A DNA stretch of 61,662 nucleotides, counting the filler, from Asterionella formosa (Eukaryota), in NCBI GenBank assembly GCA_002256025.1. It is 6 parts of 6 records of this genome, joined end to end, with 100 filler letters (N's around TTAATTAATTAA, not from the genome) between each part and the next. Parts side by side here need not be neighbours in the genome. Positions count along the whole stretch, not along the records: positions 41,192 to 51,380 come from NKIB01009789.1; 5 more parts are not named here. The stretch is one strand, 5' to 3'. Position 1 is the stretch's first letter, and each line of letters begins with the position of its first letter. Shown one piece after another: positions 1 through 61,662 of this stretch. The notes beneath the pieces are model-generated. The model saw nothing but the letters and a program-made list of their open reading frames with translations, made no database searches and was not told the origin of the DNA. A program made the position numbers and the translations under genes.

Positions 1-2315
1 TGACACTTTCACGCCCGATATTTTCGAGGATACATACCTCAACAAAGAGATAGCGATAGCGATAGCGAGGGGCGCTGGAGATGACAACGACGGTGTTCAA
101 TTTGGCAGAGTCACCAAGAGATTGCGCAACGCCGATGGTAGACCTATCGGCAAGGCTCACGAAAATCCTTTGCTTGACACTAGAGAGTATGAGGTCGAGT
201 TCTTTGACGGACACTCAGAGGCATTGTCTTCTAACCTTATTGCTCAGAATTTGTTTTCACAGATAGACGAGGAGGGCGAACGACACGTACTTCTCGACGA
301 CATTATCGATCATAGGCGGAATGCGACGGCACTCGACAAAGAGGACGCGTTCATCACAACGTCTAACGGTGTCAAGCGGCGGAGACAGACAACTCAAGGG
401 TGGCAACTCCTGTGCCAACGGAGGGACGGGAGTACCACTTGGGTCGCACTTAAGGATATGAAGCAATCGTACCCCATACAGGTGGTGGCGGAGTACTCAA
501 TTGCTAATCGTATTGATGACGAGGCGGCGTTCGCATGGTGGGTGCCGACTCTTCTAAAGAAACGGGACCGAGTCCTAGCAAAGGTAAAGTCTAAGTAATG
601 GCAGCGAACTCACAAATACGGTATACGGATACCGAAGTCCGTCGAAGAGGCGTTAGCAATTGATAAAGCCAGTGGCAACACATTATGGTGGGACGCCATC
701 TGCAAGGAAATGAAAAACGTGCGACCGGCATTTGAAAAGTGAGAAAAGTGAGAGGGAGACCTTCCGCCAGGGTACCAAAAGAGAAGGTGTCATTTCGTGT
801 TCGACATCAAAATGTGCTGGGCGAAAACTTTCGGTGTAAGGCGAGACTAGTTGCTGACGGCAGCCGGACGGAAACGCCCGCAGCCCTGACGTATTTGTCA
901 GTTGTGTCGAGGGACTCAGTGCGCATCGCCTTATTGGTTGCCTCATTGAACGACTTACAACTTCTTGCTTGCGATATTCAAAACGCTTATCTAACCGCAG
1001 ATTGCAGAGAGAAAATTTACATAATTGCAGGGCCGGAATTTGGGTCGGAAGCGGGAGCTACCATGGTGGTAAAGAAAGCGCTGTATGGGCTCAAATCTAG
1101 CGGTGCGGCATTCAGAGCGCATCTTGCAGAAACCCTCCATGATTTGGGTTACTTGCCCACGAAAGGGGACCCTGATGTATGGATTCGACTGGCGGTAAAA
1201 CCGGATGGGTTTGAGTATTACGAAATGATTCTTGTCTATGTTGATGACATTCTTTGCATTTCAGCGCAGCCTAGAGCGACTATGAGCGGGATACAGTCTA
1301 CCTTCAAATTGAAGGACGATAAAGTCGAGAAGCCGGAAAATTACCTGGGAGCCCAGGTAATGCAGAAAATAGTCGGCGGAGTTGAGTGTTGGGCCATGAC
1401 TTCAGAGCAGTATGTCAAGGCGGCCATCGCCAACATAGAGTTCAAACTCGACAAGTCGGGTCAGCGGCTTCCAACGAGGTGCACTACCCCATTGCAGGGG
1501 AATTATAGACCGGAACTGGATACCTCTGCCGAACTCAAGATTGAAGGCGTGAGATACTACCAGGAATTGATCTGCGTGCTCCGCTGGGCAGTGGAGCTTG
1601 GACGAATAGACATTGCTATGGAAGTTTCTATGTTATCTACTCACCTAGCGTTGCCGAGAAGCGGACACTTACAGCAGGTATATCACATGTTCGGATATTT
1701 GAAAGCGAAACCCAAGAGGATGTTGATCTTTGATCCGACACACCCCAATATAAACGAGTCCAGGTTTTTATTAAATGCGATTGGCACGACTTTTAAAGGG
1801 GAGCGCAGGAGTTTATTCCAGGGGACGCACCCGAGCCCAGAGGTAATGTTGTAACTACTCACTGTTTTGTGGATGCGGAACATGCGGGGAATCGGGTGAC
1901 AAGGCGCTCGCAGACCGGGATACTGATTTTTGTGAATTGGGCTCCAATTATATGGTACAGTGAGCGACAGAACACTGTCGAGACATCGACGTTTGGTAGC
2001 GAATTTGTGGCTTTGAAGATCTCGGTCGAACTGATCGAGGCATTGAGGTATAAGCTGAGAATGTTTGGAATCCCAATCGATGGACCGACTAACGTTTTCT
2101 GCGACAACGAGGCGGTGACGAAGAACACGATTCATCCAGAATCGACTTTGAAAAAGAAACATAATGCGATAGCGTATCACAGAGCGAGAGAAGCTGTGGC
2201 GGCAGGGATGATTCGGGTAACGAAGGAAGATGGAAAGACTAATTTGGCTGATGTGCTGACGAAGCCATTACCCCAAATTACACGAGAGTATTTGTGCGAC
2301 AAGTTCATGTATTGA
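1..2315 (+). pseudogene. Disrupted Copia pol (chromo-like region, RT, RNase H)
   Basis: ORF pieces 122-598, 739-1854 and 1869-2315 form one pol broken by a premature TAA at 596-598, further stops near 740-750 and frameshifts near 780-820 and 1770-1800. Confidence 0.9.
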
Positions 2316-2482
2316 TGGCTGTTGGATCACAGTGGGTCAAAGATTCAAGCCAAGGTTCATCGCAATGTCATAACCTATGACACCGGTTACCTCCTGGGCA
2401 CACAATGACGTGTGGCACCGAATCCAGGTCGATGTTTAGTGATATATTTGTTTGGTTTCACCTCCCATGTATTCGAGGGGAC

Positions 2483-2718
2483 TGAACAAATATTGCAGTG
2501 CAGTGTGGGCTCGTGGGTGAACGTACCGTGTCATACGGTACAGGATACTAACTAGCCGTTAGAGTGCTTTAGCGATAGTACAGCTTGCGAGCTTGGACAA
2601 CGAATGCGCTAGAACGGCGTAGGTAGATATATCTTTAAGTCTATCTTTTCAACCTTTATCTTTCTTTCCTTGTGCACCATGTAAGTTGTTCTGCCGACCG
2701 AACTAGCGTATTTATTCG
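2483..2718 (+). repeat. Putative 3' LTR of the Copia element
   Basis: Begins TGAACAAATA just after the purine tract GAGGGGAC and ends TATTTATTCG, an imperfect inverted copy of the start. The 5' LTR is outside the window, so the boundary is unconfirmed. Confidence 0.65.
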
Positions 2719-2726
2719 GGACGACA

Positions 2727-3778
2727 TGTCAAACGAAAGCAAAGAAGTGGCTGACAAAAATGACAGTCACAGTCACAGTCATAGCGACAGTTTAGGTACT
2801 GACAGTTCTGGTATCGAAAACAGGCTAAATTTGAAGAGGGTAACGAGGATGAATTCAACAGCTGTGATATCGAAGAAATCGAAGGTGGAATGGGAACTGT
2901 CACAGAAGAGCCTGGTATCTTGGAAAGCAAGGTTCTTTTAGCACTTGATAATGGTATTTTCGTCAATTCACCAAATGAAACAAAAGTCGAGGTGTGGGTG
3001 AATAAATATTTTGCTATGGATGTCAAGATTGGGGACGTTGAAGGTATCCTTTGCGATTTGGGATAACGGAATTTTGGAGGTGGCGGGAGTCTCATGTGGT
3101 TAGCAAAAGATCGTCCATACTTTAGAGCTGATGGCATTAGAGTTACAAAGAATAGATGCACATTTTTCCATTCCTGTAAATGTCCCTTTGTAATTCGGGA
3201 ATTATTCAATACCAAAAAAATTCGACCACAATTGAGACTGGTGACTTAAAACACACACAACAAATGTTGTCAAGGATGGCATAAGAAAACGTATTCACAA
3301 ATACTATCAGTCTGTGTTAATTACTTCCCTGAATAAATTGAACATGAAACCAGCACGTTACATTGCTGAGGCTAGGGCAAAAGGAATTCCTGGCTGTTGA
3401 TGAAAAATTGAAAAAGAGCATAAAAAGACAACTCACTCGCTTACGCAATAAATCGGTTAGGCTAATAAAAGGTCAAGGCAAGCAATAGCTGGGCGGGAGG
3501 AATTGCTGCTGTCCTTGAATCGTGTAAGAAGGAAAAAATCTTTAATTTCACGCAACATCCGATGTACCTACCTACTTGGCATAGACTGTCGAACAGAAGA
3601 CGATTCTTTGGTAGCTGTACTAACAACCGTGAATTTGTTGCTGAATGCGTACAGACAGCAATTTTGGGGCAATCCAATCTTCTTTGCTGCTGATGCATCT
3701 TACAGACTGACACAAGAAGGAAGCGGCGTTTTTCCACTTATTACAACCAACTTGGCTCAACAAACACTTTACTGCTGA
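2727..3778 (+). pseudogene. Decayed Mutator-like (MULE) transposase remnant
   Basis: Broken + strand frames give RCTFFHSCKCPFVIRE (WRKY-type Zn-finger-like, ~3150-3200) and PIFFAADASYRLTQEGSGVFPLITT, which resembles the first catalytic Asp motif of MULE transposases. Many stops and frameshifts. Confidence 0.5.
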
Positions 3779-4542
3779 GTAGTAATGACAGACCTACAGG
3801 GTTACATGTGAACTCCAACTGCTGGTACCACAATATATTTATATAGTGATGTATAATATACATGATTGGCATACATACTACTGAGTACTACCAGTACTTG
3901 CATGTTTGTCTGTACAGCTGCCTGTCGTATGGGGTCGATGAGACAGCAACTCCATCTTGACCATGACGAAATTATGGGTTTGAATATCTTCACGAGTATT
4001 GACAATGAACAATTTCTATTTCGCACGTAAATGTAGACTAACAAAGACAAGAATATCGTTCAATAATAAAGAATTTTGCACTAGTATTGATAACAAAATG
4101 TTGAAATCGGCGCTGGAAGTTGTTTTTGCTCGTCATTTGCTCAGTTTTGAAGATATGACCAGAAACGAGACAGTTTTGAGTCCGCGGTGATTCGCTTGAT
4201 AACTTTGACTAGATAACAAGGTTTTCTATGTTTTGTAGAAATACATGAGAAAACTTGAATGACAGCATTCTCGGAGAGGGTACAACATTTCAAGATGCAA
4301 GAAAATCCTCTGCATGAATTTTGTAGTGAGTTTCATGTAAGAACTAATTGTCGTGGTCCATATTTCTATGGAATCTTGATAGGGTCATTAAACAGTTTGA
4401 TATAGACATACGTTCAACCATTCCACAATACACTGCTTGTTCTTTACGCGAATAAAAACTGGGCATCGCAGAAATGATCATGAACTCCCCTGACTGACGG
4501 TTTATGCATTTTCTGACACTTTTATGCAAAAAATGTAATCTT

Positions 4543-5110
4543 TCACCTGTAGATGTCCCAGTGCCAGTAGACTATGTAAAAATAGCACTTGCTTAATTCG
4601 AGAGCACCTCCTGAGGCAAATAAAATACTATTCTGCCACTTCTGTGCGGCACATTCTTGAAGGATTATAAATATTGTTGATGGAGATGATGGTGGTTCTT
4701 GAGAGTTATCTGTAAAACCCAAGGATGTGTCATCTACAAATGCATCTGCATATCTCTCGGAGCTCAATGTGCCTGTAGGATCCTGAAATTTTGTGTTTTG
4801 AGGCGCAACCCTACCATATGCTGTGAGAATAACTATGCAGATAGTGAGCCAAACTTCCGGGGATTCCCCACTGCCCTGGCCTGTTCCCGCCAAAGGGGCC
4901 AGAGCTGTGCCCATATAATACTTGGAAGAGATGCCATATACAGTCTTGACTGTATACTTCATCGGCCTAGTAAGGGTTTCCGAGTGGGCCATGACTGCTT
5001 CCACTGGCATGCCCAATCTCTGCACACATACCATTGCTAGGTTCACCATAGTTCGATCGTAACAGCTAGTAGCTGCATCATTGTCGAATTTGGCGAGATT
5101 TGTGCGGTTT
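4543..5110 (-). pseudogene. Non-LTR (LINE) reverse transcriptase fragment
   Basis: KFDNDAATSCYDR, GTGQGSGESP, FVDDTSLG and LFASGGALELSKCYFY are typical non-LTR RT motifs. Confidence 0.85.
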
Positions 5111-5893
5111 TGCTGAGCTATAATATATGCACCATATCAAAGCATAATCATGCTTGTTGTTTCGCGTGCTTTGACTCAAATGACTCAATTATAGTCTTGT
5201 TGATGCGGAAGTGGTAGATTCCTGCCCATGAGTCCTCGTTTTGCAATCTCTCCATCGGAAGTACTCCATAACGAGCCCTGCTATCAATGGTGAGAAGCGC
5301 GCCAATTGGAACTGGTCAGGATGACCAACAATTGAAATTAGCATACGGTACGGCTTTGGAATAACAAGCAATTTTCCGTGTTGACTTTTTTAGTCGCGGA
5401 AAACGTCGAAAAATTCCTCGAGACAAGGGGGTTGGGCAATCTACCGGTAAATATATTATGGCAGGCACCAGGTTCCTGGTACCAGGTACCGGTATATAGT
5501 AATTGGATCAGTCAAAACCTGGTATTCATACGTACGTAAGCTTTTACAATGTGCTGGTTTTGTCCGGGAAAATGTCAAAAGACCCAAATGCATAAAATTG
5601 TACGTGCACATAACTATATATATTTATACATGTCCCAGCAACAATGGAAGCATCAATTTCTCGCCACATGATGAATGTATGCCGACCCAGCCATGGTTGC
5701 CTTGACGTGAATGCTCTCGCCAACCAACAGGCGCATGATGGGCAGCTTGAATAAAAGTGGAATTAATAAAGTTCATTCATTAAATGCATAGCACAAAACC
5801 TTTAACAAAGCGACGAGGTGAATATCGAGGCGTTTGCGATAAAACAAAAGGACACTTTTCCCTCAAACAACCAAATCATCAGACAAATCAAAC

Positions 5894-7045
5894 ATGGCGA
5901 GTTTCAGTGCTTCATACGCCAATACCGACATTCAAGCTCCAATTACCAATGATTTTGGCGTACAAGCAAACCTAATTAGAAGAGGGTGTTATTGCTGTCC
6001 TCATCACCCCGACATTCTGCTGTTCGAAAGGGGGAGGTTCAGGGGACATTGGAAGAAAGTAGAAGAGAGCTGCCCTAAATGTGATCTTAAGAATAACGAA
6101 GTTGTCTCAATTATTATAAAGATGAAAAAGAATAAGAAGGCGGCTGACATTCAAGAGGAATGTCTCATCAACCTTCGTACTGTGGCTGCTATTAACAAGC
6201 AGGATGAGATTGCTAATGCTGGAGGTATCACTATGATTCTGGATGCTATGAAGGAGCATTTTTCCATTGCTACTGTGCAAGAACATGGTCTTGAAGCACT
6301 TTGGAGTTTGGCTGTGAATAATGACCGCAACATTGAGGCGATTGTTTCAGCAGAAGGTATCGAAACAATTCTGTCTGCTATGACAAATCATTCACCTAGT
6401 GCTACTGTGCAGCAATATGGTTGTAGAGAACTTTTCAACTTGGCTGTGAATAACACAAACAGGTTTGCGATGGCTGGAGCAGGAGGTATCAAACAAATTA
6501 TTTTTGCTATGAAGAAGCATTTATCAAATGCTAATGTACAACACTATGGTTGTGCAGCACTTGGGAACTTGGCTGTAAATGACAATAACAAGGATTTGAG
6601 TGCTGACGAAGGAGGTATCACTACAATTCTGGATGCTATGGAGACGCATTTATCCAATGCTACTGTGCAAGAATATGGTTTTGCAGCACTGGAGAACCTG
6701 GCTATGAATGACAAAAACAAGGTGGCAATTGCTCAAGAAAGAGGTATCACTACAATGCTGTCTGCTATGAAGATTCATTCATCTGATACTAATGTACAAC
6801 ACTATGGACGTAAAGCGCTTTTGATCTTAGGACCCTTTGAGACTGACAACAAGGTGGCGAGTGCCATAGCTTGTGGAATAGTTGCAACGATTCTTTTATT
6901 CATATTTCTATATTTACGGAGAGCATGGCCAGAAATTCCCATTCCATTTGTTGGGAATAACTTTTGCTACAGTCATTCACATGCAACTTTTTGTCCTTCA
7001 AACATTTGCAAACAAAAGCAAGTAGGCGATAGAAAATCATTGTAA
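5894..7045 (+). CDS. Armadillo-repeat protein with N-terminal Cys/His motif and a C-terminal hydrophobic (TM-like) segment
   Basis: 383-aa intronless ORF with about five ~42-aa ARM repeats (GGITxILxAMxxH..NATVQxYGxxALxNLAVN), an N-terminal CCPHHP...CPKC, and hydrophobic IACGIVATILLFIFLYL. Confidence 0.82.
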   Translation: MASFSASYANTDIQAPITNDFGVQANLIRRGCYCCPHHPDILLFERGRFRGHWKKVEESCPKCDLKNNEVVSIIIKMKKNKKAADIQEECLINLRTVAAINKQDEIANAGGITMILDAMKEHFSIATVQEHGLEALWSLAVNNDRNIEAIVSAEGIETILSAMTNHSPSATVQQYGCRELFNLAVNNTNRFAMAGAGGIKQIIFAMKKHLSNANVQHYGCAALGNLAVNDNNKDLSADEGGITTILDAMETHLSNATVQEYGFAALENLAMNDKNKVAIAQERGITTMLSAMKIHSSDTNVQHYGRKALLILGPFETDNKVASAIACGIVATILLFIFLYLRRAWPEIPIPFVGNNFCYSHSHATFCPSNICKQKQVGDRKSL

Positions 7046-7486
7046 AAAGAATGTTGATTTAGCAAGTGTTTTCTTAGCTAAATTAATATACAAATCTAGT
7101 TTGATGATAGCCCAGAGGCAGGAACTACCAAGTTCTTATGATGCACAAGTGACACACAAAACCAGGATGAATATATTGCATGGTGACTTTAAAATAAAAA
7201 GGAAACACACAAATTCCCATTCCAATTGTCAGGAATAACTTTTGCTGCAGTCATGCACATGCAACTTTTTGTCCTTCAACATTTGTAAACAAAAGCCAGT
7301 AGGCGATAGTAAATCATTGTAAAAAGAATGTTGATTTAGCATGTGTTTTCTTAGCTAAATTAATTTACAATCTATTTTGATGATAGCCCAGAGGCAGGAA
7401 CTAACAAATTCTTATGATGCACAAGTGATGCACAAAACCAGGATGAATATATTGCATGGTGACTTTAAAATAAATAGGAAACACAC
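6933..7486. repeat. Tandem duplication, 278-bp unit, two copies
   Basis: 6933-7210 and 7211-7486 both start AAATTCCCATTCC and align over the whole unit with scattered substitutions. Confidence 0.95.
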
Positions 7487-8600
7487 AACACCCAACCCCA
7501 ATGGGGAGTAGGGACCGGTACTGCTGGCAACAAGTGACTTTCCTTTGCAGGATGGTACTGCTGGCAATGGGCTCCTTGATAACCTTTTTGTTGAACATTT
7601 TCACTGACCTGCTGCTAACATCATGTTGTTTAACTCACTCATTTACAGAATATTAGAGGACAAGACCAGATGACCACTGAAGATCCTGACCAAGAAGCAT
7701 GCAAGTCATAAACTCTCCAACCTCATTGCTGCAACCCGCCTGGGGATCGATCTCAAGAGTAAACCACGCAGGGCATAGGATGATTCTTAGAATACTAGAT
7801 GCCTGGTGGGGGAATGGGTCAGTGGTTAGCACACCTTCTGCGGTGGTGTGTCAGATTCCTGCATTCTCCAACTGTCTTAGTCCATAGCATAGGGCTCCAG
7901 GGGGGGGGGAGGCTGATGAACAGAAAGGTCCCATTGTACCATATGGACAAACAAAACCCGTATAAATTGTTTTCATTGAAAATGTGGGCACAATCCGATT
8001 ATTGGATAGCTATGACAAACCATGAGCTATAATTTCAATTTTATTTTAGAATCCTGGATGTCTGTGGAACCCAGTACTTTAATAGTAACTTGGGAAAATC
8101 TTTACCGTCATTGAAACTAAGGCACCGGAGTTCATCCATGAACTTCATCCAGAAGCGGACATGATGGTAGTAGTCACCCTAGCGAACTAGTAGCTCATGA
8201 AGTAAGAAGGAGATGACCCTCCGACAAGAAAACCTTATGAAGTATTACAAAAAGGTATTCCAGACCGGAAATCCCACTACAAGCAATCCTACTATTCCAG
8301 TTGTTGGGGGCCCACTTCAAAGTTTCTCAGGACATGACAACAAATGCTTGACCAGGCGTGACCAGAGCAAGGGTATTTTGTCTGCTCGCATCTGTTGGGT
8401 GTTATTAAATCCCCAGAGTAGGTCCAAGCCCATCCACAGGAAAACGATTTTTTCACATTAAGATTTAAAGTACATTTAAACTTGTGAAAACTTGCACCTG
8501 TGCCTTGATAGACACATTACCACTGTCATTTCTGTTTCTTCCGAACCCTAGGGCGCCATCCGTGGTTTCGTTGCCAAAATGGAGCAAGGCAAAGCCGGGC

Positions 8601-8915
8601 TCAATCGATGGTTCCTACAGTATGTTTGCGATACCAAGCATTGACTGCCAAATCAACTGATTCAATCCACTGACGTTTTTGGGAAAGGAGTGATGGCGTA
8701 AGCAAGCGGACTTCTGCTGGAAGAAGGACACAAGATTTATTTTCTTCTCGCACTTTCGCTTGATCTTGCTCATATCTTGTATCAATCTTATCATCAACAT
8801 CTTTAGTCATCTTTACAATTTGTTCCTCCGCTGTCTTTCCAAAGAGTTCTTCGTTGCGATGTTTCCAGCTGTCCATTCCAAACGCCATAATCCGCAGATT
8901 ATTCGTGCGCTCCAA
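8601..8915 (-). pseudogene. Probable LINE ORF2 C-terminal remnant
   Basis: WKHRNEELFGKT...RQWIESV resembles the WxxRNxxLHG motif near the C-terminus of non-LTR ORF2. Other LINE debris lies on the same strand nearby. Confidence 0.55.
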
Positions 8916-9267
8916 TTACCCACATACTACCAATACTACCGGTAGGACGAGTATTGTATTATGATGTTGAGGCATGTCGATAACTTCTCAGAATCGGATA
9001 CATTCTTATTCATCTGATTTTGTTTCGATGTGGACATCCAGTGCATATTATCGATGATAATGCAAATTTTTTTATAATATTCGATATTCTTTTAGTAAAC
9101 AAAAATAATTATTTAAAATTTAGCTAGGGAAATATTCTATCATTGACAGAAATTATTCTTCATTTGCTACATATTTAGTCCAAAATAATATTCACGAGTT
9201 TCCCACCAGATTAACTTGTTGTGCATTTAGAAACACTTTTGTGCAAGGATGGTATATTCTCACATGT

Positions 9268-9531
9268 AATCGCCAGCAATAAGAATGGAGAGGATGCATC
9301 TGATCCCAGCAGGGTCTCTAAAGCCTACTGTTGAAGGTTGGAATATGAATCTTCGGATATGCCCAAAGAGGTTAAAGACTTTTATTTTATGTTTTTCAAC
9401 GTTTGCAGAAGTGCAAGAACCGAATGTTCACTTGCTTCCAATCTTCTCAGTGCTATCGAACCCACCGATGGAATCATCCTGTCAAACGCACCTTTCCCAT
9501 TGTTGCTACAAATTATAGCAACCTTCTTGCA
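9268..9531 (-). pseudogene. Highly decayed LINE RT fragment (not in ORF track)
   Basis: Manual translation: CKKVAIICSNNGKGAFDRMIPSVGSIALRRL...K*KSLTSLGISEDSYSN..*ALETLLGSDASSPFLL. It parallels the DNDAxxCYDR and GTxQGSGxSP motifs of the 4.5-5.1 kb RT. Confidence 0.7.
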
Positions 9532-10209
9532 GATTCTGATCCCATTTTATGTCAATCTTTTCATGAGAATAGCGGTGGTAGATAATCGGTTGGGATGAGA
9601 ACCCCATTGTAGCGGTGATATTGTATTGTGATCCTCTGCACAATGTATTAAACATCGACCAAAGACAATACATACGTCTGTAAATAAAAAGTATTATGCA
9701 TATAGGATCAAGGTATTGTACGCTAAGTGGCACAGGATTTTCGTATATATGATAATTTTTGGATCAAAAATATGATCAAGGTATCTTGTATCTATGATGA
9801 TTTATTAATATTTTACCGACCTTGAAGTATAATGATAATAAGAGCATTATCATCACACAATGTATATAAACTGATCAACAACATTTCCCATCAATATCAT
9901 AAACATTCTCTCGTGATTGCCCGATGTAAATTACAACTACAATGCATCCTAAAATCAGTTAAACTATATGCTATCATTTGAATTGTTTCATCGTATGTCT
10001 ATCTTAAACATGATCATATTTCTAACTACAAGGATTGTTAAAAAAGGATTGGAACAGATCTTAATTTAACTATCAAATTTAGCAATGATATTTCTGTTTC
10101 GACAGCTAGCCGAGGAATGTTTCTCACCTCTCCACTTGTCTCAATGTATATTCCTTTCTCGCTCTTTCTTCCTCTGTTCTGAATTGTGTGCGAGGCAGTG
10201 CCTTACTGA

Positions 10210-10309
10210 NNNNNNNNNNNNNNNNNNNNNNNNNNNNNNNNNNNNNNNNNNNNTTAATTAATTAANNNNNNNNNNNNNNNNNNNNNNNNNNNNNNNNNNN
10301 NNNNNNNNN
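10210..10309. other. Artificial contig spacer
   Basis: N44-TTAATTAATTAA-N44, which places stops in all six frames. Confidence 0.99.
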
Positions 10310-10607
10310 CGGAATGGGTCCCAATGAGATGACACAAGGAAATAACGAATACAGTCTGTTACGAATAGTTGCTTATGCTATTGAAAGATTCGTTTTGAAT
10401 GTACGTTATCGTCACAATATGTTCATTCCGTAAAAAGAAAACAAAGGTGCAATCGCGTCAATACGCTGGCCATGATCATTAATCAATTCAATTTTCCGTT
10501 GCTCAACGTGCATGTATTGTCAAGGCGAGGGAAACGGCGATTTTTGAGTTGAAACAGAAAACTTCACAGATGTCACCATGGACATGCAACGAGGTGATGC
10601 GCATCAC

Positions 10608-10991
10608 TCACGTTCTTCTTGGAGTAGTAGTCCTGGGTCGCTTTGTGTCTTTATGACTTAATTGCTGATGAAAGGAAGGGGATTCTCGCTTGATGCTGGT
10701 CCGGACAACAAGTTGTTGACAGGCCAGTGGTTCGATACCGAAAGTGGCGGCAAAGAGTAGGAATGGATCAGTGAAACTTCCCCGTTTCAACAGTTTTTCG
10801 TGATTGGTCGTAAGAAATTCGAAGGCAGCAGAGATAATAGTGAATCGGTCAAGTCCTTGTTTTTCAAGGAGACAAATCGGAGCGAGCCTTCGGTAGGCTG
10901 CTGTGATATCTGATTGAGGTGCAAATCGTGGCAGTCCAAGAATGGAAAACGGTTCGAGCTGTCCTTGGTGGAGGTGACTGTAGCAGGACAT
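10608..10991 (-). CDS. J-domain-like (DnaJ-like) small protein lacking the HPD motif
   Basis: From ATG at 10991: PFSILGLPRFAPQSDITAAYRRLA...RFTIISAAFEFL...FTDPFLLFAATFG matches the J-domain helices and a DPF/DIF-like motif. HPD is absent. Confidence 0.65.
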   Translation of the reverse strand: MSCYSHLHQGQLEPFSILGLPRFAPQSDITAAYRRLAPICLLEKQGLDRFTIISAAFEFLTTNHEKLLKRGSFTDPFLLFAATFGIEPLACQQLVVRTSIKRESPSFHQQLSHKDTKRPRTTTPRRT

Positions 10992-11475
10992 GATATATCT
11001 ATCCCTTTTGTACTCGCGAAGGTAAAGAAATGAAAAGTGAAAGAAAATAGTCACTCGAGACTAATACAGTTTCGATGAAATATGATGTCCTTCACGTCCT
11101 TACGGTAGTGAAGAGTAACAGATCATTAAGAACAAATGGATATACATATACCGGTATGATACTATAGATTTCCTGTGCCAATTGTTTCAGTAGGTGGTAC
11201 CTAAGAAGTACACGGGAGAATGGCCTGTATGTAGACTCTCGGGAAACAATAACAGGACGAAAGCAGCAATTGCAAATGGTGCCAACGACAGCATGTGACG
11301 ACGGTTTTCGACGAAGTTGTATGCAATGCAAATGCAAATTTGATTTAGGCCCCGTCTTACGGTGCCCGAATTACGAAGATTGAGTCCCCCGGATAACCTG
11401 TTGGGCGTTTAATCTTCATATTTTCGTCCCTTACGGGCTAAATAACTCGCAAATCCCCCCCAATCACGAAGATTA

Positions 11476-11633
11476 TATCAATACCTGGGTCCAGTGCACC
11501 GCGCGAGCACAGTGCAGACCAGACCAGTGTAACCACCAGATCTAGGTACACCGGCAATCATGCCCCAATGACAGCAATAGAATAATCATGATATTGTAGC
11601 TCACCTTTGTTATTGACAAGGTTCCCCTCAACA
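11476..11633 (+). repeat. 5' LTR
   Basis: Matches 16949-17106 with about 9 differences in 158 nt by manual alignment; ends TCAACA. Confidence 0.95.
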
Positions 11634-11820
11634 GAGCTACAATATCTGTTCTTCCTCCCTTCGTCTCCCTCAACGTTGCAGCTTCTTCTCTTTGCTCTGC
11701 CATACTAGCAAAGCCACTGCGGTGCATACGAGCATTTGATCAAGCGCCTGATTCCTAATAGTATCACCGGCTTTCTTGCTGCATCTCCAACACCTTTCAA
11801 ACACTGCGTCCTCCATCCGA

Positions 11821-14800
11821 ATGGTGGCTCCCTTGGATTCATCAGTCTTCTCTTTCCCTCATCCGCTTTTAACGCCGATTGTTGGTAAACCCACGGTCCT
11901 CACCGTCACCCAGTTAAAAAAAGAGATATTTGCCAATGCCCGTTCAGTCCACTGCACCGGTGGTGGCGGTACAAATGGTTTCCTTGGGCTTTTCATGGCT
12001 CCTGCACCTTACATCTTACATGCCAGTGAAGCTTTTGTTCCCCCCACCCATCCTGGCAACCAGCCCAATCATCTTCCAACTGCCACCACTCAATCCCAAA
12101 TTACTGTGGCAAATCGCCAGTACTATGATAATCTCCTTGAATCTTTTCGTTGCTACACTCAAGTCTGTGAGGCACTTCGCCAACAAATTCTTCTTGCCAT
12201 TGATACTGCATACTACCATGCTCTTGAGGATGAAACATTTGGCTATGCCGATGTCACTGTTCTTGCCCTCCTTACTACTCATTTGGACAACATATGCTAC
12301 TTTGAGTGCCGACAATTTAGAATTGAATCGTATGCGCCTCGCAGACATATGGAATCCCAACAAACCCCTAGAAAACTTATGGATCCGTATTAAACACCTC
12401 CGTGCTGTTGCAATTGCTGGCGGCGAACCTTTATCAGATAGCACCGTCATGCGATTGACATTATCTGCTTTAGAACAGGCAGGGGTATACGCTCACAGCA
12501 TCTGCACCTGGCGTGATTGCTGTCCTGAACATGATCGTATTTGGGCGAATTTTGGTCCGCATTTTACTCATGGCGAAAAAGAATGTCTCTGTTCCTTAAC
12601 TGCTAATACAATACAGTAGGCTATCATGGTGCACATGCTGTTCTTCTCATCATATGAGTCCTGCTCCACCACACGCCATTGCTTCATCTTCTCTCACTGG
12701 TTTGGCCGCCGCCGCTCAAGGAGTTACTAACACATATTCTTGCATTAACATTCCACTGGGATACTGTTGGATGCATGGTCTTACAAAAAACCATGAACAG
12801 ACTAGTGCCACATGTGCAAACCCTGTCTCGGGCCATCAAACAACCGCCACACTTGACAAATGCATGGGTGGCAGTGGTCACATGTTTAGTGATGGAACTC
12901 GACGCAACCGCCCTTCCGCTAGTCTCAATATGGCTGTCAACCCCATTCCACCTGCCTGACCAGGAGGGGAGCAAGTCACCATGCTATTGGATAATACTAG
13001 TAAACCTAGTTTATCTGCTATGCCCACTTGTCCCCCCCCCCATTCACGTTAATTGCAGATTCTGATTCTGGTAGTTCCGGCAACTATGCCACCTTGGACC
13101 TACCTGTGGTTAACCAGCGCCTTACCTCCTGCCCTGTCACAATTCAACTTCCCAATGGTGAGCAAATAGTGTCCACACCACATGAGGCTGAACTCGATAT
13201 TCCTATGCTTCTTCCTGCTGTACGACATGTCCATCTTGTTCCTGGTGGATTACAAAACTGCTCCTTGTTATCCATTGGTCAAATGTGTGATTTTGGCTAT
13301 GAAGTAAAATTCACCATTACCCATGATATGAAAGTGTTCTTAGATGATCAGTGCATTCTCCAAGGCCACCGCTCTGTATCCACCAAATTATGGCATGTTT
13401 CCTCCACCACCCCTGCACCCACTGTTACTGTTCCTGTTCCAATCAACGTTACGGCCGCTGCCATCAGTACCACACCCAAAGCTGCCAACCTTGTTGCTTT
13501 TGCGCATGCCACGCTGTTTTCCCCAGCCTTATCGACATTGGAAAAGGCCCTTGTCAATGGGTATCTCATAAATTTCCCTGGTTTAACTTTACTAACCCTT
13601 CGAAAACATCCCCCACATTCCATTGCCACCATTAAAGGCCACCTTGATCTGACCAGACAAAACCAGCAATCCACTCAACTCCCATCGATCATCCCTGATC
13701 ATGCCCCCACTATACCGTGTCCAATTGATACAGATGTGCATCCCGCCAACAATGAGATTCCCACGCACATATGTTATGCTGCACCAGTTATAGCCCCTAC
13801 TGGCCAAATCTGCACAGATCAAACTGGAAAATTCGTCCTACCGTCCAGCACTGGTAACAATTATGTCATGGTGTTGTATGATTTTGATAGCAACTTCATT
13901 TTCACGCACCCATTCCGCAATTGCACTGCCCCTTGCATCCTTGAGGCTTACAAACACCTCCATCAACGCTTATGCAAAGCTGGTCTTCGCCCACGACTTC
14001 AACGCTTAGACAATGAATGCTCCACACTGCTCAAGGATTTCATTGATATGGAATCCATTGATTTCCAGTTAATGCCCCCTGCAGTCCATCGCCACAATGC
14101 GGCTGAACGGGCAATCCGCACCTTCCAGAATCATTTTATTGCCGGATTATGCAGTGTTGACAAAGATTTCCCCCTTCACCTGTGGGATCAAGAACTCTTG
14201 AACCAGGCTGAACTCACCCTCAATTTACTCGAGGATCACGGATCAATCCCAAATTGTCTGCATGGGCCCAAGTGAATGGATTGTATGACTATAATCATAC
14301 TCTATTGGCACCCCCTGCTGGGGGATGTAGGGTTCTTGTTCATGCTAAACCGCAACAACGCACTACATGGTCCCCACATGCCCTTGATGGCTGGTATGTG
14401 GGCCCTGCTGTGGATTCTTGTCATTGCTATCGAGTATGGATGTGGGACACCAGGTCCACGCGTATTTGCGATACGGTGTCCTGGTTCCCTAGTACCAAAG
14501 TGGCCTTACCTACTAATTCTTCTGCTGACATTATTCATTATTGCTACCAGTTTACAAGATATTGCGTATGCGCTGGCCAACCACACTTCCCGCTCTCCTC
14601 TTGATCCCCTTCCACACACGCACAAAGCTGCTTTACAACAGCTCCTTGACATTATGTTGGTACCCCTCCCTGATGCCACCAGCACAAACTGCTCTCCTGT
14701 TCCATCACTGAGGGTGCAAAGTACACCGGAGCTGCCAGCCACTCCAAAAATGCATCTCATTCCCGAGTCTGTTGTCCCCACTCCTCTGCCACCACCATCA

Positions 14801-16940
14801 TACCATACCCCTGTCCAATCACTGAGGGTGCCCCCCTCCATGAATGCAAGTGTTGACAATCCTCTTTTAGGTGTGGACCTTCAAACTGACACTCGTACCC
14901 AGCTCGCCAGCACCTATGACTTCGAAACAAGTCCGCCAGGGCGCCAACAACGTCAACTAATACGCAAATCGCTCTCTGCGCGCAATCACGCCAGCCACAT
15001 TGAACAAGCGCACCATATGCACCCCTGAACGCGTTGCCTTGAGTGCCAATCTTGTTATTAAAACCCCTCCTGTTACCGAATATTGCTTCCATGGCACTGC
15101 TGTGAACCCCGACACTGGAACGATCGCCGGTTACAAGGAACTATTAACGTGTAGCACAGCCTCTCTTTGGGATACAGCCAACGGTTTAGAGATTGGTTAG
15201 TTGTTCCAAGGTTTGGGGATCAACTCTGGAATGCCCACTGGGACTAATTGTTGTTTTTCCATCCACAAACATAACATCCCCAAGAACAAACAAGCCACAT
15301 ACATTCGTATCGTGTGTGTCGATCACCCCGAAAAATCTACTCCACACCGCGTCCGCTGGACTGTGGGGGTTGATCAGGTCCATTACACAGGCAGGCAGTG
15401 TTAGCACCAAGGCAGCTGACCTTACCACTGCCAAATGTTTGTTCAACAGTGTCATTAGTACCCCAAATGGACGCTTCATGACTGTCGATCTCTCCGATTT
15501 CTATTTGGAAAGTCATTTGCCTCCGGCTGATTACGAATATGTCCGCATCCCAACTTTGATGATTCCTGATGACATTCAGGCATTCTATCATCTAGCGGAC
15601 AAAATCCAAGATGGATATGTGTATGCGGAAATTCGCTGTGGCATGTATGGCCTTCCCCAAGCTGGTAAACTGGCCAATGAACAACTCGAACACTTCCTCC
15701 AACCACATGGATACCTTCCCTGTCCTGTCACCCCAGGATTATGGAAGGACTCCAATAGCGATTTAATGTTCACCCTTGTTGTTGACGACTTTGGTGTTCG
15801 TTACACTCACTGTAGCGACATCGAACGTTTTCTGGCCAACCTTCGCACAAAATATCGTCTCACCACGACGGATTGGACCGGTGCCAGATACATTGGCGTC
15901 ACGCTTTCTTGGGACTTTCTCAAAGATAGTACTGTTGATCTAGCCATGCCTGGGTACATCTCACGTGCATTACAGCGATTTCAACACCCCACCCCCTCCC
16001 GACCGCAACATTCCCCTCATTCCTGGACTCCCCCAGCTTATGGGGCCCGTCAGCAGTTTGTTCTCCCTGATGTCACCCCTGTGTTAGATTTATTGGACAA
16101 AAAACACGTCCAAGAGGTCCTTGGCACCTTACTTTGCTTACTATGCACGGGCCATTGACAGCACCAGCATGTTACCTGCCATTGGTACCCTTGCTACCCA
16201 ACAGGCTACTCCAACCATCGCCACCGTAGAGGCCATAACGCAGCTATTAAATTATTGTTCTACCAATCCGGAGGCGACCTTACGTTTCACTGCCAGTGAT
16301 ATGATTCTCCATGTGGAAAGTGACGCTTCCTATCTTTCTGCATCCCAGGGCCATTCCCGTGCTGCTGGCATTCATTTTTTAAGCTGTAAACCCTAGCACC
16401 CTACTACGACACCCCCTCGTTCCAATGATCCCATGCCGCTTCTTAATGGCGCTATCTATGTTCACTGCCAAATTCTAAAAGAGGTGTTATCCCGTCCGGC
16501 CGAAGCTGAACTTGCTGCATTATTTCACAATTCTCAATAGCCTATGCTATTCGCAACATTCTCGATGAACTTGGCCATCCCCAGCCTGCCACTCCTATTG
16601 TAACCGATATCAGCACTGCTAGTGGCATTGCAAATGACACTGTTCGCCAAAAACGCTCCAAAGCCATGGATATGCGTTTCTATTGGGTGCGTGATTGGGT
16701 CCGTCAGGGTCAATTCCTTGTTTACTGGAAAAAAGGCAGTTTAAATCGCGCGGATTACTTTACCAAACACGATCCTGCCTCCCATCACGAATCGATCCGC
16801 GCTCAGTATTTACATTCTCCCTTGTCCTCTGCTCGTCCTACTAATTACTATGCTTGTTTGGATTCTGATGATGCTACTGTTACCATTTGCTCTCCTTGTG
16901 GCACCGCCACTACTGACCATTGGTCTCCTGCATCTGGTGG
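11821..16940 (+). pseudogene. Copia gag-pol pseudogene
   Basis: gag zinc-knuckle-like YCWMHG..H....C; protease IADSDSGSS; integrase TDQTGKF, RLDNE, HNAAERAIRTF; RT DLSDFYL, GMYGLPQAG, LVVDDFG; RNase H SDASYLS, DMRFYWVRD, ADYFTKH. Numerous frameshifts and stops. Confidence 0.93.
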
Positions 16941-16948
16941 TGAGGGTG

Positions 16949-17106
16949 TATTAATACCTGTATCCAGTGCACCACGCGAGCACAATGCAGACCAGACCAG
17001 TGTAACCACCAGATCTAGGTACACTGGCAATCATGCCCCAATGACAGCAATAGAATACTCATAATATTGTAGCTCACCTTTGTTGTTGACAAGGTTCCCC
17101 TCAACA
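16949..17106 (+). repeat. 3' LTR
   Basis: Direct repeat of 11476-11633, preceded by the PPT and followed by TSD GATTA. Confidence 0.95.
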
Positions 17107-18391
17107 GATTAATCTTCGTTCGCCCATATATTTCAAGGGTCATCCCTGATATTGACCCAATCTTCGTATTTTCTTGAACAATCTTCGTTTCCTGAAGATT
17201 AATATTCGGGCAAACGAAGATTGTCTCCACCAATCAGAATGGCGGAAACAATATATAATTGTCATCACATATACTAATGATATAGTATTCGATACTTCTT
17301 TTGTAGTATTATTGTCATTATTATTACATATTAAAATATAATTATCCTTACTTTGAATATTTTTTTAATGATTAAATAATTTGTAACATGAAGACTCCGC
17401 CAATGCTATCATCAACCTTCCTGGCACATTATCAACAGTGTGTACAGCCATGGAAGCAACAATGGTTGCCATGGCAACTAGCTACCAGCTGCCTTGCCAG
17501 CTGCCTTGCGAAATGAGCTGGTTTCTCAGTTTCATTTGGAAGTTCAATCTGAACGAGGGAATCAGCTATCGCCATCCAACAACATCTGCTAAGCGAAAAA
17601 GAATGAAAAGACCTCTGAGTCGTCATTGTGATGGTAGGGAGATACTGGTGGTGGGAGAGGAGAAAGGAGATGGGCCGATGTGAAGACCGATCACCTTACA
17701 ACAACAGTAACGACAACGATGGAGCATTGAGTGTTGACGATTTTCATTATAATTAATTACTATAATATTCCTACGGACGAGACTACCAATTTTCATGTAG
17801 GAATATATTTCTATTCACGATTTCGGTCATTTGATGCATGGATTGACGTACTATTTAATCTTCGGGACCGTAAGGTGGCCACAAAATTTCCCGAATACGA
17901 AGATTTTGCTGCAATAGCTTCGCAATATTCGATCTTTGTATTTCGGGCGCCGTAGCTAAGTTTCAGCCTTTTACCTCCGCCTTATGTATGATAGTTTAGG
18001 GCTGGCACTTCACGAAGATATCGGTACCAGGTACTCCATACCTGTTAGTCCTGCTTAAAACTCCAGTACGTAGTTGCTACATATCGCAATGTCTAGGAAC
18101 AATGTCCCGTAATCAGCGCATTGCGCACTTTCAACGAAAGATTCCACATAGCTGTTTCAACCTACATACGTCATTAGAAGTCTGACTGGCTCACCAATAC
18201 CAAAATGATGAAATATTTCAAAATATTTCCATATATTTATATGACCTATAACTTTTATAAAGTTTCAAACTGAAAAGTAGTGCTGCCACCTTCCATGTCA
18301 GAATTGCTAACTACCAACAACTTCAACTTGCTGACTGCATCTAAGACGCCGTTTACGGCACTTTTTCGAATTTATGTGTAAAGTGACGTAT

Positions 18392-18470
18392 TTATGCTAC
18401 TTTTTTAAAATATTATGTTACTTTTCTAAAATATTATGTTACTTTTTTGAAATATTATGCTACTTTTTCC
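18392..18470. repeat. 21-bp minisatellite, ~3.7 copies
   Basis: TTATGYTACTTTTYTRAAATA at 18392, 18413, 18434 and partially at 18455. Confidence 0.9.
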
Positions 18471-19134
18471 CTAATTTATTCGGGTTAAACAAAAATTTAT
18501 TTCACTTATCGAATAATTATGTGATCACACCAATAATTATGTGTGTTCATGACAATATATGTTGACCAAGCTGCAGGCAAAATTTTGCTGACTGCTGACT
18601 GGATTGGTGCTGAAAATTTGGAAATATTCGAAAAATGCTGACTTCATTTGCTGACTACTGACATTATATCCCTGACTGCTACTAACTTCTAGAGTTGCTG
18701 ACTTCAAGCAACCTACTGTGTAGGAAGAAAACAACTATATGCATTGTACATTCATTTACAAATGTAAATATTTATTTCATTATTTTAACAAGAAACAAAT
18801 ACATTATTGAGTCCTACAGCAATATAGAATTTCTGAAAATGCCTCAATCATCTGATGGAAAACACACATGCAACATGTTGTGCTTCAAACCAGATGCGAC
18901 TAAAAGGGCAATTAATTTTGGTGGTAAAAAGAATTCTAACTTCTTTGCATTGTTAACAGCTAAATTGATTTCTTTTCGTCGCTGCAATCAAGAGAAAGAA
19001 ATGAGGAATCGATCGAAAACGATTTCTTTCATTTGTCAGCCAATCTTGGCCACATTTTAGACTTAAGCTAATACATAGTCTGTATGGCGAGCTTAATTCT
19101 GAAATGTGGCTGTACGTAGTAGTACAGCCAAAAC

Positions 19135-19570
19135 CCAATACAGGGGCGACCTTGAATTGCAAAATGCCGCCACCTTATATTGGGAAATAAACAGAGCCCT
19201 ATAAAAAATGTCAATTAAATTTTATAGTACATTAATGCTATCCAATAATTGCACTTGGGCCCACCAAATAGAGGGACACAATTAATACCGGTTTTAATCA
19301 TCCAAACAGAGCCTTGTACAGGGAATACCTTGTATTGGATGATATTCTCAGGACAAACAAAGGAACACCTTGAATTGGAGTAATAGCAGGATATGTTTTC
19401 ATCTTGTATTGGACTTAACCTTGTATTGGAATGGTTTACCACCTTGTATTGGAAAAAGCAAATGACAAATATCTTGTATTGGAAAACGTTGTGACGCCCA
19501 AAACAAGGTATGGCTGGATTTGGAGGACGAAAACCGGTTGAAAAAGTACAAAAAATTGCCAATACAGGGT
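19135..19570. repeat. Dispersed array of a CCTTGTATTGG motif (probable transposon subterminal repeats)
   Basis: About nine copies of YCTTGWATTGG-like sequence between 19150 and 19482, plus inverted copies (CCAATACAGGG) near 19135 and 19559. Confidence 0.7.
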
Positions 19571-20093
19571 TCTACCTTTTCCTGTGTATGTACCAGTATA
19601 TTCATACATGGACAAGCTTTCACCATTTGTCACACTTTCCATATGCTTAGAGGCAGTTATTTGTCAAAAAATGGATATAGGACAATTCTGTGTATGTATA
19701 CATTGTCAAGATATAGGATCTGGCGAGAAAGTGCAGAATGGAACTTCGGTTTTAAAACTTTGTTGAAAATAGGGAATTTTACCTCCCCCCAGGGAATTTC
19801 GGCAATACTAAGCAATATATTTTTTTATGCCTACTATGGTTTCACATGCAACAAACTTTCTTAATAATGATCTATACTACGTACAGTATTTAGACTGGAT
19901 TGAGCAAATCAATACCGTATGCATATTGACGCCACTACCAAGAAATCAGGAACAAACCAGTACCGGCACACGGTACCCCTGGTACCTACCCTACTGGCAA
20001 GTCACATTCACTCATCGCAACATCGCGGTGAACACACCGTAGTTCCAACTTGACGCACAACAGCAACTACCAAAAGTGGTATACATCCTAACA

Positions 20094-20505
20094 ATGGCAA
20101 TGGCGACTTGCCGTCGTGGTCGACCGACCCTTTTAAATTTCTTCCTCCTCATCATCATCATATTTAGCGTGATTACTATCTATGCATCTCTCCGCCAAGC
20201 CGAGACTCACGTCAGGGACTCAGCCCTCCCACTGGTCCATTCGATTCAGAATGAAATTGGCGGTTTGAAAGAGGAAGTTTCAGCTCGCGTTGCAGCTCAA
20301 GTTTCCTCTCAAGCTGAGACGGCAGTGAAAGCACAAAACATGGAAAAAACGGAACCAAAAGTCTCCGTGAAAGGGGCTCACCAACTCGCTGGCCTAAATT
20401 GTGATTCGCATGGTGGGCCACGCAACGATTTGGCCCGGGAAATGGTGTACTGGGAAGACATACCAGAGGACAGCAAGTTCGTCTCTAAATTCAAACGACC
20501 GGGAC
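20094..20505 (+). CDS. 5' part of a type II membrane protein, probably O-fucosyltransferase-like; truncated by contig end
   Basis: Short basic N-terminus, TM anchor LLNFFLLIIIIFSVITIY, a stem, then LAGLNCDSHGGP...EMVYWEDIPEDS. I recall this motif preceding the catalytic domain in diatom O-FucT-like proteins; the catalytic domain is not in the window. Confidence 0.6.
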
Positions 20506-20605
20506 NNNNNNNNNNNNNNNNNNNNNNNNNNNNNNNNNNNNNNNNNNNNTTAATTAATTAANNNNNNNNNNNNNNNNNNNNNNNNNNNNNNNNNNNNNNN
20601 NNNNN
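20506..20605. other. Artificial contig spacer
   Basis: N44-TTAATTAATTAA-N44. Confidence 0.99.
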
Positions 20606-20768
20606 TCTACTATTTCGATTCAGCATAGAAGGAGATACGAAAATGTGCGTAGCAGACTACTGTCCACATAGCTATAGCCTAGTTATAGAATGATTCTGAT
20701 TAGAATGCATTTCATTTTCATATTGCTCGCTCATTTATGCATTTGGCATACTGTACTTGAATTAACTA

Positions 20769-21188
20769 TTGAACTTGTCCGCATCTTTGATACCCTCAAG
20801 AGAGCGAAAGCAAGTGGCTCTTTTCATTGTTGTTTGCTCGAAGGAAAAATTTGATATCCGTATCGTCATTTGCTTGTTGGAATTGTCCGTTGCCTCAAAA
20901 CTGTTTGGCGTGTGCGAACACACACTGTCGACTTGTTTTCATTGGTATCTTGTTCTTGTATTCACTGTTGAATTTTCCGCATCTTTGTTAACATCAATAG
21001 AGCGACAAGTGGGTCTCTTCATTGTTGTTTGCTCCTGGAAAAGTCGGTGTCCGTGTCGTCCTCATCAATAGAGAGACAAGTTCTTTCGCTGGAAAAACTG
21101 GTACTCGTGGTATCATCATTTGCTCGTTGGAACCACTGTCCGTTGCCTCAAACCTGATTTTGCATGTGAGTATGTGCACTGTCGACTT
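20769..21188. repeat. Diverged ~200-bp tandem duplication
   Basis: Both copies run TTGAAxTTxTCCGCATCTTTG...TTCATTGTTGTTTGCTC...TGTCCGTTGCCTCAAA...CACTGTCGACTT, starting near 20769 and 20968. Confidence 0.75.
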
Positions 21189-21361
21189 TAGTACATTACA
21201 GGCGGACTGACTTATTGATAGCGTGCGAATGTCAAGAGAAACAAGGAAGCAGAAAGTGATAATGGTCTGTCAACAAAGGATTCAACAGTGGGCAAGTGCT
21301 GGATCGGAAGCGATGCAGGACCGACATACTCAGTAATATACATTAGATTGGTAGCGCAAAG

Positions 21362-21678
21362 CTACAGTTTCATAGTACCAGCGTAGTAATAGGTATAGTT
21401 TCTTAGCACCAGCGTCATGTTCCGACCGGGTATTGAAACAAGGGGAAGAATGGAATGCTGGTAGGGCAAACCTACAGTCTCACAGTACTAACGTAGTAAT
21501 AGGTATAGTTTCACAGTAGCCACATCATGTTCCGACCGAGTATTGAAACAAGGGGAAGAAGGGAATGCTGGTAGGGCAAACCTATAGTCTCACAGTACTA
21601 ACGTAGTAATAGGTATAGTTTCACAGCAGCCACATCATGTTCCGACCGGGTATTGAAACAAGGGGATGATAGGAATGC
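21362..21678. repeat. 110-bp tandem repeat, ~2.9 copies
   Basis: Units start at 21362, 21472 and 21582; shared core CATGTTCCGACCGRGTATTGAAACAAGGGGA. Confidence 0.95.
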
Positions 21679-21772
21679 GAAAATTTTATTCACAGATGTT
21701 GGTGCCCAGTAATCTAATTTAGTTCATGCTCATACTAATTTTTTTTAGTTTCTAAATAGATAATTGTATGGT

Positions 21773-23370
21773 TTAGGGATGATCATTTACATTACGACGT
21801 GATGGCCAAACAATCTTGTTTTGTTTCCATAAAATATCAAAATGTTCAATGAGTTTACTCTTGAAGAACTGTAAACTTAAATGCCGGACCACTCGAACTG
21901 TATCAACATTCTTTGTTAGCACTTCAATATTGAATTTGTCATTTGGATCTGGCACTAAATTGCGAATTGCATCAGGAATTTATCCATCACCATCATTACC
22001 AGCCAGGACCCATTCCAGAGGTATCAATTGTTCGCAAACTGGCTAATCCAAGTACTGCCGGTCTTGCAACTGCATTTAGCTTTTGAATACTAGCAAAAGG
22101 TGCTTCAGCTCCATTTAATTGGCCTAATGTTCCTTCCCAGTCACTTAAAACACCATTTTGCCATTGCAGGTCTAAGCCATCAATATCAAGTAACATGTTA
22201 TGAAATGCACAACATGTTAGCCAGACCTTGTCAGGTTCTGTTACTCCATGTATTCGGATGCCTGATTTTAAAATCCGCCAGCGTCCCTTGAGTATTCCAA
22301 AGGTACATTCCACATCTTTTCTAAGTGACTCCAGCCATTCAGACCATCTAAGTTCTTGTTCAGTTTCTGGGTTTTTGGTTGGAGGCACTGTTGTAGACCA
22401 TTTTAGATATCCATTGTCAACTATCAAAAAGCATCCACTATACTTTATGGATACAACTGCTCCATTCCGATCTTTTTCTTTAAGCTCAAACTCCACATCT
22501 TTTAAGGCATCTGCACTCCATCGACAAGCATGCCCCGTGGTACTAGACAGGATCCTCCAGCGGTGATGATTCACAGTACTAGCATTATGAGTCCTGGCTG
22601 TACAAGGAAGTTTTGATGATATATGCTGGTTCCGAAGCCGATTGAAGCATCACTCTAGCTGCTATTGACACATGTGTAGCATCTGTGGACCAAAGACATC
22701 CAGGGAAACCTGGTGCCTGTATCATTTCAAACATGTGATGCTCTGCTTCCAATGGGTTTGTTGGAGTTCTAACATATTTTTTGTAAAGGATGGTACTTCC
22801 AACTTCAATAAAGGCGTGGAAGAATTGCCTGTGGGTCTCTTGACTGATACCAGTATTCTCCTCAATGTCATCAAAAGTCCATCCTCTCCCAAGGTACCTG
22901 AATGCTCCTAAAACCATAAGTTCAAGGGGTGATGATGCCCTTCCTGTTGCATCAGGTCGAGTCCAGCGAGGAAACCAATTTGAATTTCTAGCATCAACAA
23001 CAAATTGGAGGAACTGGTTGTGTGGTAGTCGAAATCTGTGGCGGAATTTCTTTTGAAATGACAATGGTTCAACTGCTGGTCTGGAAATGTATATTTGACA
23101 TCACAGGAGTTATCATTTGAATTAGCCCTTTGTCATTGATGTATTCACAGACCTTGTTACTCTTGGGGGTAGAGGCACATTGTTAAGACCTTGTATTTCT
23201 GGAGTGGGCGTGAATAGAGTTCTTCCAAAATCAGACAAAAACTGAAGATACTGGATGTATTTCTCTGGTTCTACCTCACCATTAGCATCTAGACATTGTA
23301 CAATGTTATGTGGGCAATGGTCACATGAATCCATGTGTGCCATGTTGGTGAAATGTGGGTTTGATGACAT
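21773..23370 (-). pseudogene. PIF/Harbinger (HARBI1-like) transposase, frameshifted
   Basis: KFRHRFRLP, LGAFRYLGRGWTFDDIEENTGIS (HTH), STDATHV, IVDNGYLKW and LESLRKDVECTFGILKGRWRILK (DDE), split over ORFs 22585-23064, 21996-22574 and 21773-21955. Confidence 0.92.
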
Positions 23371-24175
23371 GTTGACTGTGGTGAAATCCAAGCTATTGTT
23401 GTATCTATGTATGATATACTGGTAAATGATGCATCCTATATGTACTGATTCTATGATGATAATAATTGGGTTTCTAGTGACTACATTCAAAGCAGTCAAT
23501 ATGGAATCCTACATTTAGGTAACTTTGGGAGAAAAAAACCTAAACGTAATGCGTTTGGATAACTTATTGGGATATGGGAACGGAATCCCCTAAACGTAAT
23601 TCATTTACGTTGGGTTTTTCACTCCTGATAGCATCGTTTTTTAGGGTTACCGAAACCAAAACACTGTTTGGTTTGTGTTTTGGTCTAGGGTCGAAGTTTT
23701 AAAGTTTACAAATCTGCATTTGGTAGAGTCAAACCGTGTTTTTGCCCTGTTCAGTGGGTCATTCCAATTTTTTTTAGTGGGTCACAGTAATTTTTTTCTG
23801 GTACCCTGGTACCAATAGCTACCTGTTGCTGTATACCGGTATGCACCTCGGAATTGTAGGTGCCATACGTCACACATGAGCATGGCACTTGCGCATACGC
23901 TCATGGGCGGTATAGCACGTATGATGTGTTATTTATTGTCTACAGCATACCGGTGTATGCATTTCCGTTAGGACATTATTCATATATTAATAAAAGTATA
24001 TGATGTAAAATAAATCTAGCCGCGTCATACGTAAGATAGCAATGCAAAGCACATCAACAAAAGTATCCATCAGCAATCAGCCACCAAAATAAATCTCTGT
24101 GCACATTGAAACAATAATAGGTCGTACACTCACTCGCATTTCATCGTAGTTTGACCACAACACTTCATCACCATC

Positions 24176-26405
24176 ATGACTACTAGCAACGGCGCAACGT
24201 CAGACCCATCAAGCACGAAGAAACACATTCGGGAACTCCCTCAGCATGGCGTCAAGGGAGTATTTTACGCGGGCGAATGGCTTGACATTGAAGACTGCGC
24301 AGGCAAGTTCACAGATCTACCAGAAGATTGCTGCAGCTCCTGCCCTGCTCCTTGTCCGCGCAGCCAGTCCAGAAATACAGCTACCAAGCCCGATGGAACC
24401 TACGATGTGCTTATCATTGGTGCGGGTTGTATTGGAGCGGCTATTGCTAGGGAACTATCCAGATACAAGCTTGCCATTCTCTGGCTAGAAGCTGCTGATG
24501 ACGTTTCACAAGGAGCCACCAAGGGCAATTCGGGAATCGTCCACGCTGGCTACGATGACACGCCCGATACGAATCGGGCCAAGTATTGTTGGAAAGGCAA
24601 CCAAATGTTCAAGAACCTGGACAAGGAGCTTCGATTCGGGTATCAAACGAACGGGTCTCTTGTCCTCGCTTGTGATGACAAGGAACTCCAAGTGCTCGAG
24701 ACATTGAAGAAGCGAGGAGAAATCAATGGAGTGGAGAGGTTGAGGATTGTTGACAAGAAGGAATTGTTTGAAATGGAGCCATACCTTCACCCAGATGTTG
24801 TAGCTGCCTTGTATGCACCCGATGCTGGCAATGTCATTCCATGTAAGTATAAGGGTCAAGGGTCAAACAGTGTCGTGTGCTTCTTTATATATTTTCTATT
24901 TACTTTATACCCTTCCTCATTAACGATCACGGCTTGCTTCTGATACATACTCAGATGAGTTTGCAATTGCGCTAGCAGAGAACGCGGTCGACAACGGAGT
25001 CGAACTAAGAATTCGTCGTGAAGTCACTAACATTGCACATGATGGGCAATTGTTTGAAGTGACTGTCAATCATTGGGAACCCTCTAGTTTCGTCAAGGCG
25101 ACCAACCCATTTCTGCCTCACCATGTCCTATGGATGGCTATAATGGTAGCAAGTGCTCTCATTACGACCGGTATGGGCATTCGCCTTATCGTGGATCATT
25201 CTGTGGACACATCAACCAAACAAACTGCTGCCTTTGCGACATACACTGTTTTAGCCGTTTCCACGCTGCTTCTCTTCCGTCATTTGTCTCATATGAATTC
25301 ATTCAAAATTCCCCGGACGACACCCATGGACAAACTTGTGAGCCAAGCTGGGGTTCCAGAAGGAAATGGTGGAGTTAAGGTACAGACAGAAGATATGCTG
25401 GTAGGCGGTTCCGGCTCTTCAAGCATTGTCAAGGGTGAGAGTGTTGGAACTGAAATATTCCAGTCTAAGTATGTCATTAATTGTGCCGGAGGAGCATCGG
25501 ACAAGATTTCTCGCATGATTGGCGATGATTCCTTCACTATCAAACCACGCATTGGAGACTATCTCTTGTTGAATCGCAATCAGGGATATTTGGCAAAACA
25601 CACCCTCTTCCCATGTCCTGACCCACTTTTAGGAAAAGGTGTCTTGGTCCAAACGACATTGTGGGGCAACTTAATTCTTGGACCCACATCTCGTGACATG
25701 TACAATGCCGAGGCTCGTAATATGTCAGATGCTGCTATCCAGGAATATATTTTGAGCAAGTGCAAGCGTCTTGTCCCGTCATTTGATCCTAAGGAAACCT
25801 TTCATGCCTTTTGTGGAGCTCGTGCCAAAAATTCTAGAGGGGATTGGATTATTGAACCTTCGGTGAAAAATGGCAAACTTATTCACGTTGCGGGCATTGA
25901 TTCTCCTGGTTTAGCAGGATCTCCAGCAATAGCCCTGGAGGTGGTGCGATTGCTGCAAGAAGCTGGTTGTGGAACACCCAAGAATGATTTGTTCAATCCA
26001 AACCGTGCTCCGATCATCACACCGAAGAATGGCATGAAAGGACTCAAAATGGGACCAGTCGGCAAAAACGATTCCGATGGACGCGATGAAAAGATGATGG
26101 CTTGTAATGTTGTATGTAAGTGTGAAAAGGTTACCGAACTAGAGGTTGTTCGAGCGATGCGTCGATCTCTCCCAATTGATTCATCACAAGGTATTCGCAA
26201 GCGCACAAGAGCTGGGATGGGACATTGTCAAGGGGATCCCGAGAATTATTGCTGTGAGGGACGCGTTCGAGCCATCATTGCGCGAGAAAATGGCGTTCCA
26301 ATGAATCAAGTTGGAGGTCGCCCATGGCCTGCTACTTCGACCTTGACTCAGCGTTGGATAGATGATAACGAGAAGGATGACCTGAAGACACGAATGGGAA
26401 AATAA
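24176..26405 (+). CDS. FAD-dependent oxidoreductase of the GlpA/LhgO family (glycerol-3-phosphate dehydrogenase-like) with C-terminal BFD-like [2Fe-2S] domain; exons 24176-24842 and 24955-26405
   Basis: DVLIIGAGCIG (Rossmann), ATKGNSGIVHAGYD, GIDSPGLAGSPAIA and VCKCEKV...RTRAGMGHCQG....C. Removing the GT-AG intron 24843-24954 restores VIPYEFAIALAENAVDNG. Confidence 0.92.
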
Positions 26406-26505
26406 CAAGGAAAAGAATTCTGCTTGCATCCTTTTTTCAAATACTATGTAATACTGCCACGATCCATATATTTTCTTGTTTTTTAAACTAGTTTACTGCC
26501 AGTTT

Positions 26506-29500
26506 CTATTGCTTCATCGCTTCCAGTGTAAAAGCGTGAAGATCTAACTTGAGCTGCTGGAGTTCAATGTCTCGACCCAAAAGCCGTTCTTCTAAACTGC
26601 AAAGCCGATTGAGAACTCTATTTGTCGCATCGATTTTGCCTTGCTTGGAATAACTTCCAGTGTCTGAACCAGAAAAACGATCAGATCTGTCATCGTAGAA
26701 AGTATAATCATCGCCAAGTTGTCTTAACAACGGTTCTCCTCGAATCATGTTCTGTTCATCAAATTCCAAATTTTGCAGTTTCTCTTGGTTCCCTTTTAGA
26801 TGTGTTTCTTGAGAAATTAAGTTTTCTCTCCAGGCTGTCTTGGCAGCCAAGTCAGAAGTCTCGCGTGAAGTATCTGATGTTGACAACGTCATCCGATAAT
26901 ATGGATGCTCCAGCGATGGGGGCACTCTGATGGACGCACATCTTTGATGGGGAATTCTATTGCGAGTCTCAACAGATTGCATATCCCGGCTTTCATCTTC
27001 TCTTTCGAATAAATATGTTGGTTCAGTTATCTCGCTGCACATGGACGTATTTTTGAGGATACTAACATCTACCGTTGGGGTACTTTGCAGATCTGGGATC
27101 ATGGTCTGTTCCTTTAGTCCAAGAGGGCGCATTGAGGAATTTTTTCCTGTTCGATGAGGAGCTGGACCTACGGAAGGCGTTTCTTTCTGTTCCTTATCAT
27201 TTGCGACAGACCAAACAACGTTTCCATTTGAAAAGCACTTAGCTTTCAAATCAGAAAATGAACATCGAGGATCATACCGTTCCAACAAATGGCTCAGGAA
27301 AGATAGTTCACCGTTCCACTCATGTCCATCGTGCGATTCCTGGCGTCGGGTGTAGTTTACCTCAGTGGCTCTGGAAACGAAATCGATGAGATCTTCCTTC
27401 ATCGTCATTGTATCCGCAATCCCTGGAATCAACGAGTTTTTGGCATTCTGTGAGTATAAATACCCAACAATCTCCTGCGAAGAAGCGATCCAATTCTCTG
27501 GAACCTGATCGACTTCTTCCAACATTGCTGCTGTGAGGATCGACAAAGCCTTTTCTCCCCGCATAAGAACCATTCCCATCATCATCAAAGGAAGTAGATT
27601 CTTGATGGTCTCTTTTGGATTTAACACTGGAATAGGGAATGGTATATGAGTGTCAGTTTCAGTGGGCACTACGGGCACTCCACTGGCTTCATCGAGAAGA
27701 TACAAGAAGCCACATTTTCGTTTCCGATAAAGACCAATGAGATCATTTGTAAGGAGATTATGCTTTGCCTCATTGAAAGCCCAGCCATCTGTCTGTACAA
27801 ACTCAACCTTTCCCTCTGAGAATTGATTGGCTTTCCTTTCAAGAATGTGATGGATCTTGCTGGGTTGGGTAAATTCTAAAAGCAAATTTGCGAACTTTAC
27901 AGCTGTATTTGCGGAAGCCGCTGACTCAAGTGACAAGGAGCCATCATGTTTCCTCTTCAACTTATAGGGCAAGATAACAAAGCTTGTCGGAAAGGTGCTT
28001 GCTTTAACATTGAAAACTCGTTTGGCTAATGAACTCACATTTAGAGTCGCTCGCTGAGATCTAAAGTGTTCGCTTGATTTCGTGTTTCTCAGAATAGACC
28101 GTCTTGACGACACTGAAGATGAAATCGATAGCATGCTACCAGAAGATAAAAATTTCTGCTTCTTCGTGTTGTTGCCTTCTAATCGGGATCGGATGACTTT
28201 GGCGCAAGGTGAAATTGATATATCTAATACTTTTTTCCCCCCATAAGTTTTCATTGCCGACAATTTCTTCACGGCGTTCAAATCAAGAGAGTTCACAATT
28301 CGCTCAACGCTTAGTACATAGTTGTCTTTTTCGTCAGCCATGGACTCATCAAATGTACACATCCAGACCCATGCAGATCGAGCGGCTGGATCAAATAAGC
28401 TATCGTCAAAATCAGACATTTCAGCATGAAATTTGGCCTCAGCACGAATGAGGGACTCAATACGCTGCATTCGATCAGCATCTTTGCGGAAAGGAAGAAT
28501 ATTTGGATAAAAGGCAAAGATGAGGTCAGACCTGCGTACTAGGTCTTCCGCATGGCTTCCATTGTCCATCACAGATTGGGTCCACTTTACACCATCTTTT
28601 CCTGTTTTGGTTTCTTGGTCATGCTTAACTGATTCATCAGACAAATTTTGATGTCTGCGACTTTCAAGGAGTTCCAATGGGAGTGCATCACTTTTGAAAA
28701 CAGACTGAAGTGCATTGAGATCGCAAGGGACAGTAGCTGCCTCTGGATAGGTTGCTAGAACTATTTCAAGTGTGTTGTACTGAACCATAAAGATTGACGC
28801 AATATGAAGTGGTAAAATTCTTCCGACGCTGCCTCGTCGACGACATGATGCACGAGTAGCAGCAATCGGCTCCAATACAATATCAATGGAAAGTGCCATT
28901 TCTTGATGCAGCCGAGTGAGTTTTGCCATATCTTCTCCACTTGAAATACTCCCATTTTGAAATTTAAAATGCCAATCTGACTCCCACTCAAGAAGGCGAC
29001 GGGCTAACAAGTGCACAGGAAGATCACTGTTCTTATCGGGCACTGCACATGCTTCCTTAAATGCCCATGCAACAATTTCAATAATAGAACGGAACATGAT
29101 GATATCATCAACAAGGTGATCTAAAATACTCAAAAGATCGGTCTTTTTCTTCTTCCTGAATCGATCTGGGAAACATCGATGGCAAGCTACATGAAGAGCT
29201 AGTCTGCCATCAGTTCGCATTTTCCCCTTGGCTAATTCTGGCTGTCCATTAAGTATTGTTTGGATTTCTTCGGGAACTGCAAATACTTTGTTAAGAGTGG
29301 CAAAAAACTCCTTCTTGGTTGTATTAGATTGAAAAACAGCACAAGCAGCACCAGCACCATTAACACATGCAGCAGATACCCTCAATATATCATTGACACT
29401 GGAAGTATGATTTCTGTTTTCCTGAATTGGTTCCTTATAATTTTTTGATTCATTGGAAGGGGGGACTTCATAGATTCCATCGACAATGCTGTTGAAGGTT

Positions 29501-30573
29501 GATATAGCCCAGTTGTTGTTATCTTTCTGCTCATCTTCTTGTTCTGTCAAAACTGGCAGTGCATTGGATGGAATGACTTGCATCTCGAGCTCATTCATAT
29601 TAGCAATGTCTGGACTAGTTTTATTCACCTCAAAATTTTCATACCACAGAAGATTTCCATTGGTATATGGTACAATATCAATAACATCAGATGTTCCCAA
29701 GATGGAAGTTGTAACTGCAAGATCTTTATTCAAGGGGGATTTTTTTGTAAAAATAAACGGGGCATTGAAGTCATTTGAGGTATCTCGCTCATCACTAGTG
29801 CAGTATGTTGAAGTGGGGAAGGCATACTTGGGATCACAGTGAAAGCTGAAGTCGACATCAATATTTCTATTGACCTTCGCTTTAAGTCCTTGGTCATCTT
29901 TAGAACATGCTGCAAAAGCAGCATGGTTTACTTCTTGCTTCGACCCCATTTGATCCTGACCAGTTCTCAACCCAGTTGCTATAGACGTCGGATCTCCACC
30001 CTGCAATGGAAACTTTTGCATCTTCTTGGCTTCCAGTTCCTGGTCTGATGCAGTAAATATAGCCCAAGCAGCATCAATTGCTTGTTGCTGCACATCCCTT
30101 TGACCCTGTCTTTCTATCTTGGCTGCAGCACTTGTGGGTCCTCCTGGCTGATGTGAACCTTGTTGCATCTCATCTTCCGATGTCGAAATGCTTTCGCAAC
30201 TGGACAAGGAGCTTGAATCTTCTGAGTTTGCTTGTTCAAGTTTTCTGGCATAGTCATCATACGTGACAGACTTCCTCCCTTGTCGTAGATCGCGCTCCAC
30301 TTCCTTCTGTTTCGCCTCCTTTTCCAGTTTCGTTTTCGCTGACCTGGGAAAGAGTCGGAACTTTTTCTTCTCGCGGTCCTCTAGAGTTTTGCGAAATCCT
30401 TTGACAGTCTCTTTCACTACTGACTTGATTGCCTTAACTCCAGTGCCTTTTGCATTGTAGATAACCTCTACGCCAAGCGAAACTAGCTCTTCTCTCAGTG
30501 GGAACCTAGGAGGCTTATCGCAAACGCACGTGACGCAAATGTCGACATTGTCGAGGACTGCGTATTGGACCAT
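26506..30573 (-). CDS. Large hypothetical protein with degenerate ankyrin-like repeats and a C-terminal coiled coil
   Basis: Uninterrupted 1355-aa ORF with ankyrin-like GRLALHVAC, DLPVHLLA and ILPLHIAS, and a heptad-rich C-terminus. Confidence 0.85.
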   Translation of the reverse strand: MVQYAVLDNVDICVTCVCDKPPRFPLREELVSLGVEVIYNAKGTGVKAIKSVVKETVKGFRKTLEDREKKKFRLFPRSAKTKLEKEAKQKEVERDLRQGRKSVTYDDYARKLEQANSEDSSSLSSCESISTSEDEMQQGSHQPGGPTSAAAKIERQGQRDVQQQAIDAAWAIFTASDQELEAKKMQKFPLQGGDPTSIATGLRTGQDQMGSKQEVNHAAFAACSKDDQGLKAKVNRNIDVDFSFHCDPKYAFPTSTYCTSDERDTSNDFNAPFIFTKKSPLNKDLAVTTSILGTSDVIDIVPYTNGNLLWYENFEVNKTSPDIANMNELEMQVIPSNALPVLTEQEDEQKDNNNWAISTFNSIVDGIYEVPPSNESKNYKEPIQENRNHTSSVNDILRVSAACVNGAGAACAVFQSNTTKKEFFATLNKVFAVPEEIQTILNGQPELAKGKMRTDGRLALHVACHRCFPDRFRKKKKTDLLSILDHLVDDIIMFRSIIEIVAWAFKEACAVPDKNSDLPVHLLARRLLEWESDWHFKFQNGSISSGEDMAKLTRLHQEMALSIDIVLEPIAATRASCRRRGSVGRILPLHIASIFMVQYNTLEIVLATYPEAATVPCDLNALQSVFKSDALPLELLESRRHQNLSDESVKHDQETKTGKDGVKWTQSVMDNGSHAEDLVRRSDLIFAFYPNILPFRKDADRMQRIESLIRAEAKFHAEMSDFDDSLFDPAARSAWVWMCTFDESMADEKDNYVLSVERIVNSLDLNAVKKLSAMKTYGGKKVLDISISPCAKVIRSRLEGNNTKKQKFLSSGSMLSISSSVSSRRSILRNTKSSEHFRSQRATLNVSSLAKRVFNVKASTFPTSFVILPYKLKRKHDGSLSLESAASANTAVKFANLLLEFTQPSKIHHILERKANQFSEGKVEFVQTDGWAFNEAKHNLLTNDLIGLYRKRKCGFLYLLDEASGVPVVPTETDTHIPFPIPVLNPKETIKNLLPLMMMGMVLMRGEKALSILTAAMLEEVDQVPENWIASSQEIVGYLYSQNAKNSLIPGIADTMTMKEDLIDFVSRATEVNYTRRQESHDGHEWNGELSFLSHLLERYDPRCSFSDLKAKCFSNGNVVWSVANDKEQKETPSVGPAPHRTGKNSSMRPLGLKEQTMIPDLQSTPTVDVSILKNTSMCSEITEPTYLFEREDESRDMQSVETRNRIPHQRCASIRVPPSLEHPYYRMTLSTSDTSRETSDLAAKTAWRENLISQETHLKGNQEKLQNLEFDEQNMIRGEPLLRQLGDDYTFYDDRSDRFSGSDTGSYSKQGKIDATNRVLNRLCSLEERLLGRDIELQQLKLDLHAFTLEAMKQ

Positions 30574-30803
30574 GTTACCCAGTTACCGCAAAGTGCGCTA
30601 TTATCAAAGTCAAAACCTAGTTTCAATGCGAAGAAGTGGCGCTCAAATGCCGGTATCATGATATAAAGTGGTTTTCCAGGGAATTGTTTGGTGACGATAA
30701 AATTCGCAAGAAAATATAAAAGTTGTCGAGAACACTGGCCGTTCAACGGTCAAAGACCATATTACAGAGTTCGTCTCACCCTTCTTACGATACATACAAT
30801 TCC

Positions 30804-30903
30804 NNNNNNNNNNNNNNNNNNNNNNNNNNNNNNNNNNNNNNNNNNNNTTAATTAATTAANNNNNNNNNNNNNNNNNNNNNNNNNNNNNNNNNNNNNNNNN
30901 NNN
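30804..30903. other. Artificial contig spacer
   Basis: N44-TTAATTAATTAA-N44. Confidence 0.99.
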
Positions 30904-31470
30904 TCCTCTTCAACTGAGGCTGCTGGTGGCAGTATCGCTCCGGCAACTGGGACTGGTGCATCGCCACATCCCATTGTATCAATATATCTGGTAAGTAAGC
31001 AGTAGATGATCGCATCGCCAATTCGTTTGTACCAAGACACCATTGTTTTTGTTTGCGAAAAGGTGCATTCGTGTTCCTGTTTGTTAAGCGCTCTGATCGC
31101 TTGCACCTTGTTCAATGTTGCTGTGTAGTTCATAACTTTCTTATTCGCTTTCTCACTCTCCTTCTCCTCTGCTCTTCTTTTCATCCTAGTCATATCGTCC
31201 AGTGCTTCTGTTCCCAGTTTAAAGCGTCCAGCCGCCACAAGAAGTCCTGCTGTATACCTTTTATTTTGCGCGATTGCCCATAGCGCCGATTCCTTCCGTT
31301 GGCGACCCATCTGATCGAGATTGATGCCATTCCTTGAATCCTCTTTGTTCCTGAATTCAATAACTTTGTCAAGAAGGGTGCCGGTGATACCTTCCTTTAG
31401 ATTCAGTCCTGCTGGTGTGATGGTTGAGATAGCGGCATTCAATTCTGTCTGGGTTGCTGAAACTGCTGTC
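30904..31470 (-). pseudogene. Probable DNA-transposon protein C-terminal fragment
   Basis: LNLKEG...RYTAGLLVAAGRFKLG...MVSWYKRIGD resembles C-termini I associate with diatom DDE transposases. No ATG start or catalytic core is present, and transposon-end-like sequence lies upstream. Confidence 0.4.
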
Positions 31471-32360
31471 AGTTGTATTTCATCATGAAGAAGTGTAGTC
31501 GGAGTATATATATTTACAGCACTACCGGTAAATTGCGGGGAAACTAACTAATTCCCAAATAGGAATCATAATATTTCATTTATAAAAGTAGCCTAATAGA
31601 AATATTTTACTTTTTTTATAATGGTTTTGTCATCCTGTGTCACAGTAGATGGGTGGTTGACAACATTTAGGATTTCCCAAAAACCGATAGCATCATTTTT
31701 GCGTCAGTTGACCAAAACCAAAACCAATCCAAAAATAAGTTTTTGGGTTTTGGTTTGGGTCGATGGTTAGCAACGGCCTAAATGAATATTCATGATATTT
31801 TTTATTGTTTATATTGAATTTATGTTGCTGTATGTAGATTTAATATAACTCTACCCCCAAAAGGCATACGGGTATTACCCTACACTCAAAGGCACATACC
31901 GGCATATAAACCAATACTAGAGAAACGGTGTACCAAGGTACCTACCTAATGACAACAGATGATGAAACTACCAGTAGTACTTATTTTACCTACCAAGTAC
32001 CGGTACATTACATCTAATACATGTGGTTCAAGTATGGCTGGTGTAATTTTACAAGACCGGGATACTTCGGCCAATCTGGAGCAGGTGAGTAAATTCAATT
32101 CAACCAATCAGAATATGTGTAGTGATGCGGGAACTCACCCTGGAGTCTTTTCGGACAGAGAATTATTCAGCAAAACATACCTACGCAAGACTCTAAGTCT
32201 ACGAGGACGTTTTTGCACGTACTAATTCCGATTCCAATATTTTGGCGACTGTTGAAAAAACCGATCGGGTCGACTTTTTGGAAGAGGATTGCACTACATC
32301 TACGGGGTTTCATGACGATCAAAATTGATAGCCGTGTACCCTATAACGTCAGGAGTTAAC

Positions 32361-32481
32361 TTCTGGAGAGAAGTGGCAGTTATGTATCATAGATTTTTTG
32401 AAAAGCTTCGTAGCCCCTTTTATTGACTAGTTTTGCAGTAGTTACGAATCTCTGATACGTAACTGCCACTTCTCTCCAGAA
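32361..32481. repeat. 35-bp inverted repeat with 51-nt spacer (hairpin)
   Basis: TTCTGGAGAGAAGTGGCAGTTATGTATCATAGATT (32361-32395) matches the reverse complement of 32447-32481 at 33/35. Confidence 0.92.
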
Positions 32482-32982
32482 ATGGGGCCTTACCATATCT
32501 GTATATAGATCATACCCCTAAGTCGAGCAATGACAGTATCTAAGCATATGCAAAGTGGTCGTAATGGTGAAAGCTAATTTTACATTTAACTATCATATTT
32601 ACTTGTACGTGATGTGTGGATTGAGGTACATCATACATAAAAATATTTTGTGAAAAAACGGACCTCGCAATTTGTAACTGCGGGGCTGCAACATTAAAGG
32701 AGGCTTGCTTAAACTGTATGCATATGAGCCCCTAGCTATTAGCTCAGGGTTAAAAATATAATGTTGAGTCAGAGTTATCAAACACACACTTCTTGCGAGT
32801 AAAATCGCTAGCTGGTACCAGGGGAACAGGTTTGCTCTACGCGGTTGCTCACCCAATTGATATCTGGGCATAATGTTGATCACACTCATAATAACTTGAC
32901 ATTCATACATCTCGTTCATTCAACTATTTTATCAGTTTGAGATTGTGTAAGGAGGGTAAACTTGTTAAATAGACTTAACGCC

Positions 32983-35791
32983 ATGGCTAGTTTTGATTTT
33001 TCCGAAAGCTCCGCCTCAGAGCTGATGCATTTACTATTGAACAGGGGTTACTTTCACAATGGAGGCGTTGAGCAAACAAAAGAGCTGGAGTCAATTGATG
33101 ATTCAATAGAAACCTTTCAGAAACAAATATCTCAACGTCCTTTCCCGGATGAAGATAAAGAAGTTGTACAAACCTATGACTCTTGTTACGTGACAAAAGT
33201 CAGACTAAGCCATCTGCTGCAAACACTATTAGCGGAATGCGGAGGACGGCTAACAAAAACTGAAGCATCTATGATACTGGCAGTGAATATCGACGAGTTA
33301 ACTTGGGTCCTCCCTGAGAATACAACAATACTCGGGGACGAGCTCATGACGGAGCAGTACTTGGACGAACAAATTCTAGCCGTTTGCTCTCGCTTGGCTC
33401 AATCCGAAAGTGGCTGTCTACCGTTGTCGGATATTGCCTTACATATTTTGCATCTCCCCATGGAGTTTGTGGTTTCATGCTTTCAGAAACGAATCGATAC
33501 ACTGAATGGTCGCATTATTACTCTACATGGTGCGAAAACTCTAGTTACTTCTACTTTCGATGCGAAAGAACGAGCTCGAATTCGCGGGACACTCCGGGCA
33601 ATCACATTGCCCAGTCAACTGGATGCACTGTCAATTGGGGACTTATCGTACGCCTTACCAGTGATTCGAGATCTGTGTAAAACACAAGAAGTGAAGGGTG
33701 CGCTGCGGGAACAGTCAGGGAGTCTGGGCATGTACATACCTCACAGTTACGAGATTTTGCAAAGGGAGAGTGTCGATGAAATCTTCGAAACACAAGGATA
33801 TATAATGTTGGAGAAATGTCAAGCTTTAGGTATATCAGCTTCGAGCATGGGTGCTTTTGTGACGACGTCGTTTGTAAGTGATTGTTTGTGATTTTCCTGA
33901 TCATTGTTCCGAGAATTCGCACCCATCATTTGTCACCTATTCCAGCCCTCTGCAGTATGTCTTCCTAATTCAGTTGTTTCTACAAATGCCATTATCGCTC
34001 CATTGATTTCTGTCATTGAAAGCACCTTAGAAGAGAACTCATTTTTTGACTTGAAATTACATCTCGCGGAAGCGTTAGTAGCAAGCAAAGTGGATTTGCA
34101 ATTGCTGATATATGACCACGTGCTGCCACAACTGGCCAGGTCAAAAAACACTGGCGAGCTTGTTGTGTCGAACGAGGATGTTTTGTTTGTTAGCAGTGGA
34201 ATGATTCGTCGGCTTTCGACTTCTATTTTGCCGCCATTGATCGAATCCTTCGCGAAACGTCGAGCTGTAGCTTTGGAAGAGAGAATGAATTCACAAGATA
34301 AAAACGATGACGCTATTGTAAATAGTTCGAGCAAAGGAAAGAAAAAAGTCAAACAGTCCCCTTCAAAATTGCCTTGCTCAAGAAACGAATTTGGCTTGGT
34401 CCCGATTTCTGTTGTTGCAGCCAAAGTTGCCGAGGAGGAACCAGAGCTGGCGAACATTCAGGCGAGTTACGGTCATATGCCCGAAGCAAATCTCGACGAG
34501 AAATTCTTCCTTTGGGAGCAAGACGAAGGAAGCGAGTCTTCAAGTGGTCCCTTGTATGATTTTTGTCGAATCGCTTTCTTTAATGAAAGCTTTCGCAATG
34601 CTTGCGCGCAAGCGGTGGAAGCGGAATTGGCGCGACTTCTGTCGTACAAGAAGGCTGTTTCTATTTGTAATCGCAAGGATGGCGCTACAAGAATACAATT
34701 GATTGAGAGCGCGTTCGAAGCTCCTACTTGCTTCAAATCTGCATGCTTTCAACTACAGGTCCACGAAAAATTCCTCCACTACCTGGAAACTATCGACGTT
34801 GCCAAGGAGTCATTAATTGCATGCACAACTTCATTCTTGGATGGATGCTGTGGAAGCTTCGCTAGTCGAATTACTCAATATTGCCTTTTCAAGAATGAAT
34901 TGGAAGGAGTGTTTGCTTTTGAGAGGAAAATAGACCATGAAGATGAACGTAGCGCCAATGATTCAGTCGGATTACCCTCATACTGTCAACAAGTAGATAT
35001 CACTCAAACTCAATTTCCAACGTACGAAATTCGTTGTTTGGATGAAGAAAGTGGCCAATACACGGACCCTCTGTCTACTTTGAGATTCGTCTTCTCGGGA
35101 AATCTTGGAGTCCTTCTTTCTCGCACCTGGACTCTATGTGGTGGAAGGTGCTATGTAGGTGGTACAAAGTCAACAGGAGGAGAGGACGGTGATGTCGTTC
35201 ATCCTGGGAATGCGAATGAATTCATGGCTCATGTCGAAGAAAATTGCCTGTAAGACTGCTGGCTTCTTGTTTTTGACCTGTTACATCAACATGTTTGAAC
35301 TATTCCCTCACCCATTAAGATTCTCAAACAGATCCATTTGCAGCGTCCCGTTCAAGAAACTTGACAAGAAATCAGAAAAACAATACATGTTTGCGAGGCG
35401 ACAAGAGTTAACTGCTCGTCTGGCAGCAGCAGTTGAGGCCGAGAAGGTGCTTGAGCTGACAGTATTACTTCTACTTCAACAGGTAAATCGGACTAAAGAC
35501 AATTACGTCCCTACTTTCTTAACTTCTCACCAATTAATGTATTTCCCACAGGTAAAGAGCGTTTGTGCTTTTTGTCTTTCTGTAGATTTGTTACTTCCAA
35601 TTCTTTGTATGGACAAGAAGATTTGTAACGAAGTTGCCTCAGAACTAACTTCGCTTCATATCGTCACAAAAGTAGGTGGGGATGTAGCCATGGATAGCGA
35701 ATTATCATCCTTGATTGAGAAAGTGAGAGGGTGGGGACTCTGCAAAGATATTTCAAAGCATCAAGTCGAAAGGGAAGCACGAGAGTGCTGA
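32983..35791 (+). CDS. UFL1: E3 UFM1-protein ligase 1 homologue; exons 32983-33873, 33946-35249, 35332-35482, 35552-35791
   Basis: UFL1-like motifs GGRLTKTEASMILAVNI, TEQYLDE, ERARIRGTLRAITLP, YIPHSY...QRESVDEIFETQGYI, KGKKK and FKKLDKKSEK. GT-AG introns of 72, 82 and 69 nt join the frames. Confidence 0.85.
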
Positions 35792-35838
35792 CAGCTTAGT
35801 GACAATGGTATCGTTGGGATACGTACAGTTCCTAACTA

Positions 35839-36867
35839 TTAGCTTCGGTCTTGGATGTAAGCCGTTGTTGGTGCCGAAATGTAGTTAGCACGTATGTTCG
35901 TCGAATTATAGTTCGAACTTTGTCTTCTAATAATGTCCAATATGAATCTAGCCATCTTGCCTCCACCTATCGCCGAAGGCTCCACTCTCGCCACAAAATC
36001 CTCGCTTTGTTTCCCATCTAGTACAGTGAAGAGTGGTACAGGAATTACGTCTGTTCCAGCTATGTCAATCCGGCTTGTTGCGAGCTCAAACGTTTTCCGA
36101 ATCATCAACTGTAGCTTGGCTGGGAACGAGTTGTACCTCAAGGCCTCTAGTGCCATTCCTGCCCATGAAGGAATTATTGCTTCGTCGGGGTAGTAAATCA
36201 TACATACAAGGATCATTTTCGGCTTTGTTTTGCGTGTCAACGCTTGAATGTACTTTTGAGTGCGTACGCCAAACAGATGTCGAAAGTAGCCAGTGCATGG
36301 TGGGAAAGCACAAGCACACGATAGGAGCGAAGGCCCACCACCCCAGCATGCATCATCCACTGGGCAAGTTGCACACGAGCATGCGTGTTCCAAACAGGCG
36401 ATCGGCAACGACAGCAAACCAATCATGGAGCAAATGGTGCATGGTGTCGGCGCCATGGCAATATCATTTCCACCAATGGAAACCACTAAAATATCATTTC
36501 TGGCTAAGTTGTCACGAATAAAAATGTCTTGAGGCCTCAATGTGAACGAACGTTCATTGAGAGTTGTCGCCTCCACTGCCCCATTGATGGCCACGAGCCT
36601 GGGCCCGTCTTGTTGCTGACTTATGGCATTCAACCAATACGTAACATCGCAAACAGAGATTGGGGGGTCTAAAATGTCCTGGTAAGCACCGACAGAGGGA
36701 CGACGGTCCCGAAACCAGTATTTATTGTCCAGAGAGGAGTCGCCGGCTGTCCAAATGATTGCGTCGGACGACTCCCGCAGCATGGGTAATAAAGCATCAA
36801 GATGCTCTATCTTGTGACCGTAGAACTCATTGTAAAACGACGAGCTTGAGATCTTTGACATTCTCAT
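35839..36867 (-). CDS. SGNH/GDSL-hydrolase-like protein
   Basis: Block I WTAGDSSLDN, block III VSIGGND and block V-like RVEPSAIGG. Likely start ATG at 36867 or 36861. Confidence 0.75.
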   Translation of the reverse strand: MRMSKISSSSFYNEFYGHKIEHLDALLPMLRESSDAIIWTAGDSSLDNKYWFRDRRPSVGAYQDILDPPISVCDVTYWLNAISQQQDGPRLVAINGAVEATTLNERSFTLRPQDIFIRDNLARNDILVVSIGGNDIAMAPTPCTICSMIGLLSLPIACLEHACSCATCPVDDACWGGGPSLLSCACAFPPCTGYFRHLFGVRTQKYIQALTRKTKPKMILVCMIYYPDEAIIPSWAGMALEALRYNSFPAKLQLMIRKTFELATSRIDIAGTDVIPVPLFTVLDGKQSEDFVARVEPSAIGGGKMARFILDIIRRQSSNYNSTNIRANYISAPTTAYIQDRS

Positions 36868-37575
36868 CAAATTCAATAAAGCAATAATTTTGATGTGAGG
36901 TACGGTACTCAGGAGTATTATACACTGCCGGACTGTTACGTCATATCTGATGAAATCCAAATCATCAGAATTTTTTACGAGGTGAAATCTACTGAATTGA
37001 AGCTATTTATTTAGCTTTCCGAAATTTTCATTGGTCAGTTGCAACTTTTGAGAAAGCTTTAAAATAAAATAAAGTCTGGAATGCTGCCAAGATTTGCCCA
37101 GAGATGAAGAATTCGAAAATCGCGAAGCGCGTCGATTTCATAATTTCGGAGATTCATCACTTATATGTCTGTTCGTAGAAACCTTCATCGGCTATTTTCT
37201 CCCTGTGATCAGAAGACGGCAAAGCTAGCACAGTGAACAATACAACTTCACCATAAATATTACATCATCACACACCTCCTGCTAGGAAACCTACATACGA
37301 CAATGGTGCATGATGATGGATGGACTATGGTCCAACACAAATTTAGTAAGAAAAAGCGCCACACAGGGCGCCACGTCAACACAGAACTGACCAGCACTTC
37401 GATTGCCAGATCAAATGCTCACTTAATTAATTATCTGGTTTACAATCAATTTGACCACTCTGTGTGAACATTCCCCTCATCCCTGTTGTCTTATTGGCAC
37501 AGTTGGGGGATGCAAATACTGTAGTTTCAACATAATTAAGTAAAGGTTGAAGTAATAGCAGCAAAATGGGGACCA

Positions 37576-37930
37576 GTGACAATGATGGCCCCAGGGGTGA
37601 CAATACAAGCACTCCACCAAAGGAAAAGAAGGAATCAGTGGAGAATGAAAAAACAAAACAAGTATGGGTACCACAAGCCCATGATACCAAGACAGCCCAA
37701 GTTTGAGGGCAAGTGTGATGACCTAAAGGGCCACATTTATGACTGTTCTGATGTCAGACAGTCAGATATCTTCATGAAGACAACAAAGGAGACTGGAGAA
37801 TTCGTTGGAGGGACATACAAGTATGGTGGGGACATCCGGTTGGTTGTTGAGAATTTGGAGTTACCAGTTATGGCCAAACCAAGTGACCCACCTGAAAACG
37901 CGACCAGAACTCAAGAAAGGATCTGGGAAA
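37576..37930 (+). pseudogene. Copia gag N-terminal remnant
   Basis: KFEGKCDDLKGHIYDCS..QSDIFMKTTKETGEFVGGTYKYGGDI resembles the gag N-terminus of diatom CoDi elements. The similarity breaks off abruptly near 37930. Confidence 0.7.
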
Positions 37931-40900
37931 CGTCTGCAAATAAAAACCATCATATTTCCATGATGCATCATAGGATTATGATCATCTGATCATAATTTTT
38001 CGTTATATCATCTAATAATTTTGATAAATGCCCTCGTAATTTAAATAGTAACCCTTTTGACAATGGAAATTTAATTATTATATGTATTGTTTCTTTTAGG
38101 TTCCTTTATTTAAATTTCTTGGTAGGATCATGTACCAGTTAGAGTAATGTGGTTTGGCTCATCATCCTTGCCAGTCCTCACTCTGATTCTTGCAACAACG
38201 ACGAACCAGCCTTGTTGAGAGGAACGAGTGTTTGTGATAAAATCTTCTTTTGTCGTTCAAGTCATCATATGTCTTCGATGAATCATCATCTACATTGCAC
38301 AGTATGTTCATACTATGCAATCCGTTAAGAGCTTGAAAAGAAATCCAATGAAAACGAAATGCCTCATCACACAAGACGAATATTTCCGGCCAGTCTGTCA
38401 CCAGAGCATCAATCAGTGTTACAACCTCAATCATAGCTAAACAACATCCATTATAGAACAGCACAATCTACTTCTCCGTAACATCGTCTCTCTAACAAGA
38501 ACGTAATACATCTAGAATTGAAACGGAGAATAGCAGGCAATATGCACAAAGAAGCATGAGACTGTCTATTTGTAGTAACAGAATGATTCTGGTTTTGTAA
38601 TTTTCATGTCTCATTAGATTTTCTTTGTCATCGTTCTAGTTCCTTACCTTTAAAGACAGGAGCGTATTCTTTGATGTATCTGGAATATTTCAATGGATGG
38701 CAGCAGTTGGTATTAGACACAAACCTCGACAAAAGCACTTGTACCTTGTAGATGTTCATGAAAAGCGAGACACTTTGGCCTATCGAACACCAGCCAGTCT
38801 ATACTGCAAAAATGCAAGAAGCACAATTTGAATGACCATTTATGGATTCAAGTTTCAGTAGTGCAACAATGTAAAATATTAGAAACCGGAAGTCACATTT
38901 CATCTAATTACGGTTTTCATTAGCTATACTATCTAGTATTGATTGGTACAAGGAAGCAATGGTAGAATGGCTGCCAAACGGGCGGGGGCAAACACAGAGA
39001 ATCCTACTAATTTTTCTCCCCAATGATCCCAGTCCCTTCTTGAATGTCACTTGCTACAGAAAATGGAGAACAGCCACCATAATCTCTGTTGATTGTTGCT
39101 TTATGGTGCCACTGACCAAAACCTCGAGAAATCTCAATGAGTTGCTTGTTTCTTGACTTGAATGCAAAGGGATCGAAACCAGTAGAAAAATCCAAGGGAA
39201 CTAAAAATGCTCTGCAAACATCAGGACAATTGTGAAAGAGAAATGATGGTTCTTGGGAGGAGAAGTAAAGGGATAATTGCTTGTTCTGGTCTTGCGGGAA
39301 CAAGAATAGATTGACCCAAAAAATGTTGACAAATAGGTACCTACGGGAAAAGGAAGCAATGCTTTCAGCATCATCAATCTATACACAAGCCTGCGCCACC
39401 TGATGTCGTCAATATAGCTACCTCGACTTCATTAATGAAGAAGTCAATGGGTGGAGCATGTGAGGAAAATCGGGGTTGAGGTTTTCTTGACGCCAACGTG
39501 GACCTGCTTGGCTGAACTCCTTGCAGATGAAGGCATTGAGTAACCTGGACCTGTGAAGCCAAAGGATAGTAAAGAAAAATCTATGACAAGGGTGGTGAGA
39601 TAGTGTTTAGGAGGGGGGAGCAAAAGTTATCATAGCTGAACGCATTCGAAACTTGTATAGACAATAGCAGATGGTGGCATGCCATGGCTGCTCTTGGCTG
39701 ACAGCTGCCAAGTCAAGTACAAGCACAACGAGGGTGCACAGAAGACAGTCCAATTTTAATCGACTGGCTGATACTTAGTTGTGAGACTCACCATTCTGCA
39801 ATGGGGCGGACTTTGATCATTGCTTTTTTCAAAGCACAATCAATTCGAATGCTGTCCATTGAAACAGCCAATGAAAACAATTGTGGCGAAAAAGCACAGA
39901 ACAGATCAAGAGATTTCATAGGAATTAAAATAACAACAGCAGGGCATATATAATGCACTGCTCCTTGTGTAGACTAGCTATATTTGATCATTTCCATATT
40001 TCATACTATACAGGTGCAGCATGGATGACTCCTCCCGCCCTTTCATTAGCTAGATATGCAGCCATGTTGCGATAATTCTACAGGACCTATAGGATTGGAA
40101 GTCTGGTGGTCATCACTCCCGCATTGTATATACCAGTAGGAGTCATGTATGCATGCATGCTGCGATAATTCTTACAAGTCATAAAAATTTGGTAGCTTGG
40201 GAGTTATCACTTCCGGACTGTATACAGGGGAGGAAGGGGTTGCATGCATGAGCAACGACTACTACGGTATAAACTATGATCTTTAATCGATGATTCTTGA
40301 TTCGTTTTTCCTATAACTTTGATCATAACATATTGATCATATGATGAACGGTGTCGTTGATGAGAAAATGAACGATCAACATTTATTTTCAAGAATCAGG
40401 ATTAATTGATCTTAGAAATATGATCAAATGATCCTAAACACATGAGCATATTCAGTTTTCCGCTGCACTATTGTGGTATTTCCATGATGGAAGACCAGCA
40501 ATTATACAGTACTACCTGTAGGCCATCTGAACTTTGGTCAATATGTCTGTATACATAAATGTATGATTTCGACCATTTCAAAAATTGGTGATGACTCCCG
40601 TTTATTTAGGTGCTTAATTAAATCAGCCACTGACTTGTAGGTACAAGAATTGACACACAAAAAATTGAAAAAACTCAACAGGTCGTGGAAAACTATGAAC
40701 TCATCATGCATTGTATATATTTGAATTATGTATAATCAAAATTGATATTAGTATACACAGGATGTGCCGTATAATGAGCGTGTTTAAGACTATGCAAATG
40801 TTCAACTATATATACATTTAAACTTCTTACAAATCTTTATTATATATGTATTCATGGCTGAAACATTTGAAATCATGTTTTCATGCATACACTTTGCTCC

Positions 40901-41091
40901 TGAAATGAAGGATTAACACAGATGTTGACGCCGAAAACGAAAGTGATAATACAGCACAATGATACTTGCGGCTTAGAAGAGAAGGGCGGAATCAATTGAT
41001 GGTAAGGAAAGACCAAATGCCTTTCATGTTCCTTGTCATGCTGCGTCCACTTCCTGAAATGAAGGATCTCAAGCAACACATGATGCGAAAA

Positions 41092-41191
41092 NNNNNNNNN
41101 NNNNNNNNNNNNNNNNNNNNNNNNNNNNNNNNNNNTTAATTAATTAANNNNNNNNNNNNNNNNNNNNNNNNNNNNNNNNNNNNNNNNNNNN
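41092..41191. other. Artificial contig spacer
   Basis: N44-TTAATTAATTAA-N44. Confidence 0.99.
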
Positions 41192-41572
41192 ACGTATCGA
41201 AAGAATCAGTCGCAAGTCGACTTTCCTGAAAGACTCCCTCTTCACGAAGGCGATGGGTTCTTGTCGGAATTCTTGGCTTCTGATGTCACCATCCCTGAGC
41301 GTTCCTGTAGTTCAATGATTCCTTGGGTTGGAGACGATGCTTCCATGTACGACGTAGATGCTCGAACTTACAATATTCGAAGTGTGGTTAACCATTTCGG
41401 TTCATCAGCGAGTTGTGGGCACTACACTGCGGATTCAAGTCGATTGTATCATACCGGGGAGAGGAAATGGACGAGATTTAATGATTCCGTCGTTTCTAGT
41501 TTAAGCAAGGATGAAGCGATGGGAGCGTTTGCTAAGAAAACTGCTTATATGGTCATGTATGAGCTGGAGTGA
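41192..41572 (+). CDS. Ubiquitin-specific protease (USP, peptidase C19), 3' end only
   Basis: Frame is open from the contig start; His box SVVNHFGSSASCGHYTAD, WTRFNDSVV and terminal AYMVMYE. Confidence 0.92.
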   Translation, partial: TYRKNQSQVDFPERLPLHEGDGFLSEFLASDVTIPERSCSSMIPWVGDDASMYDVDARTYNIRSVVNHFGSSASCGHYTADSSRLYHTGERKWTRFNDSVVSSLSKDEAMGAFAKKTAYMVMYELE

Positions 41573-41873
41573 ACGATGCGGAATGATAAAGTATGAAGTT
41601 TATGTTTTTTGGGGGCTTAGTGTTGAATAATTAGTAAGTGATTGATAGAAAGAACAGCGTTTTCATTCAAGTCTTTTTTGAAGCATTCAGTCCAATACAG
41701 AATATGTTGATTTATTATCTAATCTATTTGTGAAATTTCTATTGGGTCTAATATTGCGGCGTATGTGAAAGTGAAGAATGAAAACCAATACGAAAGCACA
41801 ACAACTTGCCAGTTTCTGGATAAACATGGAATCGAATTTGGAATGGTGACCTAGTTGCTGTAATTAACGGATG

Positions 41874-42389
41874 TCAATAATCGGCATACATATCCTCGCC
41901 TAAGAATGCATAATCTCCAAGTTTGGTAATCCTCTTGTCTGTATAGTCAATTGCTTCAAACCATGTGCGGTCATTAGGCGTGTCATTGTCAAGTTCGGTG
42001 TTGGTCAACGCTTCCAACTTGTTGAAATTTTCGCATGTCTGAGCTGCCACCTTGGTTGGAGGCACATGCAAGTTGTCTTCGTCATAATCTTCGTCATAAA
42101 ATGTCAAATATCTATCCAGAGTTCGCCCAAGTGACACGTTTCCAAGCAGCTGACCTTGATATTCGACTTTGCCCATTATTTTGTCGTAATCATCCATTTT
42201 GGCAGCACTCGAAGTGTAGTAGCTCCCAGAATTGAGATTGACTTCCTTCAAATGAACGCTCTGAAAGTAGCGGATTGAAAGATAATTCGCTGTAGTGGTG
42301 CCTTTCATAGCAAAGGTCGACTTGCTAGCTGTGGTTACCCGTGCCGAGCAAGCAAGGCCTTGGTTCATGACAATTTTCACTGTCAACAT
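41874..42389 (-). CDS. Hypothetical ORF of unknown nature (possibly a gene fragment)
   Basis: 171-aa ATG-initiated ORF with protein-like composition; no motif recognised. Confidence 0.3.
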   Translation of the reverse strand: MLTVKIVMNQGLACSARVTTASKSTFAMKGTTTANYLSIRYFQSVHLKEVNLNSGSYYTSSAAKMDDYDKIMGKVEYQGQLLGNVSLGRTLDRYLTFYDEDYDEDNLHVPPTKVAAQTCENFNKLEALTNTELDNDTPNDRTWFEAIDYTDKRITKLGDYAFLGEDMYADY

Positions 42390-42543
42390 GGTGATCGTTT
42401 CGTCTCCTTGATTCTTGTTAGTTCACTACCAGTACTCTTTCTCTTAATACCTTAAAATTGCACTCAATTATTGCTCCCTCAAACTTTTGTGAGACATGAA
42501 ATAATAATAAAAAATCAAGTTGACATCTACCAAGGATCATGTT

Positions 42544-42938
42544 TCTTTTTCATATATTTTAGACACCATGCTGAAACCTGCCTGGTGACATCATCGTTCT
42601 TTCCTAGCTTTGTGCCCATTTATTGCTACCGGTATGTATCATATAAGTTTGTGTAAACTGAACTTTTGGTTGTACCAGGTACCAGGTACCAGGTACCAGG
42701 TGCCAGGTGCCAGGTACCCTGGTAGCATGTACCTGGTACCTGGTACCAAATCTTTTTCATTTACCGGTATTTTAGACACCATGCTGAAACCTGCCTGGTG
42801 ACATCATCGTTCTTTCCTAGCTTTGTGCGCATTTATTACTATGTATCATATAATAATAAGTTTGTGTAAACTGAACTTTTGGTTGTACCAGGTACCAGGT
42901 ACCAGGTGCCAGGTAGCAGGTACCTGGTACCTGGTACC
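42544..42938. repeat. ~200-bp tandem duplication ending in (GGTACCW)n arrays
   Basis: Copies start at 42544 and 42751 (TCTTTTTCAT...TTTTAGACACCATGCTGAAACCTGCC...) and differ by CCGGTA insertions and heptamer copy number. Confidence 0.92.
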
Positions 42939-42990
42939 GATACTTCAAACAATACATACTTGAATACGGGTACCAGTACCAGGTACCTGG

Positions 42991-45062
42991 TGAGCGATGT
43001 CGCTCAACTACAGAAATACCTACAAGGTTAGGTTTACATAGGTATATCAGAACTCTATCAGGAGAGAACTCGACTAACACCTTCTTGAATACTTTAGTGT
43101 CAACCTAGGAGATCGAGTTGCACACAAGGATTAACTAATAAGCTCATATGTTCAACAAATACTACTACTTCTAGTTAGATACTTCACTTTGAATTCAAAA
43201 AGAGTCCAATTAGAATTTATAATGTTGATTTCCTCTCAAGTTCCAGTGGTCCCATTGATGAAGGATAACAACATGATAAACATCAAGACTCAGACCTCTT
43301 TGTGTATCCTTACAATCCAGGTCGATATTTGGAGTCTTTCCACAAAGATATGATCAATTGACACTCAGGGGAAGCTTGTTGATTGATTTCAGTAAATCCC
43401 ATGATATTGCTAACACATATACCTTCAGTCCAGCAGATTACTTGCTTGTTCACCTACTGCTACAAAAGATGGCTCACAGATATCGTCTTGTCTGACTGGA
43501 TGAGCGTTGCAATACACCCAGATGCTCAGTCCCACCATAACAGTCTCAACAAGAAAGTCATGGTGATGTGGCTGGAAGATTACCTTCTTCATGATATCTC
43601 TGAGAGTCAATAACTGCCATGATATTACTCAATAAAACATTTCAACATGTTTATAATCGACTTCGCTGCCTGTCTCAAGACCTTAAAGAACCTCCTAAAA
43701 CTCATGATAACTCATCCAGAAGATCAAGAGGTTTCCGCCAAGGAAGATTTGAGGTTGATTGTCATTTTGCTTGATCAACAATGCGTGGCAACAAGTGTTT
43801 GAATGGAACAATGAAAAGAACACAAAATAATTGAATCACTTGGTTTTGACTTACTTCAAGAGTCAACAATCATTCAAAGATCAACTCAAGCACATCCTCA
43901 AGCATGAGTTCTACCATAAGCCAAAATCGACTTCGCATCGCTGAAGGCAATCGTGTTATGTCGAGAGAACACGCGTGCCTGGTGTCAATTTTCTAACACA
44001 AAATCGTATATACATAGTTGAAGTTGAAGACAATCCAGTGATGCGCGCATCAAGAAACCAAGCGGGACTGGTGTCAAATTTTTAACACGAAATTGTCTTT
44101 ATTTAGTTGAAGTTGAAGTCAACTATATAATGCATCAAGAAACCAAGCGTGATGACTTGTATAATGCATCAAGAAAACAAGTGTGTGAATAAATAAAAAT
44201 TGTACACAATATTTTGACACAAAGCGGTTGTGGCAGTGTACATGCAATCATGATCGCAGCCAGCCATGCATGCAGTTGTGAACCAACAGCTAAACATCAG
44301 GCCCCTCAAGTTATCTTACTACTAACACTACTTACACTGCTAACCCACTTACTGTTCCTCTTGCATGGAAATTCTACGTATAACAAATTATCATGCTGAC
44401 ACAGCTAACCCTATTCATGTTTTCTGCCTTGCATGCATATTTTCTTCAAATCCATGGGTTAATTCTATGAGGATGTCTGGTTAGGACTTTTATGAATCTG
44501 CCCAGGAAACTTTAGTGGTCATGAACCCTCCTGATGGTCAGCTAGTGGCCTATGTGCCTAACAAAAAGCAGCCGAATGCTGAACAGATTGCACATGTGCA
44601 ACAATAGCAATGCTATTATTATATATACATGATGAACCTTTGCATATGTCTCCTGTCCGTCATCACCTGGATATCATTTGCTATTTACAGCAGGAGGATA
44701 ATTACGGTCTGGATACCGCATTTTTTTAATGTGGGATATTCAAATTGCATGGCAGGATTCATGTATCCCATTCATGATATCACGAACTATACATACTACT
44801 GAACGAATTAATATTTGTCATATCAAACCTTTTCATAGGTGCAAGGTTTTTCTTGGTGTGGGAGAGTGAGCGATCTCGCTCAACTACAGAAATACCTATA
44901 AGGTTAGGTTTACATAGGTATATCAGAACTCTATCAGGAGAGAACTCGACTAACACCTTCTTGAATACTTTAGTGTCAACCTAGGAGATCGAGTTGCACA
45001 CAAGGATTAACTAATAAGCTCATATATTCAACAAATACTACTACTTCTAGTTAGATACTTCA
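42991..45062 (+). mobile_element. Non-autonomous LTR retroelement (TRIM/LARD-like, 2072 bp)
   Basis: 196-bp LTRs TG...CA at 42991-43186 and 44867-45062 (3 differences), TSD CCTGG on both sides, purine tract GGTGTGGGAGAG before the 3' LTR, and no long internal ORF. Confidence 0.93.
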
Positions 45063-45574
45063 CCTGGTACCTGGTACCGGTCCTGCAATTCGTATGTACA
45101 TCATATCTTCCAATGCTCCCCCTTTCCGAAGCAAGGTGTCAAGTTTGCATTGTTGTCGCTTGTGTTATGGGTTCGCCAGCTATGGAGGTCAGCTTTTTAA
45201 ATGCTCTGTGTCACATTCTTTATGTTTTTTAGAAAGCAATCTTGTGATTAAGCTTTTCGACATGTGATTACCAGGAGATTCGTTCATGGTGGTGCCATTT
45301 GTGCCTTCATCTTTGTCTCTCGGATGAGTTGTTTTCATGGTGCCATTTGTGCTTTTGTCTTTGTCTTTTGGATGATTCTTCTTGTTCAGCTCCTTCAGCT
45401 AGATGACAGAGGGGGAGGAAATCCAGAACACTGCTGTTATTGTCATTTACAGCAACAAAATCATCACTGTCATCAAGCAGTAACTCCAGAGGCAACAATA
45501 TGATTGATGATGATGCTATGGTTCATGATGGGGAATTTATTTTAATATTATATATTAATAATATACTGTTTAAG

Positions 45575-45680
45575 GAATGGCTTACGGTAGTTGGTTGAGC
45601 ACGTTGCCTTTGATCTGAGGTTGTGAGGTTCGATTCCCGCAATCTTTTTGAGAAGCAATTGTTGGGTTCGACTCCCACAC
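45575..45680 (+). ncRNA. tRNA-like sequence (tRNA pseudogene or SINE head) with duplicated B box
   Basis: A-box/D-arm-like GGTAGTTGGTTGAGC, B box GGTTCGATTCC (45627), a T5 run, then a second T-arm GGGTTCGACTCCCAC (45664). No clean acceptor or anticodon stem. Confidence 0.5.
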
Positions 45681-47959
45681 TCCTTACCATCCCGCACGGT
45701 CTTGCCTGGTGTGCAAGAAATAGTGGGTTGCCCTGGCCCCTACAAACAGCTTGTGCCGCCTTCCTAGGCGGTCGAAGTTTCCCCTAATGCTGCGGCTAAG
45801 ACAATCATCTTTCGTGAAGGGTGGTTGGGGACTCACCTACACTAACAAAACTAGGGAAGCACAGGTCTTGTTGGCAGGCAGCACAATGAATTCTTGCCTT
45901 GAAAAAGGGGAGTAGGAATGGGCTATAAAACAGATTATCATTTTAATAATATACTGTTGTTGCTTGACTGTCAATATTTTCTGGAGGGATATACAGGGGG
46001 AGAATAAAATTTTAGAGTACTTTAAAACTAAACTATGCACTCATGCCTGGATAGACACAGGAGAAAAATTGATAAACTTTAGGGGAGCTCTGCTAATTCA
46101 CCTTTTTGTTTGTTCCATATAACTTCATGAGAGTCTCACATACTGCAGTGCATTCTTCATTATTGTGTACACCCATTTGTAGTGGGGTTGCCCTTGAAGA
46201 GAGGCGGCGGCACTATTGATGATGGTTCCTATGTTGTGAAAGAGGATAGGATAGCGAATGACATCAAGGACAAAGGAGGAGGAGGACAGTAGGGTGAGTC
46301 AATAAATAAACCTGACAAGCTCAATAGGAGTTTGGAAGGTGGTATGTTAAAAGAGTGATTAGAGTATATTTATAGTAGACTTTGTAGAGATAGAGGGTAG
46401 AGCAAGAACACAAGACAGGCGTTCACAGACAAACAGACCAACACATGAATCTACATCATGATAGGACAGTGATTCATAACATCCTACAGTTGTAGGTGTT
46501 GCCTTGTGTGGTGTCTTTTTGTTTTAATGTTTGTGATGCGTTTTTGCAGGGGCAAAAATGCGATGGCTGTATCGATAATGGTTCCTATTCCTGTATTTGT
46601 CTTGTGTGAGTACCTTTTGTCATTTTTTTACCTGTAATTTTTTGCCTGCAATGTTATGGCGACATTACCAATGATGGCTCTTATTCCTGTAGTTCGCTTG
46701 TGTGCTGTCCTTTCATCGTGATATTTGTGATGATTTTGCGCCTGAAACGATGCAGGAATGGCTTTTTCGATGATGGTTCCGATTCCTGTAATTTTTGCAG
46801 CTGATTTCCTATCCTCGTGGTGTGTGTGGTGAGTTTGCGCTTTCGCTGACAATGTGGCGGCAGTATTGATGCTCGTTCTCTTTTCTGTAGTCGTCTTGCG
46901 TGATAGCTTGTCTCTGAGGTTCTTGAGAGTACCGCTGTCGCAATTCGTCTCTTTTTCTTTCGTGTCATTGTAGATTGGATCATACGGAGGCGGGTCTGCT
47001 GTCAGGAGAGTGTATTCTGATTCGAAATCGATCATTGTATAGTCGTTTTTCTCTGTTCCAGTGGTATTCAATAAATCATGAAATGCCAGTGTAGGTACCA
47101 CATGTAGGATGTGCTCTGAAACCGTCATGTTGCTAGTAGGGGGGGGGGGGAGGGGTGCGCCATGGTGGGGAGGATGTACCCCTTGCCCAGGGCACAACCT
47201 AGACTCACCTGTAGACTCCTGGTACAATTTCATTGGTAGTAACTTAGTATGCTGTTTTGCATTCCACTTTTGCGGAATTATTTCTGGAGGGATATATACA
47301 TGATTTTCGCTGGCATGTCGGTATTGAAAATTTATGTTAGACCGTGATACAATTTGATGTGGAGAATGGAGGAAATTCAGTTCATATCGACTTACAGTTG
47401 CTGATACATTTTCAAAAAAATTCAAATGAAGGGATGCCCGATGAGAAATGATAAGAATGGCCCTTAGAATGACATGTGCAACAATGATCATGTACCAGTC
47501 ATGGTATCATAAACTGTGCTTGGTACTTGATACAAAGTACCTGGTACAAGGTGTAACCGATGTATGTACACAAACATACATACATATAATACCATATACC
47601 ACTAGATATTTCATAAAGGAAGCAATATATTTATATGTATACATAGTAGAGCGAAGTTTATATCATATGTAGCCTATCATACCACTTCTGTATACCGGTA
47701 GGCTATAACCTTTATTATTTGTACTTGGTCCAACGATGGATACCAATGATACCTGTGCACATGCATCATCAGCACATTTTTTACGCTTTTTAGGTGTTCT
47801 ATGATACAGGTTTCGGTTACCTGGTACTCCGAGTACTCCATTATAGTCAGAATGTCAGAATAATCATTTGAATATTCCGCTGCTTGTGGGCTTTCCCTCA
47901 ACTTGAACAGCATCATGCCAAACTGTTCCAGATGCTAACAATGAGTAGAGTAAGGACCT

Positions 47960-48235
47960 CTGTACCTAGTACGCTCTTGGTATGATACCCCAGTCCAGTA
48001 TATGTTGGGTGCATGCTCAATGGGGAGAACTGTTATTTGCAATCCTATGAGGCCTGCTGTCATAGTATGATAGGCAAGTGGATGGTACAAGCCTCTTATA
48101 GGATAATCGTGGCATTTGACCCACTCTGGGTGGTTAGTTCCTTTCTGGAATATTTTGGGAATTCCCATGCAATAGAAGGTTTAGCATATTTGTGTCAATA
48201 ATTTGCGTGGTTTCTTTGATAGCGCTAATTACAAC
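47960..48235 (+). repeat. Old LTR-like repeat, diverged copy of ~51125-51380
   Basis: Shared blocks GGTGCATGCTCAAYRGGGAGAAYTGTTAT, GCATTTGACCC and CTGGAATATTTTGGGAATTCCCATGCAA. Confidence 0.8.
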
Positions 48236-48805
48236 TGTAGCTTCACTATTTTACCCATCTTCCATTAGATAGGTAACTTAATCGGTTTATCAGACCCACG
48301 TAGCCTCTTCACTACCACAAAACCCGGTGTCTTGTACCCCTCAACGTACACAGCCATGATTGATTTTATATAGAGGGGATACTGGTAAGACGACATGGTT
48401 GCCAATGTGGATAATTCCAAGGTGCAAAGGCACCACATTGCACAGTGTGTAGAAATGGCATGGGCTAGAGTCTCAATTGAAAGAAGCAATTACCAATACC
48501 AGGAGGAGCATTGGATCTGAGGGCTTTGCTGCTGTGAACTTGTCAATTAAAATAGGATCGGATCATCTGATAATCTATTTTAGCATTTAATTTTAGTGAA
48601 ATAATCATTATTGTCAATTAGATTTATTATGGCAAAGCTTAGTCGAATAAATTAAGCTGATGTCTACAAAATACTAAACCGAAGTGATTCTACTGTTGAA
48701 AATGCTAATTTCTAATACCAATTACTAATGTTCTAATGTAGATTGGTTGAAGGACTTGAAGGCTTGTCCAGTTTTCATAACATCTATTCCTGAATCTGGA
48801 TGTCC

Positions 48806-49190
48806 TCAAGGAGCCGGAATGAACAAACTCCAAGGCAGGTTATTATGGCTTTTTGCCCTTTTGGCAGCATTTTCACTAGAATCACAGAGCTCACTGACTT
48901 GAGCAAACTTGTTGACAAACTTGTCGCTTGTTTTCTTTAAAGCTGCAATATTTTTGCCAAGGAATCCAATGGTGCACAGTTCCGTCCCATCAAGAATCAG
49001 AACAGCCTTGATACTACCTGCCTGATCAACTCCATCAATTGGGACCACTGATGTGATGCCTTGAACCGAACACAATCATTAGGCCTCACAATTGATCCAC
49101 AGCAGGCATGCTGCTCACAGCTTCTTCCATTGGTAGTACCTCTGAGGCCAAGGATTTGGCCATCACAAATGTCATCCGCAATTCTCATGT
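48806..49190 (-). pseudogene. Frameshifted fragment of a small HIRAN-like, probably transposon-associated protein
   Basis: ORFs 48997-49206 and 48806-49075 join to give ILGLRGTTNGRSCEQHACCG...IKAVLILDGTELCTIGFL...FAQVSEL. Family assignment is from memory only. Confidence 0.4.
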
Positions 49191-49959
49191 TGCTCCATGA
49201 ATACACCTACTGGTACCTGCATAGTATGTGAGAATATTTTCATAAACCCGGCATGTGATGATACTTTACAGGAAACAGTAATATACGAAAATAAAAATGA
49301 ATAAAAAGAATACGTTTATGTTGTGTTATTTTTTCTGTACACATAAAATAGTTGGGAGTGTTGTGCCAGATGTACAAAGGGGTACAAGACTATGGGGAGA
49401 TATGAGACACCAAGTTTTATGGTAGCCCTTATGGGTTGATTGTTGTGATATTCGAAGGAGAAACTGCTGGCCAGCGAGCAAATTTTTGTTCTCCATTCTG
49501 GGAGTCCGCTTTTGCGCATCGTTGTTCAGTGTTGGGGTCATCATCATGCCACCAAGATCCAAGAAGATTCGACAGGGTGGAATGGTCTCTAAGAGTATGA
49601 TTGTGGCGCAATGGGCAACAAGAGCACAAGTTCGCAAAGACCAGGGACAGGATGAGCTCCTGGAGCCGCTAGTTGATGTTGTTGAGGCGTAAGGGGTTGT
49701 GGAAATAAACCGTCTTCAGGAGGTTCCAATCCCTGGAACAGACCTGCAAGCAAGTGATTGGAGTCAGAGTGACAGTCCCTCTGGACCTGAAAACCCCAGT
49801 GATATTGGAGACAACAAAAGCAACAATAATGATGATGATCCATCAGGAGCGTCAGTAAATGATCATTTTGCCATTGCGCAAGCATTCATCAAGTTCAATT
49901 GTGTGATGGAAGAGCCTCAGTTTTGAGAAAAATCGATCACCTTTGGAATCTAGCCCAAT

Positions 49960-51380
49960 AACATCTCGTGATTGGTAATGGGGCAGTTTCAGCAACATCA
50001 TTTGCATGCCTTTTTGATAAAGGTTCTTTGGATAAGCTTTTCATTATGAAGGCTTCTTGACAGGAATGTGGGTCCTTGTGATTCAACCTCCTCAGGGTAT
50101 TACAAATTGATTTGAAACATTTAGTTGTGCTCATGTTGAGATTTAGGAATGCTTCACATGAGGGACACATGGAGGCAGTGCTTTGCATATTTGGTTATGT
50201 GAAAAGGTATTTATGGTCTTGGCTTGTCTTCAATCCAGCTTATAGAGATTGGACTACAGTCAATTGGTATGATGGTGCTGATTAGAAAGAATTCTACTCT
50301 GATGCTTTTGAGTTGACTCCACCAGGAGTGCTGGAGGCTCTTGAGAATGAGGTGCAAATCAACCTCTTTTGCGATGCCACACATGCAAATTGTCTTGCTA
50401 CTCACAGATTGACAATGGAGGTATTGGTATTCTCAAATGGTGCTGCTTTGAGGTGGTATTCCAAAAGGCAAAATACTCTTGAAATGTCAGCTTTTTTTAA
50501 TGGTGCAGCTGTGAGGTGGTATTCCAAAAGGCAAAATACTGTCAAAATGTCAGCTTTTGGGAGTGAGTTTGTAGCAATGAAAATTGCTATTGAAATGAAT
50601 GCTGCTCTTGTATATAAGTTATGTATGTGCTCATTGATGGTGCTGCAAATGTGTTTGGTGACAATGCAAGTGTGGTGAAGAATTTGATTAGGCCCAAGTC
50701 AACTTATAATAAAAGGCATAATGTGATTGCTTTTCATAAGTGTCATGAAGAATGTGCATGTGGATCAGCTCATGTGGCACATGGACCTGGTAAGGCAAGC
50801 TGCTCTGATGGTTTAACAACAAAACTTACTGGGGTGCCATTTTGTCATTTTGCCAGGAGTGTTTGACATTAAGTTATGTCTGTTATCTATTGCAACATTG
50901 CTTGAGAGCAATATTGAGTGGTGTTCAATACAGATCAAGGTTCAATGACTGTTCCTTTCCAAAATGGAATATGGAGAGAGTGGTTGCAAATCAGAATATA
51001 TGGATGGTATGGTTCAAAATGAACTGAGTGATGCAGGGCACTGGCAGAACTGGTTGTTGTTGCTGTAATCAAGAAGTGTGACATGGTGACATCCAGAATG
51101 CAGAATGGTTACCACTGTGGGGGGACTAGTACATTCTTGGTATACCTCAGTGTTTGGTGCATGCTCAACAGGGAGAATTGTTATGTTCAATCCTGCAAGG
51201 TCTGTCTTGTGATAGGCAGGCAGCCGGTACAAGTCTCTTGTAGGATTAGCATAGCATTTGACCCTCTCTGGTTGGGTAATTCTTGTCTGGAATATTTTGG
51301 GAATTCCCATGCAACAAGTGGTGTTGCATATTTTGTTTTTATACTTTGTGTGGTTTCCTTCAATAGCAATAATTATAACA
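49960..51380 (+). mobile_element. Very decayed Copia relic (RT end, RNase H, 3' LTR)
   Basis: LFCDATHANC, WYSKRQNT..SAFGSEFVAMK, FGDNASV and KRHNVIAFH; purine tract GGAGAGAG before ~50981; LTR-like segment to the contig end; internal 63-bp duplication at ~50436-50558. Confidence 0.85.
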
Positions 51381-51480
51381 NNNNNNNNNNNNNNNNNNNN
51401 NNNNNNNNNNNNNNNNNNNNNNNNTTAATTAATTAANNNNNNNNNNNNNNNNNNNNNNNNNNNNNNNNNNNNNNNNNNNN
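51381..51480. other. Artificial contig spacer
   Basis: N44-TTAATTAATTAA-N44. Confidence 0.99.
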
Positions 51481-51856
51481 TGTACAAGTAAAGCCTGGTA
51501 TGTATTGTTGTTCCACCCAAATTCAAAACAGCCAGCAATTCAACATTCCTCCGTATTCACGGTATGTAGACGATAACAGTGATTTCGTTTGCAGGGAAGG
51601 ATGTATCATTGTTTCGATCAATGCAACAAGGAACATCGGAACCAAACGCCAAGTAGAAGGAACTATTAACCAGCAAGGCTTGAGAAAGACAAACCGTATC
51701 AATCCTCGTAGGCGAGACAACAACAGGATCCGGATTTTGTTCCTACCAAAATACGAACCTTCCTCAGTTCTCAGACACGAAGCATTCCTTCGCCAATACA
51801 TACATCAGACGACAGATTATCCGCAGAAGCAGCTTGAGAGGCATTATCAGGAAAAC

Positions 51857-54800
51857 ATGGAATACGGCGGTAGCCTATCATTCGAAGCATCTGACCGTCG
51901 TTCATCACGAGATGATGGGATGAACGCCGAGGAAATTCCTCCAGTTGGTCCGTCCAATGATGCCCCTCATGGTCTCACACGTGATTCTCGAGGCAGCGCT
52001 GTAGCTTCTCGTGCATCTAAGAAACGAAAAAGGCTACCTGGGAAAGCTTGGACTTTTGAGGAGAAATCCATTATCGTGGAGGGCCTCAAAAATGGGTTGA
52101 GCTCCAAAGAAATTCACGAGAAATCATTACTACCAAATAGAACGTTAGTGGCTATAATGTTGCGAGCCACATCGTTAAAGAATAATAATAATGATCTAAC
52201 TGTCCAACCTGATCAGCTCCATGTGCCCATGGATCCATCAAATGTTGTTCCTCAAGTGACGAAAGTTGATTTCGGAAGCGGAACTGTGACGCCTGTTGCA
52301 ACAAAGAAGCAAAAACAGGGACAATGGACTGAGGAGGAGAAATCTGTTGTAAACATGGGTCGTATGAAGGGGTTGAGCTACAAAGCAATTCATGGAATGC
52401 TCCCAAATAGATCGATTAAAGCGATCGTGTCGCAAGCTAAACTATTGATAAGAGATAATCATGCTGCAAGTGAATCTGCTACAGACAGTACCAATCCTGT
52501 CAGACCTGTCAGCAAGCGCAAGTCTGTGGACCGTTCCATGGAGGGAACACGTCAAGGCCTTCCAGAAAACTCTGATAATGAGCCTATTCGACCGGATCGT
52601 GCTGGTGAAGGTTTTCAAGAGTTTATTTGCAAAGAATTCGAACGACCAGTAGACGACAAGGAAGACAGGGATATCGAAGGTTCTGATTGGGGTGCTGAAC
52701 CTGCCCAACCCCAAAATCTTTTGAATCCATCGAATGGCGACCCTCAAGCGATATCAGCTAAATTTGAAGGCGGAGCTATGACGCATGCTGCAACAAAGAA
52801 GCAAAAACAGGGACAATGGACTGAGGAGGAGAAATCTATTGTAAACATGGGTCGTTTGCAGGGGTTGAGCTACAAAGCAATTCACGATATGCTCCCAAAT
52901 CGATCGATTAAAGCAATTGCTTCGCAAGCTACATTATTGAGAAGAGATAATCATACTGCAAGTGAATCTGCTGCAGATGCTGTCAATGCTGGTGGACTTG
53001 ACAGCAAGCGCAAGCCTGTGGACCGTTCCATTGAGGGAAAAGGTGATGGCCTTGCAGAAAATTCCGATATTGAGCCTATTCGACCCCGTCGTCCTGGTGA
53101 AGTTTTTCAAAATTTCATCAAGAAAGAATTGGAACGACTAGCATACGACAAAAAGGGAAGAGAAATCGAAGGTTCTGATTTGGGTGCTGAACCTGTCCCT
53201 CCCCAACAACTTTTGAATCCTTCGAATGATGATCCTCAAGTGAGGATTGCTGTTTTCGGAGGGGAATCTGTACCGCCTGTTGCAGCTAAGAAGCGAAGAA
53301 AGGGACAAGTTGCAAATAGATGGACTGAGGAAGAGAAGTGTATTGTAAACATGGGTTGTTTGAAGGGGTTGAGCTACAAGGCAATTCACGACATGCTCCC
53401 GCATAGATCAATTAAAGCGATTGCGTTGCAAGCTACATTACATGTAGGAGATAATCACGCTGCAAGTGAATCTGCTGCAGATACTGTCAATGCTGGTGGA
53501 CCTGTCAGCAAGCGCGAGTCGGTGGACCGTTCCATAGAGGGAAAAGGTGAAGGCCTTGCAGAAAATTCCGATATTGAGCCTGTTCGACCCCGCCGTCCTG
53601 GTGAAGTTTTTCAAAATTTCATCAAGGAAGAATTGGAACGACTAGCATACGACAAAAAGGGAAGAGAAATCGAAGGTTCTGATTGGGATGCTGAACCTGT
53701 CCCTCCCCAAAACCTTTTGAATCCTTCGAATGATGCTCCTCACGTGAGGATTGCTGTTTTCGGAGGGGAATCTGTACCGCCTGTTGCAGCTAAGAAGCAA
53801 AGAAAGGGAAAAGCTGCAAATAAATGGACTGAGGAAGAGAAATCTATTGTAAACATGGGTCGTTTGAAAGGGTTGAGCCACAAAGCGATTCATGATATGC
53901 TCCCAAATAGATCAATTAAAGCGATTGCGTTGCAAGCTACATTATTGACAAAAGAGAATCATGCTGAAAATGAATCTGCTGCAGATACGGTCAATCCTGT
54001 TAGACCTGGCAGCAAGCGCAAGGCTGTGGACCGTTCTACGGACGGAAGAGGTGAAGGCCTTCCAGAATATTCCGATATTGAGTCTATTCGACCCCGTCGC
54101 TCCGGTGAAGTTTTTCAACAGTATATTAATAAAGAATTGGAACGACTAACAGCCGGCAAGGCAGGAAGGGAAATTGAAGGTTCTGATTGGGTTGCTGAAC
54201 CTGTCCAACCCCAAATTCTCTTAAATCCATTTAAAAGCGATCCTCAATTGATATCAGCTGAATTTAAAGGCGGAACTGCGACGCATGTTGCAACTAAGAA
54301 GCAAAGGAAAGGACAAGCTGAAAAGAAATGGACTGAGGGGGAAAAATCCATTATTTATATGGCTCGTTTGCAAGGGTTGAGCTTTAGAGCGATTCACGAA
54401 ATTCTACCAAATAGATCGATTAGAGCGATTGCGTTGCAAGCTACATTATTGATACAAGATAACTACACAGCCAGCGAAACTGCTACAGATACCTTCTATC
54501 CTCTTAAACCTGTCAGCAAGAACAAGCCTTTGGTCCGTTCCATGGAAGGACCAAGTAAAAGCTTTCCAGAGAGTTCTGTTATTGAGCCTATTCGACCTAG
54601 CCGTGCTGAAGTTTTTCAAGAGATCATTAATGAAGAATTGGAACGACTAACAGTCGACAAGGAAGGAAGGGACATTGAAAGTTCTGATTGGGGTGCTCAA
54701 CGTGTCCCCCTCCAAAATTGTTTGAATCTATCGAATAGTGACGCTCAAGAGACCTCAGCTGATTTTGATGTTGGAACTTTAACTTCTGTTGCAACTAAGC

Positions 54801-57411
54801 AACTAAATAAGGTAAAAACTGCACGTAATTTGAATGACCAATCCGGTCAGCTGCAGAATGCAGTGGAGGATTCCAAAAATGCCCCCCAGCTGATGCAAGC
54901 TGATGTTGGAGGCAATTCTGAGGCGCTGAAAATTCCTAGTCCAGAGGAACTTGCTCAGTACGTTGAGGAAACTTCTTGGAGGTACAACAGCAACAGTATC
55001 CCCGAGTCGGTTGATCCAAATAATTTTCGTGAGCTACTTCCACTAGCACCACCAGCTCCCCTGCCTCCATTTCCCCAAACTGGAGATTGTGTCTGGACAT
55101 TCAATGAACAGTCGCGGGTTCTCTTAGGCAGTTTCCGTAAAGAAGGAGAATGCACCACAGTGAATGATGAAGATAGAGAATTTCTCTTTGACATGATGGA
55201 GCGAAACGACGTGACAGTTGTTACGGAGGGAAATGCTGACGAACTAGATCCTGACATCTGGAGTCTTGAATTTATCAAAAAAAGCGTAGGAGCAAAGTAT
55301 CACCACAAATTTCGTCGATTCACGGCGCTATCGCCCAATCATCCGACAGATTACCAGGAAGTGGATGGCTATTTGGTAATGAAGATTTCGGATTACTTTG
55401 AATTTCTTGCGAAAAGGGAAAATGTGATGATGAAATTGGACTCAGGTGAATCAATAGATCAGGACCTCACGTATGTGTACCTTGATGCGGATGACCAGCA
55501 AAAGTCCCTGAATCTTTTGAATGATGTTGTTTATATGATTGATTATGATATTGTTAAGATGTTGCCAGAACACAATGATGACCTAATGTCAAAGATGAAG
55601 CTGCCAGAGTTTCTACCAGGTGGTAGGAAATGCATGATGAACGCGGTAGGTGAATCTTTCTTTACTTTTTCATTTGCAATTCTTTTTCATCACTCTTAAT
55701 TCAATCCCTTGACCAGATTAATCAAAATGGACGACCCTTCATGGGACCAAATTTGTACATGACGCGTAAGTGTTGGCGTTCTGATTTTGATTTGTTGCCT
55801 TGATTCACTCGACTGGGTGAACTAAACTGTTTTCTTCCTTCGAACACCTCATGACAGCTGGCGGATCATTCACAGCAGTTCACCAAGATGGTTTTGGAAC
55901 TGTTGACTCAGGTCATCTTTGCCTGTCGGGCTTCAACGAAGTAAGTCTGGTTTACCTTGAATCCCTTGTGCATTTTCATCCAATAAGGAACTAAACTTAG
56001 TTCTAACTTCCCACTGCAGGTTGTAATGCTCCGCCGAATGCCCGAAAACCACAAAGGCAACGCTCTTCGTTTACTTTATGGAGAAACCAGTTATGATCCT
56101 CTTCATGAGCTGCCACATGGTGACTTGCTGGTGCGTTTGTTTGCATGTTTGCCACGTTTTGGTACCCTGCATATAATAACTAACTGTTTATTTGCATGTT
56201 TCTCCAATCAGGGAACGAAGCCTAAGTGGCCAACGAAACTAGGCATTGAACTTTGCAGGAAGATGAAGTAAGTAAGCTAGTAATTTCGCCTGTCGTGCTT
56301 GTTGTATTTTTCTTGTCATCTCAGCTTTTGTTCCAGCTACTGCCCATCGGTATTCATCCTCTCAGCTGGTCAACAGGTACACATTAATAAAGGTAGATTA
56401 CATGCCTTCAGAAAGTTGACCCCTGGTGATGTTGCCGACAACGACTGTCACAAAGATCTCCGCCTTGACATAATCAGCAACACATCGCGAGAAATTCTAT
56501 TCAAGAATTGCATATCAGTCGCTTGGGATTGGATGTATCTTGGGAATTCAAGTGAAGGCATAAATAGAGAGGTGGTATCAATTCTTGAATGCACAGCAAT
56601 TAACAGAGTGTTTGGGAAGATGTCATTGGCCATTCCTGAGCTTGCTATCCTTGAATTGGCTCGAAAGCACAGCAGTCTCCTTATGTCCAAAATATCAAAT
56701 GATACTTTTCTTGCTTTTAAGAAGCCATCCTGTGCCAAACAAGCAGGCGACTCAACAATGATTTTGGCTGGGATCTTGCCTGCGTTGCAAGTTGTTGTTG
56801 GGCAACATGTAGACATAACTCAGGAAACGATTAAAAAGGAACTCAAAGGAGTCAAAATTGCCAAAAGGCCAAACTCTTGGGAAAATCCTCAGTTGTTTGC
56901 CTTGGATCCTTATGGAAACAGTGATTTCTTTTGTAAACTGTGCTCCTGCGAATTGTCAAATCTTTACATGCATTGTGATGGCTGCGAAAACTTGCTTTTC
57001 AAGGATTTTAACATTTGTGTGCAATGCCATGCTGAAAGAAAATATGCTGTGAAGGTTGCTATGCATCCCTGCAATCATGAGAAAAGACACTGTGCAATAA
57101 ACCATGTTGGAAATATGGCACATACCCGTCAAAAACGTTGTCCGTGTAAGAATGGCCCAGCCTGCTCATTTTGCTCATATTGTTTGGGCTGCTCCTGCAC
57201 GTGTCATACTTCATTCACCTTGCACCAAAGGCTTCTTAATAGCCATGATGAGCTTGAACTATGTATTTTGGCCACTGCAATTGTGGGGGATAAGAAACTG
57301 CGCTATGCTGATGAAGTTGCACCAAGACTGAAGGCAGCCATCCAAAGTGCTACCAACAAGTTGACCGCACAAAATATAAAAATTAGTTCACAGGCGAAGC
57401 TGTCATCTTAA
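51857..57411 (+). CDS. JmjC-domain protein (putative histone lysine demethylase) with six Myb/SANT-like repeats and C-terminal Cys-rich Zn-binding region; exons ~51857-55645, 55717-55765, 55858-55940, 56020-56130, 56212-56267, 56337-57411
   Basis: Five GT-AG introns (71, 92, 79, 81, 69 nt) give GPNLYMTPGGSFTAVHQDG...HINKGRLHAFRK...SVAWDW (HxD...H triad), then CKLC...HCDGC...CVQCH. The start codon is uncertain because the frame is open from 51500. Confidence 0.88.
52220..54800 (+). repeat. Intragenic tandem repeat, five units of 492-504 nt, each with one Myb-like motif
   Basis: TGGACTGAGG (WTE) at 52325, 52817, 53321, 53825 and 54329, with a sixth diverged motif at 52049. Units 3 and 4 are the most similar. 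Confidence 0.95.
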
Positions 57412-58961
57412 AGACCTCACAGCACATTGACTCGAATTGATACTCCTTCTGCACTGCCATTGTGACCTGCCACATGCATCATGACCTCCTCTGAGGATGT
57501 GATTTTATACTCAAACCTTTTTCCAATTAGGAACTCAATGGCAGCAATCAATCAATAATCAGTCTAGAAGTGACCTGACTAATACTTTGGCCATCCTGAC
57601 AAATTGGGATTTTGACCCTTTGTACTACCCCTGTAGAAAATGTGGAGTAGATTCATTTAGGAATATAATAAAAATGTGGCACTTGAAAGCCTCTGGAGCT
57701 CACTACTCAAATCAATCATGAAATCATTATGTACTCAAATACTTCATAAAAATGTGCTTCCTCTGTCCAATAACTTGTGTCAGCTATAAAAAATTATCCA
57801 GGGACATTTTGACTAATACAATTTTCTCCAAGTTAATCATTGTGCAAAATGCTGTGTATCTTCCACCCTGTTATGCCACCTTGTTAGTGGGATGACAAAT
57901 CCCTGCCACCCACGCATGGCTTCATTGGGGCCATACACAATGTTGATGGTAGCACCAACAAATGTCATGACCTACTCACTTGGTTACAAACCAAAACTGT
58001 TGGGGGTGATTGGATGCCATTGATCCCAAGAGTCGTATACCCATTGTAGCTACTGAAATGCTTCAAAATGTCATGCCATTGTTGGGCCAGCTCCAATTTT
58101 GCCACTTGCAATGCCACCCTGGCCACCAACACTCTGTTGGTCCATTTCCATCGCCTTGTACTTTTTGCACTGATTTTCCTATATTAAGTTCATGTCGTGA
58201 TTCATATTCCTATGGAATCTGATTAGGTCAAGTGGTGAATGAATATTCGAGGATACAGAGTGGCTACTTTTGCCTTTGATGATTTCAAGGTTGAAGGTGA
58301 ACTAGTTGAAAGTAGCTTGCCTACAAGTGTAGAAATAGGCTAGTAAGAATACGCTAATTGACATATATATATATACTACTGCTACAATGAAGACTCTAAC
58401 CGGGAAAATATGTAGCTGTAGCAAATCTATCGAATATGCGAATTTTGTTACACAGAAATAGCTGTTGCAGGTATTCGCGTTCATCTGATGATCGTGTCAT
58501 TGTAGTCGGGCTCAGTAGAAAATAAGAGCTGCAATCAAAGCTATTTCTTTTCGGAAAGGCTACAATTTGTCTACAATGATTATTTCATCAAATATAATTC
58601 GGTTAACAAATCAAAGGATCAGAAACGTTGGTAGATATGTTTTATATAAACTGGCACCCGTAGTTCTATAGAAAAAGGAGTCGCATACCGGTACTATATT
58701 AGTGTACATCGAATATCGTTGTAGTCAGTCGAAAATGAGAGGTATTTCCGAGATACTTCAAATAGTTAACAGTGATATCTCTAGCAAGTGGCTGGCCTTA
58801 GCGAAAGTAGCAATGGATGTATAGCTAGCTGTGTTAAATCGAATTGAATGATATAATTTATTTTGTGGTTTTTCAAATGATGGATCAAACATCTATATCG
58901 TTGTCTCTTTCTATAAAACAAATTTCGGTAAATAATCGCTATTTTATCGTGTTTTATCACC

Positions 58962-61616
58962 ATGAACGACGACGATTGCTGTTTGATATCTGGTAAGGGT
59001 CCATTTGTTTCCCTTTACCGTCATTACGCACATAGTCCCGAATGCGAAACAGCTGCTGAGTTGTTTCGTAAACCAGCAACTGGTCCAGACGACGGTCAGG
59101 AAGAATATGATGGATTTCATCAATCTCCACCATCACCTGCTGATGACTTTTCGTCGTCATTAAAGAAAAGGGCCAAAATGTGCGTGTCATGTTCAAACAC
59201 TACACTTTGGCGATCATACCAATATATATGACATTGATCAAAAGAAGATGAAGAAAATACAAGTGAAATAGTGGTACAGGATGAAACCAATACTATTCCA
59301 GTCCTGAGCACCACAGGGATTAGGTTCTCCTCCGCTGATCCTGGTATACCATTCTCAGTTGGCGATGTTATGAAGTCTCGACTGCTTAGTCTTTTGCTTG
59401 GCACCCGTTCTCCTCTATATATGTATGATCAAATCATGAATTTCTGCAGCACAGCTCAGGAAGCTGGATTCATTTTTAAATCTTGTCCTCCCAGGAGGAC
59501 CACTGTTCTGAAATAATTTCAAAACCGATTTAATATGAATGAGTTAACTCCCCAGGTGAAACAGGCCGTATTGAATGATGGAAAACTGATTGATGTTGTA
59601 TGTTTTGAGTTCATGGCTCAGGTTAAGAATATCTTGACAAATGACACACTAATGTCACCACAAAATGCGTCATTTGATTTCGTCAATCTGTGTAAAGCAC
59701 CACAACGCACCATTGTCAGATCCGAATTTCACACTGGTACCTGGTGGATAGATGCCCATGAATACTTATGTTCTCAGCCAAATGACTTCCTTGTTACACT
59801 CATGTTCTTTATTGACAAGACACACACGGTTGAAAAAGGAAAGTACAAAATGGAGCCTGTCCTAATGTCACTTGGTATATTTACTACCAATGTGAGAATT
59901 AAGGTCAATGCATGGCAGCCTATCAGATTGATCCCAAAGCTGACCTCATCAAGTCTATATGAAATCCAGTCCCTAACCCCTGATCAAAAGGAATACGATT
60001 ATCACGCTGTCCTTGGTGTGATTCTTGAGGGGGTCAAGAATGTCTAACAAGCTGGTGGATTCAAACACATTTTCAATTTCGGAGGCAATCAATTTACACT
60101 TAATGTGAAAGTTCCGGTTGGTCTAATTCTCGGTGATGCTGAGGTTTAGATGGACAATGCGGGCGAAAGAAAACATATCTAAAGACTGCCAGAATGTGTC
60201 GTAATGTTCCTCCTGAAAACTCCATTCCATTCAAGAAGGAATAATGGATCACTTCTTGGAGCTATATTCTTATATCATCGGGCGCCCCAAGACAGTGAAG
60301 GGTAATTCCAATCGAAACCTTTTTGACCAGTTGTTCAACAAAATATCTAAACTCTTCCTTCACCAGAGTGACCAAGACCTTCCTCGTTGTTCTTTCAATG
60401 TCGGCTTCCATGGTTGCAAAACGAAAATAACTGCTAACGAAAGAATCGGAATGATGCTTATTGCCTGTGATGCTGGAATCAAAATCTGCCGAGAAGAAAG
60501 TGGTATGACCAATCAAGAAATTCGAAACTTTCAAGGTCTATTCGAAGGGATGCTCCTACAATGCCTGGTTTAGCTAGTAAAGAGAGCTATGATGTCGGAA
60601 ATTTACCACAGGAACACCAATGCGTTGTCAACTATTTTACCAAGCTGGTAAAAGAATGCCCGAGAACAAAAGCCTCTAAGGGATGGAAGCTTGCGAAGTT
60701 TCATCAACAGATGCATACTATAAGAAACATTCATCGTTTCGGAAGTCCACAGGTTTTTAATGGAGGCCCAATGGAAAAGAATCTTGAATTCTTATGTAAA
60801 TTACCAGCCAGGACTTCCCAGAAACGCAAAGATGTGATGGATATTCAAAGTGGGGCGAGAATGGTGGAGAACATGGTGATCGGAACCGCTTGTAGTCAGT
60901 TTCTTGGCGAAGATATTGGAGAATTACAATACGAGTTGGAAGCTGTCCCACTTGACATTGGAATTGTGAAATCCAAAACAGGAGGTACTCGATATTCTCT
61001 TCTGATTGAAGAAGATGGAAATGGTGAATTTGAGATTGCCAGGGTCTCATCATCATCAAGTAGCATCTGCAAAACTGGGGTTGACCGAGATCTGGTGCGA
61101 AGCCTAGGCGAACAACTCCTTCCTTTCATTTTGTCAATGGAAATTGAAGTGATGTGCGTTCACACTCGTAGTGACAACGTAATATTTCATTCCCATCCAA
61201 GCTACCGTGGAGGTCATTCCTGGTATGATTGGGCAGAGTTTGCTTGGTTATATGGAGAAACAGAAGTTGAGTCAATTGTGCTTGGACAGATCTACGGTTT
61301 TATTGAAATGGAATTGGGTCCGTCTTCGATCAATTTCACTCATCCAAGATTACCATCATCCTTGAGAAATCAAAGCCTTGGTGTCTTTGCAATTTTTCAC
61401 TCCTGTAAATATGCCACAGAACCTTTGCACAACTACTCAAGGTTGCTGTTAAGGGCTGATCTCACGTTGGATCAACATGGAAACAAAGAACTTTTGTTTG
61501 TTACCGTGGATTGCATTCATTCTCCTGCTGTTATTGTTCCTAATTTAGGAGCCTCTCCAGGTAAGGTGATTCAAATCCAGCCGCAGTCTGCCTGGGCATC
61601 CCTATTCCATTTTTGA
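58962..61616 (+). mobile_element. Plavaka-type (CACTA-related) transposase pseudogene
   Basis: N-terminal Zn-finger-like C...F.SL.RH....C, EFHTGTWW, LMFFIDKTH, MEPVLMSLGIF, LILGDAE, KFHQQMH..RFGSP, KLPARTSQKR and HPSYRGGHSWYDW. In-frame stops at 59229, 59514 and 60045 plus later frameshifts. Confidence 0.8.
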
Positions 61617-61662
61617 TTTGCTGGATGATACGATTGCATAAAGCAATCTATGAAAGAAATGT

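Follow-up and report, generated by a model that had tools for sequence, protein, structure and literature searches.

TA-bracketed CC(W)GG palindromes upstream of genes in diatom-like DNA: possible transposon excision footprints associated with hairpin-forming arrays

Features of the window

The window analyzed here, a stretch of 61,662 nucleotides deposited as Asterionella formosa, comprises six pieces of ~10.2 kb joined by N/TTAATTAATTAA spacers and has a GC content of ~42%. Its open reading frames (ORFs) are long and intron-poor, and Pfam matches among their products include a Copia reverse transcriptase, ARM repeats, an FAD oxidoreductase, and a UFL1-like protein. The protein cluster nearest to the UFL1-like protein is mostly from Bacillariophyta, and the organism is therefore called diatom-like here, a label that should be read as a lead only. 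A Copia element lies at about 11476 to 17108, outside the arrays described below. The stretch from 42552 to 49700 consists mostly of high-copy repeats in sequencing runs; within it is a SINE-like element of 372 bp with a 16-bp target duplication, in which ARAGORN found no tRNA.

Two palindromic words recur in this DNA: TACCGGTA, with CCGG between two TA dinucleotides, and TACCWGGTA (W, A or T), which reads TACCAGGTA or TACCTGGTA. The first occurs 11 times, exact at every position listed in the preliminary description and spread over all six pieces. This is far beyond chance, as had been proposed, since in 100 dinucleotide-shuffled sequences the word appeared 0.27 times on average and never more than twice. 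TACCWGGTA was found at 15 positions, namely, the sites noted before and 45068, whereas its shuffled counts averaged 0.20 and peaked at 3. When all TA-N(2-6)-TA words of the window were counted against an order-3 Markov background, a check suggested at the outset, both motif classes were the top outliers, with TACCGGTA (22 against 1.34 expected; it is a palindrome and hence counted on both strands) and TACCAGGTA/TACCTGGTA (15 against 0.78) holding ranks 1 to 3. TA stands on either side of 11 of the 80 CCGG and 15 of the 129 CCWGG in the window. The sole clearly enriched one-mismatch variant of TACCGGTA in the window is TACTGGTA/TACCAGTA (10 against 2.7). This variant is the product of a CpG transition, but it is equally the "3+1" scar predicted by the excision model discussed below.

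Single copies of TACCGGTA are located at 8937 to 8944, 11149 to 11156, and 58686 to 58693, and a single TACCAGGTA, flanked by G and C, at 18025 to 18033. Between divergent ORFs, a cluster at 5442 to 5494 consists of TACCGGTA followed by a short array ending in TACCAGGTACCGGTA. The TACCGGTA at 23834 to 23841 lies 342 bp upstream of the FAD-oxidoreductase ORF, with CTGGTACCCTGGTACC 20 bp away, and two further single copies (31523 and 31998, together spanning 31523 to 32005) are 1 to 1.5 kb upstream of the UFL1-like ORF. Three single units at 47538 to 47826 (TACCTGGTA at 47538, TACCGGTA at 47693, and TACCTGGTA at 47818) lie 47 to 327 bp upstream of a minus-strand ORF at 46628 to 47491. TACCGGTA had been described as always outside intact genes; 25 of the 26 motif starts are indeed outside stop-to-stop frames of at least 150 amino acids, which make up 49% of the window, but the site at 31523 is at the edge of a 214-amino-acid frame.

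A tandem duplication, palindromic arrays, and an LTR element

Repeat search and alignment delimited a tandem duplication with a period of 213, copy 1 extending from 42542 to 42754 and copy 2 from 42755 to 42945. The copies differ by few substitutions and by two clean 6-bp indels, both at TA. At 42627 to 42634, TACCGGTA is private to copy 1, and copy 2 has plain TA (...attgcTACCGGTAtgtatc compared with ...attacTAtgtatc); at 42762 to 42769, TACCGGTA is private to copy 2 (catttaCCGGTAttttag), and copy 1 has plain TA (catatattttag). The reciprocal CCGGTA differences previously offered as an internal control are therefore as described, and in each case a single TA in one copy corresponds to an insert between two TAs in the other. 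Two copies cannot set the direction of change, and the differences could equally be two gains or two precise losses; we infer that they are gains. A contig of sequencing run X4, which represents a divergent strain, stops matching the window exactly at the TA at 42627 to 42628 and continues with 259 unaligned letters; over 47398 to 48416, this run shows 8 letters more than the window.

Period-7 (GGTACCW)n arrays are found at 42672 to 42748, 42885 to 42938, 42969 to 42991, and 45062 to 45078. The first (42672 to 42748; 10.9 copies of period 7 in TRF) passes from A-units through degenerate units to T-units and forms a hairpin. Because GGTACC is palindromic and the seventh base alone sets the polarity, an A-run followed by a T-run is an inverted repeat, and the predicted fold of 42660 to 42760 has an energy of -31.1 kcal/mol (z = -6.8), in agreement with the earlier statement that the arrays flip polarity and fold back. 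The second array (42885 to 42938; 7.7 copies of period 7) lies within copy 2 of the duplication. Exact W-W neighbors in the arrays of the window all have the same orientation (5 of 5; AA 3, TT 2), and slippage is therefore enough to account for the growth of these arrays.

The third array is split by a long terminal repeat (LTR) element on the plus strand at 42991 to 45062, with its left half at 42969 to 42990 and its right half at 45063 to 45078. This element has the features of an LTR retrotransposon, namely, direct LTRs (196 bp, at 42991 to 43186 and 44867 to 45062, 98% alike), TG...CA ends, and a 5-bp target duplication. The duplicated CCTGG derives from the array and is found on both sides, as the last five bases of the left half (42986 to 42990) and the first five of the right half (45063 to 45067). 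The element is 2.07 kb long and is considered nonautonomous because it contains no ORF of at least 200 amino acids. A relative with 80 to 90% identity, in metagenome contig L027, likewise abuts CCTGG-TA-GGTACC.

The motif in independent contigs and related loci

Contigs from runs of other studies, one of which may be the window's own source sample, were identical to the window, with no differences or gaps, over 47399 to 48311 (run X1; sites 47538, 47693, and 47818), 47655 to 48422 (run X2; sites 47693 and 47818), and 47584 to 48424 (run X3; the same two sites). Contigs of X2 and X3 also cover the array at 45062 to 45078 without differences. Given this agreement, it is very unlikely that the motifs are an artifact confined to a single assembly. 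Two further observations argue against an artifact of assembly, adapters, or sequencing in general: independent metagenome assemblies are enriched for the same words, and the target duplication of the LTR insertion lies within an array. The probability that we assign to such an origin is negligible.

Metagenome contigs matched by three array units were collected as related loci (123 loci, 502 kb). L017 and L044 were left out of the locus analyses as duplicates of L016 and L043, and L021, L029, L066, and L002 were set aside as bacterial in the spacer and later locus analyses (L021 and L029 had bacterial-type Pfam matches, L002 had TPR matches only, and L066 was judged on GC content and record name). 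The loci with GC fractions of 0.38 to 0.49 are eukaryotic contigs densely packed with genes, including housekeeping genes, and DUF6824 domains recur in them. In these loci, TACCWGGTA was ~40-fold enriched over an order-3 background even after the seed arrays had been masked (257 against 6.1 expected in 333 kb; 300 against 7.6 when the set of loci was slightly altered). The feature therefore extends beyond the window, and the enrichment is a real and strongly nonrandom feature of this diatom-like lineage. Single units outnumber multiunit arrays in the diatom-like loci, 297 to 137. The CCGG form is favored in the lineage of the window (L027, L049, and perhaps L042, which has 11 copies of TACCGGTA in 2 kb), and the CCWGG form is favored in other contigs.

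The only alignable orthologue-like pair involves the site at 31523, where the motif is absent from the 88%-identical homologue L049 without a clean 6-bp indel. All-versus-all BLAST of the window pieces and loci, among which only 34 kb was alignable, revealed no further clean CC(W)GGTA indels, and the indels that were present were array-length changes only (L049/L063 and L027).

Core spectrum and orientation of the units

In the related loci, TA follows 1258 of 1490 occurrences of TACCWGG and 133 of 234 occurrences of TACCGG. Together with the two tandem-copy indels (2 of 2 at TA), the former count upholds the claim that the inserts are anchored at TA. Among TACC-x-GGTA sites of the eukaryotic related loci, with seeds masked, x was A in 188, T in 170, and absent in 51; rarer forms were AG (17), CT (16), AT (6), C (5), and G (4), and TA did not occur. 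The single-base center is therefore A or T rather than C or G by 358 to 9, and TA-CCATGG-TA was found six times, in six different loci, whereas TA-CCTAGG-TA was never found. Control words of mirrored symmetry (TAGGCCTA, TAGGWCCTA, TACGCGTA, and TACCTAGGTA) were not enriched.

These are the cores that result when one end contributes CC or CCA (or CCAG) and the other contributes GG or TGG (or CTGG), as for an element of the form 5'-CCAG...CTGG-3'. Set against the scars expected from such ends, CCGG, CCAGG/CCTGG, and CCATGG are present and CCTAGG is absent. The 2+1 and 3+1 forms are enriched 2- to 4-fold, while the one-sided footprints TACCATA and TACCTA are flat, with observed/expected ratios of 0.9 to 1.5. 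The ratio of 4-, 5-, and 6-base cores, 51:358:6, is not binomial and does not fit independent cuts of 2 or 3 nucleotides at both ends.

Neighboring units in the diatom-like loci are close to random in orientation. Among 216 W-W neighbors, 136 were AA or TT and 80 (37%) were the inverted AT or TA, and two-unit arrays were TT in 18 cases, AA in 17, TA in 15, and AT in 14. By contrast, GGTACCW repeats in loci with GC fractions above 0.49, which belong to other organisms, keep their orientation (84:9, i.e., 9 of 93 inverted). The same-orientation neighbors of a slippage microsatellite, seen in 5 of 5 cases in the window, are thus not the rule in the related loci. The near-random orientation indicates that slippage is not the main source of units in the diatom-like loci, and unit-by-unit addition fits it better.

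The orientation data also disposed of two other origins of the arrays. A MITE consisting of terminal inverted repeats only was ruled out because arrays with A first and T last are no commoner than the reverse (AT 14, TA 15), and the three-unit arrays (AAT 5, ATT 6, TTA 7, TAA 2) also count against it; a 7-bp target duplication made by another superfamily was ruled out because half of the two-unit arrays are inverted. A P-nucleotide or fold-back origin was rejected on the ground that the TA flank does not template CC.

W-type sites are mostly intact, with 300 exact copies against an excess of about 90 one-mismatch copies in the related loci. Around the W-type singletons, the palindrome is extended to TAG-TACCWGGTA-CTA; of 245 singletons, 152 are preceded by G (-1) and 148 are followed by C (+1). 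The targeted TA would have stood within GTAC, a word that each unit regenerates.

Position relative to genes

With ORFs of at least 180 amino acids as proxies for genes, sites were sparse in ORFs (0.09 per kb) and in convergent spacers (0.30 per kb) but dense in divergent (2.25 per kb) and tandem (2.37 per kb) spacers; convergent spacers have ~7-fold fewer sites per kb than either of the latter. When the spacers that hold seeds were left out, densities were 0.08 (convergent), 0.38 (divergent), and 1.12 (tandem) per kb, from 1, 5, and 36 sites, respectively. Within tandem spacers, the sites are skewed toward the downstream start (2, 19, 27, 36, and 31 sites by fifths). Sites are thus enriched on the 5' side of genes, as expected of a cis-regulatory palindrome, with ORFs standing in for genes and few sites in the classes free of seeds. 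Of 61 spacers that contain a promoter, 24 (~40%) hold sites, and in the window 12 of 15 sites are no more than 1.5 kb upstream of an ORF start, a count that has no control. Distances to ORF starts are broad (10th to 90th percentiles, 169 to 1415 bp), and the central base shows no bias relative to the strand of the downstream gene (59:51).

Search for a donor element

A TA-flanked inverted-repeat element of the form CC...GG was sought in the 61-kb window and in about 430 to 500 kb of related contigs, and none was found; in the window only the arrays themselves matched. Nor did a search of the window and loci for any TA-flanked inverted repeat seeded by 9-mers, whatever its first bases, reveal a candidate. 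Apart from the arrays, the inverted-repeat scans returned only TAG/TAC runs of low complexity, a hairpin nested within L039, and a 22-nucleotide pair in L050 that does not start with CC. In the related loci, TACCWGG has no recurrent continuation other than TA. No Tc1/mariner transposase family was matched by Pfam among 170 ORFs (18 from the window and 152 from the loci, with six ORFs of L066 outside the scan); the mobile-element matches were Copia RVT_2 domains in four ORFs and one DDE_Tnp_4, a Harbinger-type domain, in L076.

In the sampled DNA, therefore, the inserted bases do not correspond to the ends of any terminal-inverted-repeat (TIR) element. The preliminary description had named the lack of a TIR family with matching termini as grounds for abandoning its proposal, and had postulated a "very active" element; neither such a family nor a transposase came to light in the DNA searched. 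Because metagenome contigs break at repeats and undersample them, the absence of a donor from them is weak evidence, but it is still a failed prediction for an element of high activity.

Origin of the motif

We propose that a mutational process turns TA into TA-CCGG-TA or TA-CC(A/T)GG-TA. The proposal starts from the observed enrichment, the TA anchoring of the two indels, the core spectrum, the unit orientations, the location of the sites, and the decay variant. The most likely agent would be a cut-and-paste element of the Tc1/mariner kind with putative ends 5'-CCAG...CTGG-3'. Insertion of such an element would duplicate TA, and its excision, with a putative cleavage stagger, would leave 2 or 3 terminal bases of each end to be sealed by end-joining, so that the central A or T would be the third base of one end or the other. 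Events may concentrate in promoter-side spacers and at TA inside GTAC, and as earlier scars would recreate GTAC, units could pile up; replication slippage would then lengthen same-orientation runs, and an A-run beside a T-run would make a hairpin-forming palindrome. CpG decay may convert TACCGGTA to TACTGGTA/TACCAGTA, and the enrichment of this variant is as expected for unselected scars.

Tc1/mariner-type excision footprints are the best single explanation of the motifs that we can offer, and we hold it tentatively. This model alone explains the clean difference between TA and TACCGGTA, the center restricted to A or T, and the occurrence of CCATGG without CCTAGG; the avoidance of long ORFs and the absent strand bias of the central base also count for it. 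Against it stand the missing donor, the flat one-sided footprints, the 51:358:6 ratio, the intactness of the W-type sites, the promoter bias, the extended dyad, the comparison with L049 at 31523, which gave no clean 6-bp indel, and the chance that the two tandem-copy indels are losses. What was first put forward as a footprint reading has thus kept its support in the TA anchoring, the core spectrum, and the near-random orientation in the loci, and lacks its element and transposase. The further claim that reused TA sites build the arrays is favored by the same orientation data from the related loci, while the arrays of the window itself can be explained by slippage.

The promoter-side bias and the mostly intact copies make a protein-binding motif a serious rival. 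TACC(W)GGTA might be a protein-bound palindrome, either the site of a dimeric transcription factor or a general promoter or chromatin element, with selection keeping many intact copies upstream of genes and with the arrays as homotypic clusters; we consider this rather unlikely. In addition to the spacer densities (2.25 divergent and 2.37 tandem against 0.30 convergent and 0.09 in ORFs per kb, a bias that persists without the seeded spacers), it would account for the skew toward downstream starts, the 12 of 15 uncontrolled upstream sites of the window, and the dyad TAG-TACCWGGTA-CTA. The LTR copies of the window and of L027 were both inserted at CCTGG in TA-CCTGG-TA, as if tethered to a bound factor, and palindromic motifs are known in diatom promoters, e.g., ACACGTGC (PMC3491386). 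Binding would not explain the change from TA to TACCGGTA via a clean 6-bp indel or the presence of CCATGG without CCTAGG. Binding sites do not usually form head-to-tail arrays with a shared TA, the window has about as many CpG-decayed copies as intact TACCGGTA-type sites, the site at 31523 is not conserved in its 88%-identical homologue, and sites lie at widely varying distances from ORF starts. Because DNA transposons also prefer promoters, a scar cannot be told from a binding site by location alone. The binding-site model explains location, intactness, and targeted LTR insertions but not the origin of the units, and it is compatible with the scar model, as scars could be made preferentially in open promoter DNA and some later be bound or kept. 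We also find it unlikely, to a slightly greater degree, that an intrinsic palindromic-microsatellite dynamic without any transposon spread the GGTACC-based units by slippage, fold-back (inverted) duplication, and quasi-palindrome correction, with isolated units as short templated-repair patches copied from arrays elsewhere. Such a dynamic would fit the shared orientation of exact neighbors in the window (AA 3, TT 2), the long same-letter runs in the loci (AAA 10, TTTT 4, and one run of seven A-units), the strong hairpins, the variation of array length between homologous copies, the clustering of singletons near arrays, and the lack of a transposon in the window and related loci. The 297 single units (against 137 multiunit arrays) in the diatom-like loci cannot arise by slippage, however, and the private CCGGTA inserts have no CCGG template in the neighboring arrays, which hold 7-mers only. 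The 1:1:1:1 orientation of two-unit arrays and the constant orientation of ordinary GGTACCW repeats in the loci with GC fractions above 0.49 (84:9) speak against it as well, and a W center with almost no S (358:9) is not what it predicts; it explains run growth and hairpins but not singletons.

Integrases favor palindromic 5-bp targets with a central W, and the motif might accordingly be a by-product or preferred target of an LTR-retrotransposon integrase, in which case CCWGG would represent the 5-bp duplication, with TA left over between one duplication and the next. The CCTGG duplication of the element at 42991 to 45062 inside an array, and the adjacency of its L027 relative to CCTGG-TA, are consistent with this. 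However, isolated TACCGGTA would have arisen at plain TA and not at an existing CCWGG, and we know of no mechanism by which the loss of an LTR element would leave 2 bases behind. The Copia element of the window (about 11476 to 17108) is outside any array, and a Copia pair in L035 is ~300 bp away from the motif cluster of that locus. We regard this origin as highly improbable.

Relation to known systems

The likeness of the motif to Tc1/mariner footprints lies in a duplicated TA that brackets a few bases mirroring both transposon ends. The Mos1 element begins TA-CCAGGT, its 5' ITR oligonucleotide being printed as TA-CCAGGTGTAC, and the same report states that in vivo footprints of mariner are consistent with 5' cleavage 2 to 3 nucleotides inside the element (PMC2642840). 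The differences are that no donor or transposase was found in the searched DNA and that here a 5-base core dominates (358 of 415 full cores) and one-sided forms are not enriched. The defining donor was sought and not found in the available DNA, and we therefore do not file the feature as Tc1/mariner excision footprints. The canonical footprint of Sleeping Beauty is TAC(A/T)GTA, in which the central base is ambiguous between A and T as it is here; a self-pairing overhang with a central mismatch produces this one dominant footprint. By analogy, the diatom-like motif would need a 5-nucleotide overhang, CCAGG, a stagger that would be new for the superfamily. To our knowledge, neither scar arrays nor a genome-wide 16- to 40-fold enrichment of a word has been reported for any Tc1/mariner family.

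Like an ordinary heptanucleotide microsatellite, the motif forms period-7 tandem arrays that vary in length between copies. It differs in that each unit consists of a 6-bp palindrome and one additional W, arrays switch polarity internally, 37% of neighbors are inverted in the related loci, and most occurrences are single units.

Ty1/Ty3 elements target Pol III genes, and Tf1 targets promoters. The two related LTR copies found here, in one short sequence context upstream of genes, resemble such target-specific LTR retrotransposons, with the differences that there are two copies only and that the target would be a 9-bp palindrome and not a class of genes; the comparison bears on the neighboring element, not on the origin of the motif.

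The promoter motif ACACGTGC resembles the present one as a short dyad-symmetric word upstream of genes. As described in the report cited above, it is a palindromic motif of iron-regulated diatom genes, fixed at about -200 in a small gene set (PMC3491386). The words found here have broad positions, occupy ~40% of promoter-containing spacers, form arrays, and at two sites differ by a 6-bp indel, and with respect to that description, the two motifs are unrelated.

Implications and occurrence in the literature

Excision scars are usually rare; here, one class of 8- to 9-bp words is 16- to 40-fold enriched across unrelated loci, occurs also in independent environmental assemblies, lies upstream of genes, and builds hairpin-forming arrays. 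If these words are scars, promoter DNA has been visibly shaped by cut-and-paste traffic, and the arrays would show one way in which a palindromic microsatellite can originate. If they are binding sites, they constitute a very common promoter element in ecologically important algae whose cis-regulatory code is barely known. Under either reading, the motif is a simple handle for experiments.

A more speculative combination, which we think improbable as a whole, is that a TA-specific process, still at work in a diatom-like lineage, writes exact CC(W)GG palindromes upstream of many genes by means of a mariner-like transposase, possibly domesticated or present in few copies, and that the units and hairpin arrays then become protein-bound landing pads that serve as promoter elements and as the target of an LTR family. 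In that case, transposon scars, and not transposon copies, would be the raw material of promoter architecture.

The exact array strings were absent from the literature searched, and searches on excision footprints, mariner-like elements, and palindromic promoter motifs in diatoms found no related report of such motifs. For TACCGGTA, the occurrences among the matches listed were, by their look, primers or barcodes.

TA-bounded words in related loci

In the intergenic islands of the diatom-like metagenome contigs L012 to L078, which were found via units of the window's arrays, TA-bounded words other than the CC(W)GG palindromes (TA-CCGG-TA and TA-CCWGG-TA) make up a large part of the sequence and include TAGCTAGCTA (61 occurrences), TACTCGAGTA (24 occurrences), TAGACTA, TACTAGTA, TACTACTA, and TAGGGTCTA. 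Examples of islands rich in such words are found at 9700 to 11250 of L045 and at 90 to 560 and 2420 to 2990 of L014. It looks as if the diatom-like loci follow a wider "TA grammar," with CC(W)GG merely its strongest member. Among the TA-N(2-6)-TA words of the window, no enrichment of this other set was found.

In sequencing run X4, a contig (record 25) from a strain with about 1.5% divergence agrees with the window as far as the TA at 42627 to 42628, and the 259 letters that follow in the contig do not align with it. This break, at window 42628, falls exactly at the point after which CCGGTA, the 6-bp insert private to copy 1 of the tandem duplication, starts.

Transposable elements

A nonautonomous LTR element without a long ORF lies at 42991 to 45062, with 196-bp LTRs that are 98% alike. 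Its insertion site is inside a GGTACCW array, and its target duplication is CCTGG. A relative with 80 to 90% identity, on the reverse strand of metagenome contig L027 (about 1110 to 1320), likewise adjoins CCTGG-TA, and the two may represent a target-specific LTR family.

The Copia-type LTR retrotransposon at 11476 to 17108, for which the repeat search gave LTRs of approximately 160 bp (94% alike) and which carries RVT_2 ORFs at 15193 to 16158, is inserted outside any array. In metagenome contig L035, a full Copia element is present twice in tandem (1 to 9610; copies 97% alike), with pol ORFs of 1,415 and 1,494 amino acids. The indels separating these copies include TAGCTAGC and TAGCAGTAGC; CC(W)GG units are absent among them.

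At 45571 to 45942 lies a 372-bp SINE-like element, flanked on both sides by the 16-bp duplication TTAATAATATACTGTT (45555 to 45570 and 45943 to 45958). We take its GGTTCGATTCCC stretch to resemble a tRNA B box; ARAGORN called no tRNA within the element. In sequencing run X1, its summed contig depth is about 1,000 times that of the unique flanks.

On L076, a gene-dense diatom-like contig, a DDE_Tnp_4 (Harbinger-type) ORF was found on the minus strand (16811 to 17988). No terminal inverted repeats are evident around this ORF, which may be a domesticated gene.

Large and repeat-bearing ORFs

The 1,355-amino-acid ORF at 26506 to 30573 (minus strand) matches no Pfam family at an E value of ≤0.001. 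That of 1,399 amino acids at 51500 to 55699 contains five internal repeats of approximately 504 bp (repeat search), a Myb-like domain, and a subthreshold match to DUF6431 (Pfam). Tandem ARM-repeat units of 129 bp occur in the 6194 to 7488 region, inside the ORF at 5894 to 7045, the 3' end of which is covered by a 276-bp tandem duplication (6933 to 7488; 93%).
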